Below, piece by piece: positions 1-64,000 of a stretch of 64,000 nt of DNA. Position numbers and translations under genes: made by a program. The notes beneath the pieces were generated by a model. That model had not been told where the DNA came from, did not search any database, and saw only the letters and a program-made list of their open reading frames with translations. Numbering within the stretch: the first letter of the stretch is position 1; every line of letters starts with the position of its first letter. This DNA comes from an uncultured Gammaproteobacteria bacterium (GTDB taxonomy: Bacteria; Pseudomonadota; Gammaproteobacteria; Steroidobacterales; Woeseiaceae), in NCBI GenBank assembly GCA_963701335.1, contig CAVOZR010000001.1, positions 1,259,620-1,323,619 on the forward strand, in the 5' to 3' direction.

Positions 1-662
1 AGACGATAGTGACCGGCGACGACGCAGGCATGGCGCTGGCCTGGGGCGAGGGTGGCTCTTTGCGGATTGACGCCAGCAGCCGCGTCCGGTTTGTCGATAG
101 TAGCTCCATATTTCTCGATACAGGCCGGGTGTATTTTGACTCCCGTCCGTCGTCGCTGATGACTGGCATCAGCGCCGGTGACGTTGCCGATTTCGTCGTC
201 GCGACCCAGTTCGGCAAGGTCGAGCACATCGGTACGCAGTTCATGACGCGCGTCGGCGATGGCAAGCTGACGGTCACTGTCAGGGAAGGACAGGTTGCCC
301 TCGAGGGCCCGAATCTGCAGCAGGTCGCTTCTGCGGGCGAGCAGCTCACGATCAGCTCCCGCCAAAAGCCGGTGGTGCTCAGTATTGGCCGGTCCGGCGA
401 GTCATGGGCCTGGATCAGCAGGACATCGCCCGCAGCGGACGTCGATGGCAAGTCGCTGCACGAGTTCCTTCTCTGGGCGTGTCGCGAGACGGGCCTGGAA
501 CTCCGGTATGAGGGACAGGCAGAGCAGGTTGCACGGCACGACGCCATTCTGAGGGGGATTATCGATACAGAACCGCTGGATGCGCTGAGGCTTCGACTGG
601 CGACGGCCGCGCTCGACTGGCGCATTGACGAGGGAGTGATTACCGTTAGTGAATTCAGGTAA
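1..662 (+). CDS. FecR-family anti-sigma / transmembrane sensor, 5'-partial (C-terminal periplasmic part)
   Basis: The frame is open to the window edge. The FecR-like segment (SLRIDASSRVRF...GRVYFDS) lies 23 nt upstream of a TonB receptor that carries an STN signalling domain, the classic FecR-FecA layout. Confidence 0.65.
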   Translation, partial: TIVTGDDAGMALAWGEGGSLRIDASSRVRFVDSSSIFLDTGRVYFDSRPSSLMTGISAGDVADFVVATQFGKVEHIGTQFMTRVGDGKLTVTVREGQVALEGPNLQQVASAGEQLTISSRQKPVVLSIGRSGESWAWISRTSPAADVDGKSLHEFLLWACRETGLELRYEGQAEQVARHDAILRGIIDTEPLDALRLRLATAALDWRIDEGVITVSEFR

Positions 663-685
663 ACAAGGACCGTAAGCGCGAGATC

Positions 686-3013
686 ATGCTACGACTCCTG
701 CTGCTCTCGTTTGCACTGCTTTCGTCAACGGTGTTGGCGGACGACGGGCAAGCCGTGCCTTATGTCGGACGCACTGTCGCGAACGTTATCGATGGATTCC
801 GCGAACAGGGCCACCGGTTTGCCTACAGCACGAACCTGGTCAGCAAGGAGCTTCGCGTAGAGACGGAGCCGGTGCCCGGCACGCCGGTTGAAATCGTGCG
901 GCAGATCCTCGAGCCGTATGGCCTCGAAGTCCGCAGCGAAGCCGGGGTGTACCTGGTCGTCAGGGCGCAGGCGAGAGAGGCGAGAGAGTCGAGCGTGCCC
1001 GAACCAACGTCGGCTTCGCCCCAGACGAAGCGTCCGGACATCGAGACGGTCATCGTCGCCGCGAGTCGCTATGAAATATCGCGCGACATCACGACCTCGA
1101 AGTTCGCTCTGGATCGCCGAACGATTCAGAGCATGCCGGATGTCGGCGAGGACCCGATCCGGATCGCCCAGCGCTTGCCCGGTGCGGCTGCGAGCGGTAC
1201 CTCGGCAGTCGCGCATTTTCGCGGCGGCGAGCAGAACGAGATCGGCATCATGCTGAACGGCCAGTGGCTGTTCGACCCGTTTCACGTTCGTGATTATCAA
1301 AACCTGTTCAGCGCGATCGACGCGCGTGCGATCGATGGTGTGGAGGTCTACACGGGCGGATTCCCGGTGCGTTACGGTGACCGTATGAGCGGCATGGTGC
1401 TCATGAATTCGCTGGACGCCGAAAAACCACGACATACGGAGATCGGGCTCAGCGTGTTCAATACCTCGTTGCTGACGGCTGGCAGCGCGCAGGATCGTAA
1501 CTGGCTGTTCTCCGCTCGGCGCGGCAACCTCGATCTCATTATTGATCCAAGATACGGACAGCCATCCTATTTCGATGTATTCGGCGAGTACACCTTCGAA
1601 CTCTCGCCCGGTATGCGGCTGTCGATGAATGCGCTGTTCGCCGACGATCAGGTCAAGGTCGTGCTCGAAGCGGACCCCGCAGAACTCGAGCAGGTTGTCA
1701 GCGACACCAGCAACACGCAGCTCTGGTTACGTCTCGAAAGCGACTGGTCTGAGACGCTGAGCAGCAGCACGGTATTGTCGATGGTCGACTACACGAACAC
1801 TCGCGAGGGTTCGGCGAGCGATCCGGAGAAGATGGTCGCTGCCGCGATGGATACGCGGGATGTCAGCCAGTTCGCGCTGCGCCAGGACTGGGTCTGGAGC
1901 CCCTCGTCGCGCCACCGGACGCAATGGGGCATTCACGCAGCCTATGGCGAGGCGGACTATGCCTACAGCGGTTCGGCCGACTATTTCGGATTGCAGGCGA
2001 TCTACGCGGACCGGCCGGACAGCGTCAGCCGCTCGGCAACGGCGAGCCCGAAAGGCGGCAGCTATGCGATATACGTGTCCGATCGGTGGCGGCTCACACG
2101 GCGCGCGGTGGCCGAATGGGGCCTGCGCTGGGACGACCAGACCTACACTGATCTGAGTTCCGATTCGCAGCTCAGCCCGCGGCTCAATTTCATGCTGCAG
2201 ACCGGGGATGCGACGGAGCTGCGTTTCAGCGTCGGGCGTTACCACCAGTCGCAGCCGCTGCAATCGCTGCAGATCGAGGACGGCATAACGAACTTCTGGC
2301 CGGCGCAGCGCGCTGATCATGTTATTGCCGGTGTGAAGCACCTTCTCGACAACGACACGTCGTTGCGACTCGAGGTATTCCGGAAAGAGATCCGCGACGT
2401 GCGGCCGCGCTTCGAAAATCTCTACGACCCGCTGGGGCTGATGCCGGAATTGCAGGCGGATCGCGTGCGCCTGGATCCTGCGAGGGCGGAGGCGCGAGGG
2501 CTCGAGCTCTCGGCCGATCGAAGCGCGGGTCCCTGGAGCTGGTGGGCCTCCTATACCTGGTCAAAGGTCACCGATCGTATCGATGGTCGCGACGTCCCGC
2601 GCAGCTGGGACCAACGCCACGCCGTGCAGGGCGGTTTCGAATGGCAGGACGAGGCCTGGACGCTTGCCATGGCCGCGAGCATTCACAGCGGCTGGCCCAA
2701 GACCGGCCTCGAGCTGATTTTCGAGGGCCTCGACGAGGACGGCGAGGCGATCAACGTTGCGGTGCCGGGGCCACGCAACGAATTCCGCCACCCGACGTTC
2801 GCGAGCGTCGATCTGCGAGTCAGCCGCAAGTTCGACGTCCGTCGGGGTTCGCTGCTCGCTTTCGTGGAAATCTCGAACGTGTTCAACCGCCGCAATGTCT
2901 GCTGCCTTGACTGGGATCTCGAGGAGGATGTTGCGGGAAACCAGGCGCTGGAATTCAGCCGCGACTACTGGCTGCCGCTGCTTCCCGCCATCGGCGTACT
3001 CTGGGAATTCTAG
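686..3013 (+). CDS. TonB-dependent receptor/transducer with N-terminal STN (secretin/TonB short N-terminal) signalling domain
   Basis: It has a signal peptide, an STN-like segment (VANVIDGFREQGHRFAYSTNLV...GVYLVV) and a plug motif (IVAASRYE...DPIRIAQRLPG). It also has a long beta-barrel ending in an aromatic terminal residue (VLWEF). Confidence 0.85.
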   Translation: MLRLLLLSFALLSSTVLADDGQAVPYVGRTVANVIDGFREQGHRFAYSTNLVSKELRVETEPVPGTPVEIVRQILEPYGLEVRSEAGVYLVVRAQAREARESSVPEPTSASPQTKRPDIETVIVAASRYEISRDITTSKFALDRRTIQSMPDVGEDPIRIAQRLPGAAASGTSAVAHFRGGEQNEIGIMLNGQWLFDPFHVRDYQNLFSAIDARAIDGVEVYTGGFPVRYGDRMSGMVLMNSLDAEKPRHTEIGLSVFNTSLLTAGSAQDRNWLFSARRGNLDLIIDPRYGQPSYFDVFGEYTFELSPGMRLSMNALFADDQVKVVLEADPAELEQVVSDTSNTQLWLRLESDWSETLSSSTVLSMVDYTNTREGSASDPEKMVAAAMDTRDVSQFALRQDWVWSPSSRHRTQWGIHAAYGEADYAYSGSADYFGLQAIYADRPDSVSRSATASPKGGSYAIYVSDRWRLTRRAVAEWGLRWDDQTYTDLSSDSQLSPRLNFMLQTGDATELRFSVGRYHQSQPLQSLQIEDGITNFWPAQRADHVIAGVKHLLDNDTSLRLEVFRKEIRDVRPRFENLYDPLGLMPELQADRVRLDPARAEARGLELSADRSAGPWSWWASYTWSKVTDRIDGRDVPRSWDQRHAVQGGFEWQDEAWTLAMAASIHSGWPKTGLELIFEGLDEDGEAINVAVPGPRNEFRHPTFASVDLRVSRKFDVRRGSLLAFVEISNVFNRRNVCCLDWDLEEDVAGNQALEFSRDYWLPLLPAIGVLWEF

Positions 3014-3468
3014 CCTCGGGTCGAGGCCGCCGCCGAACGCCAGCTTTGGATCGCATGCTCGTAGATGCGCCGATGTTTGCGGGCGTCCGCGTCGTTCCCG
3101 TAGATGATGCCGGCGGCGCGCCGATAGATCGCCTTGGCGAGCGGCCCGTTATCCGGAGTCTCGTCACGATGGGTCAGCACGAAAGGAATCGATCGGGTGA
3201 GGGTCAGCAGCAAACCCGACTGCCCGTCCGACAGCGTATGAACATGTACGAGCTCTACGGGCGGCATCAGGCAATAGGCGGTAACGGCTGACCTCACCAC
3301 TGGCCCGACCGTCACATCGTCGACCAGGTCCAGGCTCTTGGCGAGATCGACATTTCGGACCAGCACATGCTGCCGTACGCCGAGTGTCTGCAGCGCCTGT
3401 ATCAGTTTGACGAAGTGTTCACCCGCGCCATTGAAGCTTTTCGCGAGGTTGATATGACCGATATACAT
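3010..3468 (-). CDS. Short glycosyltransferase-family-4 N-terminal-domain-like protein (possibly a truncated remnant)
   Basis: MYIGHINLAKSFNGAGEHFVKLIQAL resembles the N-terminus of GT4/GT1 enzymes, but the product is only about 152 aa. The start was chosen at the internal Met; the ORF extends to 3540. The stop overlaps the convergent receptor gene by 4 nt. Confidence 0.3.
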   Translation of the reverse strand: MYIGHINLAKSFNGAGEHFVKLIQALQTLGVRQHVLVRNVDLAKSLDLVDDVTVGPVVRSAVTAYCLMPPVELVHVHTLSDGQSGLLLTLTRSIPFVLTHRDETPDNGPLAKAIYRRAAGIIYGNDADARKHRRIYEHAIQSWRSAAASTRG

Positions 3469-3722
3469 TCGCTGTCGCGGCGCTGCAATACCTGCCACCC
3501 GCGCCCGTGCCTCCTGCCAATGAGAGTCCATTCCATTCATTCAGACGGCGCCGGCGGTACAAATCGGTCGGCGAAAATTCCGGCCGCGGCCAGGGAAATG
3601 ATGTCGGACTTCCTTACAGACGTTCGACAGAGGCAAGGCAGCTTCGCTCGGCATCGGCCTCCTCGGCATGGGGATGACCAGACGCAGAAAGAACGCCTGA
3701 GTTCGAGGCTAAGCCATTACAG

Positions 3723-3747
3723 ACCCGCCCTCGTGGCGGGTTTTTTG
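3723..3747 (+). terminator. Orphan rho-independent terminator (ACCCGCC-ctcgt-GGCGGGT followed by TTTTTT)
   Basis: A perfect 7-bp GC stem, a 5-nt loop and a T6 run are read directly from the sequence. No plus-strand CDS ends upstream of it. Confidence 0.5.
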
Positions 3748-3936
3748 TGGCGCCAAAAGCACGTGTTAGAAATACCTGGCCATGGCGTAATACGCGTCGA
3801 TCCGCAATTCTGGAGACAAGCCGTTCCAATGTTAAGGTTGACGGGTCGGTTAGCGGCGGTAACCGGGGCAGCGCGGACTGTGGGCGGCAAAGAACTGAGC
3901 CGCCCAATCCACGGTTTGTATTGGGGAGTTGAAGAA

Positions 3937-4440
3937 ATGACATCAAGACAAAAGATCGCGCCCTGCCTTTGGTTCGATCGAAATGCCGAAGAAGCCGCGG
4001 AATTTTATGTATCCGTGTTCCCGGATTCGCACATCGACCACGTCGCGAGGTGTGCGATCGACTGGCCCGGCGGCGCTGCAGGCGATGCCATCATGGTCTC
4101 CTTTACGCTCGGTGGCCAACAGTACGACGCCCTGAATGGCGGCCCGGGAGAGCCTTTTAACAATGCCGTGTCGATGACCGTCCGCTGCGAGGACCAGGCG
4201 GAGGTCGATCGGATCTGGCAGGCGCTGGGGTCTGACAGCGGCGAGCCCATGGCCTGCGGATGGCTGCAGGACAAGTACGGGCTGCGCTGGCAGGTCGTCC
4301 CGGACGCTTTCATCGAAATGATGCGCGACAAGGATCCGCAAAAGAACAGGCGTTTGATGGAGGCCATGATGGGCATGGTGAAGCTCGACATTGCCACGCT
4401 CAGGGACGCGTACGAGGGACGCGGGCCTTCCTCCGCCTGA
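3937..4440 (+). CDS. VOC/glyoxalase-superfamily protein (PhnB / 3-demethylubiquinone-9 methyltransferase-domain-like)
   Basis: MTSRQKIAPCLWFDRNAEEAAEFYVSVFPDS...DKYGLRWQVVP is the hallmark of this family. The internal ATG at 3937 was chosen because the upstream 190 codons look non-coding. Confidence 0.75.
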   Translation: MTSRQKIAPCLWFDRNAEEAAEFYVSVFPDSHIDHVARCAIDWPGGAAGDAIMVSFTLGGQQYDALNGGPGEPFNNAVSMTVRCEDQAEVDRIWQALGSDSGEPMACGWLQDKYGLRWQVVPDAFIEMMRDKDPQKNRRLMEAMMGMVKLDIATLRDAYEGRGPSSA

Positions 4441-4588
4441 TCAAGTCACTTGTCGGGCATCCGACTGCGACGTTCCCGGTCGTGTCCGGGAAAAATGAAG
4501 GCGGCTCGGCCATGCCGCGTTGTCTGCTCACGCCAGATCATGGCGCGAACACGCGCCGGGACGATCGGGCGACCTCGGTCTTCGGTGC

Positions 4589-5560
4589 TCACGGCCCTGG
4601 ACCGGGAAGCTGGCCATCCGGGGCGTCCAGCTCATCCATTGACCTTTTGACCAGCAGCCGGTTGCGCGGGAAGTCGATGATGAAGTCGCGCTGCAGGAAG
4701 AGGCCGGCACCGAGGAGCGCGTAGGGCGTATCGCCTTGCATCAGCGATGTGAACAGCTCGAGCTCCGCTATTCTGAATTCTTCCTTATGCCAGCGCACGT
4801 TTCCGGTCGAGACCTCCTCGATAGTGAAGCGGGCCATTACCGGCGTGCTTTCGATCGCGCCCGTGACGACGTCTCTTGATCGCGAACGACCGGTTTCGAT
4901 CCCGATTCGCTGCGCGGCAGCGTGATTGATCAGGTTCAGACCAGCGCCAAGGTCAAAGATCGCGGCTATCGTATGTTCGCCGATGGTTATCTCAAAAAGG
5001 TACAACGCCGCGCCGCTCTCGCCGATAAGCTCAGGGTTCAGTGGAACAGAGGACCAACCCCGATACGTCCCTTGGGCGAGCAAAGCAGGCGGGTACAAAC
5101 GAACAACGCGATCGCGCGTCGACAGCCCGACGGCGTAGCGACGCAGGAAATCCAGACCGAGGATGCCGTCAATACCGGCGCCAGCAGCCGTGTCGCCCGG
5201 CAACAGGGCAACCCTCGGGGTCGTCCAGACCTCGGGGCCTATGGCGAGGCTTTCCACATTCGCGAACGGAAACGTGCCGGATCCCACGAGGCCGTGAATC
5301 CTCAGCACTCTTCCGGGTACGAGCTCAAGCGAGAGCTCGTCACGCAGCTCGTCGAAGATCACAGAGATCGTGGCGCCCGTATCCAGCGCGAACGTATAGG
5401 GTCCGTGCTCGTTGACGCGCACGTCGACTACGATACGTCCGTTTTCCTGGATCCTGTAGGGCGTGACTGCCAGCGCCCCGTCTTCGTCCAGCACCGTTGC
5501 ACAAGCGGCAAGTGCGATGACGGCCAGCAGTCCGGCGACCTTGAGGATTGCAATCACCAT
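4589..5560 (-). CDS. Lipoprotein with two retropepsin-like aspartyl protease domains
   Basis: There is a lipobox (IALAAC). Two D-T/L-G-A motifs (ALDTGAT, IFDLGAG) sit in duplicated halves. Confidence 0.65.
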   Translation of the reverse strand: MVIAILKVAGLLAVIALAACATVLDEDGALAVTPYRIQENGRIVVDVRVNEHGPYTFALDTGATISVIFDELRDELSLELVPGRVLRIHGLVGSGTFPFANVESLAIGPEVWTTPRVALLPGDTAAGAGIDGILGLDFLRRYAVGLSTRDRVVRLYPPALLAQGTYRGWSSVPLNPELIGESGAALYLFEITIGEHTIAAIFDLGAGLNLINHAAAQRIGIETGRSRSRDVVTGAIESTPVMARFTIEEVSTGNVRWHKEEFRIAELELFTSLMQGDTPYALLGAGLFLQRDFIIDFPRNRLLVKRSMDELDAPDGQLPGPGP

Positions 5561-5605
5561 CGAATCCTACTGCGCGGAAATCGTGAGGTATACCCGGCGG
5601 CCGGG

Positions 5606-6136
5606 CTAGGAGCGTTTCGCAAACGCCCAGGAAAGCTGCAGCGCCGAGGCAAGCACAACGATAAGGACGGTATGAACGAACCAGGGCGTGTCGCCCCAGA
5701 TGATCAGCACGGGCAGCAGACAGAAGAACAACGCCATCGCGAAACGACCAAACGGAAGGTGCCCGATGCCATAGCGCCGGTGTCGTATTCGAACAATCAT
5801 GACGTAGCCCTCCAGCGCGGCGATAACCGGCAGGTACGGCAGCCAGTATTTCTGCACAAAGCCAGGGATCAGCAACCACAGCCACAACACCGTGGCGAAG
5901 CCGAGGACGCGGTCTGCGATGCCGTCCAGATCGACATCTGACGTCGCCGGCGCGGCGCGGCGGGCGAACATCCCGTCCAGGAGGTCAGTCAGCGCCGCGG
6001 CGATGTACAGTCCGAATACCCACCATTTGAGATCGTAGACGGCCAGCGCTGTAATCGGTACGACGCTTGCAATGCGCGCCCAGGTGAGGGCGTCCGCGAC
6101 TTTCCTCGCGGTGATCTCGTTCATCGTCCGCCTCAA
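5606..6136 (-). CDS. CDP-alcohol phosphatidyltransferase family membrane protein
   Basis: A DLLDGMFARR...DGIADRV motif approximates DG(x2)AR...G(x3)D(x3)D. The protein is multi-TM and hydrophobic. Confidence 0.6.
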   Translation of the reverse strand: MRRTMNEITARKVADALTWARIASVVPITALAVYDLKWWVFGLYIAAALTDLLDGMFARRAAPATSDVDLDGIADRVLGFATVLWLWLLIPGFVQKYWLPYLPVIAALEGYVMIVRIRHRRYGIGHLPFGRFAMALFFCLLPVLIIWGDTPWFVHTVLIVVLASALQLSWAFAKRS

Positions 6137-6151
6137 TCGGCCATCTTGGGA

Positions 6152-6544
6152 CTAGCCGATGTTCTTTGCATAAACCGGCAGATCATCCGCGATGCGGAGC
6201 CAGGGCTGTTTGTCCTCGGTCCAGATGTGGGCACGCAATCTCGGCACGCCGGGATCGTCAAGGGTGTTGATGGTGATGTCGATCTCGCCTGGGCGTTTCT
6301 CGTTCTCGTAGCTAATCGACGAGCCGCAGTTGCTGCAGATGCCGCGAGTCACTCCGGGCGAGGAATGGTGAGCGTGCATCTTGCCGCGTGTAACCCTGAA
6401 TTCGTCGCGCGCGTAGCTTGCCCAGGCGACGACTGGCGCTCCTGCCGCTCGCTGGCAACTCTCACAGTGACAGAAACAGGCGAACTTCTCGGGGCCTGCC
6501 AATTCGTATCGAATTTCTCCACAGAAACAGCCGCCTTCAATCAT
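6152..6544 (-). CDS. GFA (glutathione-dependent formaldehyde-activating / CENP-V) family zinc protein
   Basis: The cysteine pattern CFCGEIRY...CHCESCQ...CSNCGS is present. The start was set at the internal Met, 8 nt inside the upstream gene's end. Confidence 0.75.
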   Translation of the reverse strand: MIEGGCFCGEIRYELAGPEKFACFCHCESCQRAAGAPVVAWASYARDEFRVTRGKMHAHHSSPGVTRGICSNCGSSISYENEKRPGEIDITINTLDDPGVPRLRAHIWTEDKQPWLRIADDLPVYAKNIG

Positions 6545-7175
6545 ATGACTTGTCGCATACCGGCACGTCCAGGAATTCGACTTTTCCCGTCTCGATCGAA
6601 TACTCGGCGCCCACGATTTCCAGGTCGCCGGCGTCGATAAGTTGCTCGAGTACGAGAGAGCCGTGTGAAAGCTGCTCGACGGAAGCACGAACATTGGCGC
6701 GGACGGCAGCTTCGGTCAACGCTTCTTCGCTGCTGTGCTGGTGTGCTTTCAGTACCGGTTCGATCGACGGCCGCACGCGATCGACGATCGCACGCAGATT
6801 GGGCGAGCGGTGCGTCTGCTCAAGCGCCAGTTCCTTGAGCGCCGCGATAACGGCGCCGCAATTCGAATGACCGAGAACGACCACGAGTCTCGTGCCGAAC
6901 TGACTGGCCGCGAATTCGATACTGCCGATCTGCGAGGGCGCCACGATATTGCCGGCCACCCGGATAACGAACAGGTCGCCGAAGCCTTGGTCAAACACGA
7001 GCTCCACCGGCACGCGTGAATCGGAACAGGCCAGGATAATCGCAATCGGATTCTGTGCGCCGGACATGCCGACCTGGTGTGTGCGACTGGCAATGTATTC
7101 GGCGTCGATCTCGCCAGCAGCGAAACGTCGATTGCCCTCGCGGAGTGCACTGATAGCGTCGGCTGGCGAAGTCAT
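6537..7175 (-). CDS. Beta-class carbonic anhydrase
   Basis: The CSDSRV, FVIRVAGN and GHSNCGA zinc-ligand motifs are present. The start was set at MTSPADAI. Confidence 0.85.
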   Translation of the reverse strand: MTSPADAISALREGNRRFAAGEIDAEYIASRTHQVGMSGAQNPIAIILACSDSRVPVELVFDQGFGDLFVIRVAGNIVAPSQIGSIEFAASQFGTRLVVVLGHSNCGAVIAALKELALEQTHRSPNLRAIVDRVRPSIEPVLKAHQHSSEEALTEAAVRANVRASVEQLSHGSLVLEQLIDAGDLEIVGAEYSIETGKVEFLDVPVCDKSYD

Positions 7176-7227
7176 GAGCTGACAGTATCCGGCACGCGCG
7201 TCGCCCCTGCAAGATGTTGTGGGTGGT

Positions 7228-8424
7228 CTACCAGCGCTGCACAAATACCGGTGTGCCCGCCGGGAATTCGATCTGCCCTCTGGGCAACTCAACGTAGCCG
7301 TCGGTTGCGGACAAGGCGGTGAAATCGCCGGAGGTATTGGTCTTGACTGGCATTGCCAGCAGCTGGCCGGCGGCGCTCGAGAGCAGGCGCACAGGCTGAA
7401 AACAGGTGAGATCGGGCTCGAAACGAATATCAACGGCCAGCGAAGCGAACTCGGGCGTCCGCGCGGTCATTGAAGAGGCCGCCTCCAGAGCAGGAACGAC
7501 GTACTGCCGGCAGCACACCAGCGCAGAGACCGGGTTGCCGGGCAGGGCGAATACGGCCGTTTTACCCGGCCCGATGCCGAACCACATTGGTTTGCCCGGG
7601 CGCTGGCTGACTTTATGAAAGACCAGCTGTACCCCGAGTTCCGCCAGCACGTCGGGGACGAAGTCGGCTTTTCCCATTGACACGCCGCCGCTCAGGATCA
7701 GCACGGCGGCCTGCTCGAGATGCCTGGCGATCCGATCCTTCATCACCGCACGATCATCGACAAGGTGCTCGTGCTTGCAGTCCGCGAAACCGCGTGCGCC
7801 GAGCATGGCCTGAATGGCCGGACCGTTCGACAGGCGAATCTGCTGCGGTGCAATCGGTGCACCGGCAGGAACGAGTTCGTTGCCGGTCGAAATAACGCGA
7901 AGCACCGGCCGCTGGCTGACGTCGACTTCCGTAAGGCCGCAGGAGGCGATGATTGCGATGTCGAGCGGGGAAATGATCTTGCCGGGCGCCAGAAGTTCGC
8001 TTCCCGCGGCGTGGTCGGAAGCGCGAGCGTGAATGAACTGTCGGGACTCGGCCGAATAGTCCGCGGCCACGCTTGCAACGCCATCGGAAATAACAATGCG
8101 CTCGACGGGAACGATGCAATCGGCATTCTCGGGCAGCGAAGCGCCGGTCATGATTTCAATGCAATGACCTTGTTCGAGCGTGAGCGCCGCGTCTCCTGCC
8201 GCCTGCAGGGCCTGCACGGGAAATCGCCGCGTTCCGCCGGCAATGTCCGCGTAGGCGATCGCTATGCCGTCCATCATGACGCGATCGAACGGTGGCTGAT
8301 CTCTCTCCGCGCAGACGGTCTGTCGCAGTACGCGGCCATTTGCGCTTGCCAGGGACGTCGACTCGACGGCAAACGCCGGCATTGCGGAGAGAATTGCGTC
8401 GCGCGCCTCGGCCGTCGTCAGCAT
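7228..8424 (-). CDS. moeA: Molybdopterin molybdotransferase MoeA
   Basis: The MoeA architecture is present: N-terminal PFDRVMMDGIA, central ISTGNEL, and SGGVSMGKADF. Confidence 0.85.
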   Translation of the reverse strand: MLTTAEARDAILSAMPAFAVESTSLASANGRVLRQTVCAERDQPPFDRVMMDGIAIAYADIAGGTRRFPVQALQAAGDAALTLEQGHCIEIMTGASLPENADCIVPVERIVISDGVASVAADYSAESRQFIHARASDHAAGSELLAPGKIISPLDIAIIASCGLTEVDVSQRPVLRVISTGNELVPAGAPIAPQQIRLSNGPAIQAMLGARGFADCKHEHLVDDRAVMKDRIARHLEQAAVLILSGGVSMGKADFVPDVLAELGVQLVFHKVSQRPGKPMWFGIGPGKTAVFALPGNPVSALVCCRQYVVPALEAASSMTARTPEFASLAVDIRFEPDLTCFQPVRLLSSAAGQLLAMPVKTNTSGDFTALSATDGYVELPRGQIEFPAGTPVFVQRW

Positions 8425-8430
8425 GTTTGC

Positions 8431-9714
8431 CTACCCCTCTCGCGCGATCGCGCGGTGACCGATATCGCGCCGCCAGAAGGCATCCTGCCAGCTGATCTTG
8501 TCGACGGCCTGGTAGGCGCTTTCCGCCGCCGCCGCCACCGTGTCGCCGAGCCCGACGACACAGAGCACACGGCCGCCGCTGGTGGTCACGGTATCGCCGG
8601 CGACAGCCGTCCCGGCGTGGAAGACCTTTTGCGTATCGCTGTCCGCCTCATCGAGGCCGGAAATCGTCTTGCCCCTGGCGTAGTGTGAGGGATATCCGCC
8701 GGCAGCCATGACTACGCCAAGTGCGGCGCGTGGATCCCACTTCGCACTCTGCTGTTTCAGCGATCCGTCCAGTGTGGCCTTGCAGATCGCCACGAGGTCG
8801 GATCTGAGGCGCATGAGGATGGGCTGGGTTTCGGGATCGCCGAGACGGCAATTGAACTCGATGACCCTGGGCGTGCCGTCCGGCATGATCATGAGGCCGG
8901 CATAAAGAAAACCGAGGTAGGGATGGCCATCCGCCTTCATGCCGGCCAGCGTCGGGCGAATCACGCGCTCCATGATCCGTCGTTCGATTGCAGGGGTCAC
9001 CACCGGCGCAGGTGAGTATGCGCCCATGCCGCCCGTATTCGGCCCGACGTCGCCTTCGTCACGTGCCTTGTGATCCTGTGATGTCGCCAGCGGCAGGACC
9101 GTATCGCCGTCCGTGACGACGATGAAGCTTGCTTCCTCGCCTTCCAGGAATTCCTCGACGACGATTCGCGCGCCGGCGTCGCCGAAGCTGCCACCCGCCA
9201 GCATATCCGTTGCGGCCTGCTCGGCGTCCTCGAGCGTCATTGCGACGACCACGCCCTTGCCGGCGGCCAGGCCGTCGGCTTTGATAACGATGGGAGCGCC
9301 CTGCTCGCGGATGTAGGCGAGCGCCGGCGCAAGTTCGGAGAAGTTCCGATAGGCGGCCGTGGGAATGTCATGCCGCGCCAGGAAATCCTTGGCGAAGGCT
9401 TTCGAGCCTTCCAACCGGGCCGCCGCTGCACTCGGCCCGAAGCAGGGTATCCCAAGCGCGGCGAATGTATCGACAATGCCGGCCACAAGCGGCGCTTCCG
9501 GGCCGACAATCGTCAGGTCGACCTGCTCCCGTTCGGCCAGCGCCGCCAGCGCCGCTATGTCATCGGCCGGGACGGCGACGTTGCGAACGCCACGCTCGAG
9601 GCCCGTACCGGCATTGCCGGGCGCAACAAGCACTTCGTCGACAACGGCCGACTGGACGCATTTCCAGGCCAGCGCATGTTCGCGCCCGCCCGAGCCAATT
9701 ATCAGAACTTTCAT
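8431..9714 (-). CDS. purD: Phosphoribosylamine-glycine ligase PurD
   Basis: It starts MKVLIIGSGGREHALAWK and has ATP-grasp motifs. It lies adjacent to purH. Confidence 0.95.
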   Translation of the reverse strand: MKVLIIGSGGREHALAWKCVQSAVVDEVLVAPGNAGTGLERGVRNVAVPADDIAALAALAEREQVDLTIVGPEAPLVAGIVDTFAALGIPCFGPSAAAARLEGSKAFAKDFLARHDIPTAAYRNFSELAPALAYIREQGAPIVIKADGLAAGKGVVVAMTLEDAEQAATDMLAGGSFGDAGARIVVEEFLEGEEASFIVVTDGDTVLPLATSQDHKARDEGDVGPNTGGMGAYSPAPVVTPAIERRIMERVIRPTLAGMKADGHPYLGFLYAGLMIMPDGTPRVIEFNCRLGDPETQPILMRLRSDLVAICKATLDGSLKQQSAKWDPRAALGVVMAAGGYPSHYARGKTISGLDEADSDTQKVFHAGTAVAGDTVTTSGGRVLCVVGLGDTVAAAAESAYQAVDKISWQDAFWRRDIGHRAIAREG

Positions 9715-9785
9715 AACTCTGTCGCCCCGACGCGTGTAAGTTCCCGCCTGCCGCAAGTGAGCGTTTGGCGTACGCCTACGATAAT

Positions 9786-11345
9786 CTAGTGACGAAAATG
9801 GCGCATGCCTGTGAAGACCATCGCCAGGCCATGTTCGTTCGCTGCCTGTACGACTTCATCGTCACGCATCGAACCGCCTGGCTGGATGACGGCCGAAATG
9901 CCGTACTCGGCGGCCGCATCGATGCCGTCCCGGAACGGGAAGAACGCGTCAGAGGCCATTACCGAGCCGGCAACGTCGAGCTTCTCGTCGGCCGCTTTTA
10001 TCGCCGCGATCTTGGTGCTGTAGACGCGGCTCATCTGGCCGGCGCCGACGCCGACGGTCCTGTTGTCTTTGCAGAAGATAATGGCGTTCGACTTGACGTA
10101 CTTGACGACCGTCCAGGCAAATAGCATGTCCTGAATCTGTGCCGGAGTCGGCGCCTTTTCCGTTACGACCTTGAGATCCCCGGCGCTTACTCGGCCGAGG
10201 TCCGTGTCCTGGACCAGCAGGCCGCCGGAGACTTTCTTGAAGTCGAAACCCGCCACCGCGGTACTCGACCAGGCGCCTGTTTCGAGTACGCGAACGTTCT
10301 TCTTCGTGCTGATCGCGGCGAGCGCATCGGCTGGCACGGAAGGCGCGACGATAACTTCGACAAACTGCCGATCGACGATCGTCGCGGCGGTCTCGGCGTC
10401 GAGCGCACGATTGAAGGCGATGATGCCGCCGAATGCAGACGTTGGATCCGTCCTGAACGCCTTGTCGTAAGCATCGAGGATGCCGTCAGCTACGGCAACG
10501 CCGCAGGGATTGGCGTGCTTGACGATCACGCAGGCCGGCTTATCGAACTGTTTTACGCATTCAAGTGCGGCATCGCTGTCGGCAATATTGTTATAGGACA
10601 GCGCCTTTCCCTGAAGCTGTTTCGCCGAGGCCAGCGAACCGGCGGGCGGTTGCTGATCGACATAGAATGCGGCGTTCTGATGCGGGTTCTCGCCGTAACG
10701 CAGTCGCTCGGAGCGCGTTCCGGAATAAAGGAAACGTTCCCCAAGCAGATCGTCGCCAAGAGACCGTGACAGGTATTTCGCGATCGCGGTGTCGTAGCTC
10801 GCCGTATGCGCATACGCTTTGGCAGCGAGGCGACGGCGATGTTCGAGCGACAGCGTCTCGTTCCTGAGGCTGGCCAGCACCGACTCGTAGTCGTCCGGAC
10901 TGACAATCACCGTAACCGCTTCGTGATTCTTCGAAGCCGCACGAATCATGGCTGGTCCGCCAATGTCGATGTTTTCGATGGCATCATCAATGCTTGCATC
11001 CATGCGCGCGATGGTCTGCTCGAACGGATACAGGTTGACGACGAGCAGGTCGATGGGTTCGATGCCATGTTCGTTCATGACCGCCTCGTCCGTGCCGCGG
11101 CGCCCGAGCAATCCGCCGTGTATGACCGGATGCAGCGTCTTTACGCGACCGCCCATGATTTCCGGAAAGCCGGTTTTCTCGGAGACCTCGACCACGGCGA
11201 GTCCCGCATCACGAAGTTGACGGCAGGTGCCGCCCGTCGACAAGACTTCAACGCCGAGTTCGGTGAGCCCGGTCACAAATGGAATCAGTCCACGCTTGTC
11301 AGAGACACTGACGAGCGCGCGTTGTACGTTCAACATTGGGTACAC
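9786..11345 (-). CDS. purH: Bifunctional AICAR formyltransferase / IMP cyclohydrolase PurH
   Basis: [11 protein letters not shown]...GGTC near the N-terminus, and the C-terminal [12 protein letters not shown]...[11 protein letters not shown]. The start could instead be 11336. Confidence 0.95.
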
Positions 11346-11376
11346 CTGGGTCAGACGGGAAGGTGCCGCCAGGCAC

Positions 11377-11664
11377 CTACTTGATTAGCAGATAAGTCCT
11401 GAGTTTCTTGCGCAAGGTGCCGCGATTAATGCCCAAAATGCCAGCAGCCTGGCTCTGATTACCCTGCGTGTAATCCATCACGGCCTTGAACAGGGGGCGT
11501 TCTACCTCACCGATGACGAGATCGTACAGCTCGCCCGGGTGATCGCCGTTCAGCGTCGTGAAATACTGGTCGAGTGCGTCTTCTGTGTGTTTGCAAAGCG
11601 GTTTCTTGCTCTTCCTGGACGTGAGTTCCGTCCTTTTTTTCTTGGTCTGCGCCACGTTTTTCAA
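11377..11664 (-). CDS. fis: Nucleoid-associated DNA-binding protein Fis
   Basis: The C-terminal HTH is [21 protein letters not shown]. Its ATGA start overlaps the end of dusB. Confidence 0.9.
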
Positions 11665-12629
11665 TTCCCGAAGAATGCCCTTGTCAGTCTTATTTGATCT
11701 GACGCCCGATCGACTCGCACGACCTCGCGACGGAAATCGTCAGCGTCGTGCAGGCTGTTGCAATACCAGGTCAGATGTTTGCGAGCCACTCGTACGCCGG
11801 TCACGTCCCCATAAAACCGGTGAAGCTCGTTCAAGTGGCCGATCATAATATCACGCAATTCGTTTTTTTCTAGCTCGGTATTTTCCGCAGCCGGATTCAC
11901 AAGCGTCGCGAGTTCGCGAAAGATCCAGGGGCGGCCCTGAGCGGCGCGACCGATCATCAAACCGTCTGCGTTAGTTACGCGCAGTACTTCAAGCGACTTC
12001 TCTAAAGTCGTTATATCTCCGTTTGCTATCACGGGTATGGACACGGCAGCCTTGGCTGCGGCAATGGTCTCGTATTCTGCTTCGCCGTCGTAGCGGCAGG
12101 CGCGCGTACGTCCGTGAATGGCCAGTGCTTGGATGCCACTGTCTTCGGCTATGCGTGCGACAGCGATCGCATTACGGTGCCGGGTGTCCCAGCCTGTGCG
12201 GATTTTCAGGGTGACCGGGACCTGTACCGCCGTCACCACGGCCTGCAGGATGGCTGCCACCAGTTTTTCGTCCTTCAGCAAGGCGGAGCCCGCGAGTTTC
12301 CGACAGACTTTTTTCGCGGGACAGCCCATGTTGATATCGATAATCTGTGCGCCGCGTTTCACGCAGGCCCTGGCGGCCGTCGCCAGTTGCCCGGCTTCGG
12401 AACCGGCGATCTGCACCGCCACCGGCTCTGCATCGAGGTCGAGATCGAGTCGCCGCTGCGATTTCGGCGTCGTCCACAGGCCGATATCCGCCGTGGTCAT
12501 CTCGGAGGTCGTCATGCCCGCGCCAAACTGGCGGCACAGCCGACGAAAAGGCGCGTCGCTTACGCCGGCCATGGGAGCGAGTACGAACGGGCTGGACAGC
12601 TCGTAGGGCCCGATTTTCAGTGCTTTCAT
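11661..12629 (-). CDS. dusB: tRNA-dihydrouridine synthase B
   Basis: It has a Dus TIM-barrel (LAPMAGVSD, DINMGCP, HGRT) and sits in the conserved dusB-fis pair. Confidence 0.9.
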   Translation of the reverse strand: MKALKIGPYELSSPFVLAPMAGVSDAPFRRLCRQFGAGMTTSEMTTADIGLWTTPKSQRRLDLDLDAEPVAVQIAGSEAGQLATAARACVKRGAQIIDINMGCPAKKVCRKLAGSALLKDEKLVAAILQAVVTAVQVPVTLKIRTGWDTRHRNAIAVARIAEDSGIQALAIHGRTRACRYDGEAEYETIAAAKAAVSIPVIANGDITTLEKSLEVLRVTNADGLMIGRAAQGRPWIFRELATLVNPAAENTELEKNELRDIMIGHLNELHRFYGDVTGVRVARKHLTWYCNSLHDADDFRREVVRVDRASDQIRLTRAFFGN

Positions 12630-15049
12630 TTGAAATTGGGAATGTGGCAGCGAAGACGTTTGTCCGGCTGACGATAGCAGACCTGCAGCTTGTAACCCGT
12701 AGCCGCCTCGGGCGGCGATTCGATCTTGATAACGGCGGTGAAATTGTTGCCCGGCCGCACCATCTCGCCGGGATCCAGGTCGTCCGTCAGGTAGGCGCCC
12801 GGATCGAGCGTCCTGTTGCCAATGGTTTCTTCGAAACGGTCGGTCAGGGAAACGTTGATGAGCGGGTAGGGGAGCGGCTCCCCGGCGGTATTGCCGATTC
12901 GTGAGATTACGGTAAGCGAGTCACCCTCTTCATCCGGGATCTCTCTCTTGGCTTCAAAGCGCCAGGCCGTCACGTCCCATGCCGGCGCCAGGGGCATGCC
13001 GATGGCCCGGTACAGTGGGCCGACAGCCTCGTTGAACGCCGGAATCCTGGCAAGCGCCTCGCGTGACTGATGCAGCACCTGCACCACGAGCAGCAGGGCG
13101 AGTGCCGCTGCGGCAGCGGCCATGCTGCGTCTCCTGCCGCTGCCCGATCTGCCGTCCGCCTCGGATGCTCTCTCCTGCCTGGCCTGCTCGACGAGTTCGG
13201 CGGCGGCTTTGATGTCCGCCCTGCGTTTTTCCTTTTCCAGCGCCGTCTGGACGAATTCGCCCTCCATGACGATCGACTCGAAGCCGGTACCGGTATCTTC
13301 GCCGGCCTGTTGTTCAATCGATTCGGGACGCCCTTCCGCGGCACCTTTTTCGGAAAAGACAATCGTCGAGGTGAATCCGTCTTCGTCCTGGACAGCCATG
13401 CTCAGCAGATCCTGATCGATCAGGAGGTTGAGCGTCTGCTCCTCTTCGCTTTGCGGCGGGACCACGTGCTGTGTGTCCCCGGGCGATTCCGAATCGGAAG
13501 ACTCGGGCACATCGTCAGGTTCAATCTCGTCGCCATCGAGATCGTCTTCCAGAACGATTTCGTCGTCCTGAATTGCATCATCGATGCCCGACCGTGCAGC
13601 GTCCTGGGCCTTGAAGAAGCCCTTGTCGAATACGTCGGATTGCGCCTCGAGCTCGGCCATCGCTTTTTCGATGGAGCCAAAAACCAGTGGCGCTTCATCG
13701 ACGTCATCGATCTCGATCTCGATCTCGTCCTCGTCCTCGTCCTCGTCCAGTCCGTGGCGCCTTGTTGCTTCCACATCCTCGAGCTGCGACGGGGTCTCTG
13801 GCGCTTCGCTTTGCGTGTCGTCTGCTCGCAGCACCTCGCCTGCTTCGATCGCGAGTTCAATGTCCGGGACATCTCCGCTTGTTTCGGTTTCGCCGCCGAC
13901 GCCTGCTTCGGGCGCCGACCCGGATTCGCCGGCAAGCACCATCTCGGGGACTTCGCCGGTCTCCTCGTCGGTTTCTTCTGCTACGTCGACGCTCTCGGAT
14001 TCGGGCATTTCGCCGGTTTCGTCTGCCAACTCCAGCCCGGCTGCCTCGTCTTCTTGCGCGTCGTCGAATACCTCACCCGTGCCGATCGATACAGCCTGGT
14101 CAGCGTTGTCGTCGTCTTCCTCGCTTGCTTCGGCGTGGCGCGCATGGAGACCGCTAAGGTCGATACCCATCGCCTCTGCCTGCAGGGCAAACTGTGTATC
14201 CATATCCAACGGCGCTGCATCTTCCCTGCCGAGGGCAGGCTCGGAATCTCCATCGTCCGCGGACAGCTCGTCTTCCAGGGCCGAGAGCTCCGCGTCGAGC
14301 GGCGGCACGTAAGGCCTGGGTGGCTCGCTGAACTCGCCGAGGATATCGGCCCACTCATCGGGGTCGCCCAGCGCGATATCGACCGGTAAGTCATCGATAT
14401 CCCTGGGGTGCGCTGCCCGAGGTTCAGGCCCGCTGTGCGACTCCGACGCGTTGGCCTCGGCGTTTATCGACGAATGCGTGGCTGGATCTCCGAGGTCGAA
14501 GTCCTCCGGTAGCGGCGTATTGTCGTCGAAACGCAGCTCTTCGACCGGCGTATCTTCAGGTGCATTCGCGGACTCTTCGAAGATTTCACGCGCCTCGATG
14601 TTGTTCGGCGTCTTGGTCAGGAATTGATCGACCGGTGTCGGTGATTCGTCGAGAAGCTCATCAACGCCGCGTCCGGCCAATTCGTCGGCACCGGGCAGCT
14701 CACCGTCGTCTGCTTCATCGTCATCGAGCACGCGCCATTCGACACCGGTATCCTCGATTCGAATGTCGGAGCCGGCAAGCTCGTCGAGAGTCTTCAGCAA
14801 CGCGGCGCCCTGGTCGGCGGAAATCGCCATCGGAGGGCCTTCCTTGGGCTGCCGTGGCTCCGGTGTCAGTTCTGGCAGCGGCGCCTTCGCTTCCTTCGCT
14901 GCCGGCTTTGCCGGCATTGATTCGGAGAGGTATTCGAGGGCATTGAACGCAAGTCCACAGCCACCGCAACGCACCTTGCCGGCGGCCTGTTTCAGGACGT
15001 CCGCGGTTACGCGAAACGCGGTGCTGCAATCAGGACATTGCGTGTACAT
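12626..15049 (-). CDS. MJ0042-type zinc-ribbon / DUF3426-like protein with a very large acidic low-complexity insert
   Basis: The N-terminus reads MYTQCPDCSTAFRV...VRCGGCGLAFNALEYL. About 550 aa are D/E-rich, followed by one TM segment and a C-terminal beta-rich domain. The gene occupies the conserved slot between prmA and dusB. Confidence 0.7.
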   Translation of the reverse strand: MYTQCPDCSTAFRVTADVLKQAAGKVRCGGCGLAFNALEYLSESMPAKPAAKEAKAPLPELTPEPRQPKEGPPMAISADQGAALLKTLDELAGSDIRIEDTGVEWRVLDDDEADDGELPGADELAGRGVDELLDESPTPVDQFLTKTPNNIEAREIFEESANAPEDTPVEELRFDDNTPLPEDFDLGDPATHSSINAEANASESHSGPEPRAAHPRDIDDLPVDIALGDPDEWADILGEFSEPPRPYVPPLDAELSALEDELSADDGDSEPALGREDAAPLDMDTQFALQAEAMGIDLSGLHARHAEASEEDDDNADQAVSIGTGEVFDDAQEDEAAGLELADETGEMPESESVDVAEETDEETGEVPEMVLAGESGSAPEAGVGGETETSGDVPDIELAIEAGEVLRADDTQSEAPETPSQLEDVEATRRHGLDEDEDEDEIEIEIDDVDEAPLVFGSIEKAMAELEAQSDVFDKGFFKAQDAARSGIDDAIQDDEIVLEDDLDGDEIEPDDVPESSDSESPGDTQHVVPPQSEEEQTLNLLIDQDLLSMAVQDEDGFTSTIVFSEKGAAEGRPESIEQQAGEDTGTGFESIVMEGEFVQTALEKEKRRADIKAAAELVEQARQERASEADGRSGSGRRRSMAAAAAALALLLVVQVLHQSREALARIPAFNEAVGPLYRAIGMPLAPAWDVTAWRFEAKREIPDEEGDSLTVISRIGNTAGEPLPYPLINVSLTDRFEETIGNRTLDPGAYLTDDLDPGEMVRPGNNFTAVIKIESPPEAATGYKLQVCYRQPDKRLRCHIPNFK

Positions 15050-15066
15050 TAGTCTGGAACCAACCT

Positions 15067-15957
15067 CTATCTCTTTTTGCCGGTCAGCCGTGACCAGGTC
15101 TGGCCGTCCTGCTCCCTGAAGGCGGGTTCGTCGAACCTGATCCAGGGCGCGTAAGCAGCCATAACGGTGGGCGCTTGTTCACATAATACGCCGGATAGGG
15201 CAAGCATACCGTCGCGTGCAACGGTTGATGTGACGGATTCGGCAAACTGAACAAGAGGACCCGCAAGGATATTCGCAACGACGACATCGAAGCAGCCCTC
15301 AATATCATCGACATTGCCCACAACTCGGAGGTGTGTAGAAACGCCGTTGCGATCCGCGTTTTGAGAGGTTGCCAGCAATGCCTGGCTGTCAATGTCCATC
15401 GCCATGGCCGAGGCGCAGCCGAGTTTCAGGCCCGCTATGGCCAGAACGCCGGATCCACAACCGTAGTCCAGCATCGTTTTCCCCTGCAGGGCCAAACCGT
15501 CGAGCCACTCAAGGCAAAGCGCCGTGGTGGCGTGGGTGCCCGTGCCAAAGGCGAGTCCGGGGTCGAGCCGAATGATGACCGCCTCGTCGTGTTCGATCGT
15601 GCTGTCGCCCGGGCTGATCCACAGCCGCCGGCCAAACCGCATCGGCCCGAAATCCCTGAGCCATTCGCGTTCCCACACGCGATTCTCGAGTCCTTCTATG
15701 TGGTAGGCCGGCAATCGGGTAAGTTTCAGCGTCGTCAGCAGCTCCGCCTCGAGGCCTTCAATGTCGGCATCTGCAGAAAACAGGCCGGTAATTCGCGTGT
15801 CGGTCCATAGCGGTGTCTCGCCCGGACCGGGTTCGAGGACCGGATTATCGCCGGCGTCGCTCAGCGTTACGGACCAGGCGCCGTGCCGATTGAACAGGTC
15901 CTCGACGGTGCCTGGATCCAGCTTGTCTAGCTTCATGACAAACTGCAGCCAGTCCAC
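15067..15957 (-). CDS. prmA: Ribosomal protein L11 methyltransferase PrmA
   Basis: The GTG start gives VDWLQFVMKL, aligned to the E. coli MPWIQLKL start. FGTGTHATT and DYGCGSGVLAI SAM motifs are present. The listed ORF extension to 16251 overlaps accC and was rejected. Confidence 0.9.
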   Translation of the reverse strand: MDWLQFVMKLDKLDPGTVEDLFNRHGAWSVTLSDAGDNPVLEPGPGETPLWTDTRITGLFSADADIEGLEAELLTTLKLTRLPAYHIEGLENRVWEREWLRDFGPMRFGRRLWISPGDSTIEHDEAVIIRLDPGLAFGTGTHATTALCLEWLDGLALQGKTMLDYGCGSGVLAIAGLKLGCASAMAMDIDSQALLATSQNADRNGVSTHLRVVGNVDDIEGCFDVVVANILAGPLVQFAESVTSTVARDGMLALSGVLCEQAPTVMAAYAPWIRFDEPAFREQDGQTWSRLTGKKR

Positions 15958-15974
15958 CGCTCCGTCGCTCCCGA

Positions 15975-17318
15975 TCAAACCAGTCCGAGTCGTTTCTCGA
16001 GGTAGTGGATATCGGTCCCGCCAGCCTGGAATGCAGCGTGCTGGAATATTTCCTGGTGCAACGGAACGTTCGTCTTGATGCCTTCGATGACGATTTCGTT
16101 CAGCGCGCTTCGCATTCGTGCGAACGCGGCATTGCGGTTTGCACCGTGTGCAATCAGCTTGCCGATCATCGAGTCGTAATAGGGCGGTACCTTGTAGCCG
16201 CTGTAAATGTGGCTCTCGACGCGAACCCCAGGGCCGCCGGGTGAATGCCACAAGGTGACCAGTCCGGGCGACGGCATGAAGGTGCGCGGATCCTCCGCGT
16301 TAATGCGGCACTCGATCGCATGCCCCTGGATCTTGATTTCATCCTGCGAGAACTGCAGTTTCTCGCCATTGGCAATCCTGAGCTGTTCGCGAACAATATC
16401 GACACCGGTAATCATCTCGGTGACAGGATGCTCGACCTGCAGCCGCGTGTTCATCTCGATGAAGTAGAACTCGTTGTTTTCATAAAGAAATTCAAACGTC
16501 CCGGCGCTACGGTAGCCGATTTCCTGGCAGGCCTTGACGCAGCGCTCACCGATACGATTGCGTTGCTCCTCGCTGATGCCCGGCGCCGGCGCCTCCTCGA
16601 TGACCTTTTGGTGGCGCCGCTGCATTGAACAGTCGCGTTCCCCGAGGTGTATGGCATTGCCATGCGTGTCGGCCAGCACCTGAAACTCCACGTGCCTCGG
16701 TGTTTCGAGGAATTTCTCCATGTAGACCATATCGTTGCTGAACGCGGCGCGGGCTTCTGCTTTGGTCACCGTAATCGCAGCGGTCAACGATGCCTCGGAG
16801 TGCACGACGCGCATGCCGCGACCGCCGCCGCCGCCGGACGCCTTGATGATGATCGGATAACCGATGTCACGAGCGAGACGCATGTTCTCGTCAGGATCAT
16901 CACCAAGCGGCCCGTCAGATCCCGGTACACAGGGGACGCCGGCGGCCTTCATCGCCCTGATGGCGGACACCTTGTCGCCCATCAGGCGTATCGACTCTGC
17001 TTTGGGTCCGACGAATGTGAAGCCACTCGACTCAACGCGCTCTGCGAAGTCTGCGTTCTCCGACAGGAAGCCATAGCCCGGGTGAATCCCCGTGGCGTCC
17101 GTGACCTCGGCCGCGCTGATGATCGCCGGCATGTTGAGGTAGCTCTCCGAAGAGGCGGGTGGCCCGATGCAGACTGTTTCGTCGGCGAGCAACACGTGCT
17201 TCAGGTTATTGTCGGCGGTCGAGTGCACGGCGACCGTCTTGATGCCCATTTCGCGGCAGGCCCGTAGTATACGAAGCGCGATCTCACCCCGGTTCGCAAT
17301 GACAATCTTGTCCAGCAT
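15975..17318 (-). CDS. accC: Acetyl-CoA carboxylase biotin carboxylase subunit
   Basis: It starts [21 protein letters not shown] and has the ATP-grasp fold. It lies downstream of accB. Confidence 0.95.
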
Positions 17319-17330
17319 GACCGCGCGCCG

Positions 17331-17795
17331 CTAGTTAGTGTGACGCTGGTCGATGACGAACAGCGTCTGGCCGAATTCGACCGGTTCGCCGTTCTGGACG
17401 CGGATCGACTTGATCACGCCAGCCACGTCGGTCTCGATCTGGTTCATCATCTTCATTGCCTCAATGATGCACAGCGTATCGCCTTCGTTGACGCGATCCC
17501 CAACCTGCACGTACGGGGCCGCACCCGGGGAGGACGCGGCGTAGTAGGTTCCGACCATGGGAGACGTGACCTCATAGCCGTCCTCCTCAAGCTCGGCCGC
17601 CGCCGCCGGCGCCGCAACCGATGCGGCAAGCGGTGCCGCTGTCTGCGCAGGAACCGGGGCGGGCGCGGCGGCCACGGGTGCATGCTGGGAATAGCGGCTG
17701 ATTCTTACCGATTCCTCTCCCTCGGTAATTTCGATCTCGGCGATACCGGATTCATCCAGCAGTTCGATCAGTTTTTTTACTTTTCTTATATCCAT
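17331..17795 (-). CDS. accB: Biotin carboxyl carrier protein AccB
   Basis: An Ala/Pro linker precedes the biotinylation motif EAMKMMN. Confidence 0.95.
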
Positions 17796-17798
17796 CGA

Positions 17799-18248
17799 TT
17801 AGTCCCCGGTGTTGGCTACATAATGACTGGCGGCCTGCACCGCCAACTGGTAACCGTGAGCCCCAAAGCCAAAGAGGCAGCTACACGCAATATCGCTGAA
17901 GTAGCTGCGGTGTCGAAATTCTTCCCGCGCGAAGGTATTGCTGAGATGAATTTCAATAAACGGAATCCCGACGGCGAGCAGGGCGTCGCGCAAGGCGACA
18001 CTGGTATGTGTGAGGCCACCCGGATTGAGGATGATGAAATCGATGCCGTCGCTTGCGGCCTGCTGCACGCGGTCGATGAGCTCATGTTCGGCATTGCTCT
18101 GGAAGCAGCTGAGCTGGTGCCCCAGCTCGGCGGCAAGCCCGGACGCGCGCGTCTCGATATCCGCGAGCCGTGTGGCACCATACACCTCCGGTTCCCGTGA
18201 CCCGAGCAGGTTCAGATTAGGCCCGTTGATAAGCAAGAAATTGGACAT
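17799..18248 (-). CDS. aroQ: Type II 3-dehydroquinate dehydratase
   Basis: [20 protein letters not shown] and [11 protein letters not shown] motifs are present. Confidence 0.95.
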
Positions 18249-18360
18249 CGCGTGCGCTTGTTAGCGAGATAGCCGAAGATGGCGGAAATTCTAACCCTTT
18301 TTTCCGACATTTGGGCAACTTTCGCTGCGGACTTCATACGCCCGACCGCCCTAGACGATT

Positions 18361-18993
18361 TCAGAGCGCGTCGAGCTCGCTTCTGGCGGTTGCTTTGTCG
18401 ATTTCGGCCCGCTCGAGTCGCGTCATGACGTCGACAACGATGTCGAGATGCGCCTGGTGCAATTCGCCGATGTAGGCGCTCAGGAATTCGCCGTCCGATG
18501 CGACGAACATCGTGAACGGCATGCCAATGAACTCGATGCCGGAGGACTCGGCGACGGCCATTGCGTCCTGCTCGCCGACGAGGACCGGGTAGTTGAACTC
18601 GGCCGATTCCGCGTAGTCTGAAACCGCCTCGGGAAAATCGACGGCAATGCCGATCACCTCGAATCCATTGCCGGCGTGCTGCTCCTGGAAGTCCTTCAAC
18701 AGAGGAATCTCGCGACGGCACGGTGCACACCAGGTCGCCCAGAAATTGATCAGGCGGTTCTTGCCCTGCCACTCCGAGAAACTGCGTGGCTGGCCCGACA
18801 CGTCGGACAGCGTGAATTCGGGATGCGTGACGACGTCCGGCCTGGCGGGCGCGGTTGCGGCGACGCCTGCTGCCGCGAGCGGCGCTGTCGCCTGTGCACC
18901 CTGTGACGTCACCGGGAATCGGGCCGCGTAAAACAGGGCGCCTGCCAGCATTGCCAGCAATCCGCTGGCGAAAATCAACATTACCTTGGACAC
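18361..18993 (-). CDS. TlpA/ResA-family periplasmic thiol:disulfide oxidoreductase
   Basis: It has an N-terminal TM anchor and the thioredoxin motif WATWCAPC. It lies immediately downstream of dsbD. Confidence 0.8.
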   Translation of the reverse strand: MSKVMLIFASGLLAMLAGALFYAARFPVTSQGAQATAPLAAAGVAATAPARPDVVTHPEFTLSDVSGQPRSFSEWQGKNRLINFWATWCAPCRREIPLLKDFQEQHAGNGFEVIGIAVDFPEAVSDYAESAEFNYPVLVGEQDAMAVAESSGIEFIGMPFTMFVASDGEFLSAYIGELHQAHLDIVVDVMTRLERAEIDKATARSELDAL

Positions 18994-19004
18994 TTTCTAC
19001 CTTT

Positions 19005-21251
19005 CTATTGGGCCGTGTGTGCGCTCATGGAGGCAGCGCTACCCAAGGCCTGCTGCAGGTGTTCGACGAAATCACCCGCTTCCATGTATCCCACGACTTC
19101 GTAGCCATGGCGTTGCTGGCCGTCCGCGCCAAAGAAGATGATCGTCGGCGGGCCAAAAACGCCGAAGCGGCCAAGCAGGGCCTGGTCCGCTGCGTCGTTG
19201 TCGGTGACGTCAGCCTGCAGCCAGACCGTGTTCGAGAGTGCCGCCCGTACCGCATCGTCCGTAAACGTGTAGGCCTCCATCTCCTTGCAGGATACACACC
19301 AGTCCGCGTAGAAATCCAGAAACGCCGTCTTGCCCGCGACCGCGGCGGCCGCCAGTTCACGATCCAGATCATCGACGGTCTTGACCCGCTTGAACGGCAG
19401 CGCATGCTGCTCCTGGACCAGCGACGTTCCGCCGCCGCCGACGTTAACGCTCGCAAGCGGCTGCATCGGATTGCTGCCGCCGGTCAGGGATCCCAACAAC
19501 AGGATGACACCGTAGATGATGGCCAGAAATCCAAAACCCTTGCCGAGCTTCTGCGCAACAGCGGATTCGCTGCTCAGCGTTGTCAGGCCGCCCATGAACA
19601 CGCCGGCCATGAATACCAGTACCGCCCACAACAGCATTGTGACGGTGCCGGGCAGGATGCGTGACAACATCCAGATGGCGAGACCGAGCATCATGAAGCC
19701 GAAAGCATTCTTCACGGCGACCATCCAGGGGCCCGCCTTTGGCAGCAACTTGCCCTGAGCGGCGCCTACCAACAGCAGCGGCGCTCCCATTCCAAGACTC
19801 ATGGCGAACAGGGCGCTGCCGCTTCGCAGCATGTCGCCTGTCTGAGCCATGACCGTCAGGGCAGCGATGAGGGCCGGGGCGACGCAGGCGGTGACGATGA
19901 GGGACGACAACGCCCCCATGACGAAAGCGCCGATCATGGTGCCGCTCTTCTGCTCACCGCTGACACCGGCCAGCTTGCCCTGGATGCTGCCCGGCATTTG
20001 CAGGTCGTAGGCGCCAAACATCCCGAGCGCCAGTACGACGAACAGGCCGGAGAACAATATAAGTATCCAGGGCTGATTGAAAGTTGCCTGCAGCTGCATC
20101 CCGGCGGCGGCGGCGGCGATGCCGGCGCCGGTATAAACCAGCGCCATGCCCATGACGTAACTCAGGGCCAGCGTAAAGCCGCGCATCGGCGTTACGTTAT
20201 CGCCCTCGCCGGCGATAATGCCCGATAGAATCGGCACCATCGGCAATACGCAAGGCGTGAAAGCCAGGCCGAGGCCCGCGAGGAAGAACAGACCGGCAGC
20301 GACCCAGATGCTGGATCCGGTTATGATCCCGGCCAGGCGCGCCTGTTCACTGACGGGCGCGTTGTTCGATGGGAGTTTCGAGAGATCGGAGACGGCAGAC
20401 GCTTCCGGAAGGCTGACCGTGAGCACACGCGTCTGGGGCATGTAACACAATCCGCCCTCGGCGCAGCCCTGATACTTCAACTCGAGCTCGAGATCCATTG
20501 CCCCGGGCGTGGCGCGGGCGATCGCCAGTGGTGCGAGCATGTCTTCGAGATAGACCTCCATCTCTCCGAAGTATTCGTCGACTTTCATCTTGCCCTTGGG
20601 CAGATCGAGCCGACCCGCCTTGGCGCGGTCGCTCAACGAGCGTACGGCGATCTTGTCCTTGTACAGATAGAAGCCGGGGACGACGCGAATACCGACCTCG
20701 ACCGCGTTGCCGTCGATCGGGAACACTTCGGGAAAGAACACCTCGTCGACCGGCGGGAACTCGGTAGTTTCCTTCGTGCCCACCGATCCAAGCGTTAGCT
20801 TTGTGGTGCCGCCTGCGGTCTTTCGGAGCGTCACCGTTTCCGTCCAGGCCTGCGGCGGATAGCAGAGACCCATGTCAGCGCAGCCCTGGCTCCGGATGAC
20901 GAGCTCGACCGACGCCGGACGATCGCCGTTTACGGTGTAGGGAATGGTCACGAAGAAGCGATCACGATAGACCTGTTGCTTGCCGAAGAACTCGTCTTCG
21001 TGCGGCAGGCCCTCGGGAAAATCGGGTTCACCGAGGACGATGCTGCTGTCGCTGGTCGCAAAGCCGAGACGCTTGCGGTACAGGTAGTAGCCATCGGCGA
21101 TCGCCCAGTCGATTTCCAGCGCCGTACCGCTGTCGGCGACGACATATTGAAAGGCCTCGGTTACCGGCAGCGGCTCGTCGTCCGCAAAGGCCGCAACGCT
21201 GAGGCAGGCGGCGATCAGGAGGGGGGCAAAACGGTCTCGTATGGTCGTCAT
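19005..21251 (-). CDS. dsbD: Thiol:disulfide interchange protein DsbD with a duplicated N-terminal alpha domain
   Basis: There are two alpha-like domains, each with CX5C (QGCADMGLC at aa 124/130; QGCAEGGLC at aa 263/269). A TM beta domain and a C-terminal thioredoxin domain (YADWCVSC) follow. Confidence 0.85.
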   Translation of the reverse strand: MTTIRDRFAPLLIAACLSVAAFADDEPLPVTEAFQYVVADSGTALEIDWAIADGYYLYRKRLGFATSDSSIVLGEPDFPEGLPHEDEFFGKQQVYRDRFFVTIPYTVNGDRPASVELVIRSQGCADMGLCYPPQAWTETVTLRKTAGGTTKLTLGSVGTKETTEFPPVDEVFFPEVFPIDGNAVEVGIRVVPGFYLYKDKIAVRSLSDRAKAGRLDLPKGKMKVDEYFGEMEVYLEDMLAPLAIARATPGAMDLELELKYQGCAEGGLCYMPQTRVLTVSLPEASAVSDLSKLPSNNAPVSEQARLAGIITGSSIWVAAGLFFLAGLGLAFTPCVLPMVPILSGIIAGEGDNVTPMRGFTLALSYVMGMALVYTGAGIAAAAAGMQLQATFNQPWILILFSGLFVVLALGMFGAYDLQMPGSIQGKLAGVSGEQKSGTMIGAFVMGALSSLIVTACVAPALIAALTVMAQTGDMLRSGSALFAMSLGMGAPLLLVGAAQGKLLPKAGPWMVAVKNAFGFMMLGLAIWMLSRILPGTVTMLLWAVLVFMAGVFMGGLTTLSSESAVAQKLGKGFGFLAIIYGVILLLGSLTGGSNPMQPLASVNVGGGGTSLVQEQHALPFKRVKTVDDLDRELAAAAVAGKTAFLDFYADWCVSCKEMEAYTFTDDAVRAALSNTVWLQADVTDNDAADQALLGRFGVFGPPTIIFFGADGQQRHGYEVVGYMEAGDFVEHLQQALGSAASMSAHTAQ

Positions 21252-21382
21252 AGGCGTCGCAAGAATGGCTTTCAGGGCGGTTGCTGCAGGTTAAGACCTG
21301 TCGGGCGTGGCGAATGTTACTCCAAACCGCGCCGCTGTCCCGGATACAGGTCCGATTTTGCGCGAAAAGTACGCCACCAAGG

Positions 21383-21410
21383 CTTGTAATTTCGTTGGCC
21401 AACCCTATCA
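21383..21410 (+). promoter_or_regulatory. Sigma32-like heat-shock promoter candidate (CTTGTAA-N13-CCCTATCA)
   Basis: It resembles the CTTGAAA-N13/14-CCCCATNT consensus and lies about 95 nt upstream of groES. Confidence 0.4.
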
Positions 21411-21437
21411 TTAGCACTCCTCGTGGCCGAGTGCTAA
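21411..21437 (+). promoter_or_regulatory. CIRCE operator (HrcA binding site): TTAGCACTC-N9-GAGTGCTAA
   Basis: It is a perfect match to the CIRCE inverted-repeat consensus, 66 nt upstream of the groES ATG. Confidence 0.85.
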
Positions 21438-21502
21438 CAACGCTCGTCCCGGAATCCGATAGAAATCGGTTTTACATCAACAACTTATAGGAGTTCAGCA
21501 CC

Positions 21503-21793
21503 ATGAAGATGCGTCCGCTTCATGATCGGGTCATAGTCAAGCGTATGGAAGAAGAGCGCACATCGCCCGGCGGAATCGTCATTCCCGACGCTGCGGCTGA
21601 GAAGCCCATCAAGGGAGAAGTCATCGCGATTGGCAATGGCAAGATTCTCGACAACGGCGATGTCCGTGTGCTCGATGTCAAGGTCGGCGACAAGGTCCTG
21701 TTCGGCAAATATGCCGGCACCGAAGTCAAGGTTGAAGGCGAAGAACTGCTGGTGATGAAGGAAGACGACATCATGGCGGTTATCGAGGGCTAA
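21503..21793 (+). CDS. groES: Co-chaperonin GroES
   Basis: [18 protein letters not shown]...GGIVIPD. Confidence 0.97.
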
Positions 21794-23515
<1,722 letters not shown>

Positions 23516-23554
23516 TAGCGGCGAAAGTCGCGAAGTCACCCTTCGCAAGACAGG

Positions 23555-23581
23555 AAAGCCCGGCTCTGCCGGGCTTTTTTG
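23555..23581 (+). terminator. Rho-independent terminator after groEL
   Basis: AAAGCCCGGC-tct-GCCGGGCTTT followed by a T-run. Confidence 0.7.
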
Positions 23582-23788
23582 TGCCTGCCCCGGGGAGGCC
23601 GGGATCATTGGTCGACAAGCCGGAGTCCGCGGCAAGCGACATTGTGCAGGTTTCCGAAAAACAGATTCCGTGAATTCATGGAATCCTGTCAATCCGAGCA
23701 TGCACGAATGGATTTATTGCAGGACAGGCGTAAAAAAGATGTGCTGGCGGAGGATTGCCAGCTATGCAATGGGAAGGAGGTGTGTCAC

Positions 23789-24277
23789 ATGTCAATCCTG
23801 CGAAAAATCGAGCCCCGCGAAAGGGCGATTGATGTAAGACGGACGGCGCCTCTCGCCCGCAGCATGGAGGAGTTCTTCGAGGACTTCCCACCACGCCGCT
23901 GGATGGAGACGTTTGAGCCCTTTGGCTGGAAGAGGCCGAGAGGCATCGATATGGAGCGGAGTTTCCGCCTCGATGTCATTGACCGCGACAAAGAGCTCGT
24001 TGTCCGTGGCGAACTGCCCGGCATAGAGAAAGACGACGTCGAGGTTACGATCTCGGGCAGCCGCCTGATGATCGAGGCCGAGAGGGAGTTCGAGGAAGTT
24101 GATGAAAAGGAGGAGTTCTACAGGCACGAACTCGGATACGGCAAGCTCATGAGAACCGTGGCATTGCCGGAAGAAGTGGACGTCGACAACGTTCGCGCCG
24201 AGCTGAAGGAAGGAATCCTTGAAATCACGCTTCCGAAAATCCGGGCGGCGGAAAGACACACAGTTAAAGTCGCCTGA
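23789..24277 (+). CDS. Hsp20/alpha-crystallin family small heat-shock protein
   Basis: A GGAAGGAGG RBS lies 8 nt upstream of the ATG. The alpha-crystallin domain reads DVIDRDKELVVRGELPG...LKEGILEITLPK. Confidence 0.9.
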   Translation: MSILRKIEPRERAIDVRRTAPLARSMEEFFEDFPPRRWMETFEPFGWKRPRGIDMERSFRLDVIDRDKELVVRGELPGIEKDDVEVTISGSRLMIEAEREFEEVDEKEEFYRHELGYGKLMRTVALPEEVDVDNVRAELKEGILEITLPKIRAAERHTVKVA

Positions 24278-24300
24278 CGATTCAATGGCTGTGTGATATT

Positions 24301-24331
24301 GCCGGGACGGCTGCGGCCGCCCCGGCTTTTA
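24301..24331 (+). terminator. Hairpin plus T-run after the hsp20 gene (in the convergent gap with msrQ)
   Basis: GCCGGGaCGGC-tgcg-GCCGcCCCGGC followed by TTTT. Confidence 0.5.
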
Positions 24332-24949
24332 TATACGCGCCAGACGCTGCCGGCGTCGCTGCCAGCTCCAGGCGAGACGAGCACCGAGTAATACCGCGAG
24401 AATCCCCGCATAGATCAGGGGTTCGGTAATGTCCTGTTTGACCTGCCACCAGTAGTGCCAGACCCCCAGTATGGCGATGACATAGGTTGCGTTGTGCAGC
24501 GTCTGCCAGCGTCGTCCGAGGCGCCGACGCATGCCGTCCGTGGAGGTCACGGCGAGGGCCGTCAGCAATACGAATGCCGCAAAGCCAATGGTGATGAAGG
24601 GTCTCTCAGTCAGGTCCTCGAGAATCGCCGACAATAGAACGCCCTGATCGAGTATTAGCCAGGTCAGGAAGTGTACGAGTACATAAGAGAACGTAAACAG
24701 GCCGAACATCCGCCGAAAGCGAGACAGCCAGTTCCAGCCCGTTAGCCGCCGCAGCGGCGTTACGGCGAGCGTGATCATGATGAAACGCAGCGCCCAGTTG
24801 CCGAAACGGTCGAGAATCTCCTCCACCTGGTTGGCACCGAGTCGTCCGGTCAGCTCAAGGGCATCGGTGACGACCAGGATCGCGGGAAGCAGGCAGAGCA
24901 AAAAAACGACGGGTTTCCATATCCGTCGAATCTGTTCGAGCGTATTCAC
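24329..24949 (-). CDS. msrQ: Protein-methionine-sulfoxide reductase heme-binding subunit MsrQ (YedZ)
   Basis: The GTG start lies 6 nt after the msrP stop. It is a 6-TM ferric-reductase-like protein with conserved His residues (VLVHFLTW, ILGVWHYWW). Confidence 0.85.
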   Translation of the reverse strand: MNTLEQIRRIWKPVVFLLCLLPAILVVTDALELTGRLGANQVEEILDRFGNWALRFIMITLAVTPLRRLTGWNWLSRFRRMFGLFTFSYVLVHFLTWLILDQGVLLSAILEDLTERPFITIGFAAFVLLTALAVTSTDGMRRRLGRRWQTLHNATYVIAILGVWHYWWQVKQDITEPLIYAGILAVLLGARLAWSWQRRRQRLARI

Positions 24950-24957
24950 GCGAACGT

Positions 24958-25917
24958 CTAGAAGTTGCGGCGCAGGTCGAGATCTTTGTAAAGATGTGCA
25001 ACCTGTTCGCCATAGCCGTTGAACATCAGCGTTGGCTGCTTGGCAGCGAACAGGCCGGCACCGATACGACGCTCGCGCGCCTGGCTCCAACGCGGATGGT
25101 CTACCTCGGGGTTGACGTTTGCGTAAAAGCCGTACTCCCGTGGCTGCGCCATATTCCAGCTGTTTTTCGGCCGGCTCTCGGTAAAACGCATGCGCACAAT
25201 GCCTTTGATACCCTTGAAGCCGTATTTCCAGGGCACGACAAGGCGTATCGGAGCGCCGTTCTGGTTTGGCAGCACTTCGCCATAGAGTCCGACCGCCAAT
25301 ATCGCAAGGGGATTCGTCGCCTCGGCAATCGTCAGTCCTTCGCGGTAGGGCCAGTCGAGCGAGCCACGGCGAATGCCCGGCATGCGCGACGCGTCGTTCA
25401 GGGTCTCGAATGCGACATAGTTTGCTTTTGACGTTGGCTTGAAATGTTTAACAACGTCGGCCAGCGAAATACCAACCCAGGGAATAACCATCGACCAGGC
25501 TTCGACGCAGCGCATACGATAGATACGTTCTTCGAGATCGAAAGGCCTGACGAAATCCTCGAAGTCGAAGGTGCCCGTTTTCTCGCATTCTCCGTCCACG
25601 GCGATCGACCAGGGCCGTGGCTGGAATTCCTGCGAGTTCTCGAACGGGTCGGCCTTGCCGGTGCCGAATTCGTAGTAGTTGTTATAAGTGCTTATGTCCT
25701 CATAGCTGTTTGCTTCTTCGTCAGTGCTGAAACGACTCTTGCCGACGTCAGGCAATTTTGCGCGACGCACGGCCGGGACGATGGCGCCCAGCGCCGACGC
25801 GCCCACCAGCGAGCCGCCGATAGCCGCGCCCGCCTGCATGAACGTTCGACGATTGAGGTAGTTCTCTCTGCTCGTAATCTCGGACGGACGAATGTCCGAC
25901 GGCTTCTTTATCAACAC
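24958..25917 (-). CDS. msrP: Protein-methionine-sulfoxide reductase catalytic subunit MsrP (YedY), Tat-exported molybdoenzyme
   Basis: A GTG start follows a GGGAGA RBS. There is a Tat motif (NRRTFMQAG) and a sulfite-oxidase-fold region (RMRCVEAWSMVIPWVG). Confidence 0.9.
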   Translation of the reverse strand: MLIKKPSDIRPSEITSRENYLNRRTFMQAGAAIGGSLVGASALGAIVPAVRRAKLPDVGKSRFSTDEEANSYEDISTYNNYYEFGTGKADPFENSQEFQPRPWSIAVDGECEKTGTFDFEDFVRPFDLEERIYRMRCVEAWSMVIPWVGISLADVVKHFKPTSKANYVAFETLNDASRMPGIRRGSLDWPYREGLTIAEATNPLAILAVGLYGEVLPNQNGAPIRLVVPWKYGFKGIKGIVRMRFTESRPKNSWNMAQPREYGFYANVNPEVDHPRWSQARERRIGAGLFAAKQPTLMFNGYGEQVAHLYKDLDLRRNF

Positions 25918-25993
25918 GCAACGTCTCCCAGATACAGACCCGAATATTAAGACCGGACTTTCACCGCAAATATTGCACATTTCGGCGCCCGGG

Positions 25994-26440
25994 GTGATTC
26001 TTACGACTTGTGTTACCGGGAGTGCTGACGTCAAACCCCGCATCATCCCCGATCCGAGCCGGGTACTCCTGCTGTACTACGGCGCAACGGTCGCCTTCCT
26101 GCTGCTGGACTTTTGCCTGGGCTTCAACGTGCGTGTCGCGTTTCTGCAGCCGTATCCGGAGGCGCGGCTGGCCTATTACGGCGTCTGCTTCGTCTGTCTT
26201 GGCCTCATGCTCTGGCGCCCGGCGTGGACCGTCCTGATTGGCGCTTTCGAGTCGATCGTCACGCTGTCCGCACTGATTATCAGCATGGGCATGCGGACGT
26301 TGCTGGTCTCGGATCTCGTGTTGGAGACCGGCGCTGGCGTAATTACGGTGCCTGAGATCTGGAATTTCCTGATCTCTGGCGGCGTCGCCTATCTTGCCTG
26401 GGTGCGGGGCGTCAATCAGCTAAAAGGCCGCAAGTTCTGA
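25994..26440 (+). CDS. Hypothetical small integral membrane protein (about 4 TM); start uncertain
   Basis: The ORF is hydrophobic, has GC-rich codon usage and is divergent from msrP. No family was recognised, and the GTG start was chosen arbitrarily. Confidence 0.4.
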   Translation: MILTTCVTGSADVKPRIIPDPSRVLLLYYGATVAFLLLDFCLGFNVRVAFLQPYPEARLAYYGVCFVCLGLMLWRPAWTVLIGAFESIVTLSALIISMGMRTLLVSDLVLETGAGVITVPEIWNFLISGGVAYLAWVRGVNQLKGRKF

Positions 26441-26857
26441 TTATTTCGATTAAAAATACGTTAAAATCTCGAAAAATGACCAGTAATCCGACTGATTGCG
26501 AGGAGAGGCGGATGCTCGGCCGTCGTCGAGCCCAAAAACCATGCGAAGACATGGCTAAAACCCGAAAAATGTCGAAAATATTCATTAAAAGTAATTAAAA
26601 TCCTCTAAAATATCGATTAACGAGAGATTTCGAAAAGACTTGGGTCGCCCCGTGCGTTACTTCCATTTTGCCCCTTTTTTGAATAAATAAGCGAATTTAA
26701 GAGAAATTAGCGACAAAAGTTGAAAACTTCTTTGAATTGTCACCGTAATAGCCAAACTTTTCGGTCCATCACGGCGTCAAACATTTACAAGCGCGCCGTT
26801 CAGGCCGGGTTCAAGCCTGAGCCGCTAAGGTTGATATTGTCGCCATAGCCCCAAGGT

Positions 26858-27607
26858 ATGCGCTTGATGAGGAGGATTGAACCGGTGGGTGAACGACTTT
26901 CCAACACAGTTCGAAGCGACGATCGAATCACGTCAGCGGCCTTATTGAGCGTCGAGGTGATTGCCGATTTCGTGTGCCCGTTCTGTTTCATCGGGAAACG
27001 ACGATTCGAGGCGGCGCTGAAGGCCGTAAGAGGGCCTTCGGAAGTAAGCTGGTATCCGTTTCAGCTCAACCCCGAAATTCCGCCCGAAGGTCTGCCTTTC
27101 GATGACTACCTGACGCGCCGTTTTGGCAGCCTGGCGAACGTGCAGCCGGTGCTCGACCACCTGACGAAAGAGGGCCGGGAGGTTGGCATCGATTTTCGTT
27201 TTGACGAGATTCGACACGTTCCCAATACGCTGTCCATACACCAGCTCATGTACCTGGCCGAGACGAAGCAGCTTGATCAGTCTGCGCTTGCCGAAGACCT
27301 GCTGTCTGCTTTTTTCGAGCAGGGCCGCAACACCGGGGACAGGGAAGAGCTGATCGAAATCGCCGGCAGGCACGCCATCTCGGCCGCCGAGCTTGACGAG
27401 GCGATCGAGACCGATGAGATTCGTCAGATCGTCCTCAGTCGCGAACGACAGGTGCGGGGCAGCGGCATTGCAGGGGTTCCCGGGTTTCTGCTGAACCGAC
27501 GATTGCTGGTGGTTGGCGCCCAGAGCACCGAAACGTTCGTCAATGCGTTCGACCAGGCGATGTTCGGCGAGGGCAACGATGCGCTGGTATCACCGGCCCT
27601 TCATTAG
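26858..27607 (+). CDS. DsbA-family oxidoreductase (FrnE / 2-hydroxychromene-2-carboxylate isomerase-like)
   Basis: VEVIADFVCPFCFIGKRRFE is the CPFC motif at the N-terminus of a DsbA-like thioredoxin fold. GVPGFLLN occurs near the C-terminus. Confidence 0.75.
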   Translation: MRLMRRIEPVGERLSNTVRSDDRITSAALLSVEVIADFVCPFCFIGKRRFEAALKAVRGPSEVSWYPFQLNPEIPPEGLPFDDYLTRRFGSLANVQPVLDHLTKEGREVGIDFRFDEIRHVPNTLSIHQLMYLAETKQLDQSALAEDLLSAFFEQGRNTGDREELIEIAGRHAISAAELDEAIETDEIRQIVLSRERQVRGSGIAGVPGFLLNRRLLVVGAQSTETFVNAFDQAMFGEGNDALVSPALH

Positions 27608-28534
27608 CCAATCCAACATCAGGCGATTGACTTCATCCGGCTGCTCCTGCTGGCTCCAGTGGCCACAGCGCTTCAGCGTGTGAATTTCCAGATCAGGCAC
27701 CAGCGGTATCATGCCGGCGATGTGTTCGGGAGCGATCAGCACGTCGTTGTCGGCGCCAATAAAAAGGGTGGGAATGCGTATCGTATGATCCACGCCCTCC
27801 AGTCGCTGCCAGTTGCGCGTCCAGTTTCGATACCAGTTGATTGGCCCGGTAAAACCGCTCACCGTGAAAGCCGATGCGTAGTAGCTGCGCTCAGCGTCTG
27901 TGAGGAGTCTCTCGCCGCCATGCTCGTTCTTCGACAGTGCATTAACCAGGCTAGGCACCTTTGCTCTGGCGGGTAGCTTGTCGAAGCGTCCCCTGGTGAT
28001 CTGGTTTCGCCGCATCGTAACGTCGAAGAAGCGCGCCGGGTCGCTGGCGAAGGCCCGGTCTGCTTCGTCGGAGTCCTGAAAGTTGACGATGTAAAAATCG
28101 CTGCCATAGCGTTTCCGCCAGATCGAAATTGGATCCTCGCTCGACCTCGGATAATGGGGGATATTCAATATGACGAGACGTTCGATTCGCGCAGGCGCGA
28201 GCATCGCCATCTGCCATAGCAACAAAGCGCCCCAGTCGTGGCCAACGAAGGTGGCGCTGGCAAGACCCAGCGCATCCAGCAGGCCGTGTACGTCACCGAT
28301 CAGTTCATCGACCCGGTAATCCGATACTTGCGGTGGTACGCTGGAGTATCCGTAGCCGCGCTGGTCCGGTGCAATTGCGCGAAAACCGGCCGCGGCCAGC
28401 GCGGGCAACTGGTGGCGCCATGAGAAAGCCAGTTCGGGAAAACCGTGTAGCAGGATGACGGCAGGCCCGTCACCCTGCTCATAGACGGCCATGCGGATGC
28501 CGTTGGTGTCGACGAAGTAGGGATCGGGAAACAT
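27590..28534 (-). CDS. Alpha/beta hydrolase, epoxide-hydrolase-like
   Basis: LLHGFPELAFSWRHQ (HGFP oxyanion motif), the nucleophile elbow VGHDWGA, and a C-terminal CGHWSQQE. Confidence 0.8.
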   Translation of the reverse strand: MFPDPYFVDTNGIRMAVYEQGDGPAVILLHGFPELAFSWRHQLPALAAAGFRAIAPDQRGYGYSSVPPQVSDYRVDELIGDVHGLLDALGLASATFVGHDWGALLLWQMAMLAPARIERLVILNIPHYPRSSEDPISIWRKRYGSDFYIVNFQDSDEADRAFASDPARFFDVTMRRNQITRGRFDKLPARAKVPSLVNALSKNEHGGERLLTDAERSYYASAFTVSGFTGPINWYRNWTRNWQRLEGVDHTIRIPTLFIGADNDVLIAPEHIAGMIPLVPDLEIHTLKRCGHWSQQEQPDEVNRLMLDWLMKGR

Positions 28535-28636
28535 GCCTGCCAGTCTGACAGGATTGGCGAAAAATCCAAAAGATTAGGGACAGCGGTGCCGGTATTTGAG
28601 TATTCCGACATGATGAAACGCCAAAGGAAGCAATAG

Positions 28637-28969
28637 ATGCAGGACATGCGTCGGCGGCTGCTGCAACTGCGTTCTGAACTCCAGGCGGAAGCAGAATCGG
28701 CCGAAGGATCCACCGATATCGTCGAACTTGATCAGTCAACGGTGGGTCGTTTGTCGCGGATGGATGCGATGCAGGCCCAGGCAATGGCCAAGGCGTCCGA
28801 GCAGCGGCGCCAGGCCACCTTGCAGAGGATCGCCGCGGCACTCCGGCGTATCGACGACGGCGAATATGGCGTCTGCCGTGGATGCGCTGAGCCCATCAAT
28901 CAGAAGCGCCTGGACGTTGATCCCGCGGTGCTGCTCTGCGTTGACTGCGCGAGTCGCTCAGAACGATAG
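28637..28969 (+). CDS. TraR/DksA-family C4 zinc-finger protein
   Basis: A coiled N-terminus precedes CRGCAEPI...LLCVDCAS. Confidence 0.75.
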   Translation: MQDMRRRLLQLRSELQAEAESAEGSTDIVELDQSTVGRLSRMDAMQAQAMAKASEQRRQATLQRIAAALRRIDDGEYGVCRGCAEPINQKRLDVDPAVLLCVDCASRSER

Positions 28970-29003
28970 GGACAGCTTTCGCCAGCTTTTTCCGTGGTTT
29001 CCC

Positions 29004-29032
29004 TTGTGTTTTGCGGCGCTGGCAAGTAATTT
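29004..29032 (+). promoter_or_regulatory. Sigma70-like promoter candidate for the ileS leader (TTGTGT-N17-TAATTT)
   Basis: The hexamers and 17-nt spacer were read directly. The implied transcription start lies just 5' of the predicted T-box Stem I. Confidence 0.35.
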
Positions 29033-29039
29033 CCCCGGC

Positions 29040-29315
29040 AAGACGCTGAAGGGGACAAACAGGCAGCCCGCTTGGGCCAAAGCGACCGGAGGATGGTGAG
29101 AGCTCCGGGCTCGAGTCTGCCGAATATCACCCCGGAGTCGCCGCCCGAAAGGACCTTCCGAGTAAGTGCGGCCGAGTGGCTCACGAGACGAGCGACGGAC
29201 CCTGGCTTCTGGCCAAAGGTCCCGAGGCGGCAGTGGATGTGAGCCGCGAAACCGGGTGGTACCGCGACGAACAGTGATCGCCCCGGGTGCAGTTGATGCG
29301 CCCGGGGCGTTTTTG
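29040..29315 (+). promoter_or_regulatory. T-box riboswitch leader, Ile-specific (AUC specifier), transcription-attenuation type
   Basis: The T-box sequence GGGUGGUACCGCG is at 29254-29266. The antiterminator helices are CCGGG 29252-56 / CCCGG 29282-86 and GCG 29264-66 / CGC 29279-81, flanking the 7-nt bulge UGGUACC. Stem I has an AG bulge AGCGA (29081-85) and a distal helix 29086-91 / 29103-08 whose loop contains GGUGAGA. The specifier loop reads GAA-AUC-A (29122-29129). A competing terminator follows. Confidence 0.85.
29279..29315 (+). terminator. Intrinsic terminator of the T-box leader
   Basis: CGCCCCGGG (29279-87) pairs with CCCGGGGCG (29301-09), followed by T5. Its 5' arm is shared with the antiterminator. 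Confidence 0.85.
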
Positions 29316-29332
29316 TATTTGAGGATCCTATT

Positions 29333-32300
29333 TTGGCAGCGAACAAAGCCGTGTTTAAGGAAGTGAATGGTCGTTACAACGGTCCGGAACTCGAGAGAGA
29401 GGTTCTCGACTTCTGGCGGGAGCACGACGTCTTCGCGAAGACGCTGCAGGCAACGAAAGACGGCCCGCAATTCAGCTTCAACGAAGGGCCGCCTACCGCG
29501 AACGGCAAGCCTGGCATTCATCACGTGCTGGCGCGTAGTTTCAAGGACGTCTTTCCGCGCTACAAGACGATGCGCGGCTACCACGTGCCGCGGAAGGCGG
29601 GCTGGGATACGCACGGCCTGCCGGTGGAGCACGAGGTCGAGAAAGAGCTGGGAATTTTCGACAAGCAGGAAATCGAGGAAAAAGTCGGTATTGCCGAATT
29701 TACAAGGCGCTGTCGTGAATCCGTCATGCGCTATATCGGCGACTGGGAGAAGATGACCGAGCGCATGGGTTTCTGGGTCAACCTGGATGAAGCCTACTAC
29801 ACGCTCAACAACAGCTATATCGAATCCGTCTGGAACCTGCTGGCAAAGATCTGGGACAAGGATCTCATCTACCGAGGTTACAAGGTCGTTCCCTACGATC
29901 CACGCATCGGCGCGACGTTGTCTTCCCATGAGCTGGCGCTCGGCTACAAGGAGGTCGACGATCCATCGATCACGGTACGCTTCAAGCTCGCCGATGAAGA
30001 CGATAGCTACTTCCTGGTCTGGACAACCACCCCCTGGACCTTGCCGTCGAACCTGGCGCTGGCCGTTGGCGAAGGCATCGACTACAGCTACTGCGAGTCG
30101 CATGGCCAGACGCTGATCGTTGCGGAGGCGTTACGTGAAGCGGTGTTCCGGGACGTCGAGCACGAAGTCGTCAAGACCGTGAAAGGCGCTGCACTCGTCG
30201 GCACGCGATACGAGCAGATGTTCGACTACCTCGAATGCGATGCGCCGAACGCATTCACCGTCCTCGCGGCGGATTTCGTCAGTACCGAGGATGGCACCGG
30301 TATCGTGCACACGGCACCCGCCTATGGCGTTGACGATCTTGCGCTTGGACAGGCGTACGACCTGCCCGTCGTTCACGGGGTCGGCCTCGACGGCCATTTC
30401 GTCGAAACGGTCAAGCCAGTCGCGGGTCTGTTCTTCAAGGATGCAGACAAGATACTCATCCGCCTGCTGAAGGAGCGCGGCATCATGTTCCGCTCCGAGC
30501 GATACACTCACAATTATCCGTTCGGCTGGCGCACCGGCGATCCGATTCTGTACTACGCGAAAAACGCCTGGTACATACGCACCTCGCAGTTTCGCGATCG
30601 CATGGCGGAACTCAACAAGACGATCAACTGGGTGCCTGAGCACATACGCGACGGGCGCTTCGGCAACTGGCTGGAAAACAACGTTGACTGGGCGCTGTCT
30701 CGAGAGCGCTTCTGGGGGACGCCGCTGCCGGTCTGGACCGATGGCAACGACAACTACCTGTGCGTCGGATCCGTTGCCGAACTGGAATCGCTGACCGGCC
30801 GGGAACTCGGCGAACTTGACCTGCATCGACCCGCCGTCGACGAGATCAGTTTCCAGAAAGACGGCAAGACCTGGCAGCGGGTTCCCGAAGTCATCGACTG
30901 CTGGTTCGACTCGGGCGCGATGTCCTACGCCCAGTGGCATTACCCGTTTGAAAACCAGGACAAGTTCGACAAGCATTTTCCCGCCGACTACATTTGCGAG
31001 GCCATCGACCAGACGCGCGGCTGGTTCTACACACTGCACGCGATCGCTACGCTGGTATCGGACAGCGTGGCGTTCAGGAACTGTATTTGCCTGAACCTCA
31101 TTGTCGACAAAGATGGCAAGAAGATGTCGAAATCGGTGGGCAATATCATCGATCCCTATGACGTCTTCGATACTGTCGGGGCTGACGCACTGCGCTGGTA
31201 TTTCCTGGCGCGGCTGTCACCCGATGCGCCCAAGCGAGTCTCCGTTGACATCGTTGCCGACGTGGCCAGCTCCTTCATCAACACGTTCTGGAACACCTAC
31301 AGCTTTTTCGTGCTTTATGCGCGACTCGACGAGGTCGATCTCAGTCGGGACATCCCGGTCGACGAACGGCCGGAAATCGACCGCTGGGCGCTCGCCCTGT
31401 TGCACAAGACGATTACGACGGTTACGGCGTCTCTCGATCATTACGATGCCAGGACGGCGGGCGAAGCGATCGAGGCGTTCGTCGATCAGCTGAGCAACTG
31501 GTATGTTCGGCGGAACCGGCGACGTTTCTGGAAGTCCTCCGATCCGGAAGATACCCAGGCGGCCTATCTGACCCTTTACGAATGCCTCAAGGGGGTCCAT
31601 GAGCTGATGGCGCCATTCGTGCCCTTTCTGGCCGAGAACGTTTATCAGAATCTGGTACGCAGCGTTGACAAAGACGCGCCGGTGTCCGTGCACATGGGCA
31701 ACTGGCCGCACGCCGACCCGTCCTGGAAGAACGATGCCCTGTTGTTCGATATCGATGTCGTGCAGAAGGTCGTCGGTCTCGCCCGTGCGGCGCGTGGCCA
31801 GTCCGGTGTCAGGACGCGACAGCCCTTGTCGAGACTGCTGGTTCGAGCGCCAGACGACGCCTCCGCGCGCGCGCTTGGCAGCCACCAGGAGCAGATACTC
31901 GAGGAGCTGAACGTGAAGTCGATCGAGTTTATCGCACGGGATGCCGGCCTGGTCAGCTATCGCATCAAGCCGAATCTGCCGCGTATCGGCAAGCGCTACG
32001 GCAAGCTGATCCCGGTTATCCGAAAGGCGCTCGAGCAGGCCGACGGCGCGACCATTGCCGCGGCGTCGGCGAACGGCGAGTCATTCGATCTGGCGGCAGG
32101 CGACGAGACGATTACGCTGGAAGCAGACGACGTGCTGGTCGAGACCAGCTCGGCCGAGGGCTACGCCTGCGGCGAAGATGCCGGCTTCCTGACGGCGCTC
32201 GATACCACGCTGACCGACGAACTCGTCAGCGAGGGTCTTGCCCGGGAGATTGTCCGCTCCGTCCAGGATGCCCGAAAACAGGCAGGACTCGAGGTATCCG

Positions 32301-32479
32301 ATCGCATTACGCTGGGCGTGTCCGGCTCCGTGGGGGTGGAAACGGCACTTGCGACCCACAGGGACTACGTCATGAATGAGACCCTCGGGACGAATTGGCA
32401 GGTCGGGCAGAAAAAGCCGCTTTATGTCGGCGACCGACGACTCGGCGAGGAGCACTGGCAAATCGAAATCTCGAAATAG
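29333..32479 (+). CDS. ileS: Isoleucyl-tRNA synthetase, type 2 (long, eukaryote/actinobacterial-like form)
   Basis: The HIGH-type motif is PGIHHVLAR and the KMSKS motif is KKMSKSVGN. The N-terminus VFKEV...LEREVLDFW...FNEGPPTANGKPG resembles my recollection of the Thermus/actinobacterial type-2 N-terminus. The length is 1,048 aa with no C-terminal Zn-finger tail. The listed start is TTG at 29333; an alternative GTG is at 29351. Confidence 0.93.
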   Translation: MAANKAVFKEVNGRYNGPELEREVLDFWREHDVFAKTLQATKDGPQFSFNEGPPTANGKPGIHHVLARSFKDVFPRYKTMRGYHVPRKAGWDTHGLPVEHEVEKELGIFDKQEIEEKVGIAEFTRRCRESVMRYIGDWEKMTERMGFWVNLDEAYYTLNNSYIESVWNLLAKIWDKDLIYRGYKVVPYDPRIGATLSSHELALGYKEVDDPSITVRFKLADEDDSYFLVWTTTPWTLPSNLALAVGEGIDYSYCESHGQTLIVAEALREAVFRDVEHEVVKTVKGAALVGTRYEQMFDYLECDAPNAFTVLAADFVSTEDGTGIVHTAPAYGVDDLALGQAYDLPVVHGVGLDGHFVETVKPVAGLFFKDADKILIRLLKERGIMFRSERYTHNYPFGWRTGDPILYYAKNAWYIRTSQFRDRMAELNKTINWVPEHIRDGRFGNWLENNVDWALSRERFWGTPLPVWTDGNDNYLCVGSVAELESLTGRELGELDLHRPAVDEISFQKDGKTWQRVPEVIDCWFDSGAMSYAQWHYPFENQDKFDKHFPADYICEAIDQTRGWFYTLHAIATLVSDSVAFRNCICLNLIVDKDGKKMSKSVGNIIDPYDVFDTVGADALRWYFLARLSPDAPKRVSVDIVADVASSFINTFWNTYSFFVLYARLDEVDLSRDIPVDERPEIDRWALALLHKTITTVTASLDHYDARTAGEAIEAFVDQLSNWYVRRNRRRFWKSSDPEDTQAAYLTLYECLKGVHELMAPFVPFLAENVYQNLVRSVDKDAPVSVHMGNWPHADPSWKNDALLFDIDVVQKVVGLARAARGQSGVRTRQPLSRLLVRAPDDASARALGSHQEQILEELNVKSIEFIARDAGLVSYRIKPNLPRIGKRYGKLIPVIRKALEQADGATIAAASANGESFDLAAGDETITLEADDVLVETSSAEGYACGEDAGFLTALDTTLTDELVSEGLAREIVRSVQDARKQAGLEVSDRITLGVSGSVGVETALATHRDYVMNETLGTNWQVGQKKPLYVGDRRLGEEHWQIEISK

Positions 32480-32691
32480 CGACAGTTGGCGAACTCTACT
32501 TGCGTGCGATTCGAAAACTCTGCTATAAGAAAGCTGCGCAACATTCTGAAAGATCAGGAGCCGAATGGACTTGCCAGGCCTTGCAGGGGCCGAATGGGCT
32601 ACAGGAGGTGGCCAGCTCCAAGAACAAGAAAAGCGTAAACAATCCGCCGGGAGGACACGGGCGGCGAATACTACGAAACGCTGGAGTCGCA

Positions 32692-33066
32692 ATGACGAAC
32701 CACGTCGAACGCTTCTACGCGGCACTTACCGTGCTCGCGGGTCACGGCCATATAAAACAACGACTTATCAAAGCTTACGAAGAGCACCTCGATGGAATCG
32801 ATGAGGATGAGCTACCGATCGCTATGAAGCAGGCGTTCGTCGATCTGCGTCAGTCCATGCATCAGGTCGCTCCATTGCGCGGCGAGAGTGCGATTTGCGC
32901 TTCGGTCCGCAAGATGTCGCCCGAGGATGCGACAGCGTGCGCGGCTCATGTGGTGGCGCTCTTTAGCGAGCTGTCGAGACTCGGCGACGACAGCGCCCCG
33001 GTGACAATACAACTGGGCGACGGCGAGACGCCCCGCGTTCCGCCATTCCTGATCAAGTCGGTTTGA
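32692..33066 (+). CDS. Hypothetical protein (124 aa), no recognised family
   Basis: The ATG follows CTGGAG. Codon usage is typical of the window, and the upstream part of the listed ORF was rejected. Confidence 0.4.
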   Translation: MTNHVERFYAALTVLAGHGHIKQRLIKAYEEHLDGIDEDELPIAMKQAFVDLRQSMHQVAPLRGESAICASVRKMSPEDATACAAHVVALFSELSRLGDDSAPVTIQLGDGETPRVPPFLIKSV

Positions 33067-34066
33067 CCGGATAATACACGTAGGTCAGCAGTTCATCCTC
33101 GGGGACCTCGGCCGGATCACTGACGTAGGACTCCCATGCGGCGCCAGCGCGCTCGATGCCGTGTGCGGCAAGGTAGGCTGAAATCTTGCGGTGGGTCTCG
33201 GCCAGGCCGCGATAGGAGCCTGCGTGCCGGACGCGAATGACCCGGCCTTCATAGGTTTTTCCCAGCACCACACCGTGTCCACTGCTGCCGACCGGACCTG
33301 ATACGCCGCGCACCGGAATCGCCGCGTCGAAAACCAGCTCCGCGCCGCTGAATTTTCGGGTTATCGACAGCGGGGCGCCGGCAACTTCCAGCCCTGTTTC
33401 GTCAATGAACTTCAATACCTGGAAATAGGCTTCGCCCATCGCCTCGGACATGGCGGCTGATTCGCGTCGTGAACTCGTCGACACATAGGCGATGTCCATG
33501 GCCTTGACCGCAATCTGTTCGATCGCAAGGTCACTGAAATCTGCGGCCGGCAGGCTTTCTGCCAGCGCTTTGAGGTTTTTCAGGCCTTTTTCGTAGTCAC
33601 GCGCGACAATGCTGCCGAGCATCCATGCGAAATAACGGCCAACGAAGTTCATGCCGTGGTCCGCCTCGAAGTCCCAGGTAACGATGGTCGTACCGTTGCC
33701 GGGGGCAAGCATGAAGTGCGCCTTTGCCTCGCCGGGCTCACCGGGATTAATGCGCATGCCGATGCGTTCGAACGGCTTGCTTTCAACGATGGTCTGCGTG
33801 CCGCTGCCGACGATGGCGCCTTCCCAGCTCATGGCGGCGCCAACGCCCCTCGGGTTGCCGGAATACCGTATTCGCACATTCGGGTCGGTTTCGAGCAGCG
33901 GCGCCCACAGCGAGTAACGACGAAAATCGTCGAGCTGGGCGAATACGGTAGCCGGGTGCGCATCGATCTCCGTCGAAACCGCAACGCGGTGGGTGCGCGG
34001 CAACGAATAGCCAATAATCACGAGCAGAGCGACAAAAGCGATTACGGCGTAGAGCAGTTTCTGCAC
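33053..34066 (-). CDS. Membrane-anchored SRPBCC (polyketide cyclase/START-like) domain fused to a GyrI-like small-molecule-binding domain
   Basis: An N-terminal TM segment is followed by the SRPBCC-like RVAVSTEIDAHPATVFAQLDDFRRYSLW. The C-terminus is GyrI-like (VIRVRHAGSYRGLAETHRKISAYL...YVYYPV). Confidence 0.6.
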   Translation of the reverse strand: MQKLLYAVIAFVALLVIIGYSLPRTHRVAVSTEIDAHPATVFAQLDDFRRYSLWAPLLETDPNVRIRYSGNPRGVGAAMSWEGAIVGSGTQTIVESKPFERIGMRINPGEPGEAKAHFMLAPGNGTTIVTWDFEADHGMNFVGRYFAWMLGSIVARDYEKGLKNLKALAESLPAADFSDLAIEQIAVKAMDIAYVSTSSRRESAAMSEAMGEAYFQVLKFIDETGLEVAGAPLSITRKFSGAELVFDAAIPVRGVSGPVGSSGHGVVLGKTYEGRVIRVRHAGSYRGLAETHRKISAYLAAHGIERAGAAWESYVSDPAEVPEDELLTYVYYPVKPT

Positions 34067-34140
34067 GTTTCCATTTCCGGAGGTAACGAAGAGTGGACGG
34101 AATTATTCCACAGTTGCTCATCCTTCGGCACAATGTGGCG

Positions 34141-34968
34141 ATGAGTGACTCCATCAATCCCGATCTGCCGATCGGAATCTTCGACTCGGGGGTAGGCGGC
34201 CTTACGGTCCTGAAGGCAATTCGATCCGAATTGCCGGGGGAAAATCTCGTTTACCTCGGCGACACCGCGCGCTTGCCCTACGGGACCAAGAGTCCACTGT
34301 CGATTGCCAGGTACGCCACGCAGGCGGCGGCGAAGTTGAAAGAGCGGGGTATCAAGCTTCTCGTCGTTGCCTGCAATACGGCATCGGCGGTAGCGCTCGA
34401 GGCCTTGCGCGAGCAGATGAGACCGCTGACCGTGATTGGCGTGGTCGAGCCCGGCGCGCAGGCTGCGGTGACGGCACGCCCCGGCGGAGCCCACCTCGTT
34501 CTCGCAACCGAGGCGACCGTGCGCCTCGGCGCCTACCGCAAGGCGGTCGAGGCTCTCGACCCGGATGCAAGGGTCCGTGAAAGCGCCTGCGAACTGCTGG
34601 TTGCGCTTGCTGAAGAGGGCTGGACGGACGGCAGCATCGCAAACGCGATCGTCGAGCGCTATCTGCATGCGGCCGCTGACAATGCCTTTCGCGCCGACAC
34701 GATTATCCTCGGGTGCACGCACTTCCCCCTGCTCAAGGACGTTATCCAGGCGGTGGCGACCGAAGAGGTATTGATCGTGGACTCGGCGAGCACCACCGCG
34801 GCGGTGGTCGCGCGCGCGCTGGTATCAGCCGGGCTTCGCGCAAAGAGACGAGAGGCAGGAACATCGAGATTCCTTGCCACCGATGGTGCGACCCGCTTCG
34901 CGCGTGTCGGTGGCCAGTTTCTCGGGCAGCCGCTGCATCACAGCGATGTCGAGATTGTAGACTTGTAG
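34141..34968 (+). CDS. murI: Glutamate racemase
   Basis: IGIFDSGVGGLTVL, VVACNTAS and ILGCTHFPLL catalytic-cysteine motifs are present. Confidence 0.92.
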   Translation: MSDSINPDLPIGIFDSGVGGLTVLKAIRSELPGENLVYLGDTARLPYGTKSPLSIARYATQAAAKLKERGIKLLVVACNTASAVALEALREQMRPLTVIGVVEPGAQAAVTARPGGAHLVLATEATVRLGAYRKAVEALDPDARVRESACELLVALAEEGWTDGSIANAIVERYLHAAADNAFRADTIILGCTHFPLLKDVIQAVATEEVLIVDSASTTAAVVARALVSAGLRAKRREAGTSRFLATDGATRFARVGGQFLGQPLHHSDVEIVDL

Positions 34969-35000
34969 CCGGTCGGCTCGATCGTCAGGCCTGTGCAATA

Positions 35001-36692
35001 ATGCAGGATCAGCCTTTGCAGGGGGAAACCGTGAATCCTCAATTTGTCACGCGCTTTTCGGGCGCACTCATTCTGTGCGCGTTGCTTCTGTCTTGCGGTG
35101 CCGAAGCACCACCGGAGACGATCGTCCAGCCGCAGCAGACGGTAGCGCCACGTCCTGAGATCTATGCGGACTTCACGCTGACCGCTGATCTTGGCGGTCT
35201 CAGTGCCGAGCAGATCCAGATGATTCGCATCCTCATCGATGCTGCGAAGATCATGGATGATCTGTTCTGGCGGCAAAGCTATGGCGAGGGATACCAGGAA
35301 TGGCTCAACGCCATTCAGGATGACGCCGCGCGCCGCTTCGCGCAGCTGAACTACGGCCCCTGGGACCGGCTCGACGACGACAAGCCCTTCATAGACGGAG
35401 CAGGCCCGAAACCGCTGGGCGCACGCTTTTACCCGGAGGACATGAGCAAAGAAGAGTTTGACGAGGCCTATCTGCCGGGCAAGAAAGGGCTCTACTCGCT
35501 TGTGCGCCGCGACGAGGCCGGCGGGCTGATTCTCGTGCCCTATCACGTCGCCTACGCGGAAGAGCTGAGCGAGGCTGCCGGCCTGCTTCGGGAAGCCGCA
35601 AAGCTGGCAAGAAGCCCCGACTTCGCGACCTACCTGAAGCTGCGTGCCGCCGCGCTGATCAGCGACGAGTTTCAGATCAGCGACCGCTACTGGATGGATG
35701 TCAAGGACAACGAAATCGACCTCGTCATCGGTCCTATCGAAACCTACGAGGATCGCCTGTTCGGGTATCGCGCTGCCTATGAGGCCTACGTGCTGATCAA
35801 GGATCTGGAATGGAGCGATCGACTGAGTCGCTTTGCCGATTTCCTGCCCGACCTTCAGGCCGGTCTGCCGGTTGCCGATGAGTACAAGTGGGAAACGCCG
35901 GGAACCGATTCGGATCTGAATGCCTACGACGTCGTTTATTACGCGGGACACAGCAACGCCGGCTCGAAGACCATCGCGATCAATCTTCCCAACGACGAGG
36001 AGGTTCAGCTGGACAAGGGCACGCGTCGACTGCAGCTAAAAAATGCCATGCAGGCCAAGTTCGAGAAGATTCTCGAGCCCATTGCGGACCATTTGATCGA
36101 CGATACGCAGCGCAAACACATCACGTTCGACGCGTTTTTCGCCAACACCATGTTCCACGAGGTCGCGCACGGTCTGGGCATAAAGAACACGATTGACGGC
36201 AAAGGGACCGTGCGTGAGGCGATGCTCGATCTCGCGTCCAGCATGGAGGAGGGCAAGGCAGACATTCTTGGCCTGTACATGATTACGGAACTGCACAAAG
36301 CCGGCGAGCTCGGTGATGTCGACCTGCGCGACTACTACACGACGTTCATGACGAGCGTTTTCCGTTCCATCCGCTTCGGCGCCAGCAGTGCGCACGGCAA
36401 GGCGAATATGGTTCGTTTCAATTATTTCCTCGACGAGCGCGCGTTTGTACGCGATCCCGAGAGCGGGCGATACCGGGTCGATTATGCAAGGATGGAAACG
36501 GCAATGACCGGCCTGTCACGCTTGTTGCTGACGCTGCAGGGCGACGGCGACTACGAGGGTGCCGCCGGGCTGACGCGCGAAAAGGGGAATATTTCGGCGC
36601 AGCTGCAGTCCGATCTGGACCGGCTTACCAATGCACGGATACCGGTGGATATTACGTTTCGGCAGGGCGTAGTCGCTCTGGGCATCCAATAA
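35001..36692 (+). CDS. Lipoprotein zinc metallopeptidase-like protein (HExxH; DPP-III/M49-related family suspected)
   Basis: There is a lipobox (LLLSCG), the motif NTMFHEVAHGLG, and a downstream EEGKAD (a possible third ligand). An alternative GTG start at 35031 follows GGGGGA. Confidence 0.55.
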   Translation: MQDQPLQGETVNPQFVTRFSGALILCALLLSCGAEAPPETIVQPQQTVAPRPEIYADFTLTADLGGLSAEQIQMIRILIDAAKIMDDLFWRQSYGEGYQEWLNAIQDDAARRFAQLNYGPWDRLDDDKPFIDGAGPKPLGARFYPEDMSKEEFDEAYLPGKKGLYSLVRRDEAGGLILVPYHVAYAEELSEAAGLLREAAKLARSPDFATYLKLRAAALISDEFQISDRYWMDVKDNEIDLVIGPIETYEDRLFGYRAAYEAYVLIKDLEWSDRLSRFADFLPDLQAGLPVADEYKWETPGTDSDLNAYDVVYYAGHSNAGSKTIAINLPNDEEVQLDKGTRRLQLKNAMQAKFEKILEPIADHLIDDTQRKHITFDAFFANTMFHEVAHGLGIKNTIDGKGTVREAMLDLASSMEEGKADILGLYMITELHKAGELGDVDLRDYYTTFMTSVFRSIRFGASSAHGKANMVRFNYFLDERAFVRDPESGRYRVDYARMETAMTGLSRLLLTLQGDGDYEGAAGLTREKGNISAQLQSDLDRLTNARIPVDITFRQGVVALGIQ

Positions 36693-36714
36693 AACAACCT
36701 GGTCGAGGATCACA

Positions 36715-38442
36715 ATGAAATCAAAAACACTGATTCTGGTCATCGCGATACTGACGCTGGCAGCCTGCGGCGAAAAACCGCAACAGACGGTATCGACAGA
36801 GCTTGCGAAGCAGCCCTGGGCAGCGTTCGCGGCGGCCACGATCGACGAGTATTACCGGCAAAATCCCGAAGCCGCCGTGTATGTCGGGCTGCATGAATAC
36901 GATGGCCAGATGACCGACGTCAGCCTTGCTGCCGCCGAGGACTATGCGAGCTGGATCGATACGACCATTGCAGAGGCCGAATCGTATCAGGATCTCACCG
37001 GTATGCAGGCCTTCGAGCGCGACTACCTGGTCAACGCGTTGCGTGGAGATCGCTTCTGGATTCGCGAATCCGGTTTCCTCACCAATAATCCCGTCGTCTA
37101 CGCATTCAATATCGGTCTCGATGTCTATGTCGATCGCGACTATGCGCCGCTCGATCAGCGCATTGTTGCCTACACGAAATACGCGTCTCAGATTCCAACG
37201 GCGCTGAAAAAAATGCGTCAAAACCTGAAGCCGCCGTTACCGGCGCCCTACGTCGATACCGCGCACGGAATATTCGCCGGCCTGTCCGACTACATGGAAA
37301 ATACCGTGCCTGGCCTGTTTTCGACTGTTGAGGATGAGCAGCTGCAGCGCCAGTTCGCGGCCGTGAACTCGGTGGCCGCGAAAGCGGCGCGAGACGCAGC
37401 AGACTGGCTCGACCAGCAGAGGGCGACAGCGACCGACGACTTCGCCCTGGGTGAGAAGACATTTCTGCAGATGCTCAGTGCCACCGAGGGCGTGGACATA
37501 ACACTCGCCGAACTCAAGGCTGCCGGCGAACTGAACCTGAAACAGAATCTGGAACTGTTGCACGAGGCCTGTGCCGAATTCGCGCCTGGTGAGAGCACCG
37601 AGGACTGCGTGCTGAAGGTGCAGAGCCGCAAACCGGCGGAAGGCGCTGTTGCCGGCGCCGCACGCCAGCTTCCCGACCTGCGCAAGTTCGTCGAGGACAA
37701 CAGCCTGGTGAGCATACCCGGCACCGAAGAGGCCCTGGTAGCCGAGGCGCCGCCGCACAGGCGCTGGAATTTCGCCTACATAGAGATTCCCGGGCCCTTC
37801 GAATCCGGCCTGCCGTCCGTCTACTACATCGCGCCGCCGGATCCGAACTGGTCTGAAGAAGACCAGTTCGCCTACATACCGGGTGAGAAAGACCTGCTTG
37901 CGACATCGGTGCACGAAGTCTGGCCCGGACACTTCCTGCAATTTCTGCATGCAAACCGGGCCGAAAACAACGTGGGTCAGCATTTTGGTACCTACACGTT
38001 CGTCGAAGGCTGGGCTCACTACACCGAGCAGATGATGGTCGATGCCGGCCTCGACGACGGCGATCCCGAGACCCGCATCGGTCAGTTGCTGAATGCCCTG
38101 CTTCGAAATGTCCGCTACCTGTCGGCCATCGGACTGCATACCGGCGGAATGACCGTTGAAGAAAGCCAGGCGATGTTCGAGGAGAAGGCCTTTAAGGACT
38201 TCGGCAATGCGAGCCAGCAGGCCTTTCGCGGCACCTATGATCCCGGCTACCTGAATTACACGCTGGGCAAGCTCATGATCAACAAGCTGCGCGACGACTG
38301 GACAGCCGGGCGCGGTGGCCGCGAGGCCTGGGGCCGGTTTCACGACGAGTTCCTGAGCTACGGATCGCCACCGATACCGCTGCTACGCCGGCAGATGCTG
38401 GGCGATGACTATGACCCGGATGCAGCGCTGTTGCCCAGATAG
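36715..38442 (+). CDS. DUF885-family lipoprotein (metallopeptidase-like, HExxPGH motif)
   Basis: There is a lipobox (LTLAACG) and the motif SVHEVWPGHFLQ, which is typical of DUF885. Confidence 0.65.
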   Translation: MKSKTLILVIAILTLAACGEKPQQTVSTELAKQPWAAFAAATIDEYYRQNPEAAVYVGLHEYDGQMTDVSLAAAEDYASWIDTTIAEAESYQDLTGMQAFERDYLVNALRGDRFWIRESGFLTNNPVVYAFNIGLDVYVDRDYAPLDQRIVAYTKYASQIPTALKKMRQNLKPPLPAPYVDTAHGIFAGLSDYMENTVPGLFSTVEDEQLQRQFAAVNSVAAKAARDAADWLDQQRATATDDFALGEKTFLQMLSATEGVDITLAELKAAGELNLKQNLELLHEACAEFAPGESTEDCVLKVQSRKPAEGAVAGAARQLPDLRKFVEDNSLVSIPGTEEALVAEAPPHRRWNFAYIEIPGPFESGLPSVYYIAPPDPNWSEEDQFAYIPGEKDLLATSVHEVWPGHFLQFLHANRAENNVGQHFGTYTFVEGWAHYTEQMMVDAGLDDGDPETRIGQLLNALLRNVRYLSAIGLHTGGMTVEESQAMFEEKAFKDFGNASQQAFRGTYDPGYLNYTLGKLMINKLRDDWTAGRGGREAWGRFHDEFLSYGSPPIPLLRRQMLGDDYDPDAALLPR

Positions 38443-38547
38443 TCGATTCCCCGGGAAGACCGGCACCCGGCGCAACATATTTTCGCCTGAAGGTCAGCGG
38501 CTGGCGTCCTCGTCGTCGTCAAAGACGGCGTCGACGGGAATCGACGA

Positions 38548-39630
38548 TCAGAGATTACGCTTATCGACGCGCGGCAGCGCTTTTCCAAACAAGGTCGTCA
38601 GATACAAGGAACGCCTGGTCTCAACAACGCCCGTGAGCGTTGGAAACTTCGCCTGCGGGTCGTGCAGGTTCATCAGCACCTCCCCGTCTCCGTTGAAAGC
38701 GATGACGTGCGACGATGGAAGCGCTTTCGGCCGGGCGGACGCCGGCAACCGTTGCACGACCTTGCGAATGAAGGGCTTGTCCGAAATCCGGTCCAGCAAG
38801 GTGTTACGCGGCGCCGCAAGGCCCAGCCAGAAGCGGCCTTGCAGGCCCCTCTTGAGGTTGTCCGGAAACCCCGGCAGGTTCTCGAGCAGGACTTCCGACA
38901 TTCCCTGCTTTTCGCCCGCCAGCCAGTATTTCAATACACGGTAATGACCGGTCTCGCTGACGAGCAGGAAACCGCCGTCCTCGCTGACGGCAACGCCGTT
39001 CGCGAAGTTGAGTTGGTCCAGGAGAACCTCGACATCGCCGGTCGCCGGGTCGAACGCGAAAACCCGTCCGTGCCCGCCATGCTCCATCAGGTCAAGAAGA
39101 CTTGCTTCGTAGGTGCCGTTCGACGACTCGGCGCCAAACTTGCTGCTCGACTCACTGAAGTAAATGATTCCGTCAGGACCCACAGCGAGGTTGTTGGTAT
39201 AGATCAGAGGCTTGCCATCGACTTCATCGAGCAAAGTCGTTACAGAACCGTTGCGGTCTATATGCTGTAAGCCCAGGAACGCGTTGGCGATGACGAGTGA
39301 ACCGTCGCGCAGCGCCTCTATCCCAAGTGGCCTGCCGCCAGGAAACGAAAACGAGTTAACGCGGCCATTTCGCAGCTGAATAACGTGGCCGCTTAGCGTC
39401 GTTGCGTAGATGGCGCCGTCAATTCCAACCGTGGCATCTTCCGGCCCTTCGAACGCCTGGAGATCGACGGGAGACGCGGCCTGCAGCAAATCATTCAGTT
39501 CGTAGGGATCGACCAGGCCGCGGTCGATCGGCGCATTCCAGCTGACGGGCTGGATCGGCACCGGCCAAAGCAGCAGGTAAAGCACGGCAAGGCCGAGCAG
39601 GAGTCCGGTCGTTGCAAGCCCGTATTTCAT
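38548..39630 (-). CDS. Strictosidine-synthase-like / SMP-30 family six-bladed beta-propeller protein, membrane anchored
   Basis: An N-terminal TM segment is followed by IYFSESSSKFG and FANGVAVSEDGGFLLVSETGHYRVLKYWL, typical of SSL/APMAP-like proteins. Confidence 0.65.
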   Translation of the reverse strand: MKYGLATTGLLLGLAVLYLLLWPVPIQPVSWNAPIDRGLVDPYELNDLLQAASPVDLQAFEGPEDATVGIDGAIYATTLSGHVIQLRNGRVNSFSFPGGRPLGIEALRDGSLVIANAFLGLQHIDRNGSVTTLLDEVDGKPLIYTNNLAVGPDGIIYFSESSSKFGAESSNGTYEASLLDLMEHGGHGRVFAFDPATGDVEVLLDQLNFANGVAVSEDGGFLLVSETGHYRVLKYWLAGEKQGMSEVLLENLPGFPDNLKRGLQGRFWLGLAAPRNTLLDRISDKPFIRKVVQRLPASARPKALPSSHVIAFNGDGEVLMNLHDPQAKFPTLTGVVETRRSLYLTTLFGKALPRVDKRNL

Positions 39631-39645
39631 CGCCCTCGCGGCAGT

Positions 39646-40251
39646 CTAGCGTTTGGCGTCGATGATTCGCAGGAACTCCGATCGCGTTCTTGCGTCCTTG
39701 CGAAACGTGCCGACCATTTGACTGGTTACCATCGAGACGTCAGATTTGTGCACGCCTCGAGTCGTCATGCACTGATGCGCCGCTTCGATAACGACCGCGA
39801 CGCCCTTGGGCTGCAAGACATCCTGAATACAATTTGCGATCTGCGCCGTCATCTTTTCCTGCACCTGGAATCGCCGCGCAAAGGCCTCGACGACGCGCGC
39901 CAGTTTGCTGATACCGACAACCTTGTTACTGGGCAGATAACCAACATGCGCTTTGCCGATGATCGGCGCCATGTGGTGTTCACAATGCGATTCGAATTCG
40001 ATATCGCGCAGCACAATCATCTCGTCGTAGCCTTCAACCTCTTCGAATGTGCGTTTGAGATAGTCAACCGGGTTGCTCTTGTAGCCGCTGAACCAGTCCT
40101 CGTAGGCCCTGGCCACCCGCTTCGGCGTATCGAGGAGACCCTCGCGACGCGTATCCTCTCCGGCCCAGAGCAGTAGTGTTCGCACCGCCTCTTCGGCCTG
40201 CTTGCGGCTTGGTTTGCGCGGCTTCGCTTGCCTGTTCTTGCTGGTTGCCAA
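39646..40251 (-). CDS. folE: GTP cyclohydrolase I
   Basis: [21 protein letters not shown] and QCMTTRGV motifs are present. Confidence 0.93.
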
Positions 40252-40284
40252 TGCTGGTTCCTCGTCGATGAAGGTCGTCGTCGC

Positions 40285-40941
40285 CTACGCTGACTTCTTG
40301 TCGGGGCCGAGGCCGACCGGGCAACTCACGCCCGTTCCGCCGAGACCGCAATAGCCGCCAGGATTTTTCGCAAGGTATTGCTGATGGTAGTCTTCGGCGA
40401 AATAATAGGTATCGAGCGGCAGGACTTCGGTCGTAATCGTACCGAGTCCCGCCTTGCTCAACGCGTGCTGATAAGCGTCGAGCGAGCGGCGCGCTTCGGC
40501 TTGCTGGGCGTCATCCAGCGTGAAGATCGCTGAACGGTACTGCGTGCCAATGTCGTTGCCCTGCCGCATGCCCTGGGTCGGGTCGTGACTTTCCCAGAAT
40601 TTCGTCAATAATTCGGCGTAGCTGATTTCGGCAGGATCGAAAATCACACGCACGGCTTCCGTGTGTCCTGTGTTGCCGGAACAGACTTCCTGGTACGTGG
40701 GGTTCGGGGTGATGCCGCCGGCATAGCCGACCGATGTGACGAACACGCCGTCCAGTTGCCAAAAGGCGCGCTCGGCGCCCCAGAAACACCCCAGCGCGAA
40801 AACGGCCTCGCGCAGGTGCCCGGGAAACGGGCCGCGCAGCGGCGCGCCGTTGACGAAGTGGTGTTCCGGCACCGATATGGGCGTCTGACGGCCCGGTAAT
40901 GCCTCGTTCCTTGCCGGCAGGGTCAGTTTCTTCATCGTCAT
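40285..40941 (-). CDS. msrA: Peptide-methionine (S)-S-oxide reductase MsrA
   Basis: The GCFWGAE active site and [10 protein letters not shown] are present. Confidence 0.93.
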
Positions 40942-40949
40942 AGGGTTCT

Positions 40950-42437
40950 TCAGGTTTCTGTTGCTTGACTCGACGATTCTTCCGCCGGTTCATTCTTTTG
41001 AGTCAGTTTGTCGAGGTCGGCCTGACGATAAAAGAACTTGTGCTCGAAGACGAGGTTATCAGATTCTATTGCCTGGCCATCGCTGATTTTTGGCCGAAAG
41101 ACTCGCTGGCGAATTTCGCGATGCACCATGCGCTGCATGTCGGTGAATTCGGCAGGGATAGCCTCGGTGCGGAGGTCCCTGACTCTGCCACGACTCGATA
41201 CCGTGTAATCGACTCGAATCGTACCGGTTAACAACTGCGCATCGGACATCGCCTTGTTGCCGCCATCGAAGGCGTACTTTGGGACAGGTTCTTCGACGAG
41301 CGCGACAGGTCGCCCCATGACTTCGTCGCGCATCGCCAGTCGTTCGTCGTCGCCCGACAACGAATCCCAGACTTCGGTATACAGACCGCGAGCCCGGTTC
41401 ATCGACTGTATGTAGACGTAGTGGTCTGCAAGTGCGAGTTTGGCCTGTGCGAGTTCGCGCCAATCGACGTCGGGCGATGATTCCGCAATTCTCATCGCGC
41501 GCTTGAAGTAGATTTCGCCTGTCGACACCATGCCGCGCTGCTGCAGTTCCGACTGACTCAGGTCGATGAAGTAGTAAGACTCGCCCAGCTTGCTCAGTGG
41601 CAGGATCAATTGCGGGTCTTCATTGCCAAGTTCTTGCTCCATGATGCGAATGATACGCCGATAGGTGGCGCGCTCATCGTTATAGTACCGGGCTGCATGT
41701 TGCCACCCGGCACGGCGCATCAGGGAAGGAATCAGCGCCAGTTCGTCACCGGCGAAGTGACGTACGTTCAGCGCATGCATGCGATCCAGCAGTTCGCGCG
41801 CGCCCTTGGCATCGCCGGTCATCAACGTTGCCTGGGCGAGTGCCTCGATAATCTCCACTTGCTGAATATTGTGTGGGCCCTCGTTGACATGCGTAATGTG
41901 TCGCGCCCGGCTGAAGGCTTCCTTGGCGAGATCCGGCCGTCCGTTTCCCAGCTGCGCGCTGCCGAGACCGGTCAGCGGGTTAACGAGTTTGTCGGTGAGC
42001 CGATCCTCCACCGTTTCGATGATTTCCACAGCCGATTCGAAGTTCTGAACAGCGGCGTCGTACTGGCCATTTCGGGTCTGTACCAGCGCAAGGTTGTTCA
42101 GCGCCTTCGACGCCTCGAGCGATTGCGGACCGTGAAGCCGGATGACCATTTCGACGATTCGTTTCGCCGACGCGTCCGCCTCGTCCATGGCGTCCTCGGC
42201 AACCAGGCGACGATAGCGGTCAAACTCTTCGGCAAGCTGCGTAGCCAGGTCCCGCTCATCGACCTCTGCCGCCTCGCCAACATCGGCCGTCTCGTCGTCG
42301 GCGACCGGCACGACCTGGTCCAGCGGTCCCGCCTCTTCGCCGTCGCTGTCGCCCTGCTGGGCGGCAGCATCGGAGATCGCGGCAATGGCGAAGGCGAACA
42401 GGAGAAATTTGAAAAGTCTGGTCATACGATCTGACAA
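40950..42437 (-). CDS. Secreted TPR-repeat protein with TonB-C-terminal-like domain
   Basis: It has a signal peptide, TPR-like repeats ([28 protein letters not shown]) and a C-terminal segment ([18 protein letters not shown]...) resembling the TonB_C fold. Confidence 0.5.
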
Positions 42438-42575
42438 AGTTGGCCCTTGCGTGGTGTGGCGATCTCCGGTCTGATTGAGACCCGATCGCGGGAGAATAGT
42501 TCGCGTTGCCCGGCGCTCTGCAGGCGAAGCAACTATACCGCCTGTAAACCGATGGCGGTAGCCGCCAGGACCCGC

Positions 42576-43643
42576 CTACAAGGACAGATCCAGCTGTTGC
42601 GGACCAGGCGGACGGAAGCGGCTGCAATCAAGCGGCTGCAGGCGCGCATGCGTATCAAGGCCGAAGCGTCGACAGGCAGCCGTGAAGCGACTCTTCAGCA
42701 TATCCGCATAGGGCCCACGCCCGGTCTGTCTTATGCCGAATCGGCTGTCGTAGTCACGGTCGCCACTGGCCTGTCGGACGAGGCTGATGACGCGCGCGGC
42801 GCGGTCCGGGAAATGCGTGGTCAACCAGTCCGTAAAAAGCGTCTTCAGCTCATGCGGCAGGCGCAGGAAAATATAACTCGCGTCGCAGGCACCCGCCGAG
42901 GCGACCGATTGCAGGATTTGCTCGATCTCGTGGTCGTTAATCGCCGGGATGATGGGCGCGAGCAGTGCGCTGGTCGGTACGCCGGCCTCCGCGAGCGCAT
43001 TGATCGATTTCAGTCGTGATGCGGCGGAGGGCACGCGCGGTTCCATGATGCGTTTCAAGACGGGATTCAGGGTCGGGAAGCTGATCGCCACGGAACAGAG
43101 ACGTGCCTCCGCGAGTTCGGCAAGCAGGTCGATATCGCGGGACACGAGGGCGCCCTTGGTGATGATGGTCACGGGGTGCCTGTGTTCGAGGAACGTGGCG
43201 AGCAGCTCACGGGTCAGGGCGAGCTGCCGCTCGGCCGGCTGGTAGGGATCGGTGTTGGCGCCGAGGGTAATCGGCTTGCACTCGTAGCCCGGCTTCTCCC
43301 AGGCTTGCAGCAGCCGCGCAACCGCGTTTGGCTTGTAGAAAATCTGCGTTTCAAAATCGAGTCCCGGCGACAGGTCGAGGTAGCTGTGGCTCGGGCGGGC
43401 ATAGCAATAAATGCAGCCGTGTTCGCAGCCTACATAGGGGTTGATTGAGCGATCGAAAGGCACGTCGGGAGAGTTGTTGCTGCTGATGATGCGCCCGGCC
43501 GGCATCGCGCGTAGCACGGTTTGAGGAGTCCGTGCCGCTCGCGTGTGGGCCTCTTCGTCGTCCAGATCGACAGGCCGCGCGTTGAATCGCCCGTCCGGCG
43601 AGGAGACCGCGCCGCGGCCCTTGTGCGCCTGATTGAATGGCAT
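42576..43643 (-). CDS. Radical SAM protein (PA0069-like family)
   Basis: The CEHGCIYC (CxxxCxxC) cluster motif lies about 65 aa from the N-terminus. Confidence 0.8.
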   Translation of the reverse strand: MPFNQAHKGRGAVSSPDGRFNARPVDLDDEEAHTRAARTPQTVLRAMPAGRIISSNNSPDVPFDRSINPYVGCEHGCIYCYARPSHSYLDLSPGLDFETQIFYKPNAVARLLQAWEKPGYECKPITLGANTDPYQPAERQLALTRELLATFLEHRHPVTIITKGALVSRDIDLLAELAEARLCSVAISFPTLNPVLKRIMEPRVPSAASRLKSINALAEAGVPTSALLAPIIPAINDHEIEQILQSVASAGACDASYIFLRLPHELKTLFTDWLTTHFPDRAARVISLVRQASGDRDYDSRFGIRQTGRGPYADMLKSRFTAACRRFGLDTHARLQPLDCSRFRPPGPQQLDLSL

Positions 43644-43706
43644 GGAGTTACCCGATACTGTATTAATATACAGTACTTGTCACCCGGCAGCCGGTCAAGC
43701 CGCATT

Positions 43707-44063
43707 TCAGTTCAACACGCGATAGCCGCGGCCACGCAGGCAGCGCTTGAAGACCTTCTGCTTCTCGCGATCGGCGTCGAGACCCGATCGGGTTCCGCCA
43801 TACAGCACGCCAGTGGCGGCGCCGCGACCGACGTCGCCGTCAATCGCACCGCCAAGCGCGCCGACAACGGCTCCGGTGGCGCTGCCTTTGGCAACGCCCT
43901 GACTAATCAGGATCTCTTCGGTGTAGGCCTCGCATTCGTCCCAGTCTTTGGCGAGTGCCTGCGGATCGACCCCCTGCTTGTCGATGATGGGATCCGGGTG
44001 GGCGGCGCAGCCACCGAAATAAGCAACGGCGGCGGCCAGCAGCAATGATCTTGTCCTTTTCAT
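43707..44063 (-). CDS. Glycine-zipper outer-membrane lipoprotein
   Basis: There is a lipobox (YFGGCA) and a G-rich zipper (GSATGAVVGALGGAIDG). The start was set at MKRTRS. Confidence 0.6.
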   Translation of the reverse strand: MKRTRSLLLAAAVAYFGGCAAHPDPIIDKQGVDPQALAKDWDECEAYTEEILISQGVAKGSATGAVVGALGGAIDGDVGRGAATGVLYGGTRSGLDADREKQKVFKRCLRGRGYRVLN

Positions 44064-44179
44064 CGACGTCTCTCTGGTGACAACAGACCTGGTGGTTGAT
44101 GGCTGAGCATGCTCCGTTCCGTTTGCCGTGCGCAGCATGGCATCATGCCAGTAACGCGGCGGGCCCGGGATCGGTTGAC

Positions 44180-45094
44180 ATGGTTGGAACTTCGCACGAC
44201 TCGACAGTACGGGCAATCCTGTATGCTTTTCTTGCGAATCTGGGAATCGCGCTCGCGAAAAGCTGGGCGGCAGCGGTCACCGGCTCCGGCAGCATGCTCG
44301 CCGAGGCGATTCACTCCTATGCCGACACCGGAAACCAGGTCCTCCTCTACCTGGGCCTGAAGCAATCGCAGCGTCCCCCGGATGAGGAACACCCCCTCGG
44401 CTATGGGAAACTCAGTTATTTCTGGAGTTTCATCGTGGCCATCCTGCTCTTCAGCCTGGGCGGGATGTTTTCAATCTACGAGGGATATCACAAGCTCACG
44501 CATCCGGAGCCCCTGTCGCAGATCTGGATTGCCATCGTCGTACTCGTACTGGCCATCATGCTGGAAGCCGCTTCCTTGTTCGGTGCACTGCGGGAAATCA
44601 AGAAGGTCCGTGCGGGACGCCCTTTCCGCGAATGGCTCCGTCACACCCGCAACTCCGAGCTCGTCGTCGTCCTCGGCGAGGACATCGGCGCGCAGCTCGG
44701 TCTCATCCTGGCGCTCGCCTTCCTGGTTCTGGCGCACTTCACCGGCAACCCGGTGTTCGATGCCATCGGATCCATTTGTATCGGCGCCGTCTTGCTGGTC
44801 ATTTCGGTTTTCGTTGCCTGGCGCGTCAAGTCGCTGCTGGTCGGACGCTCTGCGGACCCGGAGATCCAGCAGGCGATCGACGAGATCATCGGCGCGCAGC
44901 AGGGCATCGAGTGCGCGCTCAACGTCATCACAATTCAGTTTGGTCCCGATACCATGGTTGCCGCCAAGATCAAGCTGGACCCGACGATGACGGTCAGCAC
45001 TGCCGTGCATAGCATCAACGCGCTGGAGCGCGAGCTGAAGGCGCGTATCCCGAAACTCAAATGGTGCTTTATCGAGCCCGACCTCGAAGACTAG
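44180..45094 (+). CDS. Cation diffusion facilitator (CDF) family metal efflux transporter
   Basis: It has 6 TM segments, the motif AEAIHSYADTGNQ and a C-terminal cytoplasmic domain. Confidence 0.8.
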   Translation: MVGTSHDSTVRAILYAFLANLGIALAKSWAAAVTGSGSMLAEAIHSYADTGNQVLLYLGLKQSQRPPDEEHPLGYGKLSYFWSFIVAILLFSLGGMFSIYEGYHKLTHPEPLSQIWIAIVVLVLAIMLEAASLFGALREIKKVRAGRPFREWLRHTRNSELVVVLGEDIGAQLGLILALAFLVLAHFTGNPVFDAIGSICIGAVLLVISVFVAWRVKSLLVGRSADPEIQQAIDEIIGAQQGIECALNVITIQFGPDTMVAAKIKLDPTMTVSTAVHSINALERELKARIPKLKWCFIEPDLED

Positions 45095-45128
45095 CCCGGA
45101 TATTTCGCCAACAGCCAGGACAACCGGG

Positions 45129-45998
45129 TTAGTCCGCCGATGCCTGGTACAAGTGCACGTCTTGCTGCGGGAACGGGAACGATATGCCTTCCTTGTCGAA
45201 GCGTTTCTTGATGGCTTCGGTCAGATCGAACATGACGCCCCAGTAGTCCGGCGTCTTGACCCAGGGCCGCACGACGAAGTTGACGCTGCTGTCCGCAAGG
45301 GCCGAAACTGCGATTGTGCATGCGGGCTCAGCGAGTATCCGCTGGTCGGCGGCAACCAGCTCCTGGATGGTGCTTCGCACCTTGTCGAGATCATCGCTGT
45401 AGCTGACGCCAACCACCATGTCTACCCGTCTCGTGTCGTTCGCCGAGTAGTTGGTGATCACGCTGTCCATGATCTGGCTGTTGGGTACGATGACCTGCTT
45501 GTTGTCGCCGGTCTTCAGTATGGTCGTCAGAATCTGGACCTGCTCGACGCTGCCGCTGATACCGGCGCCTTCGATGAAATCGCCGACCTTGTAGGGCCGA
45601 AACAGGACGATCAGGACGCCCGACGCGAAGTTCGACAATGAACCCTGCAGGGCGAGACCGATGGCAAGACCCGCCGCGCCGAATATCGCAATGAAAGACG
45701 TGGTCTGCACACCCAGCGCGCCGATTGCGGCGATGATAACGACGATCAGCAACACGGTTCGCACGAGGTTGCAGACGAATGTTTCGAGTGTCTTGTCGAC
45801 ATTGTGCCGTTGCAGGGCCTTATGAAGGCCTCGCACGACAATGCTGATGATCAAGCGACCGACATAGAAAATGACGAGCGCAATAATCAGGTTCTTGCCC
45901 AGCGAGACGATGGTGCTTGAATCGATGCCGTTGTTCTTCAGGAAGTCGAGCGCACCGTCCAGGCTGAGTCCGTTTGCGGCTGTGGCGTCTTCATTCAT
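45129..45998 (-). CDS. Small-conductance mechanosensitive channel (MscS family)
   Basis: It has 3 TM segments, then LFRPYKVGDFIE...G.V..I.I..T and a beta-domain. Confidence 0.85.
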   Translation of the reverse strand: MNEDATAANGLSLDGALDFLKNNGIDSSTIVSLGKNLIIALVIFYVGRLIISIVVRGLHKALQRHNVDKTLETFVCNLVRTVLLIVVIIAAIGALGVQTTSFIAIFGAAGLAIGLALQGSLSNFASGVLIVLFRPYKVGDFIEGAGISGSVEQVQILTTILKTGDNKQVIVPNSQIMDSVITNYSANDTRRVDMVVGVSYSDDLDKVRSTIQELVAADQRILAEPACTIAVSALADSSVNFVVRPWVKTPDYWGVMFDLTEAIKKRFDKEGISFPFPQQDVHLYQASAD

Positions 45999-46016
45999 GA
46001 GGTCTGTCCTTGTGGT

Positions 46017-47135
46017 TTATTGTCCGGGAACACCTTCGTGGCCCGGCTTGAAGCGGAAAATCCGGTAGGGTCCTGACGCCTTGATGTGTTCGCGTGGTTT
46101 TAGAATCAAATCTGGCAGTGCGCTGTCGGCTACGTAAAGATAACCGTCGGGCCCGAACGACAGCGCGTCAGGCCAGCGCAATTCGGGTGACTGCAGGAGT
46201 GTCGTCAAGACCTGCCCCGGGTTCACGACGAAGATGGCGCCATGCTCGATGTCGGTAACGTAGACATTGCCTTCGACATCGATGCTGAGACCGTCGCTGA
46301 GCGGCTTGTCCGAGACCCGCTCGACACGGCCGGCTAGTTGCCCTGGCGGCAAGCTGAAGTCGCGCAGGTCATCGAGTCTTATGCGATACAAACCGGAGCC
46401 GGTCAGGGATCCGTAGTACAGCCATTCCGGTCCAAGAGCGATGCCATCTACGCCACCCCGCATGGCGACGATTCCGCCGAGGAATTTCATCTCGCGAGTC
46501 GCGGTACGGATCAGGTAGGGCTCAGCCGAGACGCTCTCGTCGGATTCGAGAACGCGGCGTGCCTGGCCCGTTTCTATGTCATAGACGATCAATGCGGGCT
46601 TCTTTCGCCAGACACTGGTATCCGCGATAACCGCCGTCTTTCCATCCGCGCTGACCTGCAGGTCCTGCAGGAACGAGCCCATCGGCGCCAGCGACTTGTC
46701 GAAAGACTGGTCGCGAAGGATCTCAGCCGTTTTCAGATCGATCGCCACGATACGCGCCGCTCGCAGGCCGTGGTTGCCGTGGTCGATCGTCCAAAGGCGG
46801 TCGAATCGGTCGATTGAGAGGCCAAGCACGCTGTCGAACAGCTGTGCCTGCGCCGCGCCGGAAGGATAGGGTACCGCCGCGCCGGCAACGAATTCGAGCA
46901 GCTTGTTGCCCCGCGGCCTCGACTCGGGATGCACCGTAAAGAACACCCTGCCTTCGCGACTGACGGCGACATTGCCGACGGGTTCTGCATAGGCCAGCAC
47001 CTCTTCCAGCGACGACGCGGCGAGCATGGGATTTCTTGTCAGGTCAGGATACGGTTCGCCGCCACCGTAACGCACCCATAGCAGCGTCGTGGCGACGAGC
47101 AACAAGAGCAGAATGGACAGCAGAAGATTCTTCAT
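46017..47135 (-). CDS. Major-royal-jelly/yellow-family-like beta-propeller protein, membrane anchored
   Basis: IDRFDRLWTIDHGNHG and LYYGSLTGSGLYRI resemble MRJP/yellow family signatures. Confidence 0.5.
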   Translation of the reverse strand: MKNLLLSILLLLLVATTLLWVRYGGGEPYPDLTRNPMLAASSLEEVLAYAEPVGNVAVSREGRVFFTVHPESRPRGNKLLEFVAGAAVPYPSGAAQAQLFDSVLGLSIDRFDRLWTIDHGNHGLRAARIVAIDLKTAEILRDQSFDKSLAPMGSFLQDLQVSADGKTAVIADTSVWRKKPALIVYDIETGQARRVLESDESVSAEPYLIRTATREMKFLGGIVAMRGGVDGIALGPEWLYYGSLTGSGLYRIRLDDLRDFSLPPGQLAGRVERVSDKPLSDGLSIDVEGNVYVTDIEHGAIFVVNPGQVLTTLLQSPELRWPDALSFGPDGYLYVADSALPDLILKPREHIKASGPYRIFRFKPGHEGVPGQ

Positions 47136-47199
47136 TATTTGTTGGTTGTGATGCTGCAGTATTCCCCGGCGGCGAATATTACATGTTTGAGCGCCGAAG

Positions 47200-48078
47200 T
47201 CAGGTTCGCAGGGCGACGAGCCAGCCTGTTACGACAATCAGCAGCGCAAGGCCGCCGGCCACGGTCTGGGAACGGCGATCGTCGGGCAGGGGACCAAGCA
47301 CGATCAACAGCATGCCGAAGAGAAAACCGCAAAGGAAACCAAGCAGGTGTGCGCCGATATCCGTATTCGGTCCGCCGGTACCGGTATACATCAGCAATGC
47401 CAGGCCGCCGACAATCGGACCGAAACGATACGACCATCGATCCTGTGCCATGAACTTGCCACGCCAGACGAAACCGGCAACCAGTCCCAGTGCGGCGAAT
47501 ACCGCGGTCGATGCACCGATCGAGCGGTGCGTGGATTCGAGGAGTAGCGTGTTGGCAGCATTGCCGCTTGCCGCTGCCGCGACGATGGCCAGCCATGCGA
47601 CGCCGGACCCCATCAGGCGACCTGCGAACAGCCCGAAGAGCACGCCGAAAACAAGGTTGCCGACCAGGTGCTTCGCTCCGGAGTGCAGTGTCAGAGCGGT
47701 TATCGTGCGCCACCATTCGCCGCCACGAATCAGCGCGCCGTCGATCCGGCCCGCGGCGAACCAGTCGTAGCCGAACGCGGAGTAGCCGGCCAGCCAGGCC
47801 ACGACGCTGATTACCAGTACATAGCCCACGATCCCGGGCATGGCGTCCTGATAGCGGATCTTCTTCGCCGGTACCGGGCGCGAGGGCGGGTTCTCTTCAT
47901 CGTACAGCCGCAGTTCCTCGACGGCCTTGACCGAATGCTCGGCAGGAACAACGAGTGCCGCGCTGAATCCGTCATCGACCATTTGATGGGGAATGCGGGC
48001 AGCGGCCAGCACCAGCGACCGATCGGTACAGCTTTGCCGGTTGCGGCTCTCGAATACGACGCGCAGGTCTTCTTGCAT
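47200..48078 (-). CDS. Rhomboid-family intramembrane serine protease
   Basis: An N-terminal soluble domain is followed by a 6-TM core with WRTITALTLHSGAKHLVGN (H..N) and GASTAVFAALG (GxSxxxF). Confidence 0.8.
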   Translation of the reverse strand: MQEDLRVVFESRNRQSCTDRSLVLAAARIPHQMVDDGFSAALVVPAEHSVKAVEELRLYDEENPPSRPVPAKKIRYQDAMPGIVGYVLVISVVAWLAGYSAFGYDWFAAGRIDGALIRGGEWWRTITALTLHSGAKHLVGNLVFGVLFGLFAGRLMGSGVAWLAIVAAAASGNAANTLLLESTHRSIGASTAVFAALGLVAGFVWRGKFMAQDRWSYRFGPIVGGLALLMYTGTGGPNTDIGAHLLGFLCGFLFGMLLIVLGPLPDDRRSQTVAGGLALLIVVTGWLVALRT

Positions 48079-48346
48079 GGCCTCGGAGATCGATCCTGTT
48101 GGCTTGGAAAAGACTGATATTTCAATGAGTTATTATCGTTGCGAACGCTTCAGCCACGGTTCATGAAAGGCATTCAACAATACATTGCATCTGATCTTGT
48201 CACTAAATTCGATGGTTTCAATGACGTTCTGGAAAAAAGTCTACTTCGGTCTCGCTATCGTCAGCGCGGTTTTTCTGGCCGTTTCGCTGTTCTGAGACAC
48301 CTTTGAGTTTGCGGTAAGCTAGGGCTCTGGTTTATCGAGAGTGCCT

Positions 48347-48898
48347 ATGCGATTCGCGTTTTTCCTTGTTTTGGTCACAGCTGTCCTGGTGCAGGGACCG
48401 GCGGTTGCCGAGGTCACCGATGCCGAGTCGGGCGGCTTTACGACGGTTAATCAGGCGATCGTCCGTGCGCCGCGAGCCCTCGTATGGCAGGCTGCCGTCG
48501 ACGAGGTCGGGCAGTGGTGGAGTTCCGCCCATACGATCTCCGGGCAGGCAAGCCGAATGACGATCGATGCCAGGCCGCAGGGCTGCTTCTGCGAAACGCT
48601 GGGTGACGATGCGGGCATTGTGCACATGACGGTGACGATGCTGAATCCGACCGTCGTGTTGCGCCTGACTGGCGCGCTTGGGCCCCTCGGGCTCATGGGA
48701 GTCGACGGCAACATGACCTGGGAGTTTTCCGACGTTGCCGATGGCACGGAGGTCAGGTTTACCTACGCCGTGGGCGGCTATCGGCCGGGCGGCCTGGATA
48801 GCATCGCGAGTCCCGTGGACGGCGTCATCGGCGAAGCACTGCAGCGCCTGAAATCCTATGCGGAAACAGGGGAAGCGGAGCCTTCCGATCTTGACTGA
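48347..48898 (+). CDS. Secreted SRPBCC (AHSA1/START-like) domain protein
   Basis: A signal peptide is followed by VRAPRALVWQAAVDEVGQWW, typical of Aha1/BPI-like SRPBCC proteins. Confidence 0.55.
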   Translation: MRFAFFLVLVTAVLVQGPAVAEVTDAESGGFTTVNQAIVRAPRALVWQAAVDEVGQWWSSAHTISGQASRMTIDARPQGCFCETLGDDAGIVHMTVTMLNPTVVLRLTGALGPLGLMGVDGNMTWEFSDVADGTEVRFTYAVGGYRPGGLDSIASPVDGVIGEALQRLKSYAETGEAEPSDLD

Positions 48899-48899
48899 C

Positions 48900-49661
48900 A
48901 TGCCGATGGCGCGACCGTCGTCGACGGTAATCCTTGTGCGGGCTGGTGCGTCCGTGCCGGAAGTCTTCATGGTAAGACGCCACGAAGACAGCTCCTTTGG
49001 CGCCGCTTATGCATTCCCCGGCGGTGTCGTCGAGATTGACGATACGGCGGTCCACGAATATTGCTGCGGCGTGAGCGAGAGGCAGGCTGATTCGCGGCTC
49101 GGCGTAAAAAAGGACGGACTGGACCTCTACAGTGCCGCAATCCGCGAGCTGTTCGAGGAATCGGGGGTGCTGCTGGCGGGCGGCGACGATCTCGACGAAG
49201 ACCTTTGCGACGTGCGCGACGCGCTCAATGCCGGATCGGAGCGCTGGGCAGATTTCGTGGCCCGAAACAGGCTCGAGCTGTATTGCGATCAGCTGCATTA
49301 TTTCAGCCACTGGATCACGCCTGTCACGGAGCCGAAACGATATTCGACACGCTTTTTCCTGGCGGAGCTTCCGCCGGGCCAGGAAGCCGCGCATTGCGGC
49401 GGCGAACTCACCGATTCGCGCTGGATCAGTGCGCATGACATGCTGGAAGCGGGCAGGCAGCGCGCCGTCAAGCTGCATTTCCCGACGGTGAAGACGCTCG
49501 AGAGCATTGCGAGATACAGGACGCTCGAGGAACTCGTCGACTGGGCCAGATCCTCGGTCGAGTGGGGTGTAACCAGCATGCTTCCCGCGATCATCATGCG
49601 CGACGGCAAGCCGGAGATCGTGCTGCCCGGCGACAAAGATTATCCGGGCGCGAAATCTTGA
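48900..49661 (+). CDS. NUDIX hydrolase
   Basis: The Nudix box is GGVVEIDD...AAIRELFEESGV. The ATG lies 1 nt after the upstream stop. Confidence 0.75.
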   Translation: MPMARPSSTVILVRAGASVPEVFMVRRHEDSSFGAAYAFPGGVVEIDDTAVHEYCCGVSERQADSRLGVKKDGLDLYSAAIRELFEESGVLLAGGDDLDEDLCDVRDALNAGSERWADFVARNRLELYCDQLHYFSHWITPVTEPKRYSTRFFLAELPPGQEAAHCGGELTDSRWISAHDMLEAGRQRAVKLHFPTVKTLESIARYRTLEELVDWARSSVEWGVTSMLPAIIMRDGKPEIVLPGDKDYPGAKS

Positions 49662-49678
49662 GCGGATTTGGTCCCGAA

Positions 49679-50494
49679 ATGCCGCGGCAACGCGAGCTCG
49701 CCCCCGGTATCCGCCGGCTGCTCGCGCCGAATCCGTCAATCATGACGGGGCCGGGCACCAATACCTACTTGTTCGGCAACGACGCGGTCGCCGTGCTCGA
49801 TCCGGGACCGGTCAGCAAGCCCCATCTGGAGGCGATCAAAGAATATGCCGATGCGCCGATACGCTGGATACTCGTCACGCATACGCATCCCGATCATTCG
49901 CCGGGCGCAAGCCTGCTGGCGAAAGCGACGGGCGCAGAACTGCTGGGCATGCCGGCGCCGGACGGAGCGCACCAGGATCCCACGTTCAGGGCGGATCGGG
50001 TCTTGCGCGACGGCGACCGGCTCGCGACCGACGAATTCGTCATCGAAGCGGTGCACACGCCCGGCCACGCGTCGAACCACTTGTGCTATCGACATACCGG
50101 AGAAAACTGGCTGTTCACCGGCGATCACGTCATCGACGGATCGACCGTCGTCATCGATCCACCCGACGGCAACATGAAGCATTACCTGCAATCCCTGCAG
50201 CGCGTCAGGGATCTCGGCTGCCATGCGCTTCTGCCCGGTCACGGCGAGCTGATTCGTGATCCGGAGCGCCTCGTCGACTGGATCATCGAGCATCGGCTGC
50301 AACGAGAAGCGAAAGTGACCGCCGCACTGGCCGCGAACCCGAATCTCACGGCGAGAGAACTGGTCCCGCACGTCTACAAGGATGTCGACAGGAAGCTCTA
50401 CGGCTGGGCGGAGCGTTCGCTGCTCGCGCATCTCAGGAAGCTCGAAGAGGATGGCGCTGCAAAGTGCGCGGCCGAGCGGTGGGTGCGGGCCTGA
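49679..50494 (+). CDS. MBL-fold metallo-hydrolase
   Basis: THTHPDHSPG (HxHxDH) is present, with downstream HTPGH and PGHG ligand motifs. Confidence 0.8.
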   Translation: MPRQRELAPGIRRLLAPNPSIMTGPGTNTYLFGNDAVAVLDPGPVSKPHLEAIKEYADAPIRWILVTHTHPDHSPGASLLAKATGAELLGMPAPDGAHQDPTFRADRVLRDGDRLATDEFVIEAVHTPGHASNHLCYRHTGENWLFTGDHVIDGSTVVIDPPDGNMKHYLQSLQRVRDLGCHALLPGHGELIRDPERLVDWIIEHRLQREAKVTAALAANPNLTARELVPHVYKDVDRKLYGWAERSLLAHLRKLEEDGAAKCAAERWVRA

Positions 50495-50574
50495 GCGTGC
50501 CCCTCAGGCTTCTGCTGACGTGCGGCCGCAGTCTAGGAAGCGGAATCGGCGCGACTGGCGCCGGCACATCGTGC

Positions 50575-51561
50575 TTACTCAACCGTCCAGCTGCTCGGGC
50601 CCCTGATGACGTCTTCGACACGTCTTGTTCGCCGCATGGCGGTTGGATGATGCGTGTAAAACGCGTCTTCGAAGCTGGCAGCCGATCGCTTGAAGATGAC
50701 GCCGAGCGCGACCGGCATGTGCAGATCGATAAGCAATCGAGCGACAACAGCGTTGCCTTCGTCGTGAATCAACACCTCGGACGCGGACTTCGCCGCATCG
50801 ACGACTTCCAGCGACCAGGTTTCGGGATTGAAGCGGATACCCTTGCTATTGTCGTCGCCGAATAACATCGGTTCGCCGTGCCGGAGATGCAGCTGCGTGT
50901 TCGCAGCGTTCTTGCGGTCCGTGAACCCGGCGAACACGTCCTCGTTGTAGACGATGCAGTTCTGAAAAATCTCCACGAGTGACGCGCCGTCGAATGCGTA
51001 CGCGTCCCGCAGGACATGACTCATTCCGACCTTGTCGGTATCGATACCGCGTGCGAAGAACTTCGCACCGGCGCCGAGTGCGAACTGGCCGGGCGACACG
51101 GGCGTGTCAACCGAGCCGCCCGGACTGGATGGCGAGGTCGTGCCGACGCGCGAGGTCGGTGAGTACTGCCCTTTGGTGAGTCCATATATCTCGTTGTTAA
51201 ATAACAGTATTTTGAGTCCGACGTTGCGACGCAGCGCGTGCAGCATATGGTTCCCGCCGATGGACAGGCTGTCGCCATCACCGGTAACGACCCACACGTC
51301 GAGCTCGGGATTCGCAAGCTTCAAGCCGGTCGCTATCGCCGGCGCGCGTCCGTGAATGGTATGAAATCCGTAGCTCTCGATGTAGTAGGGAAAGCGCGAT
51401 GCGCAGCCGATGCCTGAGATGAACGCGGTCCTGTCCGGATCGGCTCCGACATCGGCGAGCGCCTTCGTCACGGACTTCAGGATCGCATAGTCACCGCAAC
51501 CCGGACACCAGCGGACTTCCTGCGACGCTTCGAAATCCTTCGCTGTCAGCTTTTCGGTCAT
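50575..51561 (-). CDS. korB: 2-oxoacid:ferredoxin oxidoreductase beta (TPP-binding) subunit
   Basis: WCPGCGDYAIL and GDGDSLSIGGNH TPP motifs are present. The start overlaps the alpha subunit's stop by 4 nt. Confidence 0.9.
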   Translation of the reverse strand: MTEKLTAKDFEASQEVRWCPGCGDYAILKSVTKALADVGADPDRTAFISGIGCASRFPYYIESYGFHTIHGRAPAIATGLKLANPELDVWVVTGDGDSLSIGGNHMLHALRRNVGLKILLFNNEIYGLTKGQYSPTSRVGTTSPSSPGGSVDTPVSPGQFALGAGAKFFARGIDTDKVGMSHVLRDAYAFDGASLVEIFQNCIVYNEDVFAGFTDRKNAANTQLHLRHGEPMLFGDDNSKGIRFNPETWSLEVVDAAKSASEVLIHDEGNAVVARLLIDLHMPVALGVIFKRSAASFEDAFYTHHPTAMRRTRRVEDVIRGPSSWTVE

Positions 51562-53420
51562 GACACGTCACCTCGGATCGATGCGATTTTCTCCACGAGC
51601 TCACTGATCAGGAACGGCTGCCCCGTAACCTTGGGAAACGAAATCGGCCGCAACCCCAGCTTGTCGCGCAACAGGGAGGCGAGCTGACCCGTGTTCATCT
51701 CCGGAACGAGGATCTTGTCGAAGCGCGCCAGCAGCGCCGCCAGGTTTTTCGGTAGCGGGTTCAGGTAGCGAAGGTGAACGAAGCTCGCGTCGGTTGCCCG
51801 CGTCGCCTGGTAAATGGGTCCGTACGTCGAACCCCAGCCGACGACAACGAGCTCGCCCTCGTCCGGCCCGACCTCGATTTGCTGCCCGGGAATGAAGTCG
51901 GCGACCGAAGCTACTTTCGCCTGGCGCAGATCGGTCATCGCCTGGTGGTTTGCCGGGTCATAGGAGATATGCCCGGTGTCCCTGTCTTTCTCCAGGCCGC
52001 CGATCCGGTGCAGGAGATCGGGCATGCCGGGCGAGATCCACGGCCGGCCGAGGCTTTTCGGATTGCGCCTGAAAGCCTTGCGCTGTGCATCGTCATCGCC
52101 GCTGGGGACCGCATTCGTCGATATAGGTTCTATGGCCGACATGTCCGGGATGCGCCAGGGCTCCGCGGCGTTGGACAGATAGCCGTCGGCCAGCAGGATG
52201 ACGGGCGTCATGTGCCGCAATGCAATGCGCACGGCTTCGATCGCCATGTCGAAACATTCGCCTGCCGTGGAGGCGGAGACTACCGGCAACGGCGTATCCG
52301 CGTTACGCCCGTAGACGGCCTGGTACAAGTCGGATTGCTCGGTCTTCGTCGGCAGGCCGGTCGAAGGGCCGCCGCGCTGCCAGTTGACGATAAGGAGCGG
52401 CAGCTCGGCGCTTACCGCCAGGCCCATCGCCTCGGTTTTCAGGGCGATGCCGGGCCCTGAGCTCGACGTGACGCCGATCATGCCGCCATACGATGCGCCG
52501 ATGGCGGCACAGATCGCCGCGATTTCGTCCTCGGCCTGGAAGGTGCCGACACCGAGTTCGGCGAGATGCGTCAGCCGATGCAGCAACGGCGAGGCCGGCG
52601 TGATCGGGTAGGAACAAAACATCACCGCGCGATCGGCAAGTTCGCCGGCCGCGGCGATACCGAGCGCAAGCGACTCGGCGCCCGTAATACTGCGATATTC
52701 GCCGGGCTCGAGCTTTGCCCGTGTAATCTCGATTCTCGACAGATGCGCGCTTAGCTCCGCTGTCTCGCCGTAGGCGTGTCCTGCATGCAGCGCTTCGATG
52801 TTCGCGTCCCGAAGCGTCGCATTGTTGGCTAGGCGGCGCTTGACCCAGTCTTCCACGACGATCAGTTCACGGCCGAACATCCACATCAATACGCCCAGCG
52901 CCCAGAAGTTCTTGCAGCGGCCGCTTTCGCTCTTGCTCAGCCCGAATTCCCTGACAGCCTCCAGATTCAGGCGGCTGATGTCAGCCTCGACGAGCTGGAA
53001 GTCCCGCAGCTCACCCGTCTCGCGCGGGTCGATTTCGTAACCTGCCTTGGTGAGGTTGCGTGTCGTGAACGCGTCATTGTTGACGATCACCAGCGCACCG
53101 CGTCGAAGCAGAGGCAGGCTGACCTTCAGTGCGGCCGGATTGAACGCAACCAGGACATCAGGCGCATCGCCCGGCGTCGTGATGGACTCGCTGCCCAGGT
53201 TGATCTGGTAAGCCGATACGCCGAAGGTCGTGCCGACCGGCGCCCGGATTTCCGCCGGGTAGTCGGGAAAGGTCGCGAAGTCGGCGCCCGACAGTGCGGT
53301 TGATACGGCGAACTGCGATCCCATGAGCTGGATGCCGTCGCCGGAATCTCCGGCAAGACGCACGACGATCGAATCTAAGCTCTTGCTTTTATTCACAAAA
53401 ACGGGCTTCCGGAGTAACAA
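51558..53420 (-). CDS. korA: 2-oxoacid:ferredoxin oxidoreductase alpha subunit
   Basis: It has fused gamma/alpha domains ([14 protein letters not shown]...; YPITPAS). Confidence 0.9.
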
Positions 53421-53552
53421 TTGGAGTCAGCGGGAAGGTACGCTGCTGAGTCTAGCGCAACTTGCGTGAGTGCCGTTATCCGGGGCATTACCGGCTTGAT
53501 TAGCAGCGTAACATCGCATAGCGTACCGGGTCCGGAACCTGAGGTAGCCAGC

Positions 53553-53876
53553 ATGACATTCGTGGTCACAGAAGCCTGTATCAAGTGCAAACTCACCGAT
53601 TGCGTTGAGGTTTGTCCCGTGGACTGCTTCCATGAAGGCCCGAACTTCCTCGTCATCGACCCGGACGAATGCATCGACTGCACCTTGTGTGAGCCGGAGT
53701 GTCCGGTCGAGGCGATCTATTCCGAGGACGAGCTGCCGGCAGGCCAGGAACATTTCATGGAACTCAATGCCGAGCTCTCACGGGACTGGCCAGTCATCAC
53801 CGAGATGAAAGACCCGCCGGAAGACGCGGACGAGTGGCGCGAGGTGAAGGACAAGCTTCAATACCTGGAGCGATAG
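53553..53876 (+). CDS. fdxA: 7Fe ferredoxin (FdxA type)
   Basis: [26 protein letters not shown]...[12 protein letters not shown]. Confidence 0.92.
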
Positions 53877-53892
53877 GGCTCGGCGGGAAGAA

Positions 53893-54117
53893 GCGGCCTG
53901 TCGGCCGCCGCTGTCGCTTCGCGCGCCGGGGCGCGCTCCTACATATCACGAATGAGGCGCGACACCGACGATGCGGCCTGTCGGCCGCTGCTGACGCTTC
54001 GCGCGCCGGGGCGCGCTCCTACGTTTCACGAATGAAGCGCGACACCGAAGATGCGGCCTGGTCGGCCGCCGCTGACACTTCGCGGCTGCGAGCCGCTCCT
54101 ACGTCTCGCGAATGAAG
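53893..54117. repeat. Tandem repeat, 80-bp period, about 2.8 copies, each with GC-rich palindromes; the last copy runs into the 3' end of the dehalogenase gene
   Basis: Copies start at 53893, 53973 and 54053. Copies 1 and 2 differ at about 7 of 80 positions. Each contains GCGGCC-tgtc-GGCCGC and GCGCGCC-gg-GGCGCGC hairpins. Confidence 0.9.
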
Positions 54118-54989
54118 TTCGTCAGCACCTCGGCCAGTTCCGGGCCCTTGTCCTCCTGCAGGAAGTGGCCTGCGTTCTTTATCTTCACGTGTTCGCGATT
54201 CTTCGCACCGGGCACACGTTGCTGCCACGGTATTTCGCCGCCACGGGTAATCGGATCCCTGTTGCTGAACGTCGTCAGGAACGGTTTCGTCCACGCCGCG
54301 AAGATTTCCCATGCAGCACGGTTGGCATCGCTGGCCGGATCGTCCGGCGTAACAGGCACCAGCGACGGGAACGCGCGGGCAGCTGCCTTGTAGCGTGCTG
54401 ACGGGAAGGGCGCGTCATAGGCCGCTACCACATCATCCGTAAGCTCCGTCACGGTACCCTTCTGGATGATCTTGCCAACTGGAAACCACGGGCTGTAGCG
54501 AGCAAAAGCCCGCCAGATTGTGAACGCCTTCGGCATCGGCTGATCTCCAGTCGGCAGCCCGCCGTTGCCCAGGGCGATGCGAGCGAATCGTTGCTCATTT
54601 TCGGCCGCGACTCGCAGGCCGATGAGCGAGCCCCAGTCCTGGCAAAACAGGGTGATGCCACGGAGGTCGAGCGTCTCGACAAACTGCCGCATCCACTCGA
54701 CGTGTCTCGAATAACTGTAATCGGACTTCCCGGGCAGCTTGTCCGACTTGCCGAAACCGATCAGGTCCGGCGCTATGACACGAAAGCCAGCGTCGCAGAG
54801 CGGCGGGATCATGTGCCGGTAAAGGTAAGACCAGCTGGGCTCGCCGTGGAGTAATAGCACGGGTGCTGCGTCGCGCGGTCCTTCGTCAACGTAGTGCATG
54901 CGAAGACTGTCGACATCGACATAGTTCTCCGCAAAGTCGTAATCGGGCAGATTCCTGAATCGCGCCTCCGGCGTTCGCAGTGCTTTCAT
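54099..54989 (-). CDS. Haloalkane dehalogenase-like alpha/beta hydrolase (HLD-I type)
   Basis: MHYVDEGP...LLLHGEPSWSYLYRHMIP, the nucleophile elbow FCQDWGSLIG, and a C-terminal AGHFLQED. Confidence 0.8.
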   Translation of the reverse strand: MKALRTPEARFRNLPDYDFAENYVDVDSLRMHYVDEGPRDAAPVLLLHGEPSWSYLYRHMIPPLCDAGFRVIAPDLIGFGKSDKLPGKSDYSYSRHVEWMRQFVETLDLRGITLFCQDWGSLIGLRVAAENEQRFARIALGNGGLPTGDQPMPKAFTIWRAFARYSPWFPVGKIIQKGTVTELTDDVVAAYDAPFPSARYKAAARAFPSLVPVTPDDPASDANRAAWEIFAAWTKPFLTTFSNRDPITRGGEIPWQQRVPGAKNREHVKIKNAGHFLQEDKGPELAEVLTNFIRET

Positions 54990-55052
54990 TGCTGTACTCC
55001 CGCGCCTGAATTCCGCCTATGATAGCGGCTTGACGAAAGCGGAGACTGAAGT

Positions 55053-55979
55053 TTGAAGACCAGCTGGCGAGCGAGAATGATCCGGGGGCTGTCGGCCCGG
55101 TACGTGAAAAAAATCGAACCCTCGGCAGTCGATGTACTCGAGTTGCGCCGGCGGCTGGACAGAATAAGCCGTTTCCTGAAGCGCGCGTTCGGCGTTGCCG
55201 TCGAGCCCACCACGGTCAACGGATTGCACGCGGAATGGCTGCGGCCAAAAGGCGCGCCCGGCGACAAGGCGCTGCTCTATCTTCACGGCGGCGCCTACGT
55301 GGTCGGCAGCTGCGGTACGCATCGACAAATGGTCAGTCACATTGCGCGGGCAGCCGGCATCAATGCGCTGCTGCCGGAATACCGGCTTGCACCCGAACAC
55401 CCCTTTCCGGCGGCGATTGAAGATGCCGTCGGCGTGTACCGTTTCTTGCTGGCAAACGGATTCGATTCGCAGGATATCTTCATCGCCGGAGACTCGGCCG
55501 GGGGTGGGCTGACGGTGGCTACGCTGTTGTCCTTGCGCCATGCGGGCTTGCCCATGCCGGCCGCTGCCGTATTGCTATCGCCCTTCCTCGATATCACGGC
55601 GAGCGGGGAATCGGCAACGACACGCGCCGGGCAGGACCCCTGGTTCGACGCAAAGGATGTTTCGGTGGTCGCCGACAAGTATTGTGGCGCAGGTGCCGAC
55701 CTGGAGAACCCGTTGATATCCCCGGTATTCGCGAATGTCGCGGGCCTGCCGCCGACCCTGATACAGGTCGGCAATGACGAGATTCTGCTCAGCGACTCGA
55801 CGCGCTTCGCCGACAAGATGAAAGCCGCAGGCCTCGACATCGAGATCGAGATTTGGCCGGAGATGTGGCACGTGTTTCAGTTGTTCGTCGGCAAGATGCC
55901 GGAAAGTCGCCGCGCTATCGACCGTATCGGGGTCTACCTGAAGGCACGCATGCGGCGCGGCGAGGCTTCAGAAACCTGA
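55053..55979 (+). CDS. Family IV (hormone-sensitive-lipase-like) esterase/lipase
   Basis: The oxyanion motif is LHGGAY (HGG[G/A]), and the nucleophile motif is GDSAGGG. Confidence 0.85.
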   Translation: MKTSWRARMIRGLSARYVKKIEPSAVDVLELRRRLDRISRFLKRAFGVAVEPTTVNGLHAEWLRPKGAPGDKALLYLHGGAYVVGSCGTHRQMVSHIARAAGINALLPEYRLAPEHPFPAAIEDAVGVYRFLLANGFDSQDIFIAGDSAGGGLTVATLLSLRHAGLPMPAAAVLLSPFLDITASGESATTRAGQDPWFDAKDVSVVADKYCGAGADLENPLISPVFANVAGLPPTLIQVGNDEILLSDSTRFADKMKAAGLDIEIEIWPEMWHVFQLFVGKMPESRRAIDRIGVYLKARMRRGEASET

Positions 55980-57335
55980 CTGTTTCTGCGAGTCATCGTA
56001 CATCTTTGTGAGGAACGAACGGATCGCCGGTTCGGCTTCGTCCTTGCTCATCAGTTTCTGCTTTTCGAGAACGGATGCCATATCCCTGATCGATCGCTTG
56101 CCGTCAATCAGGGACATCATGAATGAGTAAACCTGCGTCGTCATCGCCTGGGTGCGGAAGGACGACGACAACGGCACCGGTTCCTTGCCCGTCACCAGCC
56201 AGTCCGGCAAAGCTTTGTGGCGTTCCGGTTTACTGACCTCACGTTCCTTGTAAGCCGAGAATGAAAACACCTTTTCCTGGCGCCCATGCCGGCTTGCGGG
56301 GGAACACATGTAAGGGATGGTCCTCTGCGAAACGTATGGGTCCGAGAAACCGCACTCGGCGACGATCGCCTTGGTTTCCTCGGGACTGTAGCGGCGCGAT
56401 CGCAGCGGGCTCGAGAACGCCAGCGAGCCGAAATTGACCCAGCGCCCATTGTCCACGAGGAGTCTGTTGATGCGCGCGGCGAACAAGGGCAGGTCCTCGC
56501 TGATGATATCGATCAGCCATGGCGTGACGACGGTATCGAAACTGCTGTCTGAAAACGGCGCGCGCAATGCATCGCCAAGAACCAGTTGAAAGCGCGCATC
56601 CACAGCCTCGGGTGCGATCAGCGGCCGCAGAATGGCATCGTCCTCGAGCGATTTCGGCGCGATGGGAAACTCGTACAACTTGAGCTTGTCTCCGCGCGTA
56701 ACGGCCTGGGCCACGAGCATCAGCAGTGGATTGAAGTCCATCGCGACAGTGGTCGTGCAATTCAGGCTGCGATGAATGTCGTAAGCAAGGCGGCCGGCCC
56801 CGGCCCCCAGCACCAATACCCTGCCAAGCTCCGCATGATCGTGGAGCACCGAGCGGATCTGTCTGAGCGAAGCACTGTTCTCTTCGTCGCCCCAGGACCA
56901 GTCGCGATGAATATTCGCGTAGTAGGTGTTGAGCCCCTGGTCGACCGGCAGTCGCGTGCGCAGCGCCAGGTAAGTCTCGTAGCTGCCGTAGTTTGCCTGC
57001 ATGTCGATGGGTTTGAGCAACTTGCCAAGTCTGCGACGATGATCCTCGAGCGCCTTCTTGTAGCGCTCGACCCGTCGCCGCGTCAGCGAGTGCAGGTCCT
57101 CTGATTTTAGCTCCCGTTCGAGTCCGGCGATCTCGTGACCGGTCTGCTGCAGCGCGAATGCCAGGCGGCCTCGCCATTCGCCCAGCGCCGCCTGCGGTTC
57201 CGCAAACATCCACGGAATACCGTTTATCGAGGGGAACGGCACATTACAGGCTTTGCAATGAAACGTGCCACCGTCCTCCTCGAGTGGCGACTTGTCACAG
57301 CGCGGACAAGCGAGAAGGGCGGCGAGCTCGGTCAT
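55968..57335 (-). CDS. N2227-like class I SAM-dependent methyltransferase with N-terminal Trm112-type zinc ribbon and C-terminal PqqD-like domain
   Basis: CPRCDKSPL...FHCKACN at the N-terminus, VLVLGAGAGRLAYDI...FDTVVTPWLIDI...GRWVNFGSL in the core, and a C-terminal LIDGKRSIRDMASVLEK...AEPAIRSFLTKM. Confidence 0.65.
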   Translation of the reverse strand: MTELAALLACPRCDKSPLEEDGGTFHCKACNVPFPSINGIPWMFAEPQAALGEWRGRLAFALQQTGHEIAGLERELKSEDLHSLTRRRVERYKKALEDHRRRLGKLLKPIDMQANYGSYETYLALRTRLPVDQGLNTYYANIHRDWSWGDEENSASLRQIRSVLHDHAELGRVLVLGAGAGRLAYDIHRSLNCTTTVAMDFNPLLMLVAQAVTRGDKLKLYEFPIAPKSLEDDAILRPLIAPEAVDARFQLVLGDALRAPFSDSSFDTVVTPWLIDIISEDLPLFAARINRLLVDNGRWVNFGSLAFSSPLRSRRYSPEETKAIVAECGFSDPYVSQRTIPYMCSPASRHGRQEKVFSFSAYKEREVSKPERHKALPDWLVTGKEPVPLSSSFRTQAMTTQVYSFMMSLIDGKRSIRDMASVLEKQKLMSKDEAEPAIRSFLTKMYDDSQKQSGF

Positions 57336-57351
57336 GGCGGGATTATGCACC

Positions 57352-57387
57352 AAAAAAACAGCCGGTCGAGGGGAAGCCGACCGGCTG
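57352..57387 (-). terminator. Strong rho-independent terminator after the three-gene exported-protein operon
   Basis: On the minus strand it reads CAGCCGGTCG-gcttcccct-CGACCGGCTG followed by T7, a 10-bp perfect stem. Confidence 0.8.
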
Positions 57388-57434
57388 TGTAGATGCCAGG
57401 TTGTCCAAGTCAGCCCGGCATTGCGGAAAATCGC

Positions 57435-59039
57435 CTAGACAGGGCTGGATATTATTCCGTTCACGATCGGTGTAAATGCCGTGAATGTGTCCAGACCGGA
57501 ACCGAGACCGTGCCAGCCCGGGCCATACAGCGAATCGAAGGCCGCCGTTTCGCCATGCAGCGCCATGTAATTCAATATCACGCTGTTGACGAGAAGATTG
57601 ACGTTGTTGGCCATCGGTGTTGCGGCACGCATCACGGACCCGCCAGCATCCATGGCGCCTATTTGCTGATGTCGCATCTGTTCGTCCAGCGTACCGCCCA
57701 TCAGCGTCGGGCGACGCGTCGGGTTATAAACCAGGAAGAACGCAGCGGCCGTCGACGAGTTATCACTCACCCATTCGCCTTTGCCGCGGCCCTCGACAGA
57801 GTTGTCAATCGCGCCGTTCGACGACAGTGAGCCGTCACTGAATACGTACATCATCAGCGGCTTGCCGAGGCGTGCCGCATACTCGAGGCAGGCGCCCATG
57901 CAACGTCCGGCGCGGAAATCCTTGACCTCGCCTTCGGCGCGCGCACCGCCATGGTAGTCGTAACCGCCCATTTCCACGGTGCCCGCGCCGGCGAAACCGT
58001 TCAGGACCAGCTTCATTACGGAGGCGGTCTTGCGGAATTCACTGCCATCGCGTCCGCCCGCGTTGAACTCGGCGGTGGTGAAGATGCCGGTACCGTCATC
58101 GGCAACGATGTTCGGGTCCTGCCCCGGGTCGATCGGTGTACCGCCGAATCGATCGGCGATGTCTGCTGCCTTCAGGTAGCCGCAACGAACGGCCTGCTTG
58201 ATGGCCGCGTCGGCTGCGACCTGCGTATTGATGTTGTTAACCTTGGCATCGCTGAGACGATAGATCGACTCCATCACCGCGGTTGCATCGTCCTTGCTCA
58301 GGATGCCGACGAGATCGCCGGTATCGACGAGATTGACGACGTCGCTGGGCCGATCAACCTTGGTCGGGCGAAGCTCGGGGTCGTAAAGCATGGCCGGCAG
58401 CATGGAGTTGCCGCCAGAGTCCGTATTCTCCGACCCGGTCAGCGTCAGTATGGAGCCCTTGGCACCAGCCTGGGCAATACCGTAGGTCGGATTGTGCGGG
58501 TTGTTGCCGGTGTCGTTGTCCGAGCGCGCCGGAATGACAGCGCCGTTGGTATTCGCGGCGGTAGTCGGGCTGATTACAGACATGATGCCGCGACGGAACG
58601 CGCTGTCCAGGTGGAAACCCAGTCCCAGGTCGAAATTCGCGTACGACTCGCCTGAAATGGGATCATTGAGGCTCGGGATCATATCGCCAGGCAGTCCCAT
58701 CTTCTCGTAGCCCTGGGTACTGACGAAGTCCTGCTGGCCGCCTTCCTTGCCGATCAGCACGTTCGACCCGGCGATGTTGGCACCGCCTGCCAGGTCAAAA
58801 CAGATGAACGGGATCTTGCCGGCACCATCGGTGATGTTGCAGGGTGTTGCGAGCATGCTGTCCAGGTCGCCCGACAATGCAAATGCCGGATTGGCGAGCA
58901 GGCCTGCGGCGCCACCTACGGTGTAGGCAGCACCCGTCATGAATCCCTGCGCTACGAACTGACGGCGCGTAACAGGACGCGGATGATCGCCATGAAGCTG
59001 CGGCGCATCCCAATGCCGCTTATTTCGTCGTTTACTCAT
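57435..59039 (-). CDS. Tat-signal exported protein, DUF1501/DUF1552-like (sulfatase/alkaline-phosphatase-superfamily-like)
   Basis: The twin-arginine leader is VTRRQFVAQGFMTGAA...AFA. FICFDLAGGAN and MGGYDYHG resemble the GGWDTH-type motif of DUF1501. Confidence 0.55.
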   Translation of the reverse strand: MSKRRNKRHWDAPQLHGDHPRPVTRRQFVAQGFMTGAAYTVGGAAGLLANPAFALSGDLDSMLATPCNITDGAGKIPFICFDLAGGANIAGSNVLIGKEGGQQDFVSTQGYEKMGLPGDMIPSLNDPISGESYANFDLGLGFHLDSAFRRGIMSVISPTTAANTNGAVIPARSDNDTGNNPHNPTYGIAQAGAKGSILTLTGSENTDSGGNSMLPAMLYDPELRPTKVDRPSDVVNLVDTGDLVGILSKDDATAVMESIYRLSDAKVNNINTQVAADAAIKQAVRCGYLKAADIADRFGGTPIDPGQDPNIVADDGTGIFTTAEFNAGGRDGSEFRKTASVMKLVLNGFAGAGTVEMGGYDYHGGARAEGEVKDFRAGRCMGACLEYAARLGKPLMMYVFSDGSLSSNGAIDNSVEGRGKGEWVSDNSSTAAAFFLVYNPTRRPTLMGGTLDEQMRHQQIGAMDAGGSVMRAATPMANNVNLLVNSVILNYMALHGETAAFDSLYGPGWHGLGSGLDTFTAFTPIVNGIISSPV

Positions 59040-59066
59040 CTCGATTATTCCTCATTAGTCCTGTTA

Positions 59067-61676
59067 TTACTGAACCAGCGTGGCTGCACTGCCCAACGTG
59101 GCGGCACAGACACCCTTGGCAATTGCTCGTGTGTCGCTCGGACCAGCCAGCAGCCGGTCGATCAGGTTGTCCGGGCGACCGCCAGCTGCCTGGAAGGACG
59201 CCAGTTCCTGATACACGACGCCGTAGCTCGGCTGGCTCGCAATTTGCGGGCCGGACGGCGTATTGCCGACAGCGCGAGCAATCATCGGGTCGACGAAGTT
59301 GTCGCGATTGGCAACGCTGAAAGCCTGGCTTGCGGCCTGGTTGAAGTCGAAGCCCGGCCACATTGCCGCTGCGTCGGGATTCGGGCTCGCGTTCGAGCCG
59401 ATTGCCGCGTCGCAGTACTGGATGGCCAGCTGCGCGATCGCCACCTGGTGCGACGACAGGAACGTGTTCACGTCCTCCACCGCAGGCAGCGACTGTCGAA
59501 GTTCCTGGTAGGTGTCGTCGACAGGGAATACGCCGGAGGGGCGCTCGTAGCCGGTGCGGCTCACGCCCGTGATTGCCGAGAATGTGGCGTCGATCTCATC
59601 GAAGGTACGCACACCGATCTGCGGTGCATCGGGAAGATCTGTTGGCGTGATGATCAGCATCGGATCGTCAGGACGGTTATAGGAGAACCCGGCGAGCCTG
59701 TCGAAAGTCAGGAAGAACTCGTCGTCCTGAGGTCCTTTCTCGAGCGGAATCACGGCACCAAGCGCGGACAGCGGCTGGCCGAGTTCCTCGAAAAGCGATG
59801 CACTCAGGGTTTCATTCAGGGTCGCATACGTCTGACCGTGATCTGCCTCCTGTCCGTTCATCGCGATGCGAACGCCCTCGATCGGAATACCTTCCGGCGA
59901 TGAGCCATCGAGCGTGATGAAATGCGGTTTGTCAAACAGGTACGCATAGCTGTCGAACTGCTGTACTTCGTAGAGTATGTACGACGACTGCTCCGCGGCC
60001 TGCAGCCGTTCCGAGATATCGAACAGCAGGTAGAACCTCTCGCCAACACCGGCGTCGAAATTCTGCTGTATCTGCTCCTGGGTCAGCGAACGCCGATGGA
60101 TTGCGGCCAGGCGGAAGGTGCCTTCAAAGACGCCATCGCCCGAGGCCTCGTTACCCAGAACCAGCGCAAACGTGTCCTGCCAGTCGACAAAGGTGCCGCC
60201 GGGAATCGGGTCAGCGTTTGATACAAGTTCGCCGTTGACGTAAATGCGGCGCCCGTTGATTGGATCGTAGGTTGCGACGACGTGCTGCAGGGTTGCCTGC
60301 AATACTTCGTCCGCGTCCGGAGTCGACAGCGCGGGATCACCGTTCAGGCTAACGAGCGGGTCGCCGTTGGCATCCTGCGCGTTGCTGCGCAGCAGGAAGT
60401 CGTAATTATAAAGCGTCTGCTGAAGCGTGAAATTCCGCGTGTTGGGTCCGGCCGAATAGCTGACGATCCGCGCCATCTCCTGCGTGACGTTGGCCGGGAT
60501 TACCCAGGCCTCGATGGAAAATTCGCCGGATTCCTGCAGTACATCGGCGAGCTTGGCACTGGCCGTGGTGGAGCCCTGTGCCTTGCCCGGGCCCTGTGCC
60601 GCGTTTGTACCGATCGTGATGCCCCAGCCACCGAACCAGCTGACGTCACCCGAGAAGTTCAGGTCGATAGCCGGATCGACACCGCTGGTGTCAAACGCCG
60701 TCAGTCCGCTGCCGGTCTTGAACTCCCAGAGCGCAATCTGTGAATCTTCGTAGCGGTTACCGCCGGACGCCAGCGTGCCGTCGACAAGGCGAACCGCCTT
60801 ACTGTAGACAAGGTTGGGGTCAACGGTGGTTGCCGTAATGCCATTGGCGAACGCCGTAATGGCGGCCAGCATCTCATCGGCAGAGGACGCACAGTTGCCG
60901 TTCCAGCAGTTGTGCGACTCGCCGAGCGGAACCGGGCTTACCTTGCCGACAAAGCGCGAGTCGGCCGGCGTGTCGAGATTGATCTTCGATTTGGCCGCGT
61001 CGTAGGCGCTGGCGATGTCCGGGTCACCGAAATACGGCTGCTGCGCGTTGGGCGACTGCGAGCTGTGGCAGTCGGAGCAATAACGCTCGAGTATCGGCGT
61101 ATGGATCAGCTGCTGAAACGCGGCCGGATCGTCCGGGAAGTTCTTGCTCGAACTCGGGTCGCTGGACGCGGGAGGTGTCAGTACGATCTGGCGACCGCCA
61201 CCGGCGGCCGAACCGACCCAGTTTTCGATCCAGGTTGTCATGATGCTGCCGCAGACGCCCGAGTCAGCGACCCAGCAGTTGTGACCGCCGGAGACCTTTT
61301 CAACCAGGCGCGACAGCGCCGGTTGCTGCGTGTCCGTTACCGTCACCGCCTCGTCGTAGGCCATGTTGACGTCGTCGTTGCGCACGAAAGTCGGTACCTG
61401 GCCAACGGTTTCGTTGTGACAGGAGCCGCAACGGTCCGTCGTCTTTGCGTTGGACCAGAACTCCTGCTGGAACTTGAGTACGTCGCCGTCCCGAGCAACA
61501 GGGCCCGTATATACCGCGTCGTTGTTGTTCCCGGGATTCTGCGACAAGGGGTTGTCAGTAGTCTGTGCGCCGCCACCGCAGGCTGCGAGAACCACGCTCG
61601 ACAGCAGTGCCACCGTCGTTGCGCGCAACGAGCGGTAAGCGGGGGCCTTGGTAGCAATTCCAATTGCGTTAGTCAT
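59067..61676 (-). CDS. Lipoprotein with two CxxCH heme-c motifs and a LamG (concanavalin-like) domain
   Basis: There is a lipobox (VVLAACGG), plus CGSCH and CSDCH motifs. The LamG-like core reads FSIEAWV...HVVATYDPINGRRIYVNGE...FRLAAIHRRSLTQEQIQQNF. The start was set at the Met preceded by GGGAGA, 13 nt after the upstream stop. Confidence 0.6.
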   Translation of the reverse strand: MTNAIGIATKAPAYRSLRATTVALLSSVVLAACGGGAQTTDNPLSQNPGNNNDAVYTGPVARDGDVLKFQQEFWSNAKTTDRCGSCHNETVGQVPTFVRNDDVNMAYDEAVTVTDTQQPALSRLVEKVSGGHNCWVADSGVCGSIMTTWIENWVGSAAGGGRQIVLTPPASSDPSSSKNFPDDPAAFQQLIHTPILERYCSDCHSSQSPNAQQPYFGDPDIASAYDAAKSKINLDTPADSRFVGKVSPVPLGESHNCWNGNCASSADEMLAAITAFANGITATTVDPNLVYSKAVRLVDGTLASGGNRYEDSQIALWEFKTGSGLTAFDTSGVDPAIDLNFSGDVSWFGGWGITIGTNAAQGPGKAQGSTTASAKLADVLQESGEFSIEAWVIPANVTQEMARIVSYSAGPNTRNFTLQQTLYNYDFLLRSNAQDANGDPLVSLNGDPALSTPDADEVLQATLQHVVATYDPINGRRIYVNGELVSNADPIPGGTFVDWQDTFALVLGNEASGDGVFEGTFRLAAIHRRSLTQEQIQQNFDAGVGERFYLLFDISERLQAAEQSSYILYEVQQFDSYAYLFDKPHFITLDGSSPEGIPIEGVRIAMNGQEADHGQTYATLNETLSASLFEELGQPLSALGAVIPLEKGPQDDEFFLTFDRLAGFSYNRPDDPMLIITPTDLPDAPQIGVRTFDEIDATFSAITGVSRTGYERPSGVFPVDDTYQELRQSLPAVEDVNTFLSSHQVAIAQLAIQYCDAAIGSNASPNPDAAAMWPGFDFNQAASQAFSVANRDNFVDPMIARAVGNTPSGPQIASQPSYGVVYQELASFQAAGGRPDNLIDRLLAGPSDTRAIAKGVCAATLGSAATLVQ

Positions 61677-61689
61677 TATCGTAGTCTCC

Positions 61690-62934
61690 CTACTGGCCCA
61701 TGCAGTGGACAGCAGCGTCCGCAAATACTTGCTTCATCTGGTAGCCCGTCCCGCGGAACGTTGAAATGATCTCGTCGACCTTGGCGCCGTCGCCCAGGTT
61801 CGGGTCAGCCAGGTCCGGATCGCGAAGGCAGACCGCGCGAAACGCCTTCTTCACCTGGCAGGCGGCGAACGCGTAGCTGTTGCCCAGTTCTTCACCGAGT
61901 GACTTGGCGCCCGCGCCGCTGCCTGGCAATGCCGGGTCGAAACCGAGGTACGAGTTTTGGCCCTTTCGCCAATAGTTGTCCCACTGATCGTCGGGCGTGC
62001 GGAACCCCTGCGGGAAGTTCAGATCGTTATTGAAGTACTTGGGCTGGACGTTGCCGGGGGTGTACTGGAGCGTGCCGGCGGCTTCGTCATAATTGTAGTA
62101 GGCGAATGCCTGGGCCATCGGGTCCATGCCCGTGTGGCAGCCGATGCAGTTGTTCAGGAACAGCCGGCTGTCGCCGCCCGGGCTGCGGCTGACGTCCTGA
62201 CGAATTCGGTCAGGCGGCAGGTTCGGGTCGTGCATCTGCTCCATGTCATTGCAGAGATGATTCATCAGTGTGAAACGGAACATCGCGCGGTTGGTCCCGG
62301 CGATGAAGAATGCCTCCGATGCCGCTCGCGACGTCATTACGCCCGCCGTCGCCGAGGAAGGGATGTTCTGAACGCTCGACTGCGCGACCATCTGCAGCTC
62401 ATCGCGCAGGCTGACATTGTTCGCCTCGAGTTGCTCATAGTGAGCGTTGTTGTTTGCAGAAGGCGCGGCAGCCACAACGCCGGATCGACCCACATAGGTA
62501 ATGTCATCGGAGAGCAGCGTATTGAAAGGGCGGTCGTCCCTTATCATTCCGATAACCGTCGCAACGTAATCGTTCAGCGGGACAAAAATCGACTGATCGC
62601 GATTCGTCCAGGGCGCTGCGAAGTTCTTCAGCGTCACGTTATAGAAATTGACGTTGTCCATGGCAATATAGGCTGCCGTTGTGGCATTGCCCGGCAGCGC
62701 CGGATTGATGGCATCTTCCATCTGCTGCAGCACTGCCTCGGTCGGCGGTACACCGGCGAGCCGGTCATGCAGGCGTTTGGCCTGCTCCCGGTAACCCGCA
62801 TGTGCCGGAGAAATCAGAACGGCAGCAAGCAATGCCGCAAGCGCGAGGCGCGGCAGCGTTCCGATTTGGACTTCCCTAAAGTTCTTCAGCATGTCGTTTT
62901 TCATATCGTTTCTGCTCATCACTCGAATGATCAA
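61690..62934 (-). CDS. Exported CxxCH protein resembling the DUF1588/DUF1585 end of planctomycete-type cytochrome-like proteins
   Basis: There is a signal peptide (LAALLAAVLISPAHA). The motif CIGCHTGMDPMAQAFAYYNYD resembles C..CH..DP.G..F. The start is ambiguous; Met15 at 62892 is possible. Confidence 0.5.
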   Translation of the reverse strand: MIIRVMSRNDMKNDMLKNFREVQIGTLPRLALAALLAAVLISPAHAGYREQAKRLHDRLAGVPPTEAVLQQMEDAINPALPGNATTAAYIAMDNVNFYNVTLKNFAAPWTNRDQSIFVPLNDYVATVIGMIRDDRPFNTLLSDDITYVGRSGVVAAAPSANNNAHYEQLEANNVSLRDELQMVAQSSVQNIPSSATAGVMTSRAASEAFFIAGTNRAMFRFTLMNHLCNDMEQMHDPNLPPDRIRQDVSRSPGGDSRLFLNNCIGCHTGMDPMAQAFAYYNYDEAAGTLQYTPGNVQPKYFNNDLNFPQGFRTPDDQWDNYWRKGQNSYLGFDPALPGSGAGAKSLGEELGNSYAFAACQVKKAFRAVCLRDPDLADPNLGDGAKVDEIISTFRGTGYQMKQVFADAAVHCMGQ

Positions 62935-63763
62935 ACAATGTGCTTCTCATATGTGCCCAGATGAAACCGCACATCACGCACCCAAAGTTAACGGACTGTT
63001 CAGAATTTGCTGCGTCATGATTGACGCGTGCCAAATCTGTTGCTCCTTGTTGCTCCGCATTATGCGGCGGACTCCTGTCCGCCAGGTCGGTTGCTCAATT
63101 TGGCAAATGCACTCTGCCTGACTTTGAAAACATTTGCCGTGAATACAATCACGATTCCGAACGTCCTCAAGGTTTGCGTAAACAACCCACCTGTGATCTC
63201 TAAAGCAAGTGCTGTGCCACTCCTGGTGAGGTCGCCGATATACCTCAATAAAAATAATAAAAACAATGAGTTATTGAGTTTCCTTTGCGGCTCCTCCGAC
63301 GCGTCATATGTCAAGTCATTGTCGGCGCTTTAGCACAACCATAATCACCTGAACGGCTAAGCTACTGATTGTGAAGGACAGTGCAACTGTCGCTGAAGGG
63401 AGACAGGGCCGTCGCCTCATGACAATAAGAAACAACAAACGCCAATGACATAAAGTTCATGCGGTTTCTCAATCGTTGCAGGAAAATCACATTTTTTACG
63501 CGCGTCGAATCGTGACGAAATGGAACCGTATGCCACGTCGCGCCGTGTGCGTGAACAGGTAACGCGTCGAAAAGACGTTTGACTTTGTTCGGTGTCGTGC
63601 TTTTGAGACATTACATCGAGCCCGATGCGTCTCATATAATTGCCTGCGAAACGCTCCGAACAAACAGAGCCAAGATTGCAGGTTAATCGTAGTTTGTGAC
63701 TGCGTTAACGGTACGGCGACACCGTCGCGACGTACCCTGCCACAATGACCCGAGGTGAAGGCG

Positions 63764-64000
63764 ATGATTAAGCTACCACGACAGTCCGTGAAGGGAAATA
63801 CCGGTAAAGCGACCAGGATGGTTGCATTGTCGATGGCATGCATGCTGATTGCAGCGTGCAGCAAAGGCGACGGTGTACAGATTGGCACCGGACAGGATGC
63901 AGATCCTGTCGTTATCGATTTTCCTATCGCCTATATCAAGTCGCCCATTCCGGTGGATGACAACGGAGAATTCCAGCAGCAGGATCTCAGGGAGCAGATC
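63764..64000 (+). CDS. Lipoprotein, 3'-partial (runs off the window)
   Basis: A GAGGTGAAGG RBS precedes the ATG at 63764. There is a lipobox (MLIAACS), and the frame stays open to the window end. It is not in the ORF track because no stop codon is reached. Confidence 0.5.
   Translation, partial: MIKLPRQSVKGNTGKATRMVALSMACMLIAACSKGDGVQIGTGQDADPVVIDFPIAYIKSPIPVDDNGEFQQQDLREQI

Follow-up and report, generated by a model that had tools for sequence, protein, structure and literature searches.

T-box riboswitches are treated as a Gram-positive device and have been pursued as Gram-positive-specific drug targets. The 64-kb stretch of DNA analysed here (hereafter, the window) raises the question of whether a T-box leader preceding an isoleucyl-tRNA synthetase (IleRS) gene can be genuine, functional, and resident in a gammaproteobacterium and, if so, from where it came. 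T-boxes have been described as mainly Gram-positive (PMC7270179) and are recorded in Firmicutes (>95%), Actinobacteria (translational ileS elements), Chloroflexi, Deinococcus-Thermus, and delta-proteobacteria (two leuA cases) (PMC2494555, PMC3766115, TBDB preprint), their spread to other phyla being ascribed to horizontal transfer (TBDB preprint). A sequence-only reading of the window had held that T-boxes are not a known gammaproteobacterial feature, and a literature search combining T-box with Gammaproteobacteria, Woeseia, or proteobacteria agrees with this view, as no gammaproteobacterial T-box was found in the searchable papers.

The elements were read in the sequence of window positions 28800–29600. 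Positions 29037–29314 (plus strand) read as a full-length T-box leader of the terminator type, in which the specifier is AUC (Ile); the leader ends 18 nt upstream of the regulated gene. Every T-box element named in the sequence-only reading was recovered, either in place or at most 1–2 bases off. The features are as follows.

29004–29032, plus strand: putative sigma-70-type promoter, with −35 TTGTGT at 29004–29009, a 17-nt spacer, and −10 TAATTT at 29027–29032
29043–29138, plus strand: Stem I (Rfam alignment), comprising a basal helix with a GA/K-turn motif, the specifier loop, the AG bulge, and the distal loop
29122–29129, plus strand: 3' side of the specifier loop, GAA-U-AUC-A, with the codon AUC (Ile) at 29126–29128 followed by a conserved purine
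29141–29171, plus strand: Stem II (Rfam alignment), with S-turn residues GAA at 29147–29149 and GUA at 29162–29164 and a variable apical hairpin
29173–29193, plus strand: Stem IIA/B pseudoknot, with IIA helix CG..CG at 29173–29174/29184–29185 and loop GCUC at 29179–29182 pairing with GAGC at 29190–29193
29197–29222, plus strand: extra, lineage-specific hairpin GGACC...GGUCC between the pseudoknot and Stem III
29227–29247, plus strand: Stem III (GCGGC/GCCGC), with double-sided changes in 5/5 pairs and 92.9% of cells paired
29252–29286, plus strand: T-box sequence and antiterminator, with helices CCGGG/CCCGG and GCGA/UCGC flanking the 7-nt bulge UGGUACC at 29257–29263
29279–29314, plus strand: intrinsic terminator (terminator scan), a 12–13 bp G+C-rich hairpin at 29279–29309 followed by U5 at 29310–29314
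29321–32479, plus strand: ileS2, type-2 (eukaryote-like) isoleucyl-tRNA synthetase of 1048 aa, with Shine-Dalgarno sequence GAGGA at 29321–29325 and a TTG start at 29333

In a permissive Rfam scan, the T-box model RF00230 aligns end to end (model positions 1–219) with window positions 29037–29288 at 68 bits, with an E-value of 9.4e-15 on the local stretch and of 1.3e-12 when both strands of all 64 kb are searched; no other match reaches E <= 0.1. The curated gathering score is 93 in the Rfam copy used, and a scan of the whole window at gathering thresholds returned zero matches; at 68 bits, the leader is therefore missed by a standard threshold-based scan. The covariance model thus gives the earlier T-box assignment a significant, full-length match that nevertheless falls below the gathering score, i.e. 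the leader is statistically unambiguous, though invisible to threshold-based annotation. The shortfall accompanies the high G+C content of the leader (66%) and its insertions, and the low score probably reflects these rather than a defective element. All of the structural hallmarks of the T-box family are present in the window leader, the curated score being the sole exception. As far as can be read from the sequence, these observations support its assignment as a canonical class-I (transcription-terminating) Ile T-box preceding ileS.

The window carries dusB-fis-purH-purD, accC, and dsbD, with a recognizable Fis sequence, and its composition is even (55–64% GC). An IleRS scan of species-representative genomes identified a closest relative that is 98% identical and lies on a contig deposited as Woeseiaceae, a family of Gammaproteobacteria, as well as 16 further relatives (62–90% identical) labelled Woeseiaceae, Chromatiales, Arenicellales, Acidiferrobacteraceae, Gammaproteobacteria, or Pseudomonadota. 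All of these related loci are from metagenome-assembled genomes (MAGs), and their taxonomic labels depend on binning. The genes downstream of ileS2 are syntenic in five of the related loci (L001, L002, L004, L005, and L006). The gammaproteobacterial context proposed earlier from gene order is thus upheld by both the gene content of the window and the labels of the relatives, MAG-derived as they all are, and the window is genuinely gammaproteobacterial.

In the survey of relatives, another 13 gammaproteobacterial MAG loci (Woeseiaceae, Arenicellales, and others) proved to have the same leader in front of ileS2. The exact 13-nt T-box core precedes ileS2 in 13 of the 17 gammaproteobacterial loci; among the others, one locus is truncated. 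The leaders of the relatives score from 50.6 to 115.8 bits against the Rfam model; two with A+T-richer sequences, L015 (115.8 bits) and L013 (103.8 bits), exceed the cut-off of 93. Relatives above this threshold may already be machine-annotated in databases.

Covariation was evaluated in a set of 14 leaders, using the structure from the Rfam alignment with the IIA/B pseudoknot added. Standard pairs occupy 95.1% of the cells, double-sided changes occur in 34 of 47 pairs, and the covariation score is 0.507. Controls in which the pairing partners were slid by 1–3 columns gave 33–47% paired cells, 10–16 such pairs, and scores of 0.07–0.13, and none of 500 column shuffles reached the observed covariation values. 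Covariation is strong in Stem I (17/20 pairs, with 90–100% of cells paired in its helices), Stem II (7/7 counted pairs), the pseudoknot (4/4), and Stem III (5/5); taken together, Stem II, IIA/B, and Stem III show double-sided changes in 16 of 18 counted pairs. The pseudoknot alternates between, e.g. GCUC/GAGC, ACCC/GGGU, and GAUCC/GGAUC, with 87.5% of its cells paired, and both pairs of Stem IIA (2/2) are without any variation among the 14 leaders, as are the GAA and GUA residues of Stem II. The extra hairpin, which the Rfam alignment handles as a 23-nt insertion, is present in most of the 14 leaders and missing from L006 and L013; as read by eye from the 14-leader alignment, without a formal count, its pairing has been kept by compensatory changes. 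The antiterminator helices are unbroken in all 14 leaders but nearly invariant, and they are uninformative for covariation because they vary so little. Of the pairings put forward in the sequence-only reading, those of Stem I are therefore supported by covariation (17/20), and those of the antiterminator are consistently maintained but almost without change. We propose that the cassette has been kept under selection since its acquisition.

Stem I is 96 nt long. Its GA/K-turn motif consists of UGAA (29047–29050) facing GGA (29134–29136), and the AG bulge AGCGA and the distal loop, both recognized previously, lie at 29081–29085 and at 29092–29102 (GAUGGUGAGAG; as DNA, GATGGTGAGAG), respectively, and are conserved in the 14 leaders. 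The UGA/GA K-turn residues, AGCGA, and GUG..AG of the distal loop are invariant in 14/14 leaders, as are G12, A13, G99, and A100. The specifier codon had been placed correctly and agrees with the downstream IleRS gene; the loop around it, however, reads GAA-U-AUC-A and not GAA-AUC-A as first given, and the single nucleotide (U) between GAA and the codon is the same as in the Rfam consensus. GAA-N-AUC-A is invariant in 14/14 gammaproteobacterial leaders. Two motifs are less well kept. On the 5' side of the specifier loop, the window and the two relatives nearest to it (L001 and L002) have AACA in place of the S-turn AGUA, and the F-box is conserved in part only (CGAGA vs CGUUA).

The promoter proposed to place the transcript start at the base of Stem I fared less evenly. 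TTGTGT-N17-TAATTT agrees with the consensus at 6/12 positions, and a promoter scan with the consensus made no call at 29004–29032, but its position and key bases (cTTGt ... TAnnnT, with their spacing) are kept in 12–13 of the 14 aligned leaders. It may therefore be regarded as a reasonable candidate start signal; the transcript would then begin at the base of Stem I, with its start predicted at ~29039–29040.

The T-box core GGGUGGUACCGCG (as RNA, GGGTGGTACCGCG) occupies 29254–29266, where the sequence-only reading had it, within a longer conserved T-box sequence, AAACCGGGUGGUACCGCG (29249–29266). The core GGGTGGTACCGCG is identical in 13 gammaproteobacterial loci and in many Chloroflexota loci, and the UGGU bulge and the whole T-box sequence are invariant across the 14 leaders. 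In the antiterminator, CCGGG/CCCGG and the bulge UGGUACC stand as they had been described, and the second helix is read here as GCGA/UCGC, against GCG/CGC in the sequence-only reading. UGGU in the bulge would be expected to pair with the ACCA end of an uncharged tRNA. Bacterial tRNA-Ile(GAU) generally carries A73, the discriminator base complementary to a UGGU bulge; a tRNA gene search of the 64-kb window found none.

The terminator scan also confirmed the previously noted mutually exclusive terminator with its U5 tract, which is far more stable than the antiterminator (−29.7 and −9.5 kcal/mol, respectively, in the window) and is contained in the minimum free energy fold of the whole leader. 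The two structures share positions 29279–29286, the 5' strand of the terminator being the 3' strand of the antiterminator, and in 14/14 leaders the antiterminator 3' strand (GCCCCGG) doubles as the 5' strand of a hairpin ending in a U-tract. This is the standard T-box arrangement, in which termination occurs by default and read-through occurs only if the antiterminator is stabilized. The Shine-Dalgarno sequence is located 3' of the terminator and belongs to neither of the alternative helices, indicating that control is transcriptional. The contrast drawn earlier with the translational actinobacterial type, i.e. a long Stem I combined with a transcription terminator, is thus borne out by the 96-nt Stem I and the U-tract terminator.

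The downstream gene reads, from its protein sequence, as a type-2 ileS, closer to IleRS2 and eukaryotic enzymes than to IleRS1. Its product contains the Pfam domains tRNA-synt_1, Anticodon_1, and DUF5915 (the type-2 C-terminal domain), and among solved structures it is closest to the 1032-aa IleRS chains 8c8w/8c8v/8c8u and to Thermus 1ILE (~900 bits), whereas eukaryotic cytoplasmic IleRS (685–719 bits) and 8c9f and 1ffy (~350–370 bits) score lower; of these, we take 8c8w, 8c8v, and 1ILE to be type-2 and 8c9f and 1ffy to be type-1 enzymes. The TTG start lies seven bases past GAGGA, and both TTG and the Shine-Dalgarno sequence are conserved in relatives. An exact-protein look-up of the window IleRS found none on record; the likely reason is that its TTG start had been rendered as L. 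The usual operon in Gammaproteobacteria is ribF-ileS-lspA, and the window ileS2 lies outside this ribF/lspA context. Its upstream neighbours include a 110-aa DksA/TraR-type zinc-finger protein; DsbA, an alpha/beta hydrolase, and a conserved ORF with no family match are also found in the neighbourhood, and a polyketide-cyclase-like gene lies downstream. The type-2, eukaryote-like IleRS is the mupirocin-insensitive class, and proteobacteria generally possess type 1 (PMC4861432).

The origin of this arrangement was addressed with a profile of the 14 leaders, searched (nhmmer) against 80 ileS2 loci, and with a neighbour-joining tree of 81 IleRS2 proteins (100 bootstrap replicates). T-boxes were identified upstream of ileS2 in 34 of 63 non-gammaproteobacterial loci, mostly of Chloroflexota with a few of Clostridia and one of Actinomycetota, and most of them have terminators; these loci score 19–84 bits with the leader profile, compared with 136–201 bits within the gammaproteobacterial group. 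The 18 gammaproteobacterial IleRS2 sequences are monophyletic in 100/100 bootstraps. Their best sister grouping, recovered in 45/100 replicates, is a small Herpetosiphon/Ktedonobacter/Pyrinomonadaceae group, and in most other replicates the sister is a larger, mostly Chloroflexota-dominated group. These results suggest a single horizontal transfer of the T-box together with type-2 ileS into a gammaproteobacterial ancestor, the descendants of which include Woeseiaceae and Arenicellales. The donor probably belonged to a lineage close to Chloroflexota, a phylum in which T-box and type-2 ileS are commonly combined, as judged from a neighbour-joining tree in which the sister group is unstable.

Within the gammaproteobacterial clade, L010, L012, and L014 are without a T-box, which suggests that the element was lost later in some descendants. 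In L014, ileS2 sits between ribF and lspA and represents an in situ replacement of the native type-1 gene with loss of the switch. Oceanococcus (L052), a separate gammaproteobacterium, represents an independent event: its ileS2 is Rhodothermales-like and lacks a T-box. Two points are absent from the sequence-only reading, i.e. the type-2 identity of the gene, which lies outside the usual operon, and the apparent horizontal acquisition of the cassette. The latter would account for the unexpected host and makes the finding less surprising. What is new is the host lineage, together with the evidence of cross-phylum transfer of a gene with its riboswitch; the mechanism itself is canonical.

We consider it highly probable (roughly 0.88) that the leader functions as an Ile T-box and controls ileS2 by antitermination. 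Transcription would start at ~29040, and Stem I would capture tRNA-Ile(GAU), with the AUC specifier pairing with the anticodon and the AG-bulge/distal-loop platform stacking on the tRNA elbow. An uncharged tRNA would pair through its free NCCA end with UGGU in the 7-nt bulge and stabilize the weak antiterminator (−9.5 kcal/mol), allowing RNA polymerase to read through into ileS2. With a charged tRNA, the much stronger terminator (−29.7 kcal/mol, U5) would form and transcription would stop at ~29314, so that IleRS synthesis would be placed under negative feedback from tRNA-Ile charging. We infer tRNA binding, charge sensing, and read-through in this scheme, and likewise the promoter from which it begins and, for the transfer, its direction and donor.

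Three other explanations of the locus have to be weighed. That the host is an artefact, i.e. that the contig is chimeric or was misbinned from Chloroflexota, Firmicutes, or another T-box-bearing organism, might be suspected from the fact that all relatives are metagenome-assembled and from the unusual IleRS type among Proteobacteria (PMC4861432). The T-box, however, lies in the middle of 64 kb of even composition (55–64% GC) that also holds fis-dusB-purH-purD, accC, and dsbD; the same ileS2 clade recurs in seventeen independent assemblies from different studies with gammaproteobacterial labels, in one of which a 2.4-Mb contig carries ileS2 flanked by ribF and lspA; and the flanking genes are syntenic among Woeseiaceae loci. 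Taken together, we regard an artefact as the least probable of the explanations considered here. Only marginally less improbable is control by ribosome-mediated attenuation through an Ile-codon-rich leader peptide, or at the level of translation, with the ribosome-binding site sequestered, in place of tRNA-directed antitermination. Leader-peptide attenuators are typical for gammaproteobacterial amino-acid operons (PMC3766115), and actinobacterial ileS T-boxes act on translation (TBDB preprint). No Ile-rich leader peptide was found, since each small ORF in the leader has at most one Ile codon, and a leader-peptide attenuator was rejected on this ground; GAGGA at 29321–29325 is past the terminator and in neither helix, which speaks against sequestration, and the conservation of a strong intrinsic terminator with its U-tract likewise counts against this explanation.

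The T-box could also be a relic that was transferred with the gene and has since lost its regulatory role, leaving constitutive read-through or some other control. The score under the Rfam cut-off, the degenerate specifier-loop S-turn (AACA) of the window, L001, and L002, and the related gammaproteobacteria that do without a T-box (L010, L012, and L014) are all in keeping with such decay, but a dead leader would not be expected to retain the specifier, the UGGU bulge, and the competing terminator, nor would compensatory changes be expected to maintain every helix across 14 lineages with IleRS proteins only 62–98% identical. We therefore consider a relic very unlikely, if slightly less so than the other two explanations, and favour a working Ile-responsive antitermination switch.

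A more specific role for such a switch is conceivable, although we hold it to be doubtful: instead of being the housekeeping gene, the cassette may serve for inducible self-protection in marine-sediment gammaproteobacteria that keep a fast type-1 IleRS elsewhere in the genome. A mupirocin- or thiomarinol-like inhibitor released by neighbours would block the type-1 enzyme and uncharged tRNA-Ile would accumulate, whereupon the T-box would read through and the inhibitor-insensitive IleRS2 would be switched on. The position of the window ileS2 outside the ribF-lspA operon is compatible with this role, but the presence in L014 of ileS2 in place of ileS1, without a T-box, argues that IleRS2 is the sole enzyme in at least that lineage. 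If self-protection proved to be the function, a tRNA-sensing riboswitch would serve as an antibiotic sensor and inducible resistance device in a marine Gram-negative gammaproteobacterium.

With or without this role, the data point to a conserved, apparently functional T-box lineage across at least two gammaproteobacterial orders, indicating that a complex tRNA-sensing RNA can cross phyla with its target gene, and they suggest that a transferred T-box may keep working with foreign transcription machinery and foreign tRNA. No new mechanism is revealed. The curated Rfam threshold has a blind spot, as it misses G+C-rich T-boxes, which are consequently under-reported by standard annotation. The locus also offers a natural starting point for the study and engineering of T-box control in Gram-negative hosts.

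Among known systems, the window leader shares with the class I T-boxes of Firmicutes (Bacillus subtilis tyrS/ileS, RF00230) the basal Stem I K-turn, the specifier codon followed by a purine, the AG bulge and distal loop, the Stem II S-turn, the IIA/B pseudoknot, Stem III, the AANNNGGGUGGNACCGCG T-box sequence, the 7-nt bulged antiterminator, the competing intrinsic terminator, and a specifier agreeing with the regulated aminoacyl-tRNA synthetase. It differs from them in its Gram-negative host, its 66% GC and score of 68 bits against the curated 93, its extra hairpin between the pseudoknot and Stem III, its degenerate specifier-loop AGUA, and its target, a type-2 ileS. The ileS T-boxes of Chloroflexota (Dehalococcoides and Anaerolineae; Wels et al. 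2008, PMC2494555) are likewise Ile-specific, precede type-2 ileS, contain the same GGGUGGUACCGCG core, and mostly have terminators, and the IleRS2 proteins of this phylum are the nearest non-gammaproteobacterial relatives of the window IleRS (~50% identity). Their leaders belong to another phylum and are only moderately similar in sequence, scoring 30–64 bits with the gammaproteobacterial leader HMM, as opposed to 136–201 bits within the gammaproteobacterial group, and the donor link to them is a proposed one.

Actinobacterial ileS T-boxes (Sherwood et al. 2015, as cited in TBDB) resemble the window leader in Ile specificity, a type-2 ileS target, and the bulge logic. They are translational and sequester the Shine-Dalgarno sequence, with a truncated, ultrashort Stem I and the specifier in a hairpin loop. 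In contrast, the window leader has a 96-nt Stem I, an elbow-binding platform, a U-tract terminator, and a Shine-Dalgarno sequence outside the switch. The leuA T-boxes of delta-proteobacteria (Geobacter and Pelobacter; PMC2494555) provide a precedent for sporadic occurrence in Proteobacteria, ascribed to horizontal transfer; the present case concerns gamma- rather than delta-proteobacteria, Ile rather than Leu, and an aminoacyl-tRNA synthetase rather than a biosynthetic gene, and here a whole multi-order clade retains the element. Priestia megaterium, which has both ileS1 and ileS2, also carries a T-box upstream of a mupirocin-insensitive type-2 ileS; mupirocin induces its IleRS2 70-fold, with ileS1 providing the housekeeping enzyme, and in the proposed route uncharged tRNA-Ile acts both via the T-box and by relieving a CodY-type stringent-response repressor (bioRxiv 10.1101/2022.02.09.479832). 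The window cassette differs from that of Priestia megaterium in its gammaproteobacterial host, in which CodY-type control is not expected.

The type-2 (eukaryote-like) isoleucyl-tRNA synthetase gene, ileS2, was found in differing contexts among the gammaproteobacterial loci. In L014, from a metagenome-assembled genome (MAG), it occupies the position between ribF and lspA:

L014:532-5155, type-2 ileS directly flanked by ribF and lspA, on a 2.4-Mb contig of a gammaproteobacterial MAG

This arrangement is a replacement in situ of the native type-1 gene by a type-2 ileS, and no T-box was found at this ribF/lspA-flanked ileS2. The reading frame contains three internal stops, which are probably long-read indel errors. 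The type-2 ileS of Oceanococcus (L052), another member of the Gammaproteobacteria, groups with those of Rhodothermales and Balneolales and represents a second, independent gain of ileS2 by a gammaproteobacterium; no T-box was found at this ileS2 locus either.

In the window, ileS2 starts with TTG at 29333, as do its homologues at the corresponding positions in L001-L004, L009, and L017, and in many of these lineages the TTG is preceded by a good Shine-Dalgarno sequence (GAGGA/GGAG). The start codon is ATG in L013 and L015. Two loci carry an additional element beside ileS2:

L015:549-1500, a gene of ~214 aa between the T-box terminator and ileS2, in an Arenicellales MAG
L010:5732-5814, an SAH riboswitch (RF01057) downstream of ileS2, in an Acidiferrobacteraceae MAG

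The L015 product resembles, by eye, a glutathione S-transferase, and with this extra gene a two-gene operon would be under the predicted switch there. The RF01057 match in L010 scored 48.4 bits, above the cut-off of 37.

Several other genes were identified in the window, both flanking the T-box and ileS2 and near dusB:

28637-28969, + strand, DksA/TraR-type C4 zinc-finger protein (110 aa), directly 5' of the putative T-box promoter
32395-33066, + strand, ORF just 3' of ileS2, overlapping its end
12626-15049, - strand, 807-aa protein with an MJ0042-type zinc finger at its N-terminus
15067-16251, - strand, ORF preceding accC

Among the gammaproteobacterial loci, the 110-aa protein is conserved only in L001. 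The ORF at 32395-33066 had no Pfam match, shares 48-97% identity with its counterparts in L001, L002, L004, L005, and L006, and probably starts further downstream, because the ORF overlaps the end of ileS2. The gene for the 807-aa protein, which gave no family match beyond the MJ0042-type zinc finger, lies between dusB and the ORF at 15067-16251.

The leaders themselves vary in the specifier loop and in the terminator loop:

Window 29055-29061, position of the conserved S-turn AGUA, 5' side of the specifier loop
L008:737-790, L011:1393-1448, L016:1400-1471, and L017:1376-1476, long, near-perfect extra hairpins within the terminator loop

Of the 14 leaders compared, 10 keep AGUA; the leaders of L001 and L002 share the sequence AACA with that of the window, and L013 has AAUA. 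The terminator-loop inserts, present in four relatives, reaching ~30 bp, and possibly derived from a small mobile palindrome, recall 'stem Sa', a lineage-specific insertion of staphylococcal glyS T-boxes (PMC9177973).

Follow-up and report, generated by a model that had tools for sequence, protein, structure and literature searches.

The question raised by this locus is what kind of system is encoded by three neighbouring genes for exported proteins, two of which carry haem-c attachment motifs. The window, that is, the whole 64-kb stretch of DNA that was analysed, matched a Woeseiaceae MAG, in keeping with the gammaproteobacterial setting proposed in a first-pass annotation. Three minus-strand ORFs, here called g1, g2 and g3, occupy positions 57435-62904 (Table 1). 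With the ATG starts that we chose, the g1 stop is 13 nt from the g2 ATG and the g2 stop 27 nt from the g3 ATG, the same gaps as had been given before. Each of the three proteins has thousands of homologues at 70-100% identity, and these ORFs are therefore not chance; the genes are real and tightly linked. The three export routes assigned earlier were also found in the products: a Sec signal in g1 (a hydrophobic core and then AHA|G, as read from sequence), a lipobox in g2 (LAAC) and a twin-arginine signal in g3 (TRRQFV).

Table 1. Features of the trio, its 3' neighbour and its upstream region (window coordinates).
Feature	Position	Strand	Basis or remarks
g1 ORF	61690..62934 from TTG; best start ATG at 62904, giving 61690..62904, 404 aa	-	ORF and start codons
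g2 ORF	59067..61724 from TTG; real start ATG at 61676, giving 59067..61676, 869 aa	-	GGGAGA before ATG
g3 ORF	57435..59039, 534 aa	-	ORF
Intrinsic terminator-like hairpin, interval between g3 and methyltransferase gene	57351..57388 (stem-loop 57388..57358)	-	12-bp stem (8 G-C), 7-nt loop, T7
CARME-like SAM methyltransferase gene, 455 aa	55968..57335	-	Cytoplasmic product, N-terminal Trm112-like zinc ribbon
Sigma-54 promoter element TGGCACAGCACTTGCT (-24/-12)	63204..63219	-	Points at g1; starts 314 nt upstream of g1 ATG
CRP-type palindrome GTGA-N6-TCAC	63139..63152	-	In predicted transcribed leader; probable regulator-binding site
Two conserved TGT-N12-ACA dyads	63320-63337 and 63388-63405	-	Conserved blocks in alignment of 38 loci
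Third TGT-N12-ACA copy	63593-63610	-	Sequence
5' end of divergent operon: HZS-alpha-like lipoprotein gene (925 aa)	63764..64000, runs off window	+	Beta-propeller, HZS_alpha middle domain, two CxxCH

The trio had been described as a terminator-bounded three-gene operon. Trio, spacing and terminator all stand, but the unit is not self-contained: it is one half of a conserved divergent cluster. The hairpin and its T7 tract are present as described, although the stem has 12 bp and not 10 bp. A methyltransferase gene lies closely downstream of g3 in many genomes. It was found 3' of g3 in Woeseiaceae and Pseudomonadales-type MAGs and again near the trio in a distant locus (L087), and is missing beside the cluster in Microbulbifer and Alteromonadaceae. 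In another locus (L005) the gap between g3 and the methyltransferase gene is 32 nt, too short for a terminator.

The g3 protein is encoded in at least 581 species-level genomes, and the sequences compared indicate that the cluster is conserved in hundreds of marine Gammaproteobacteria. Gene order within the trio was invariant in 24/24 diverse loci clustered, and consistent over 80 genome loci where sequence suffices. Among loci with enough sequence, the three genes occurred together and in order in Woeseiaceae, Microbulbifer, Alteromonas, Paraglaciecola, Kangiellaceae, Sedimenticola, Ectothiorhodospiraceae and Chromatiaceae. The first-pass annotation had made co-occurrence across genomes and conservation of the CxxCH motifs its tests, and both came out in its favour. 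Co-occurrence of the trio remained strong even at 33-34% g3 identity. In g1, g2 and the HZS-like protein the CxxCH motifs did not vary among 57-70 orthologues, the most divergent of which share about 40% identity, save for one g2 motif (69/70). Two distant low-GC lineages keep the trio but have g2 as two genes: one for its C-terminal domain immediately precedes g3, and one for its haem modules immediately follows. No HZS-like, barrel or DUF3570 genes were found within 10 kb of the distant trios, and coupling to the divergent operon may therefore be specific to Gammaproteobacteria. Our best reading, to which we would give an even chance of being right, is that these genes encode a redox and catalytic complex of the outer envelope that has g1, g2 and g3 as its conserved core.

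Upstream of g1 lies a spacer (62905..63763) that is non-coding and poorer in GC than the operon (0.486 vs 0.606), as had been claimed, but which measures 859 nt rather than 830 bp. By its motifs, this spacer is a predicted sigma-54 control region. The element TGGCACAGCACTTGCT is the sole match in the 64-kb window, where 0.04 would be expected, and the strict sigma-54 motif, wherever it was found (42/65 loci), pointed at g1 and belonged to a locus of Woeseiaceae type. Of 38 non-redundant sigma-54 loci, 37 carry a CRP-type palindrome 33-72 nt past the -12 element, on its downstream side. The two conserved dyads, which are located ~100-190 nt upstream of the sigma-54 element with an AT-rich tract between, are candidate enhancer-binding-protein sites. 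No Sigma54_activat gene was present among the called neighbours or among ten large ORFs of the window, and the activator may be encoded elsewhere.

The trio had also been likened to planctomycete-type pairs of PSCyt/PSD proteins with DUF1501 or DUF1552 proteins. This link holds for g1, and fails for g2, in which profile search detected no PSCyt1, PSCyt2, PSD1 or any other PSCyt/PSD domain, and for g3, which by profile search is neither DUF1501 nor DUF1552. The haem motif of g1 (CIGCH, residues 253-257) keeps its CxxCH in 65/65 orthologues. PSD2/DUF1585 (PF07624) matched 26/35 g1 orthologues at E <= 0.01; the best E was 7.8e-6, some matches exceeded the gathering score, and close homologues scored 24.7-26.7 bits against this model, the cut-off being 25.8. 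The window's own g1 gave no PSD2 match even at E <= 10 in the Pfam profile search, and had no significant match in Pfam or NCBIfam. Its match to PSCyt3/DUF1588 (PF07627) was weak (E 0.17, 12.6 bits, residues 261-281 on model positions 69-89 of 98); PSCyt3 was matched at E <= 0.01 in 2/35 orthologues. The domain order is canonical, with the PSCyt3-like haem region N-terminal to the PSD2-like C-terminus. Profile matches of this kind suggest that g1 is a divergent PSCyt3/PSD2 (DUF1588/DUF1585) protein. Pfam detected no PSD3, PSD5 or PSD4 (DUF1587/1595/1592) domains in g1, g2 or their orthologues. The structure model of g1 was poor, including around the CxxCH.

g2 is predicted to be an outer-membrane-type lipoprotein, the lipobox Cys being kept in at least 97% of 70 orthologues. 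It comprises a pair of haem modules, a LamG domain and a middle region, and ends in a C-terminal domain of ~180 aa, which in the distant lineages is encoded by a separate gene adjoining g3. The motifs CGSCH and CSDCH, which together with that of g1 had been reported from the start, are kept in 69/70 and 70/70 orthologues, and each is followed by H-N-C-W...C, a conserved His and Cys pair. The two tandem modules of ~115 aa are an internal duplication (hhalign, 99.4% probability, E 2e-21), and weak class-I cytochrome c matches were found in 10/31 g2-type proteins. The LamG domain named in the first-pass annotation was recovered as a Laminin_G_3 match (E 3.5e-19, 69.9 bits vs a gathering score of 27.6), and was present in 26/26 full-length g2 orthologues.

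The most conserved protein of the set is g3, at least 61% identical across orders. The RR of its signal is invariant in 70/70 relatives down to 29% identity, and the signal reads T/S-R-R-x-F across relatives. No Pfam family matched in 70 diverse relatives and the window's g3 had no significant Pfam or NCBIfam match, so g3 appears to represent a family for which neither collection holds a model. DUF1552/HXXSHH (PF07586) was rejected, with 0/70 diverse relatives matching at E <= 0.01 or at E <= 10, as was DUF1501 (PF07394) by profile search (0/70 even at E <= 10). DUF1501 belongs, we presume, to the alkaline-phosphatase clan, and its motifs of the GG-x-D, D-x-H and S-E-F-G types would follow one another as they do in g3. 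The name GspF (type II secretion) on some homologue records is a mis-annotation, no T2SSF or other Pfam domain being present in g3 and 70 relatives.

The AlphaFold2 model of g3 has a pLDDT of 85.7. When it was compared with the PDB by Foldseek, all 50 matches listed belonged to the alkaline-phosphatase superfamily (sulfatases, alkaline phosphatases, MCR-1, LtaS, iPGM, ENPP6, PorX), with a best E of 3.6e-3, none <= 1e-3, and TM about 0.1-0.2. The g3 core is thus probably an alkaline-phosphatase-superfamily fold, on a weak signal. D176, D361-Y-H363, D402-G403, D426 and Q459 are invariant; among 70 relatives, position 82 is D in 64 and E in 6, S146 is kept in 67/70, and D361, H363, D402 and D426 in 70/70 each. 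In this confident model D82, S146, D361, H363, D402 and D426 sit at the ends of strands 78-82, 350-356 and 395-400 or just before helix 147-153, and D176 likewise falls at a strand end or helix start. An invariant Gly occupies what we take to be the His position of the superfamily's SDHG-type motif, and g3 may for this reason bind rather than catalyse. Two further observations run against a redox complex: sites of the alkaline-phosphatase type belong to hydrolases or transferases rather than to redox enzymes, which leaves the haems beside g3 unexplained; and the fold assignment is weak, with no profile match to any enzyme family.

The fold of g3 could also be read in terms of nutrient scavenging, with g3 as a phospho- or sulfo-ester hydrolase or transferase of the periplasm or surface, the LamG domain of g2 capturing a polymer or organic substrate, and the haems being sensory, structural or protective. 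The alkaline-phosphatase-like core of the model, with Ser146 at a helix start and the Asp/His set, suggests such an enzyme. LamG is a carbohydrate-binding fold, the hosts include the polysaccharide degraders Microbulbifer, Alteromonas and Paraglaciecola, and sigma-54 with a CRP-type site is typical of nutrient-limitation control. However, the five CxxCH are invariant across orders, and the cluster has links to ApbE and to an electron relay of flavin and thiol centres. Moreover, there was no Pho box in 65 upstream regions, the g3 relatives showed no profile similarity to sulfatase, phosphatase or phosphodiesterase families even at E <= 10, and one canonical metal-ligand position is the invariant Gly. 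We consider this explanation unlikely.

In the window's organism, the divergent operon facing the trio goes on to encode an SH3/beta-barrel protein, an OMP_myx_plus barrel, DUF4266 and DUF3570, with Pfam matches to PF12094 and PF14086 (DUF3570/DUF4266); the DUF4266 and DUF3570 genes form its end. The HZS-like gene and both outer-membrane barrel genes were present in 24/24 diverse gammaproteobacterial loci clustered, and where the flank reaches far enough DUF4266 was found in 44 loci and DUF3570 in 17. In other lineages the cluster is flanked by thioredoxin and ApbE genes; 7 loci of these lineages have ApbE next to it, and in Microbulbifer the ApbE gene is directly 3' of g3 on the same strand. 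The [S/T]GA[S/T] flavinylation motif is absent from g1, g2, g3 and the HZS-like protein. Coupling to flavin is opposed by the DUF3570 motifs here, which are SSAS or TSAS and then TTAS, STAS or ATAS and so differ from the published [S/T]GA[S/T]. It is also opposed by the lack of ApbE, both in the window and, in the organism it comes from, over some 10 kb around g1 and g3.

The 925-aa lipoprotein at the head of this operon keeps both CxxCH in 57/57 orthologues and matched PF18582 (HZS_alpha) at E 8e-16. It aligned with hydrazine synthase alpha (PDB 5c2v_A) in three collinear stretches: one over the propeller, one over the middle domain, which contains the first CxxCH, and one at the C-terminal end, where the second haem region lies. 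In contrast to that enzyme it is lipid-anchored; it was rejected as a hydrazine synthase equivalog, scoring 64.5 bits against an NCBIfam cut-off of 800, and no HZS beta/gamma partner genes were found in the neighbourhood. The likeness to hydrazine synthase alpha is, moreover, the neighbouring gene's and not the trio's. Small nitrogen species are the substrates of many such haem enzymes. The dihaem beta-propeller might itself be the catalytic centre, for example in periplasmic turnover of NO, hydroxylamine or other small N- or O-species, or in defence, with g1, g2 and g3 as accessory carriers, anchors or maturation factors. Its collinear alignment and its presence in all 24 diverse loci are consistent with this, which we nevertheless regard as quite unlikely. 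Since distant lineages keep the trio with no HZS-like gene nearby, the trio has a function of its own, and the conservation of g3 argues against a merely accessory role. In addition, the score is far below the cut-off, beta/gamma partners are lacking, and none of the HZS-alpha homologues outside the anammox bacteria has been assigned a function (PMC12758564).

That these are just neighbouring envelope proteins, or that CxxCH marks disulfide or metal sites, is very improbable, for although g1 and g3 of the window lack significant family matches and the g1 model is poor around its motif, the invariant gene order, the short gaps, the retention of the trio after gene fission or fusion in distant lineages, the full conservation of C-x-x-C-H including its His, and the weak cytochrome c matches of g2-type proteins all count against it.

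In the preferred reading of a redox and catalytic complex, the trio would form the core of an extracytoplasmic assembly at the inner face of the outer membrane. g2 would be its lipid-anchored scaffold, with two c-type haem modules relaying electrons, a LamG beta-sandwich holding a ligand (glycan, protein or surface) and a C-terminal domain docking g3, and g1 would be a soluble monohaem partner of PSCyt3/PSD2 type. g3 would fold and take up a metal or cofactor in the cytoplasm before Tat export, and would act as the catalytic subunit through the conserved Asp/Ser/Asp-x-His/Asp site of its alkaline-phosphatase-like core. The trio would be wired to the dihaem beta-propeller lipoprotein, the two small outer-membrane barrels and the DUF4266/DUF3570 relay of the divergent operon, giving a chain of five haems with flavin and thiol centres that may serve one or two catalytic sites. 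In Woeseiaceae, transcription would need sigma-54 and an enhancer-binding protein and would be modulated at the CRP-type site.

A bolder proposal, which we think rather unlikely to hold in full, is that a roughly eight- to eleven-gene cluster encodes a new outer-membrane-anchored redox enzyme complex. It would comprise DUF3570 as a flavinylated barrel, the DUF4266 CXC lipoprotein, the HZS-alpha-like dihaem propeller, g1 and g2 as haem proteins of PSCyt type, and g3 as a Tat-exported metalloenzyme of a new family built on an alkaline-phosphatase scaffold, and would catalyse a new extracytoplasmic transformation. If so, the complex would transform nitrogen, phosphorus, sulfur or metal species, or a polymer, would be widespread in dominant marine-sediment bacteria, and by homology would reveal the role of the planctomycete PSCyt/PSD and DUF1501/DUF1552 modules. 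The role of the cluster is now testable in culturable species.

Among described systems, the DUF4266 and DUF3570 genes of the divergent operon are shared with the ApbE/DUF3570/thioredoxin-like/DUF4266 flavinylation system. This is an extracytosolic electron relay of DUF4266 (CXC) and DUF3570 (FMN), fed by DsbD, thioredoxin and ApbE, in which DUF3570 was experimentally shown to be an ApbE substrate in a DsbD/thioredoxin-linked system, and whose end function is not known (Meheust et al. 2021, PMC8238504). In the text consulted, that description contains no haem proteins, g3 or HZS-like partner (PMC8238504).

For the trio itself, the best reading is a new variant of the uncharacterised PSCyt/PSD and Tat-enzyme modules, for which we found no function assignment in the literature, as the first-pass annotation had held. 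Modules of DUF1501 with PSCyt1/PSCyt2/PSD1 (plus Laminin_G_3) occur in Planctomycetes and Verrucomicrobia and were read as membrane-associated cytochromes with a Tat-exported cofactor enzyme (Kamneva et al. 2012, PMC3542564). The trio follows that logic, with a cytochrome-motif protein, often with Laminin_G_3, beside a twin-arginine putative cofactor enzyme (PMC3542564), the twin-arginine signal being common to DUF1501 proteins and g3. However, g3 relatives lack PF07394, g2 lacks PSCyt1, PSCyt2 and PSD1, and the haem modules of g2 represent a tandem duplication peculiar to its family.

The pairs of PSCyt3/PSD (DUF1585-DUF1595) and DUF1552 proteins, whose function is not known (PMC5615132), have like g1 an exported CxxCH protein with a PSCyt3-like region and then PSD2/DUF1585, and likewise a gene for a Tat-signal protein downstream of it. 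In contrast to these planctomycete-type pairs, g1 has only about 400 aa and no detectable PSD3, PSD4 or PSD5, the gene for the dihaem LamG lipoprotein separates the other two, the host genomes are gammaproteobacterial, the HZS-alpha-like/barrel/DUF3570 operon accompanies the trio, and the 70 g3 relatives lack PF07586. g3 carries H143-x-x-S146, which we take, as a lead only, to resemble the first half of the eponymous HXXSHH motif of DUF1552.

Inspection of the ORFs and start codons confirmed the three tightly packed minus-strand genes of the first-pass annotation: g1, g2 and g3 lie head to tail, with gaps of 13 and 27 nt when the chosen starts are used. The export signals attributed to the three products could all be read in their sequences, as a Sec-type signal with an AHA|G end at the N-terminus of g1, a LAAC lipobox in g2 and a twin-arginine signal, TRRQFV, in g3. 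The heme-c attachment motifs were also as described (CIGCH in g1, CGSCH and CSDCH in g2), and the LamG domain of g2 was recovered by profile search (Pfam Laminin_G_3, E 3.5e-19). The region preceding g1 is indeed non-coding, and lower in GC than the operon. The sole correction to what had been observed concerned the terminator, which has the T7 tail reported for it but a stem of 12 bp, not 10. A scan for sigma-70 promoters was uninformative (3 sites vs 2.3 expected). In the public gene call for a protein identical to g3 (P0001, 501 aa), translation begins at Met34 of g3, and the conserved Tat signal is lost.

Features of the operon and its flanks, in window coordinates
Feature	Position	Strand	Details
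CARME-like SAM methyltransferase	55968..57335	-	N-terminal Trm112-like zinc ribbon (CxxC...CxxC)
Hairpin 3' of g3	57388..57358	-	stem of 12 pairs, T7 tail
g3, Tat-exported protein	57435..59039	-	534 aa; ORF inspection
g2, dihaem LamG lipoprotein	59067..61724 listed	-	ATG start 61676, 869 aa; GGGAGA ribosome-binding site precedes start
g1, monohaem CxxCH protein	61690..62934 listed	-	likely ATG start 62904, 404 aa; ORF inspection
Spacer upstream of g1	62905..63763		859 nt; GC 0.486 vs 0.606 in operon
CRP-type palindrome	63139..63152	-	in leader of g1
Divergent gene 1, HZS-like lipoprotein		+	925 aa; beta-propeller, HZS_alpha middle domain (8e-16), two CxxCH
Divergent gene 2, SH3 plus beta-barrel protein		+	
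Divergent gene 3, OMP_myx_plus barrel lipoprotein		+	4e-49
Divergent genes 4 and 5, DUF4266 then DUF3570		+	

The g1 protein of the window gave no significant Pfam match. Its CxxCH region weakly matched PSCyt3/DUF1588 (E 0.17), its close homologues matched PSD2/DUF1585 near the gathering score, and profile searches of 35 g1 orthologues detected PSD2 in 26 and PSCyt3 in two. These matches identify g1 as a predicted short, divergent counterpart of the PSCyt3-PSD2 segment with which planctomycete-type proteins end, and bear out for g1 the echo of such PSCyt/PSD proteins that had been noted. The structure model of g1 was poor (pLDDT 59.9) because the alignment was restricted to close homologues, and Foldseek gave no meaningful result with it. 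Besides LamG, profile searches of g2 returned just generic cytochrome-motif models. The N-terminus of g2 contains a haem module of ~115 aa in tandem duplicate (hhalign 99.4%, E 2e-21); in each copy a conserved H-N-C-W...C comes after the CxxCH. Shared ancestry of these modules with g1 and with the C-terminus of the HZS-like lipoprotein, which resembles hydrazine synthase alpha, was rejected, as the hhalign similarity was limited to CxxCH. No relevant PDB entry matched g1, g2 or g3 by sequence, or the profiles A2 and A4.

The earlier description of g3 as DUF1501/1552-like was not supported. There was no Pfam or NCBIfam match for g3, nor did any of 70 full-length relatives, as distant as 29% identity, match Pfam even at E <= 10, which by profile search places g3 outside both DUF1501 and DUF1552. 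A g3 profile matched only the Tat signals of NosZ in the PDB. The name "general secretion pathway protein GspF", carried by g3 homologues in several NCBI records, was discarded since these proteins have no secretion-system domain. The AlphaFold2 model of g3 was confident (pLDDT 85.7, pTM 0.83). All 50 matches listed in a Foldseek comparison of this model with the PDB belonged to the alkaline-phosphatase superfamily, none of them at E <= 1e-3. Residues invariant in g3 (D176, D361-Y-H363, D402-G403, D426 and Q459) or nearly so (D82 and S146) are located at strand ends and helix starts of the model, like the metal ligands and nucleophile of the superfamily. From the model, g3 is probably a very divergent member of this fold class, to which DUF1501 and DUF1552 also belong. 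A DUF1501-like gene, sought for direct comparison, was absent from all the flanks examined, and g3 had no tblastn match among plasmids.

One further residue of g3, His19 (window 58983-58985, minus strand), is located in the n-region of the Tat signal, six residues ahead of the twin arginine. It is kept in 67 of the 70 relatives, down to 29% identity, in the pattern H-x-x-P-x-T-R-R-x-F. Since such conservation is unusual in an n-region expected to be cleaved, this suggests that g3 is recognised by a chaperone or a modifying enzyme of its own.

For each of the three proteins, databases contain thousands of homologues that are 70-100% identical, mostly unnamed or hypothetical and chiefly from Woeseiaceae and other Gammaproteobacteria; the window itself matched a Woeseiaceae MAG at 100%. 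Cultured hosts include Microbulbifer harenosus, M. variabilis, M. epialgicus, Lentisalinibacter salinarum and Alteromonas nitratireducens. g3 defines a large protein family without a Pfam or NCBIfam model: an exhaustive search returned 1,280 clusters at 50% identity (297 at E <= 1e-30), and with each species represented by a single genome, at least 581 genomes were found to encode g3. A full cluster was also present on a contig labelled as a Klebsiella pneumoniae MAG (L066, CAMDVY010000162.1), which looks mis-binned or mislabelled because the cluster otherwise occurs elsewhere.

The first-pass annotation had proposed conservation of the CxxCH motifs and co-occurrence of the three genes as tests of its reading, and both were borne out. 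The five CxxCH motifs (one in g1, two each in g2 and the HZS-like protein) were invariant in 57-70 orthologues, to ~40% identity, and the trio persisted in low-GC contigs where g3 was 33-34% identical. In two distant low-GC contigs the gene order was a g1-like gene, a small lipoprotein, a g3-like gene and a haem-module protein. The small lipoprotein matched g2 residues about 684-868 only, and the haem-module protein, 3' of the g3-like gene, matched the N-terminal part of g2. Because g2 is split in this way around the g3-like gene, it is predicted to be a fusion, whose C-terminal domain consistently neighbours g3. These distant loci had no HZS-like, barrel or DUF3570 genes, which by gene content marks the trio as the predicted core and the second operon as a gammaproteobacterial association. 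One of these contigs, L087, has a second paralogous set (570-5752) consisting of a fragment like the C-terminal part of g2, a g3-like gene of 542 aa, and a multihaem protein of 1,182 aa that combines three CxxCH motifs with a Tll0287-like domain.

Gene tables of same-organism contigs place the start of the divergent operon at window position 63764. Among 80 genome loci, every locus with enough flank had OMP, SH3-OMP and HZS-like genes facing g1, g2 and g3 in this order, and these were the sole six families present in all 24 diverse clustered loci. The three-gene operon described earlier is real, but the unit extends into the divergent operon. Beyond the OMP side lay DUF4266 (44 loci) and then DUF3570, with a TlpA-like thioredoxin in between in Microbulbifer, Alteromonadaceae, Kangiellaceae, Sedimenticola and Ectothiorhodospiraceae. 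In Microbulbifer, ApbE was directly 3' of g3 on the same strand; in the window's organism no ApbE adjoined the cluster. DUF3570 has been experimentally shown to be an ApbE substrate, and ApbE, DUF3570, thioredoxin and DUF4266 have been described as a DsbD-linked extracytosolic electron relay, whose purpose is left open there (PMC8238504). The [S/T]GA[S/T] flavinylation motif was absent from g1, g2, g3 and the HZS-like and barrel proteins. The N-termini of the cluster DUF3570 proteins (L001 3-794 and other loci) read YYVDM(V/I)(S/T)SAS(I/V)DV..(T/S/A)TAS, not the published [S/T]GA[S/T]. A DsbD gene (19005-21251, minus strand) adjoins a TlpA-like thioredoxin ORF (18364-18996, minus strand) in the window; published work describes DsbD as supplying electrons to DUF3570 systems (PMC8238504). 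This pair may be housekeeping genes, as it is located ~36 kb from the trio operon.

The picture of a terminator-bounded operon was found to be lineage-specific: in Woeseiaceae and Pseudomonadales-type MAGs the methyltransferase gene is 3' of g3, at one locus (L005) after a gap of just 32 nt, too short for a terminator. A methyltransferase homologue (E 3.5e-33) was also beside the trio in one of the distant contigs, L087; in Microbulbifer and Alteromonadaceae the cluster has no such neighbour. The C-terminus of the enzyme gave a faint PqqD-like match (E 0.084), and its possible modification of g3 before export was considered. The downstream genes at 50575-55979 (two alpha/beta hydrolases, a ferredoxin and a two-subunit 2-oxoacid:ferredoxin oxidoreductase of the POR/TPP type in gene tables) are conserved among the Woeseiaceae loci examined, with no evident link to the trio operon.

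Among the closest described systems are PSCyt3/PSD proteins with DUF1552, and modules of DUF1501 with PSCyt1/2/PSD1 (and Laminin_G_3). The function of PSCyt/PSD proteins and their Tat-exported partners was left open in 2012, when membrane-associated cytochromes and a Tat-exported cofactor enzyme were proposed (Kamneva et al., PMC3542564), and again in 2017, when nothing was known of PSCyt gene functions (He et al., PMC5615132); later literature, as far as searched, has assigned none to modules of this type. These modules share with the present cluster an overall logic and the PSD2/PSCyt3 domains, which are those of g1. However, the cluster differs in its gene arrangement, in having a Tat protein in a family of its own, in the new duplicated haem module of g2, and in the joining of the trio to DUF3570 and an HZS-alpha-like protein. 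The DUF3570 flavinylation relay was described in 2021 with no functional assignment (PMC8238504), and non-anammox hydrazine synthase alpha homologues were noted in 2025, also without one (PMC12758564). These three sets of proteins, each widespread and so far unexplained, meet in one conserved cluster. It overturns nothing, and allows them to be tested together as a single system in bacteria that can be cultured. The hosts include abundant marine-sediment Woeseiaceae and the cultured genera Microbulbifer, Alteromonas and Lentisalinibacter, in which experiments may be feasible.

The sequences show three exported proteins that are always encoded together, with invariant haem motifs, and a g3 that keeps an invariant Tat motif and a set of polar residues; the trio is physically linked to genes for haem, flavin and thiol proteins. 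We propose a working model to which we give about an even chance as a whole. g2, in which the residue after the lipid-modified Cys is Gly, would anchor a complex to the outer membrane, relay electrons via its two haems, hold a ligand with LamG and dock g3 with its C-terminal domain. g1 would be a soluble haem partner, and catalysis would fall to g3, loaded while still cytoplasmic. In Gammaproteobacteria, the relay of DsbD, thioredoxin, DUF4266 and FMN-DUF3570, together with the HZS-like dihaem protein, would exchange electrons with this module. The main rival, a system for hydrolytic scavenging whose haems form no electron chain, is unlikely. Slightly less probable again is that catalysis resides in the HZS-like protein, which could be aligned to hydrazine synthase alpha (5c2v_A) over three collinear segments, scored far under the equivalog cut-off and had no beta or gamma partner. 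The null hypothesis seems very improbable.

The spacer upstream of g1 reads as a control region and contains the sole match in the window to the sigma-54 element TGGCAC-N5-TTGCW (63204..63219, minus strand; expected 0.04), directed toward g1. The strict motif was found, always g1-oriented, in 42 of 65 upstream regions, comprising all Woeseiaceae-type loci including Lentisalinibacter, while other gammaproteobacterial lineages had shorter spacers without it. Upstream of the element are conserved TGT-N12-ACA dyads and an AT-rich tract, a classic layout of candidate activator sites and a predicted DNA bend. In 37 of 38 non-redundant sigma-54 loci the -12 element is followed, at a distance of 33-72 nt, by a CRP-type palindrome, GTGA-N6-TCAC. 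Because its arms are invariant without compensatory change (its spacer is variable), a protein-binding site fits better than an RNA hairpin as its predicted role. Fur, FNR, Pho and NsrR boxes were sought in the 65 upstream regions and none was found, and an Rfam scan of 57200-64000 gave no family. Small ORFs in the spacer were rejected; since their matches were fragmentary and in several frames, conservation is at the DNA level and not coding. The putative 288-nt 5' leader (62905-63192, minus strand) had a predicted folding energy of -99.3 kcal/mol (z -3.48, 0/200 shuffles as good), and the leaders of the relatives listed measured 96-433 nt.
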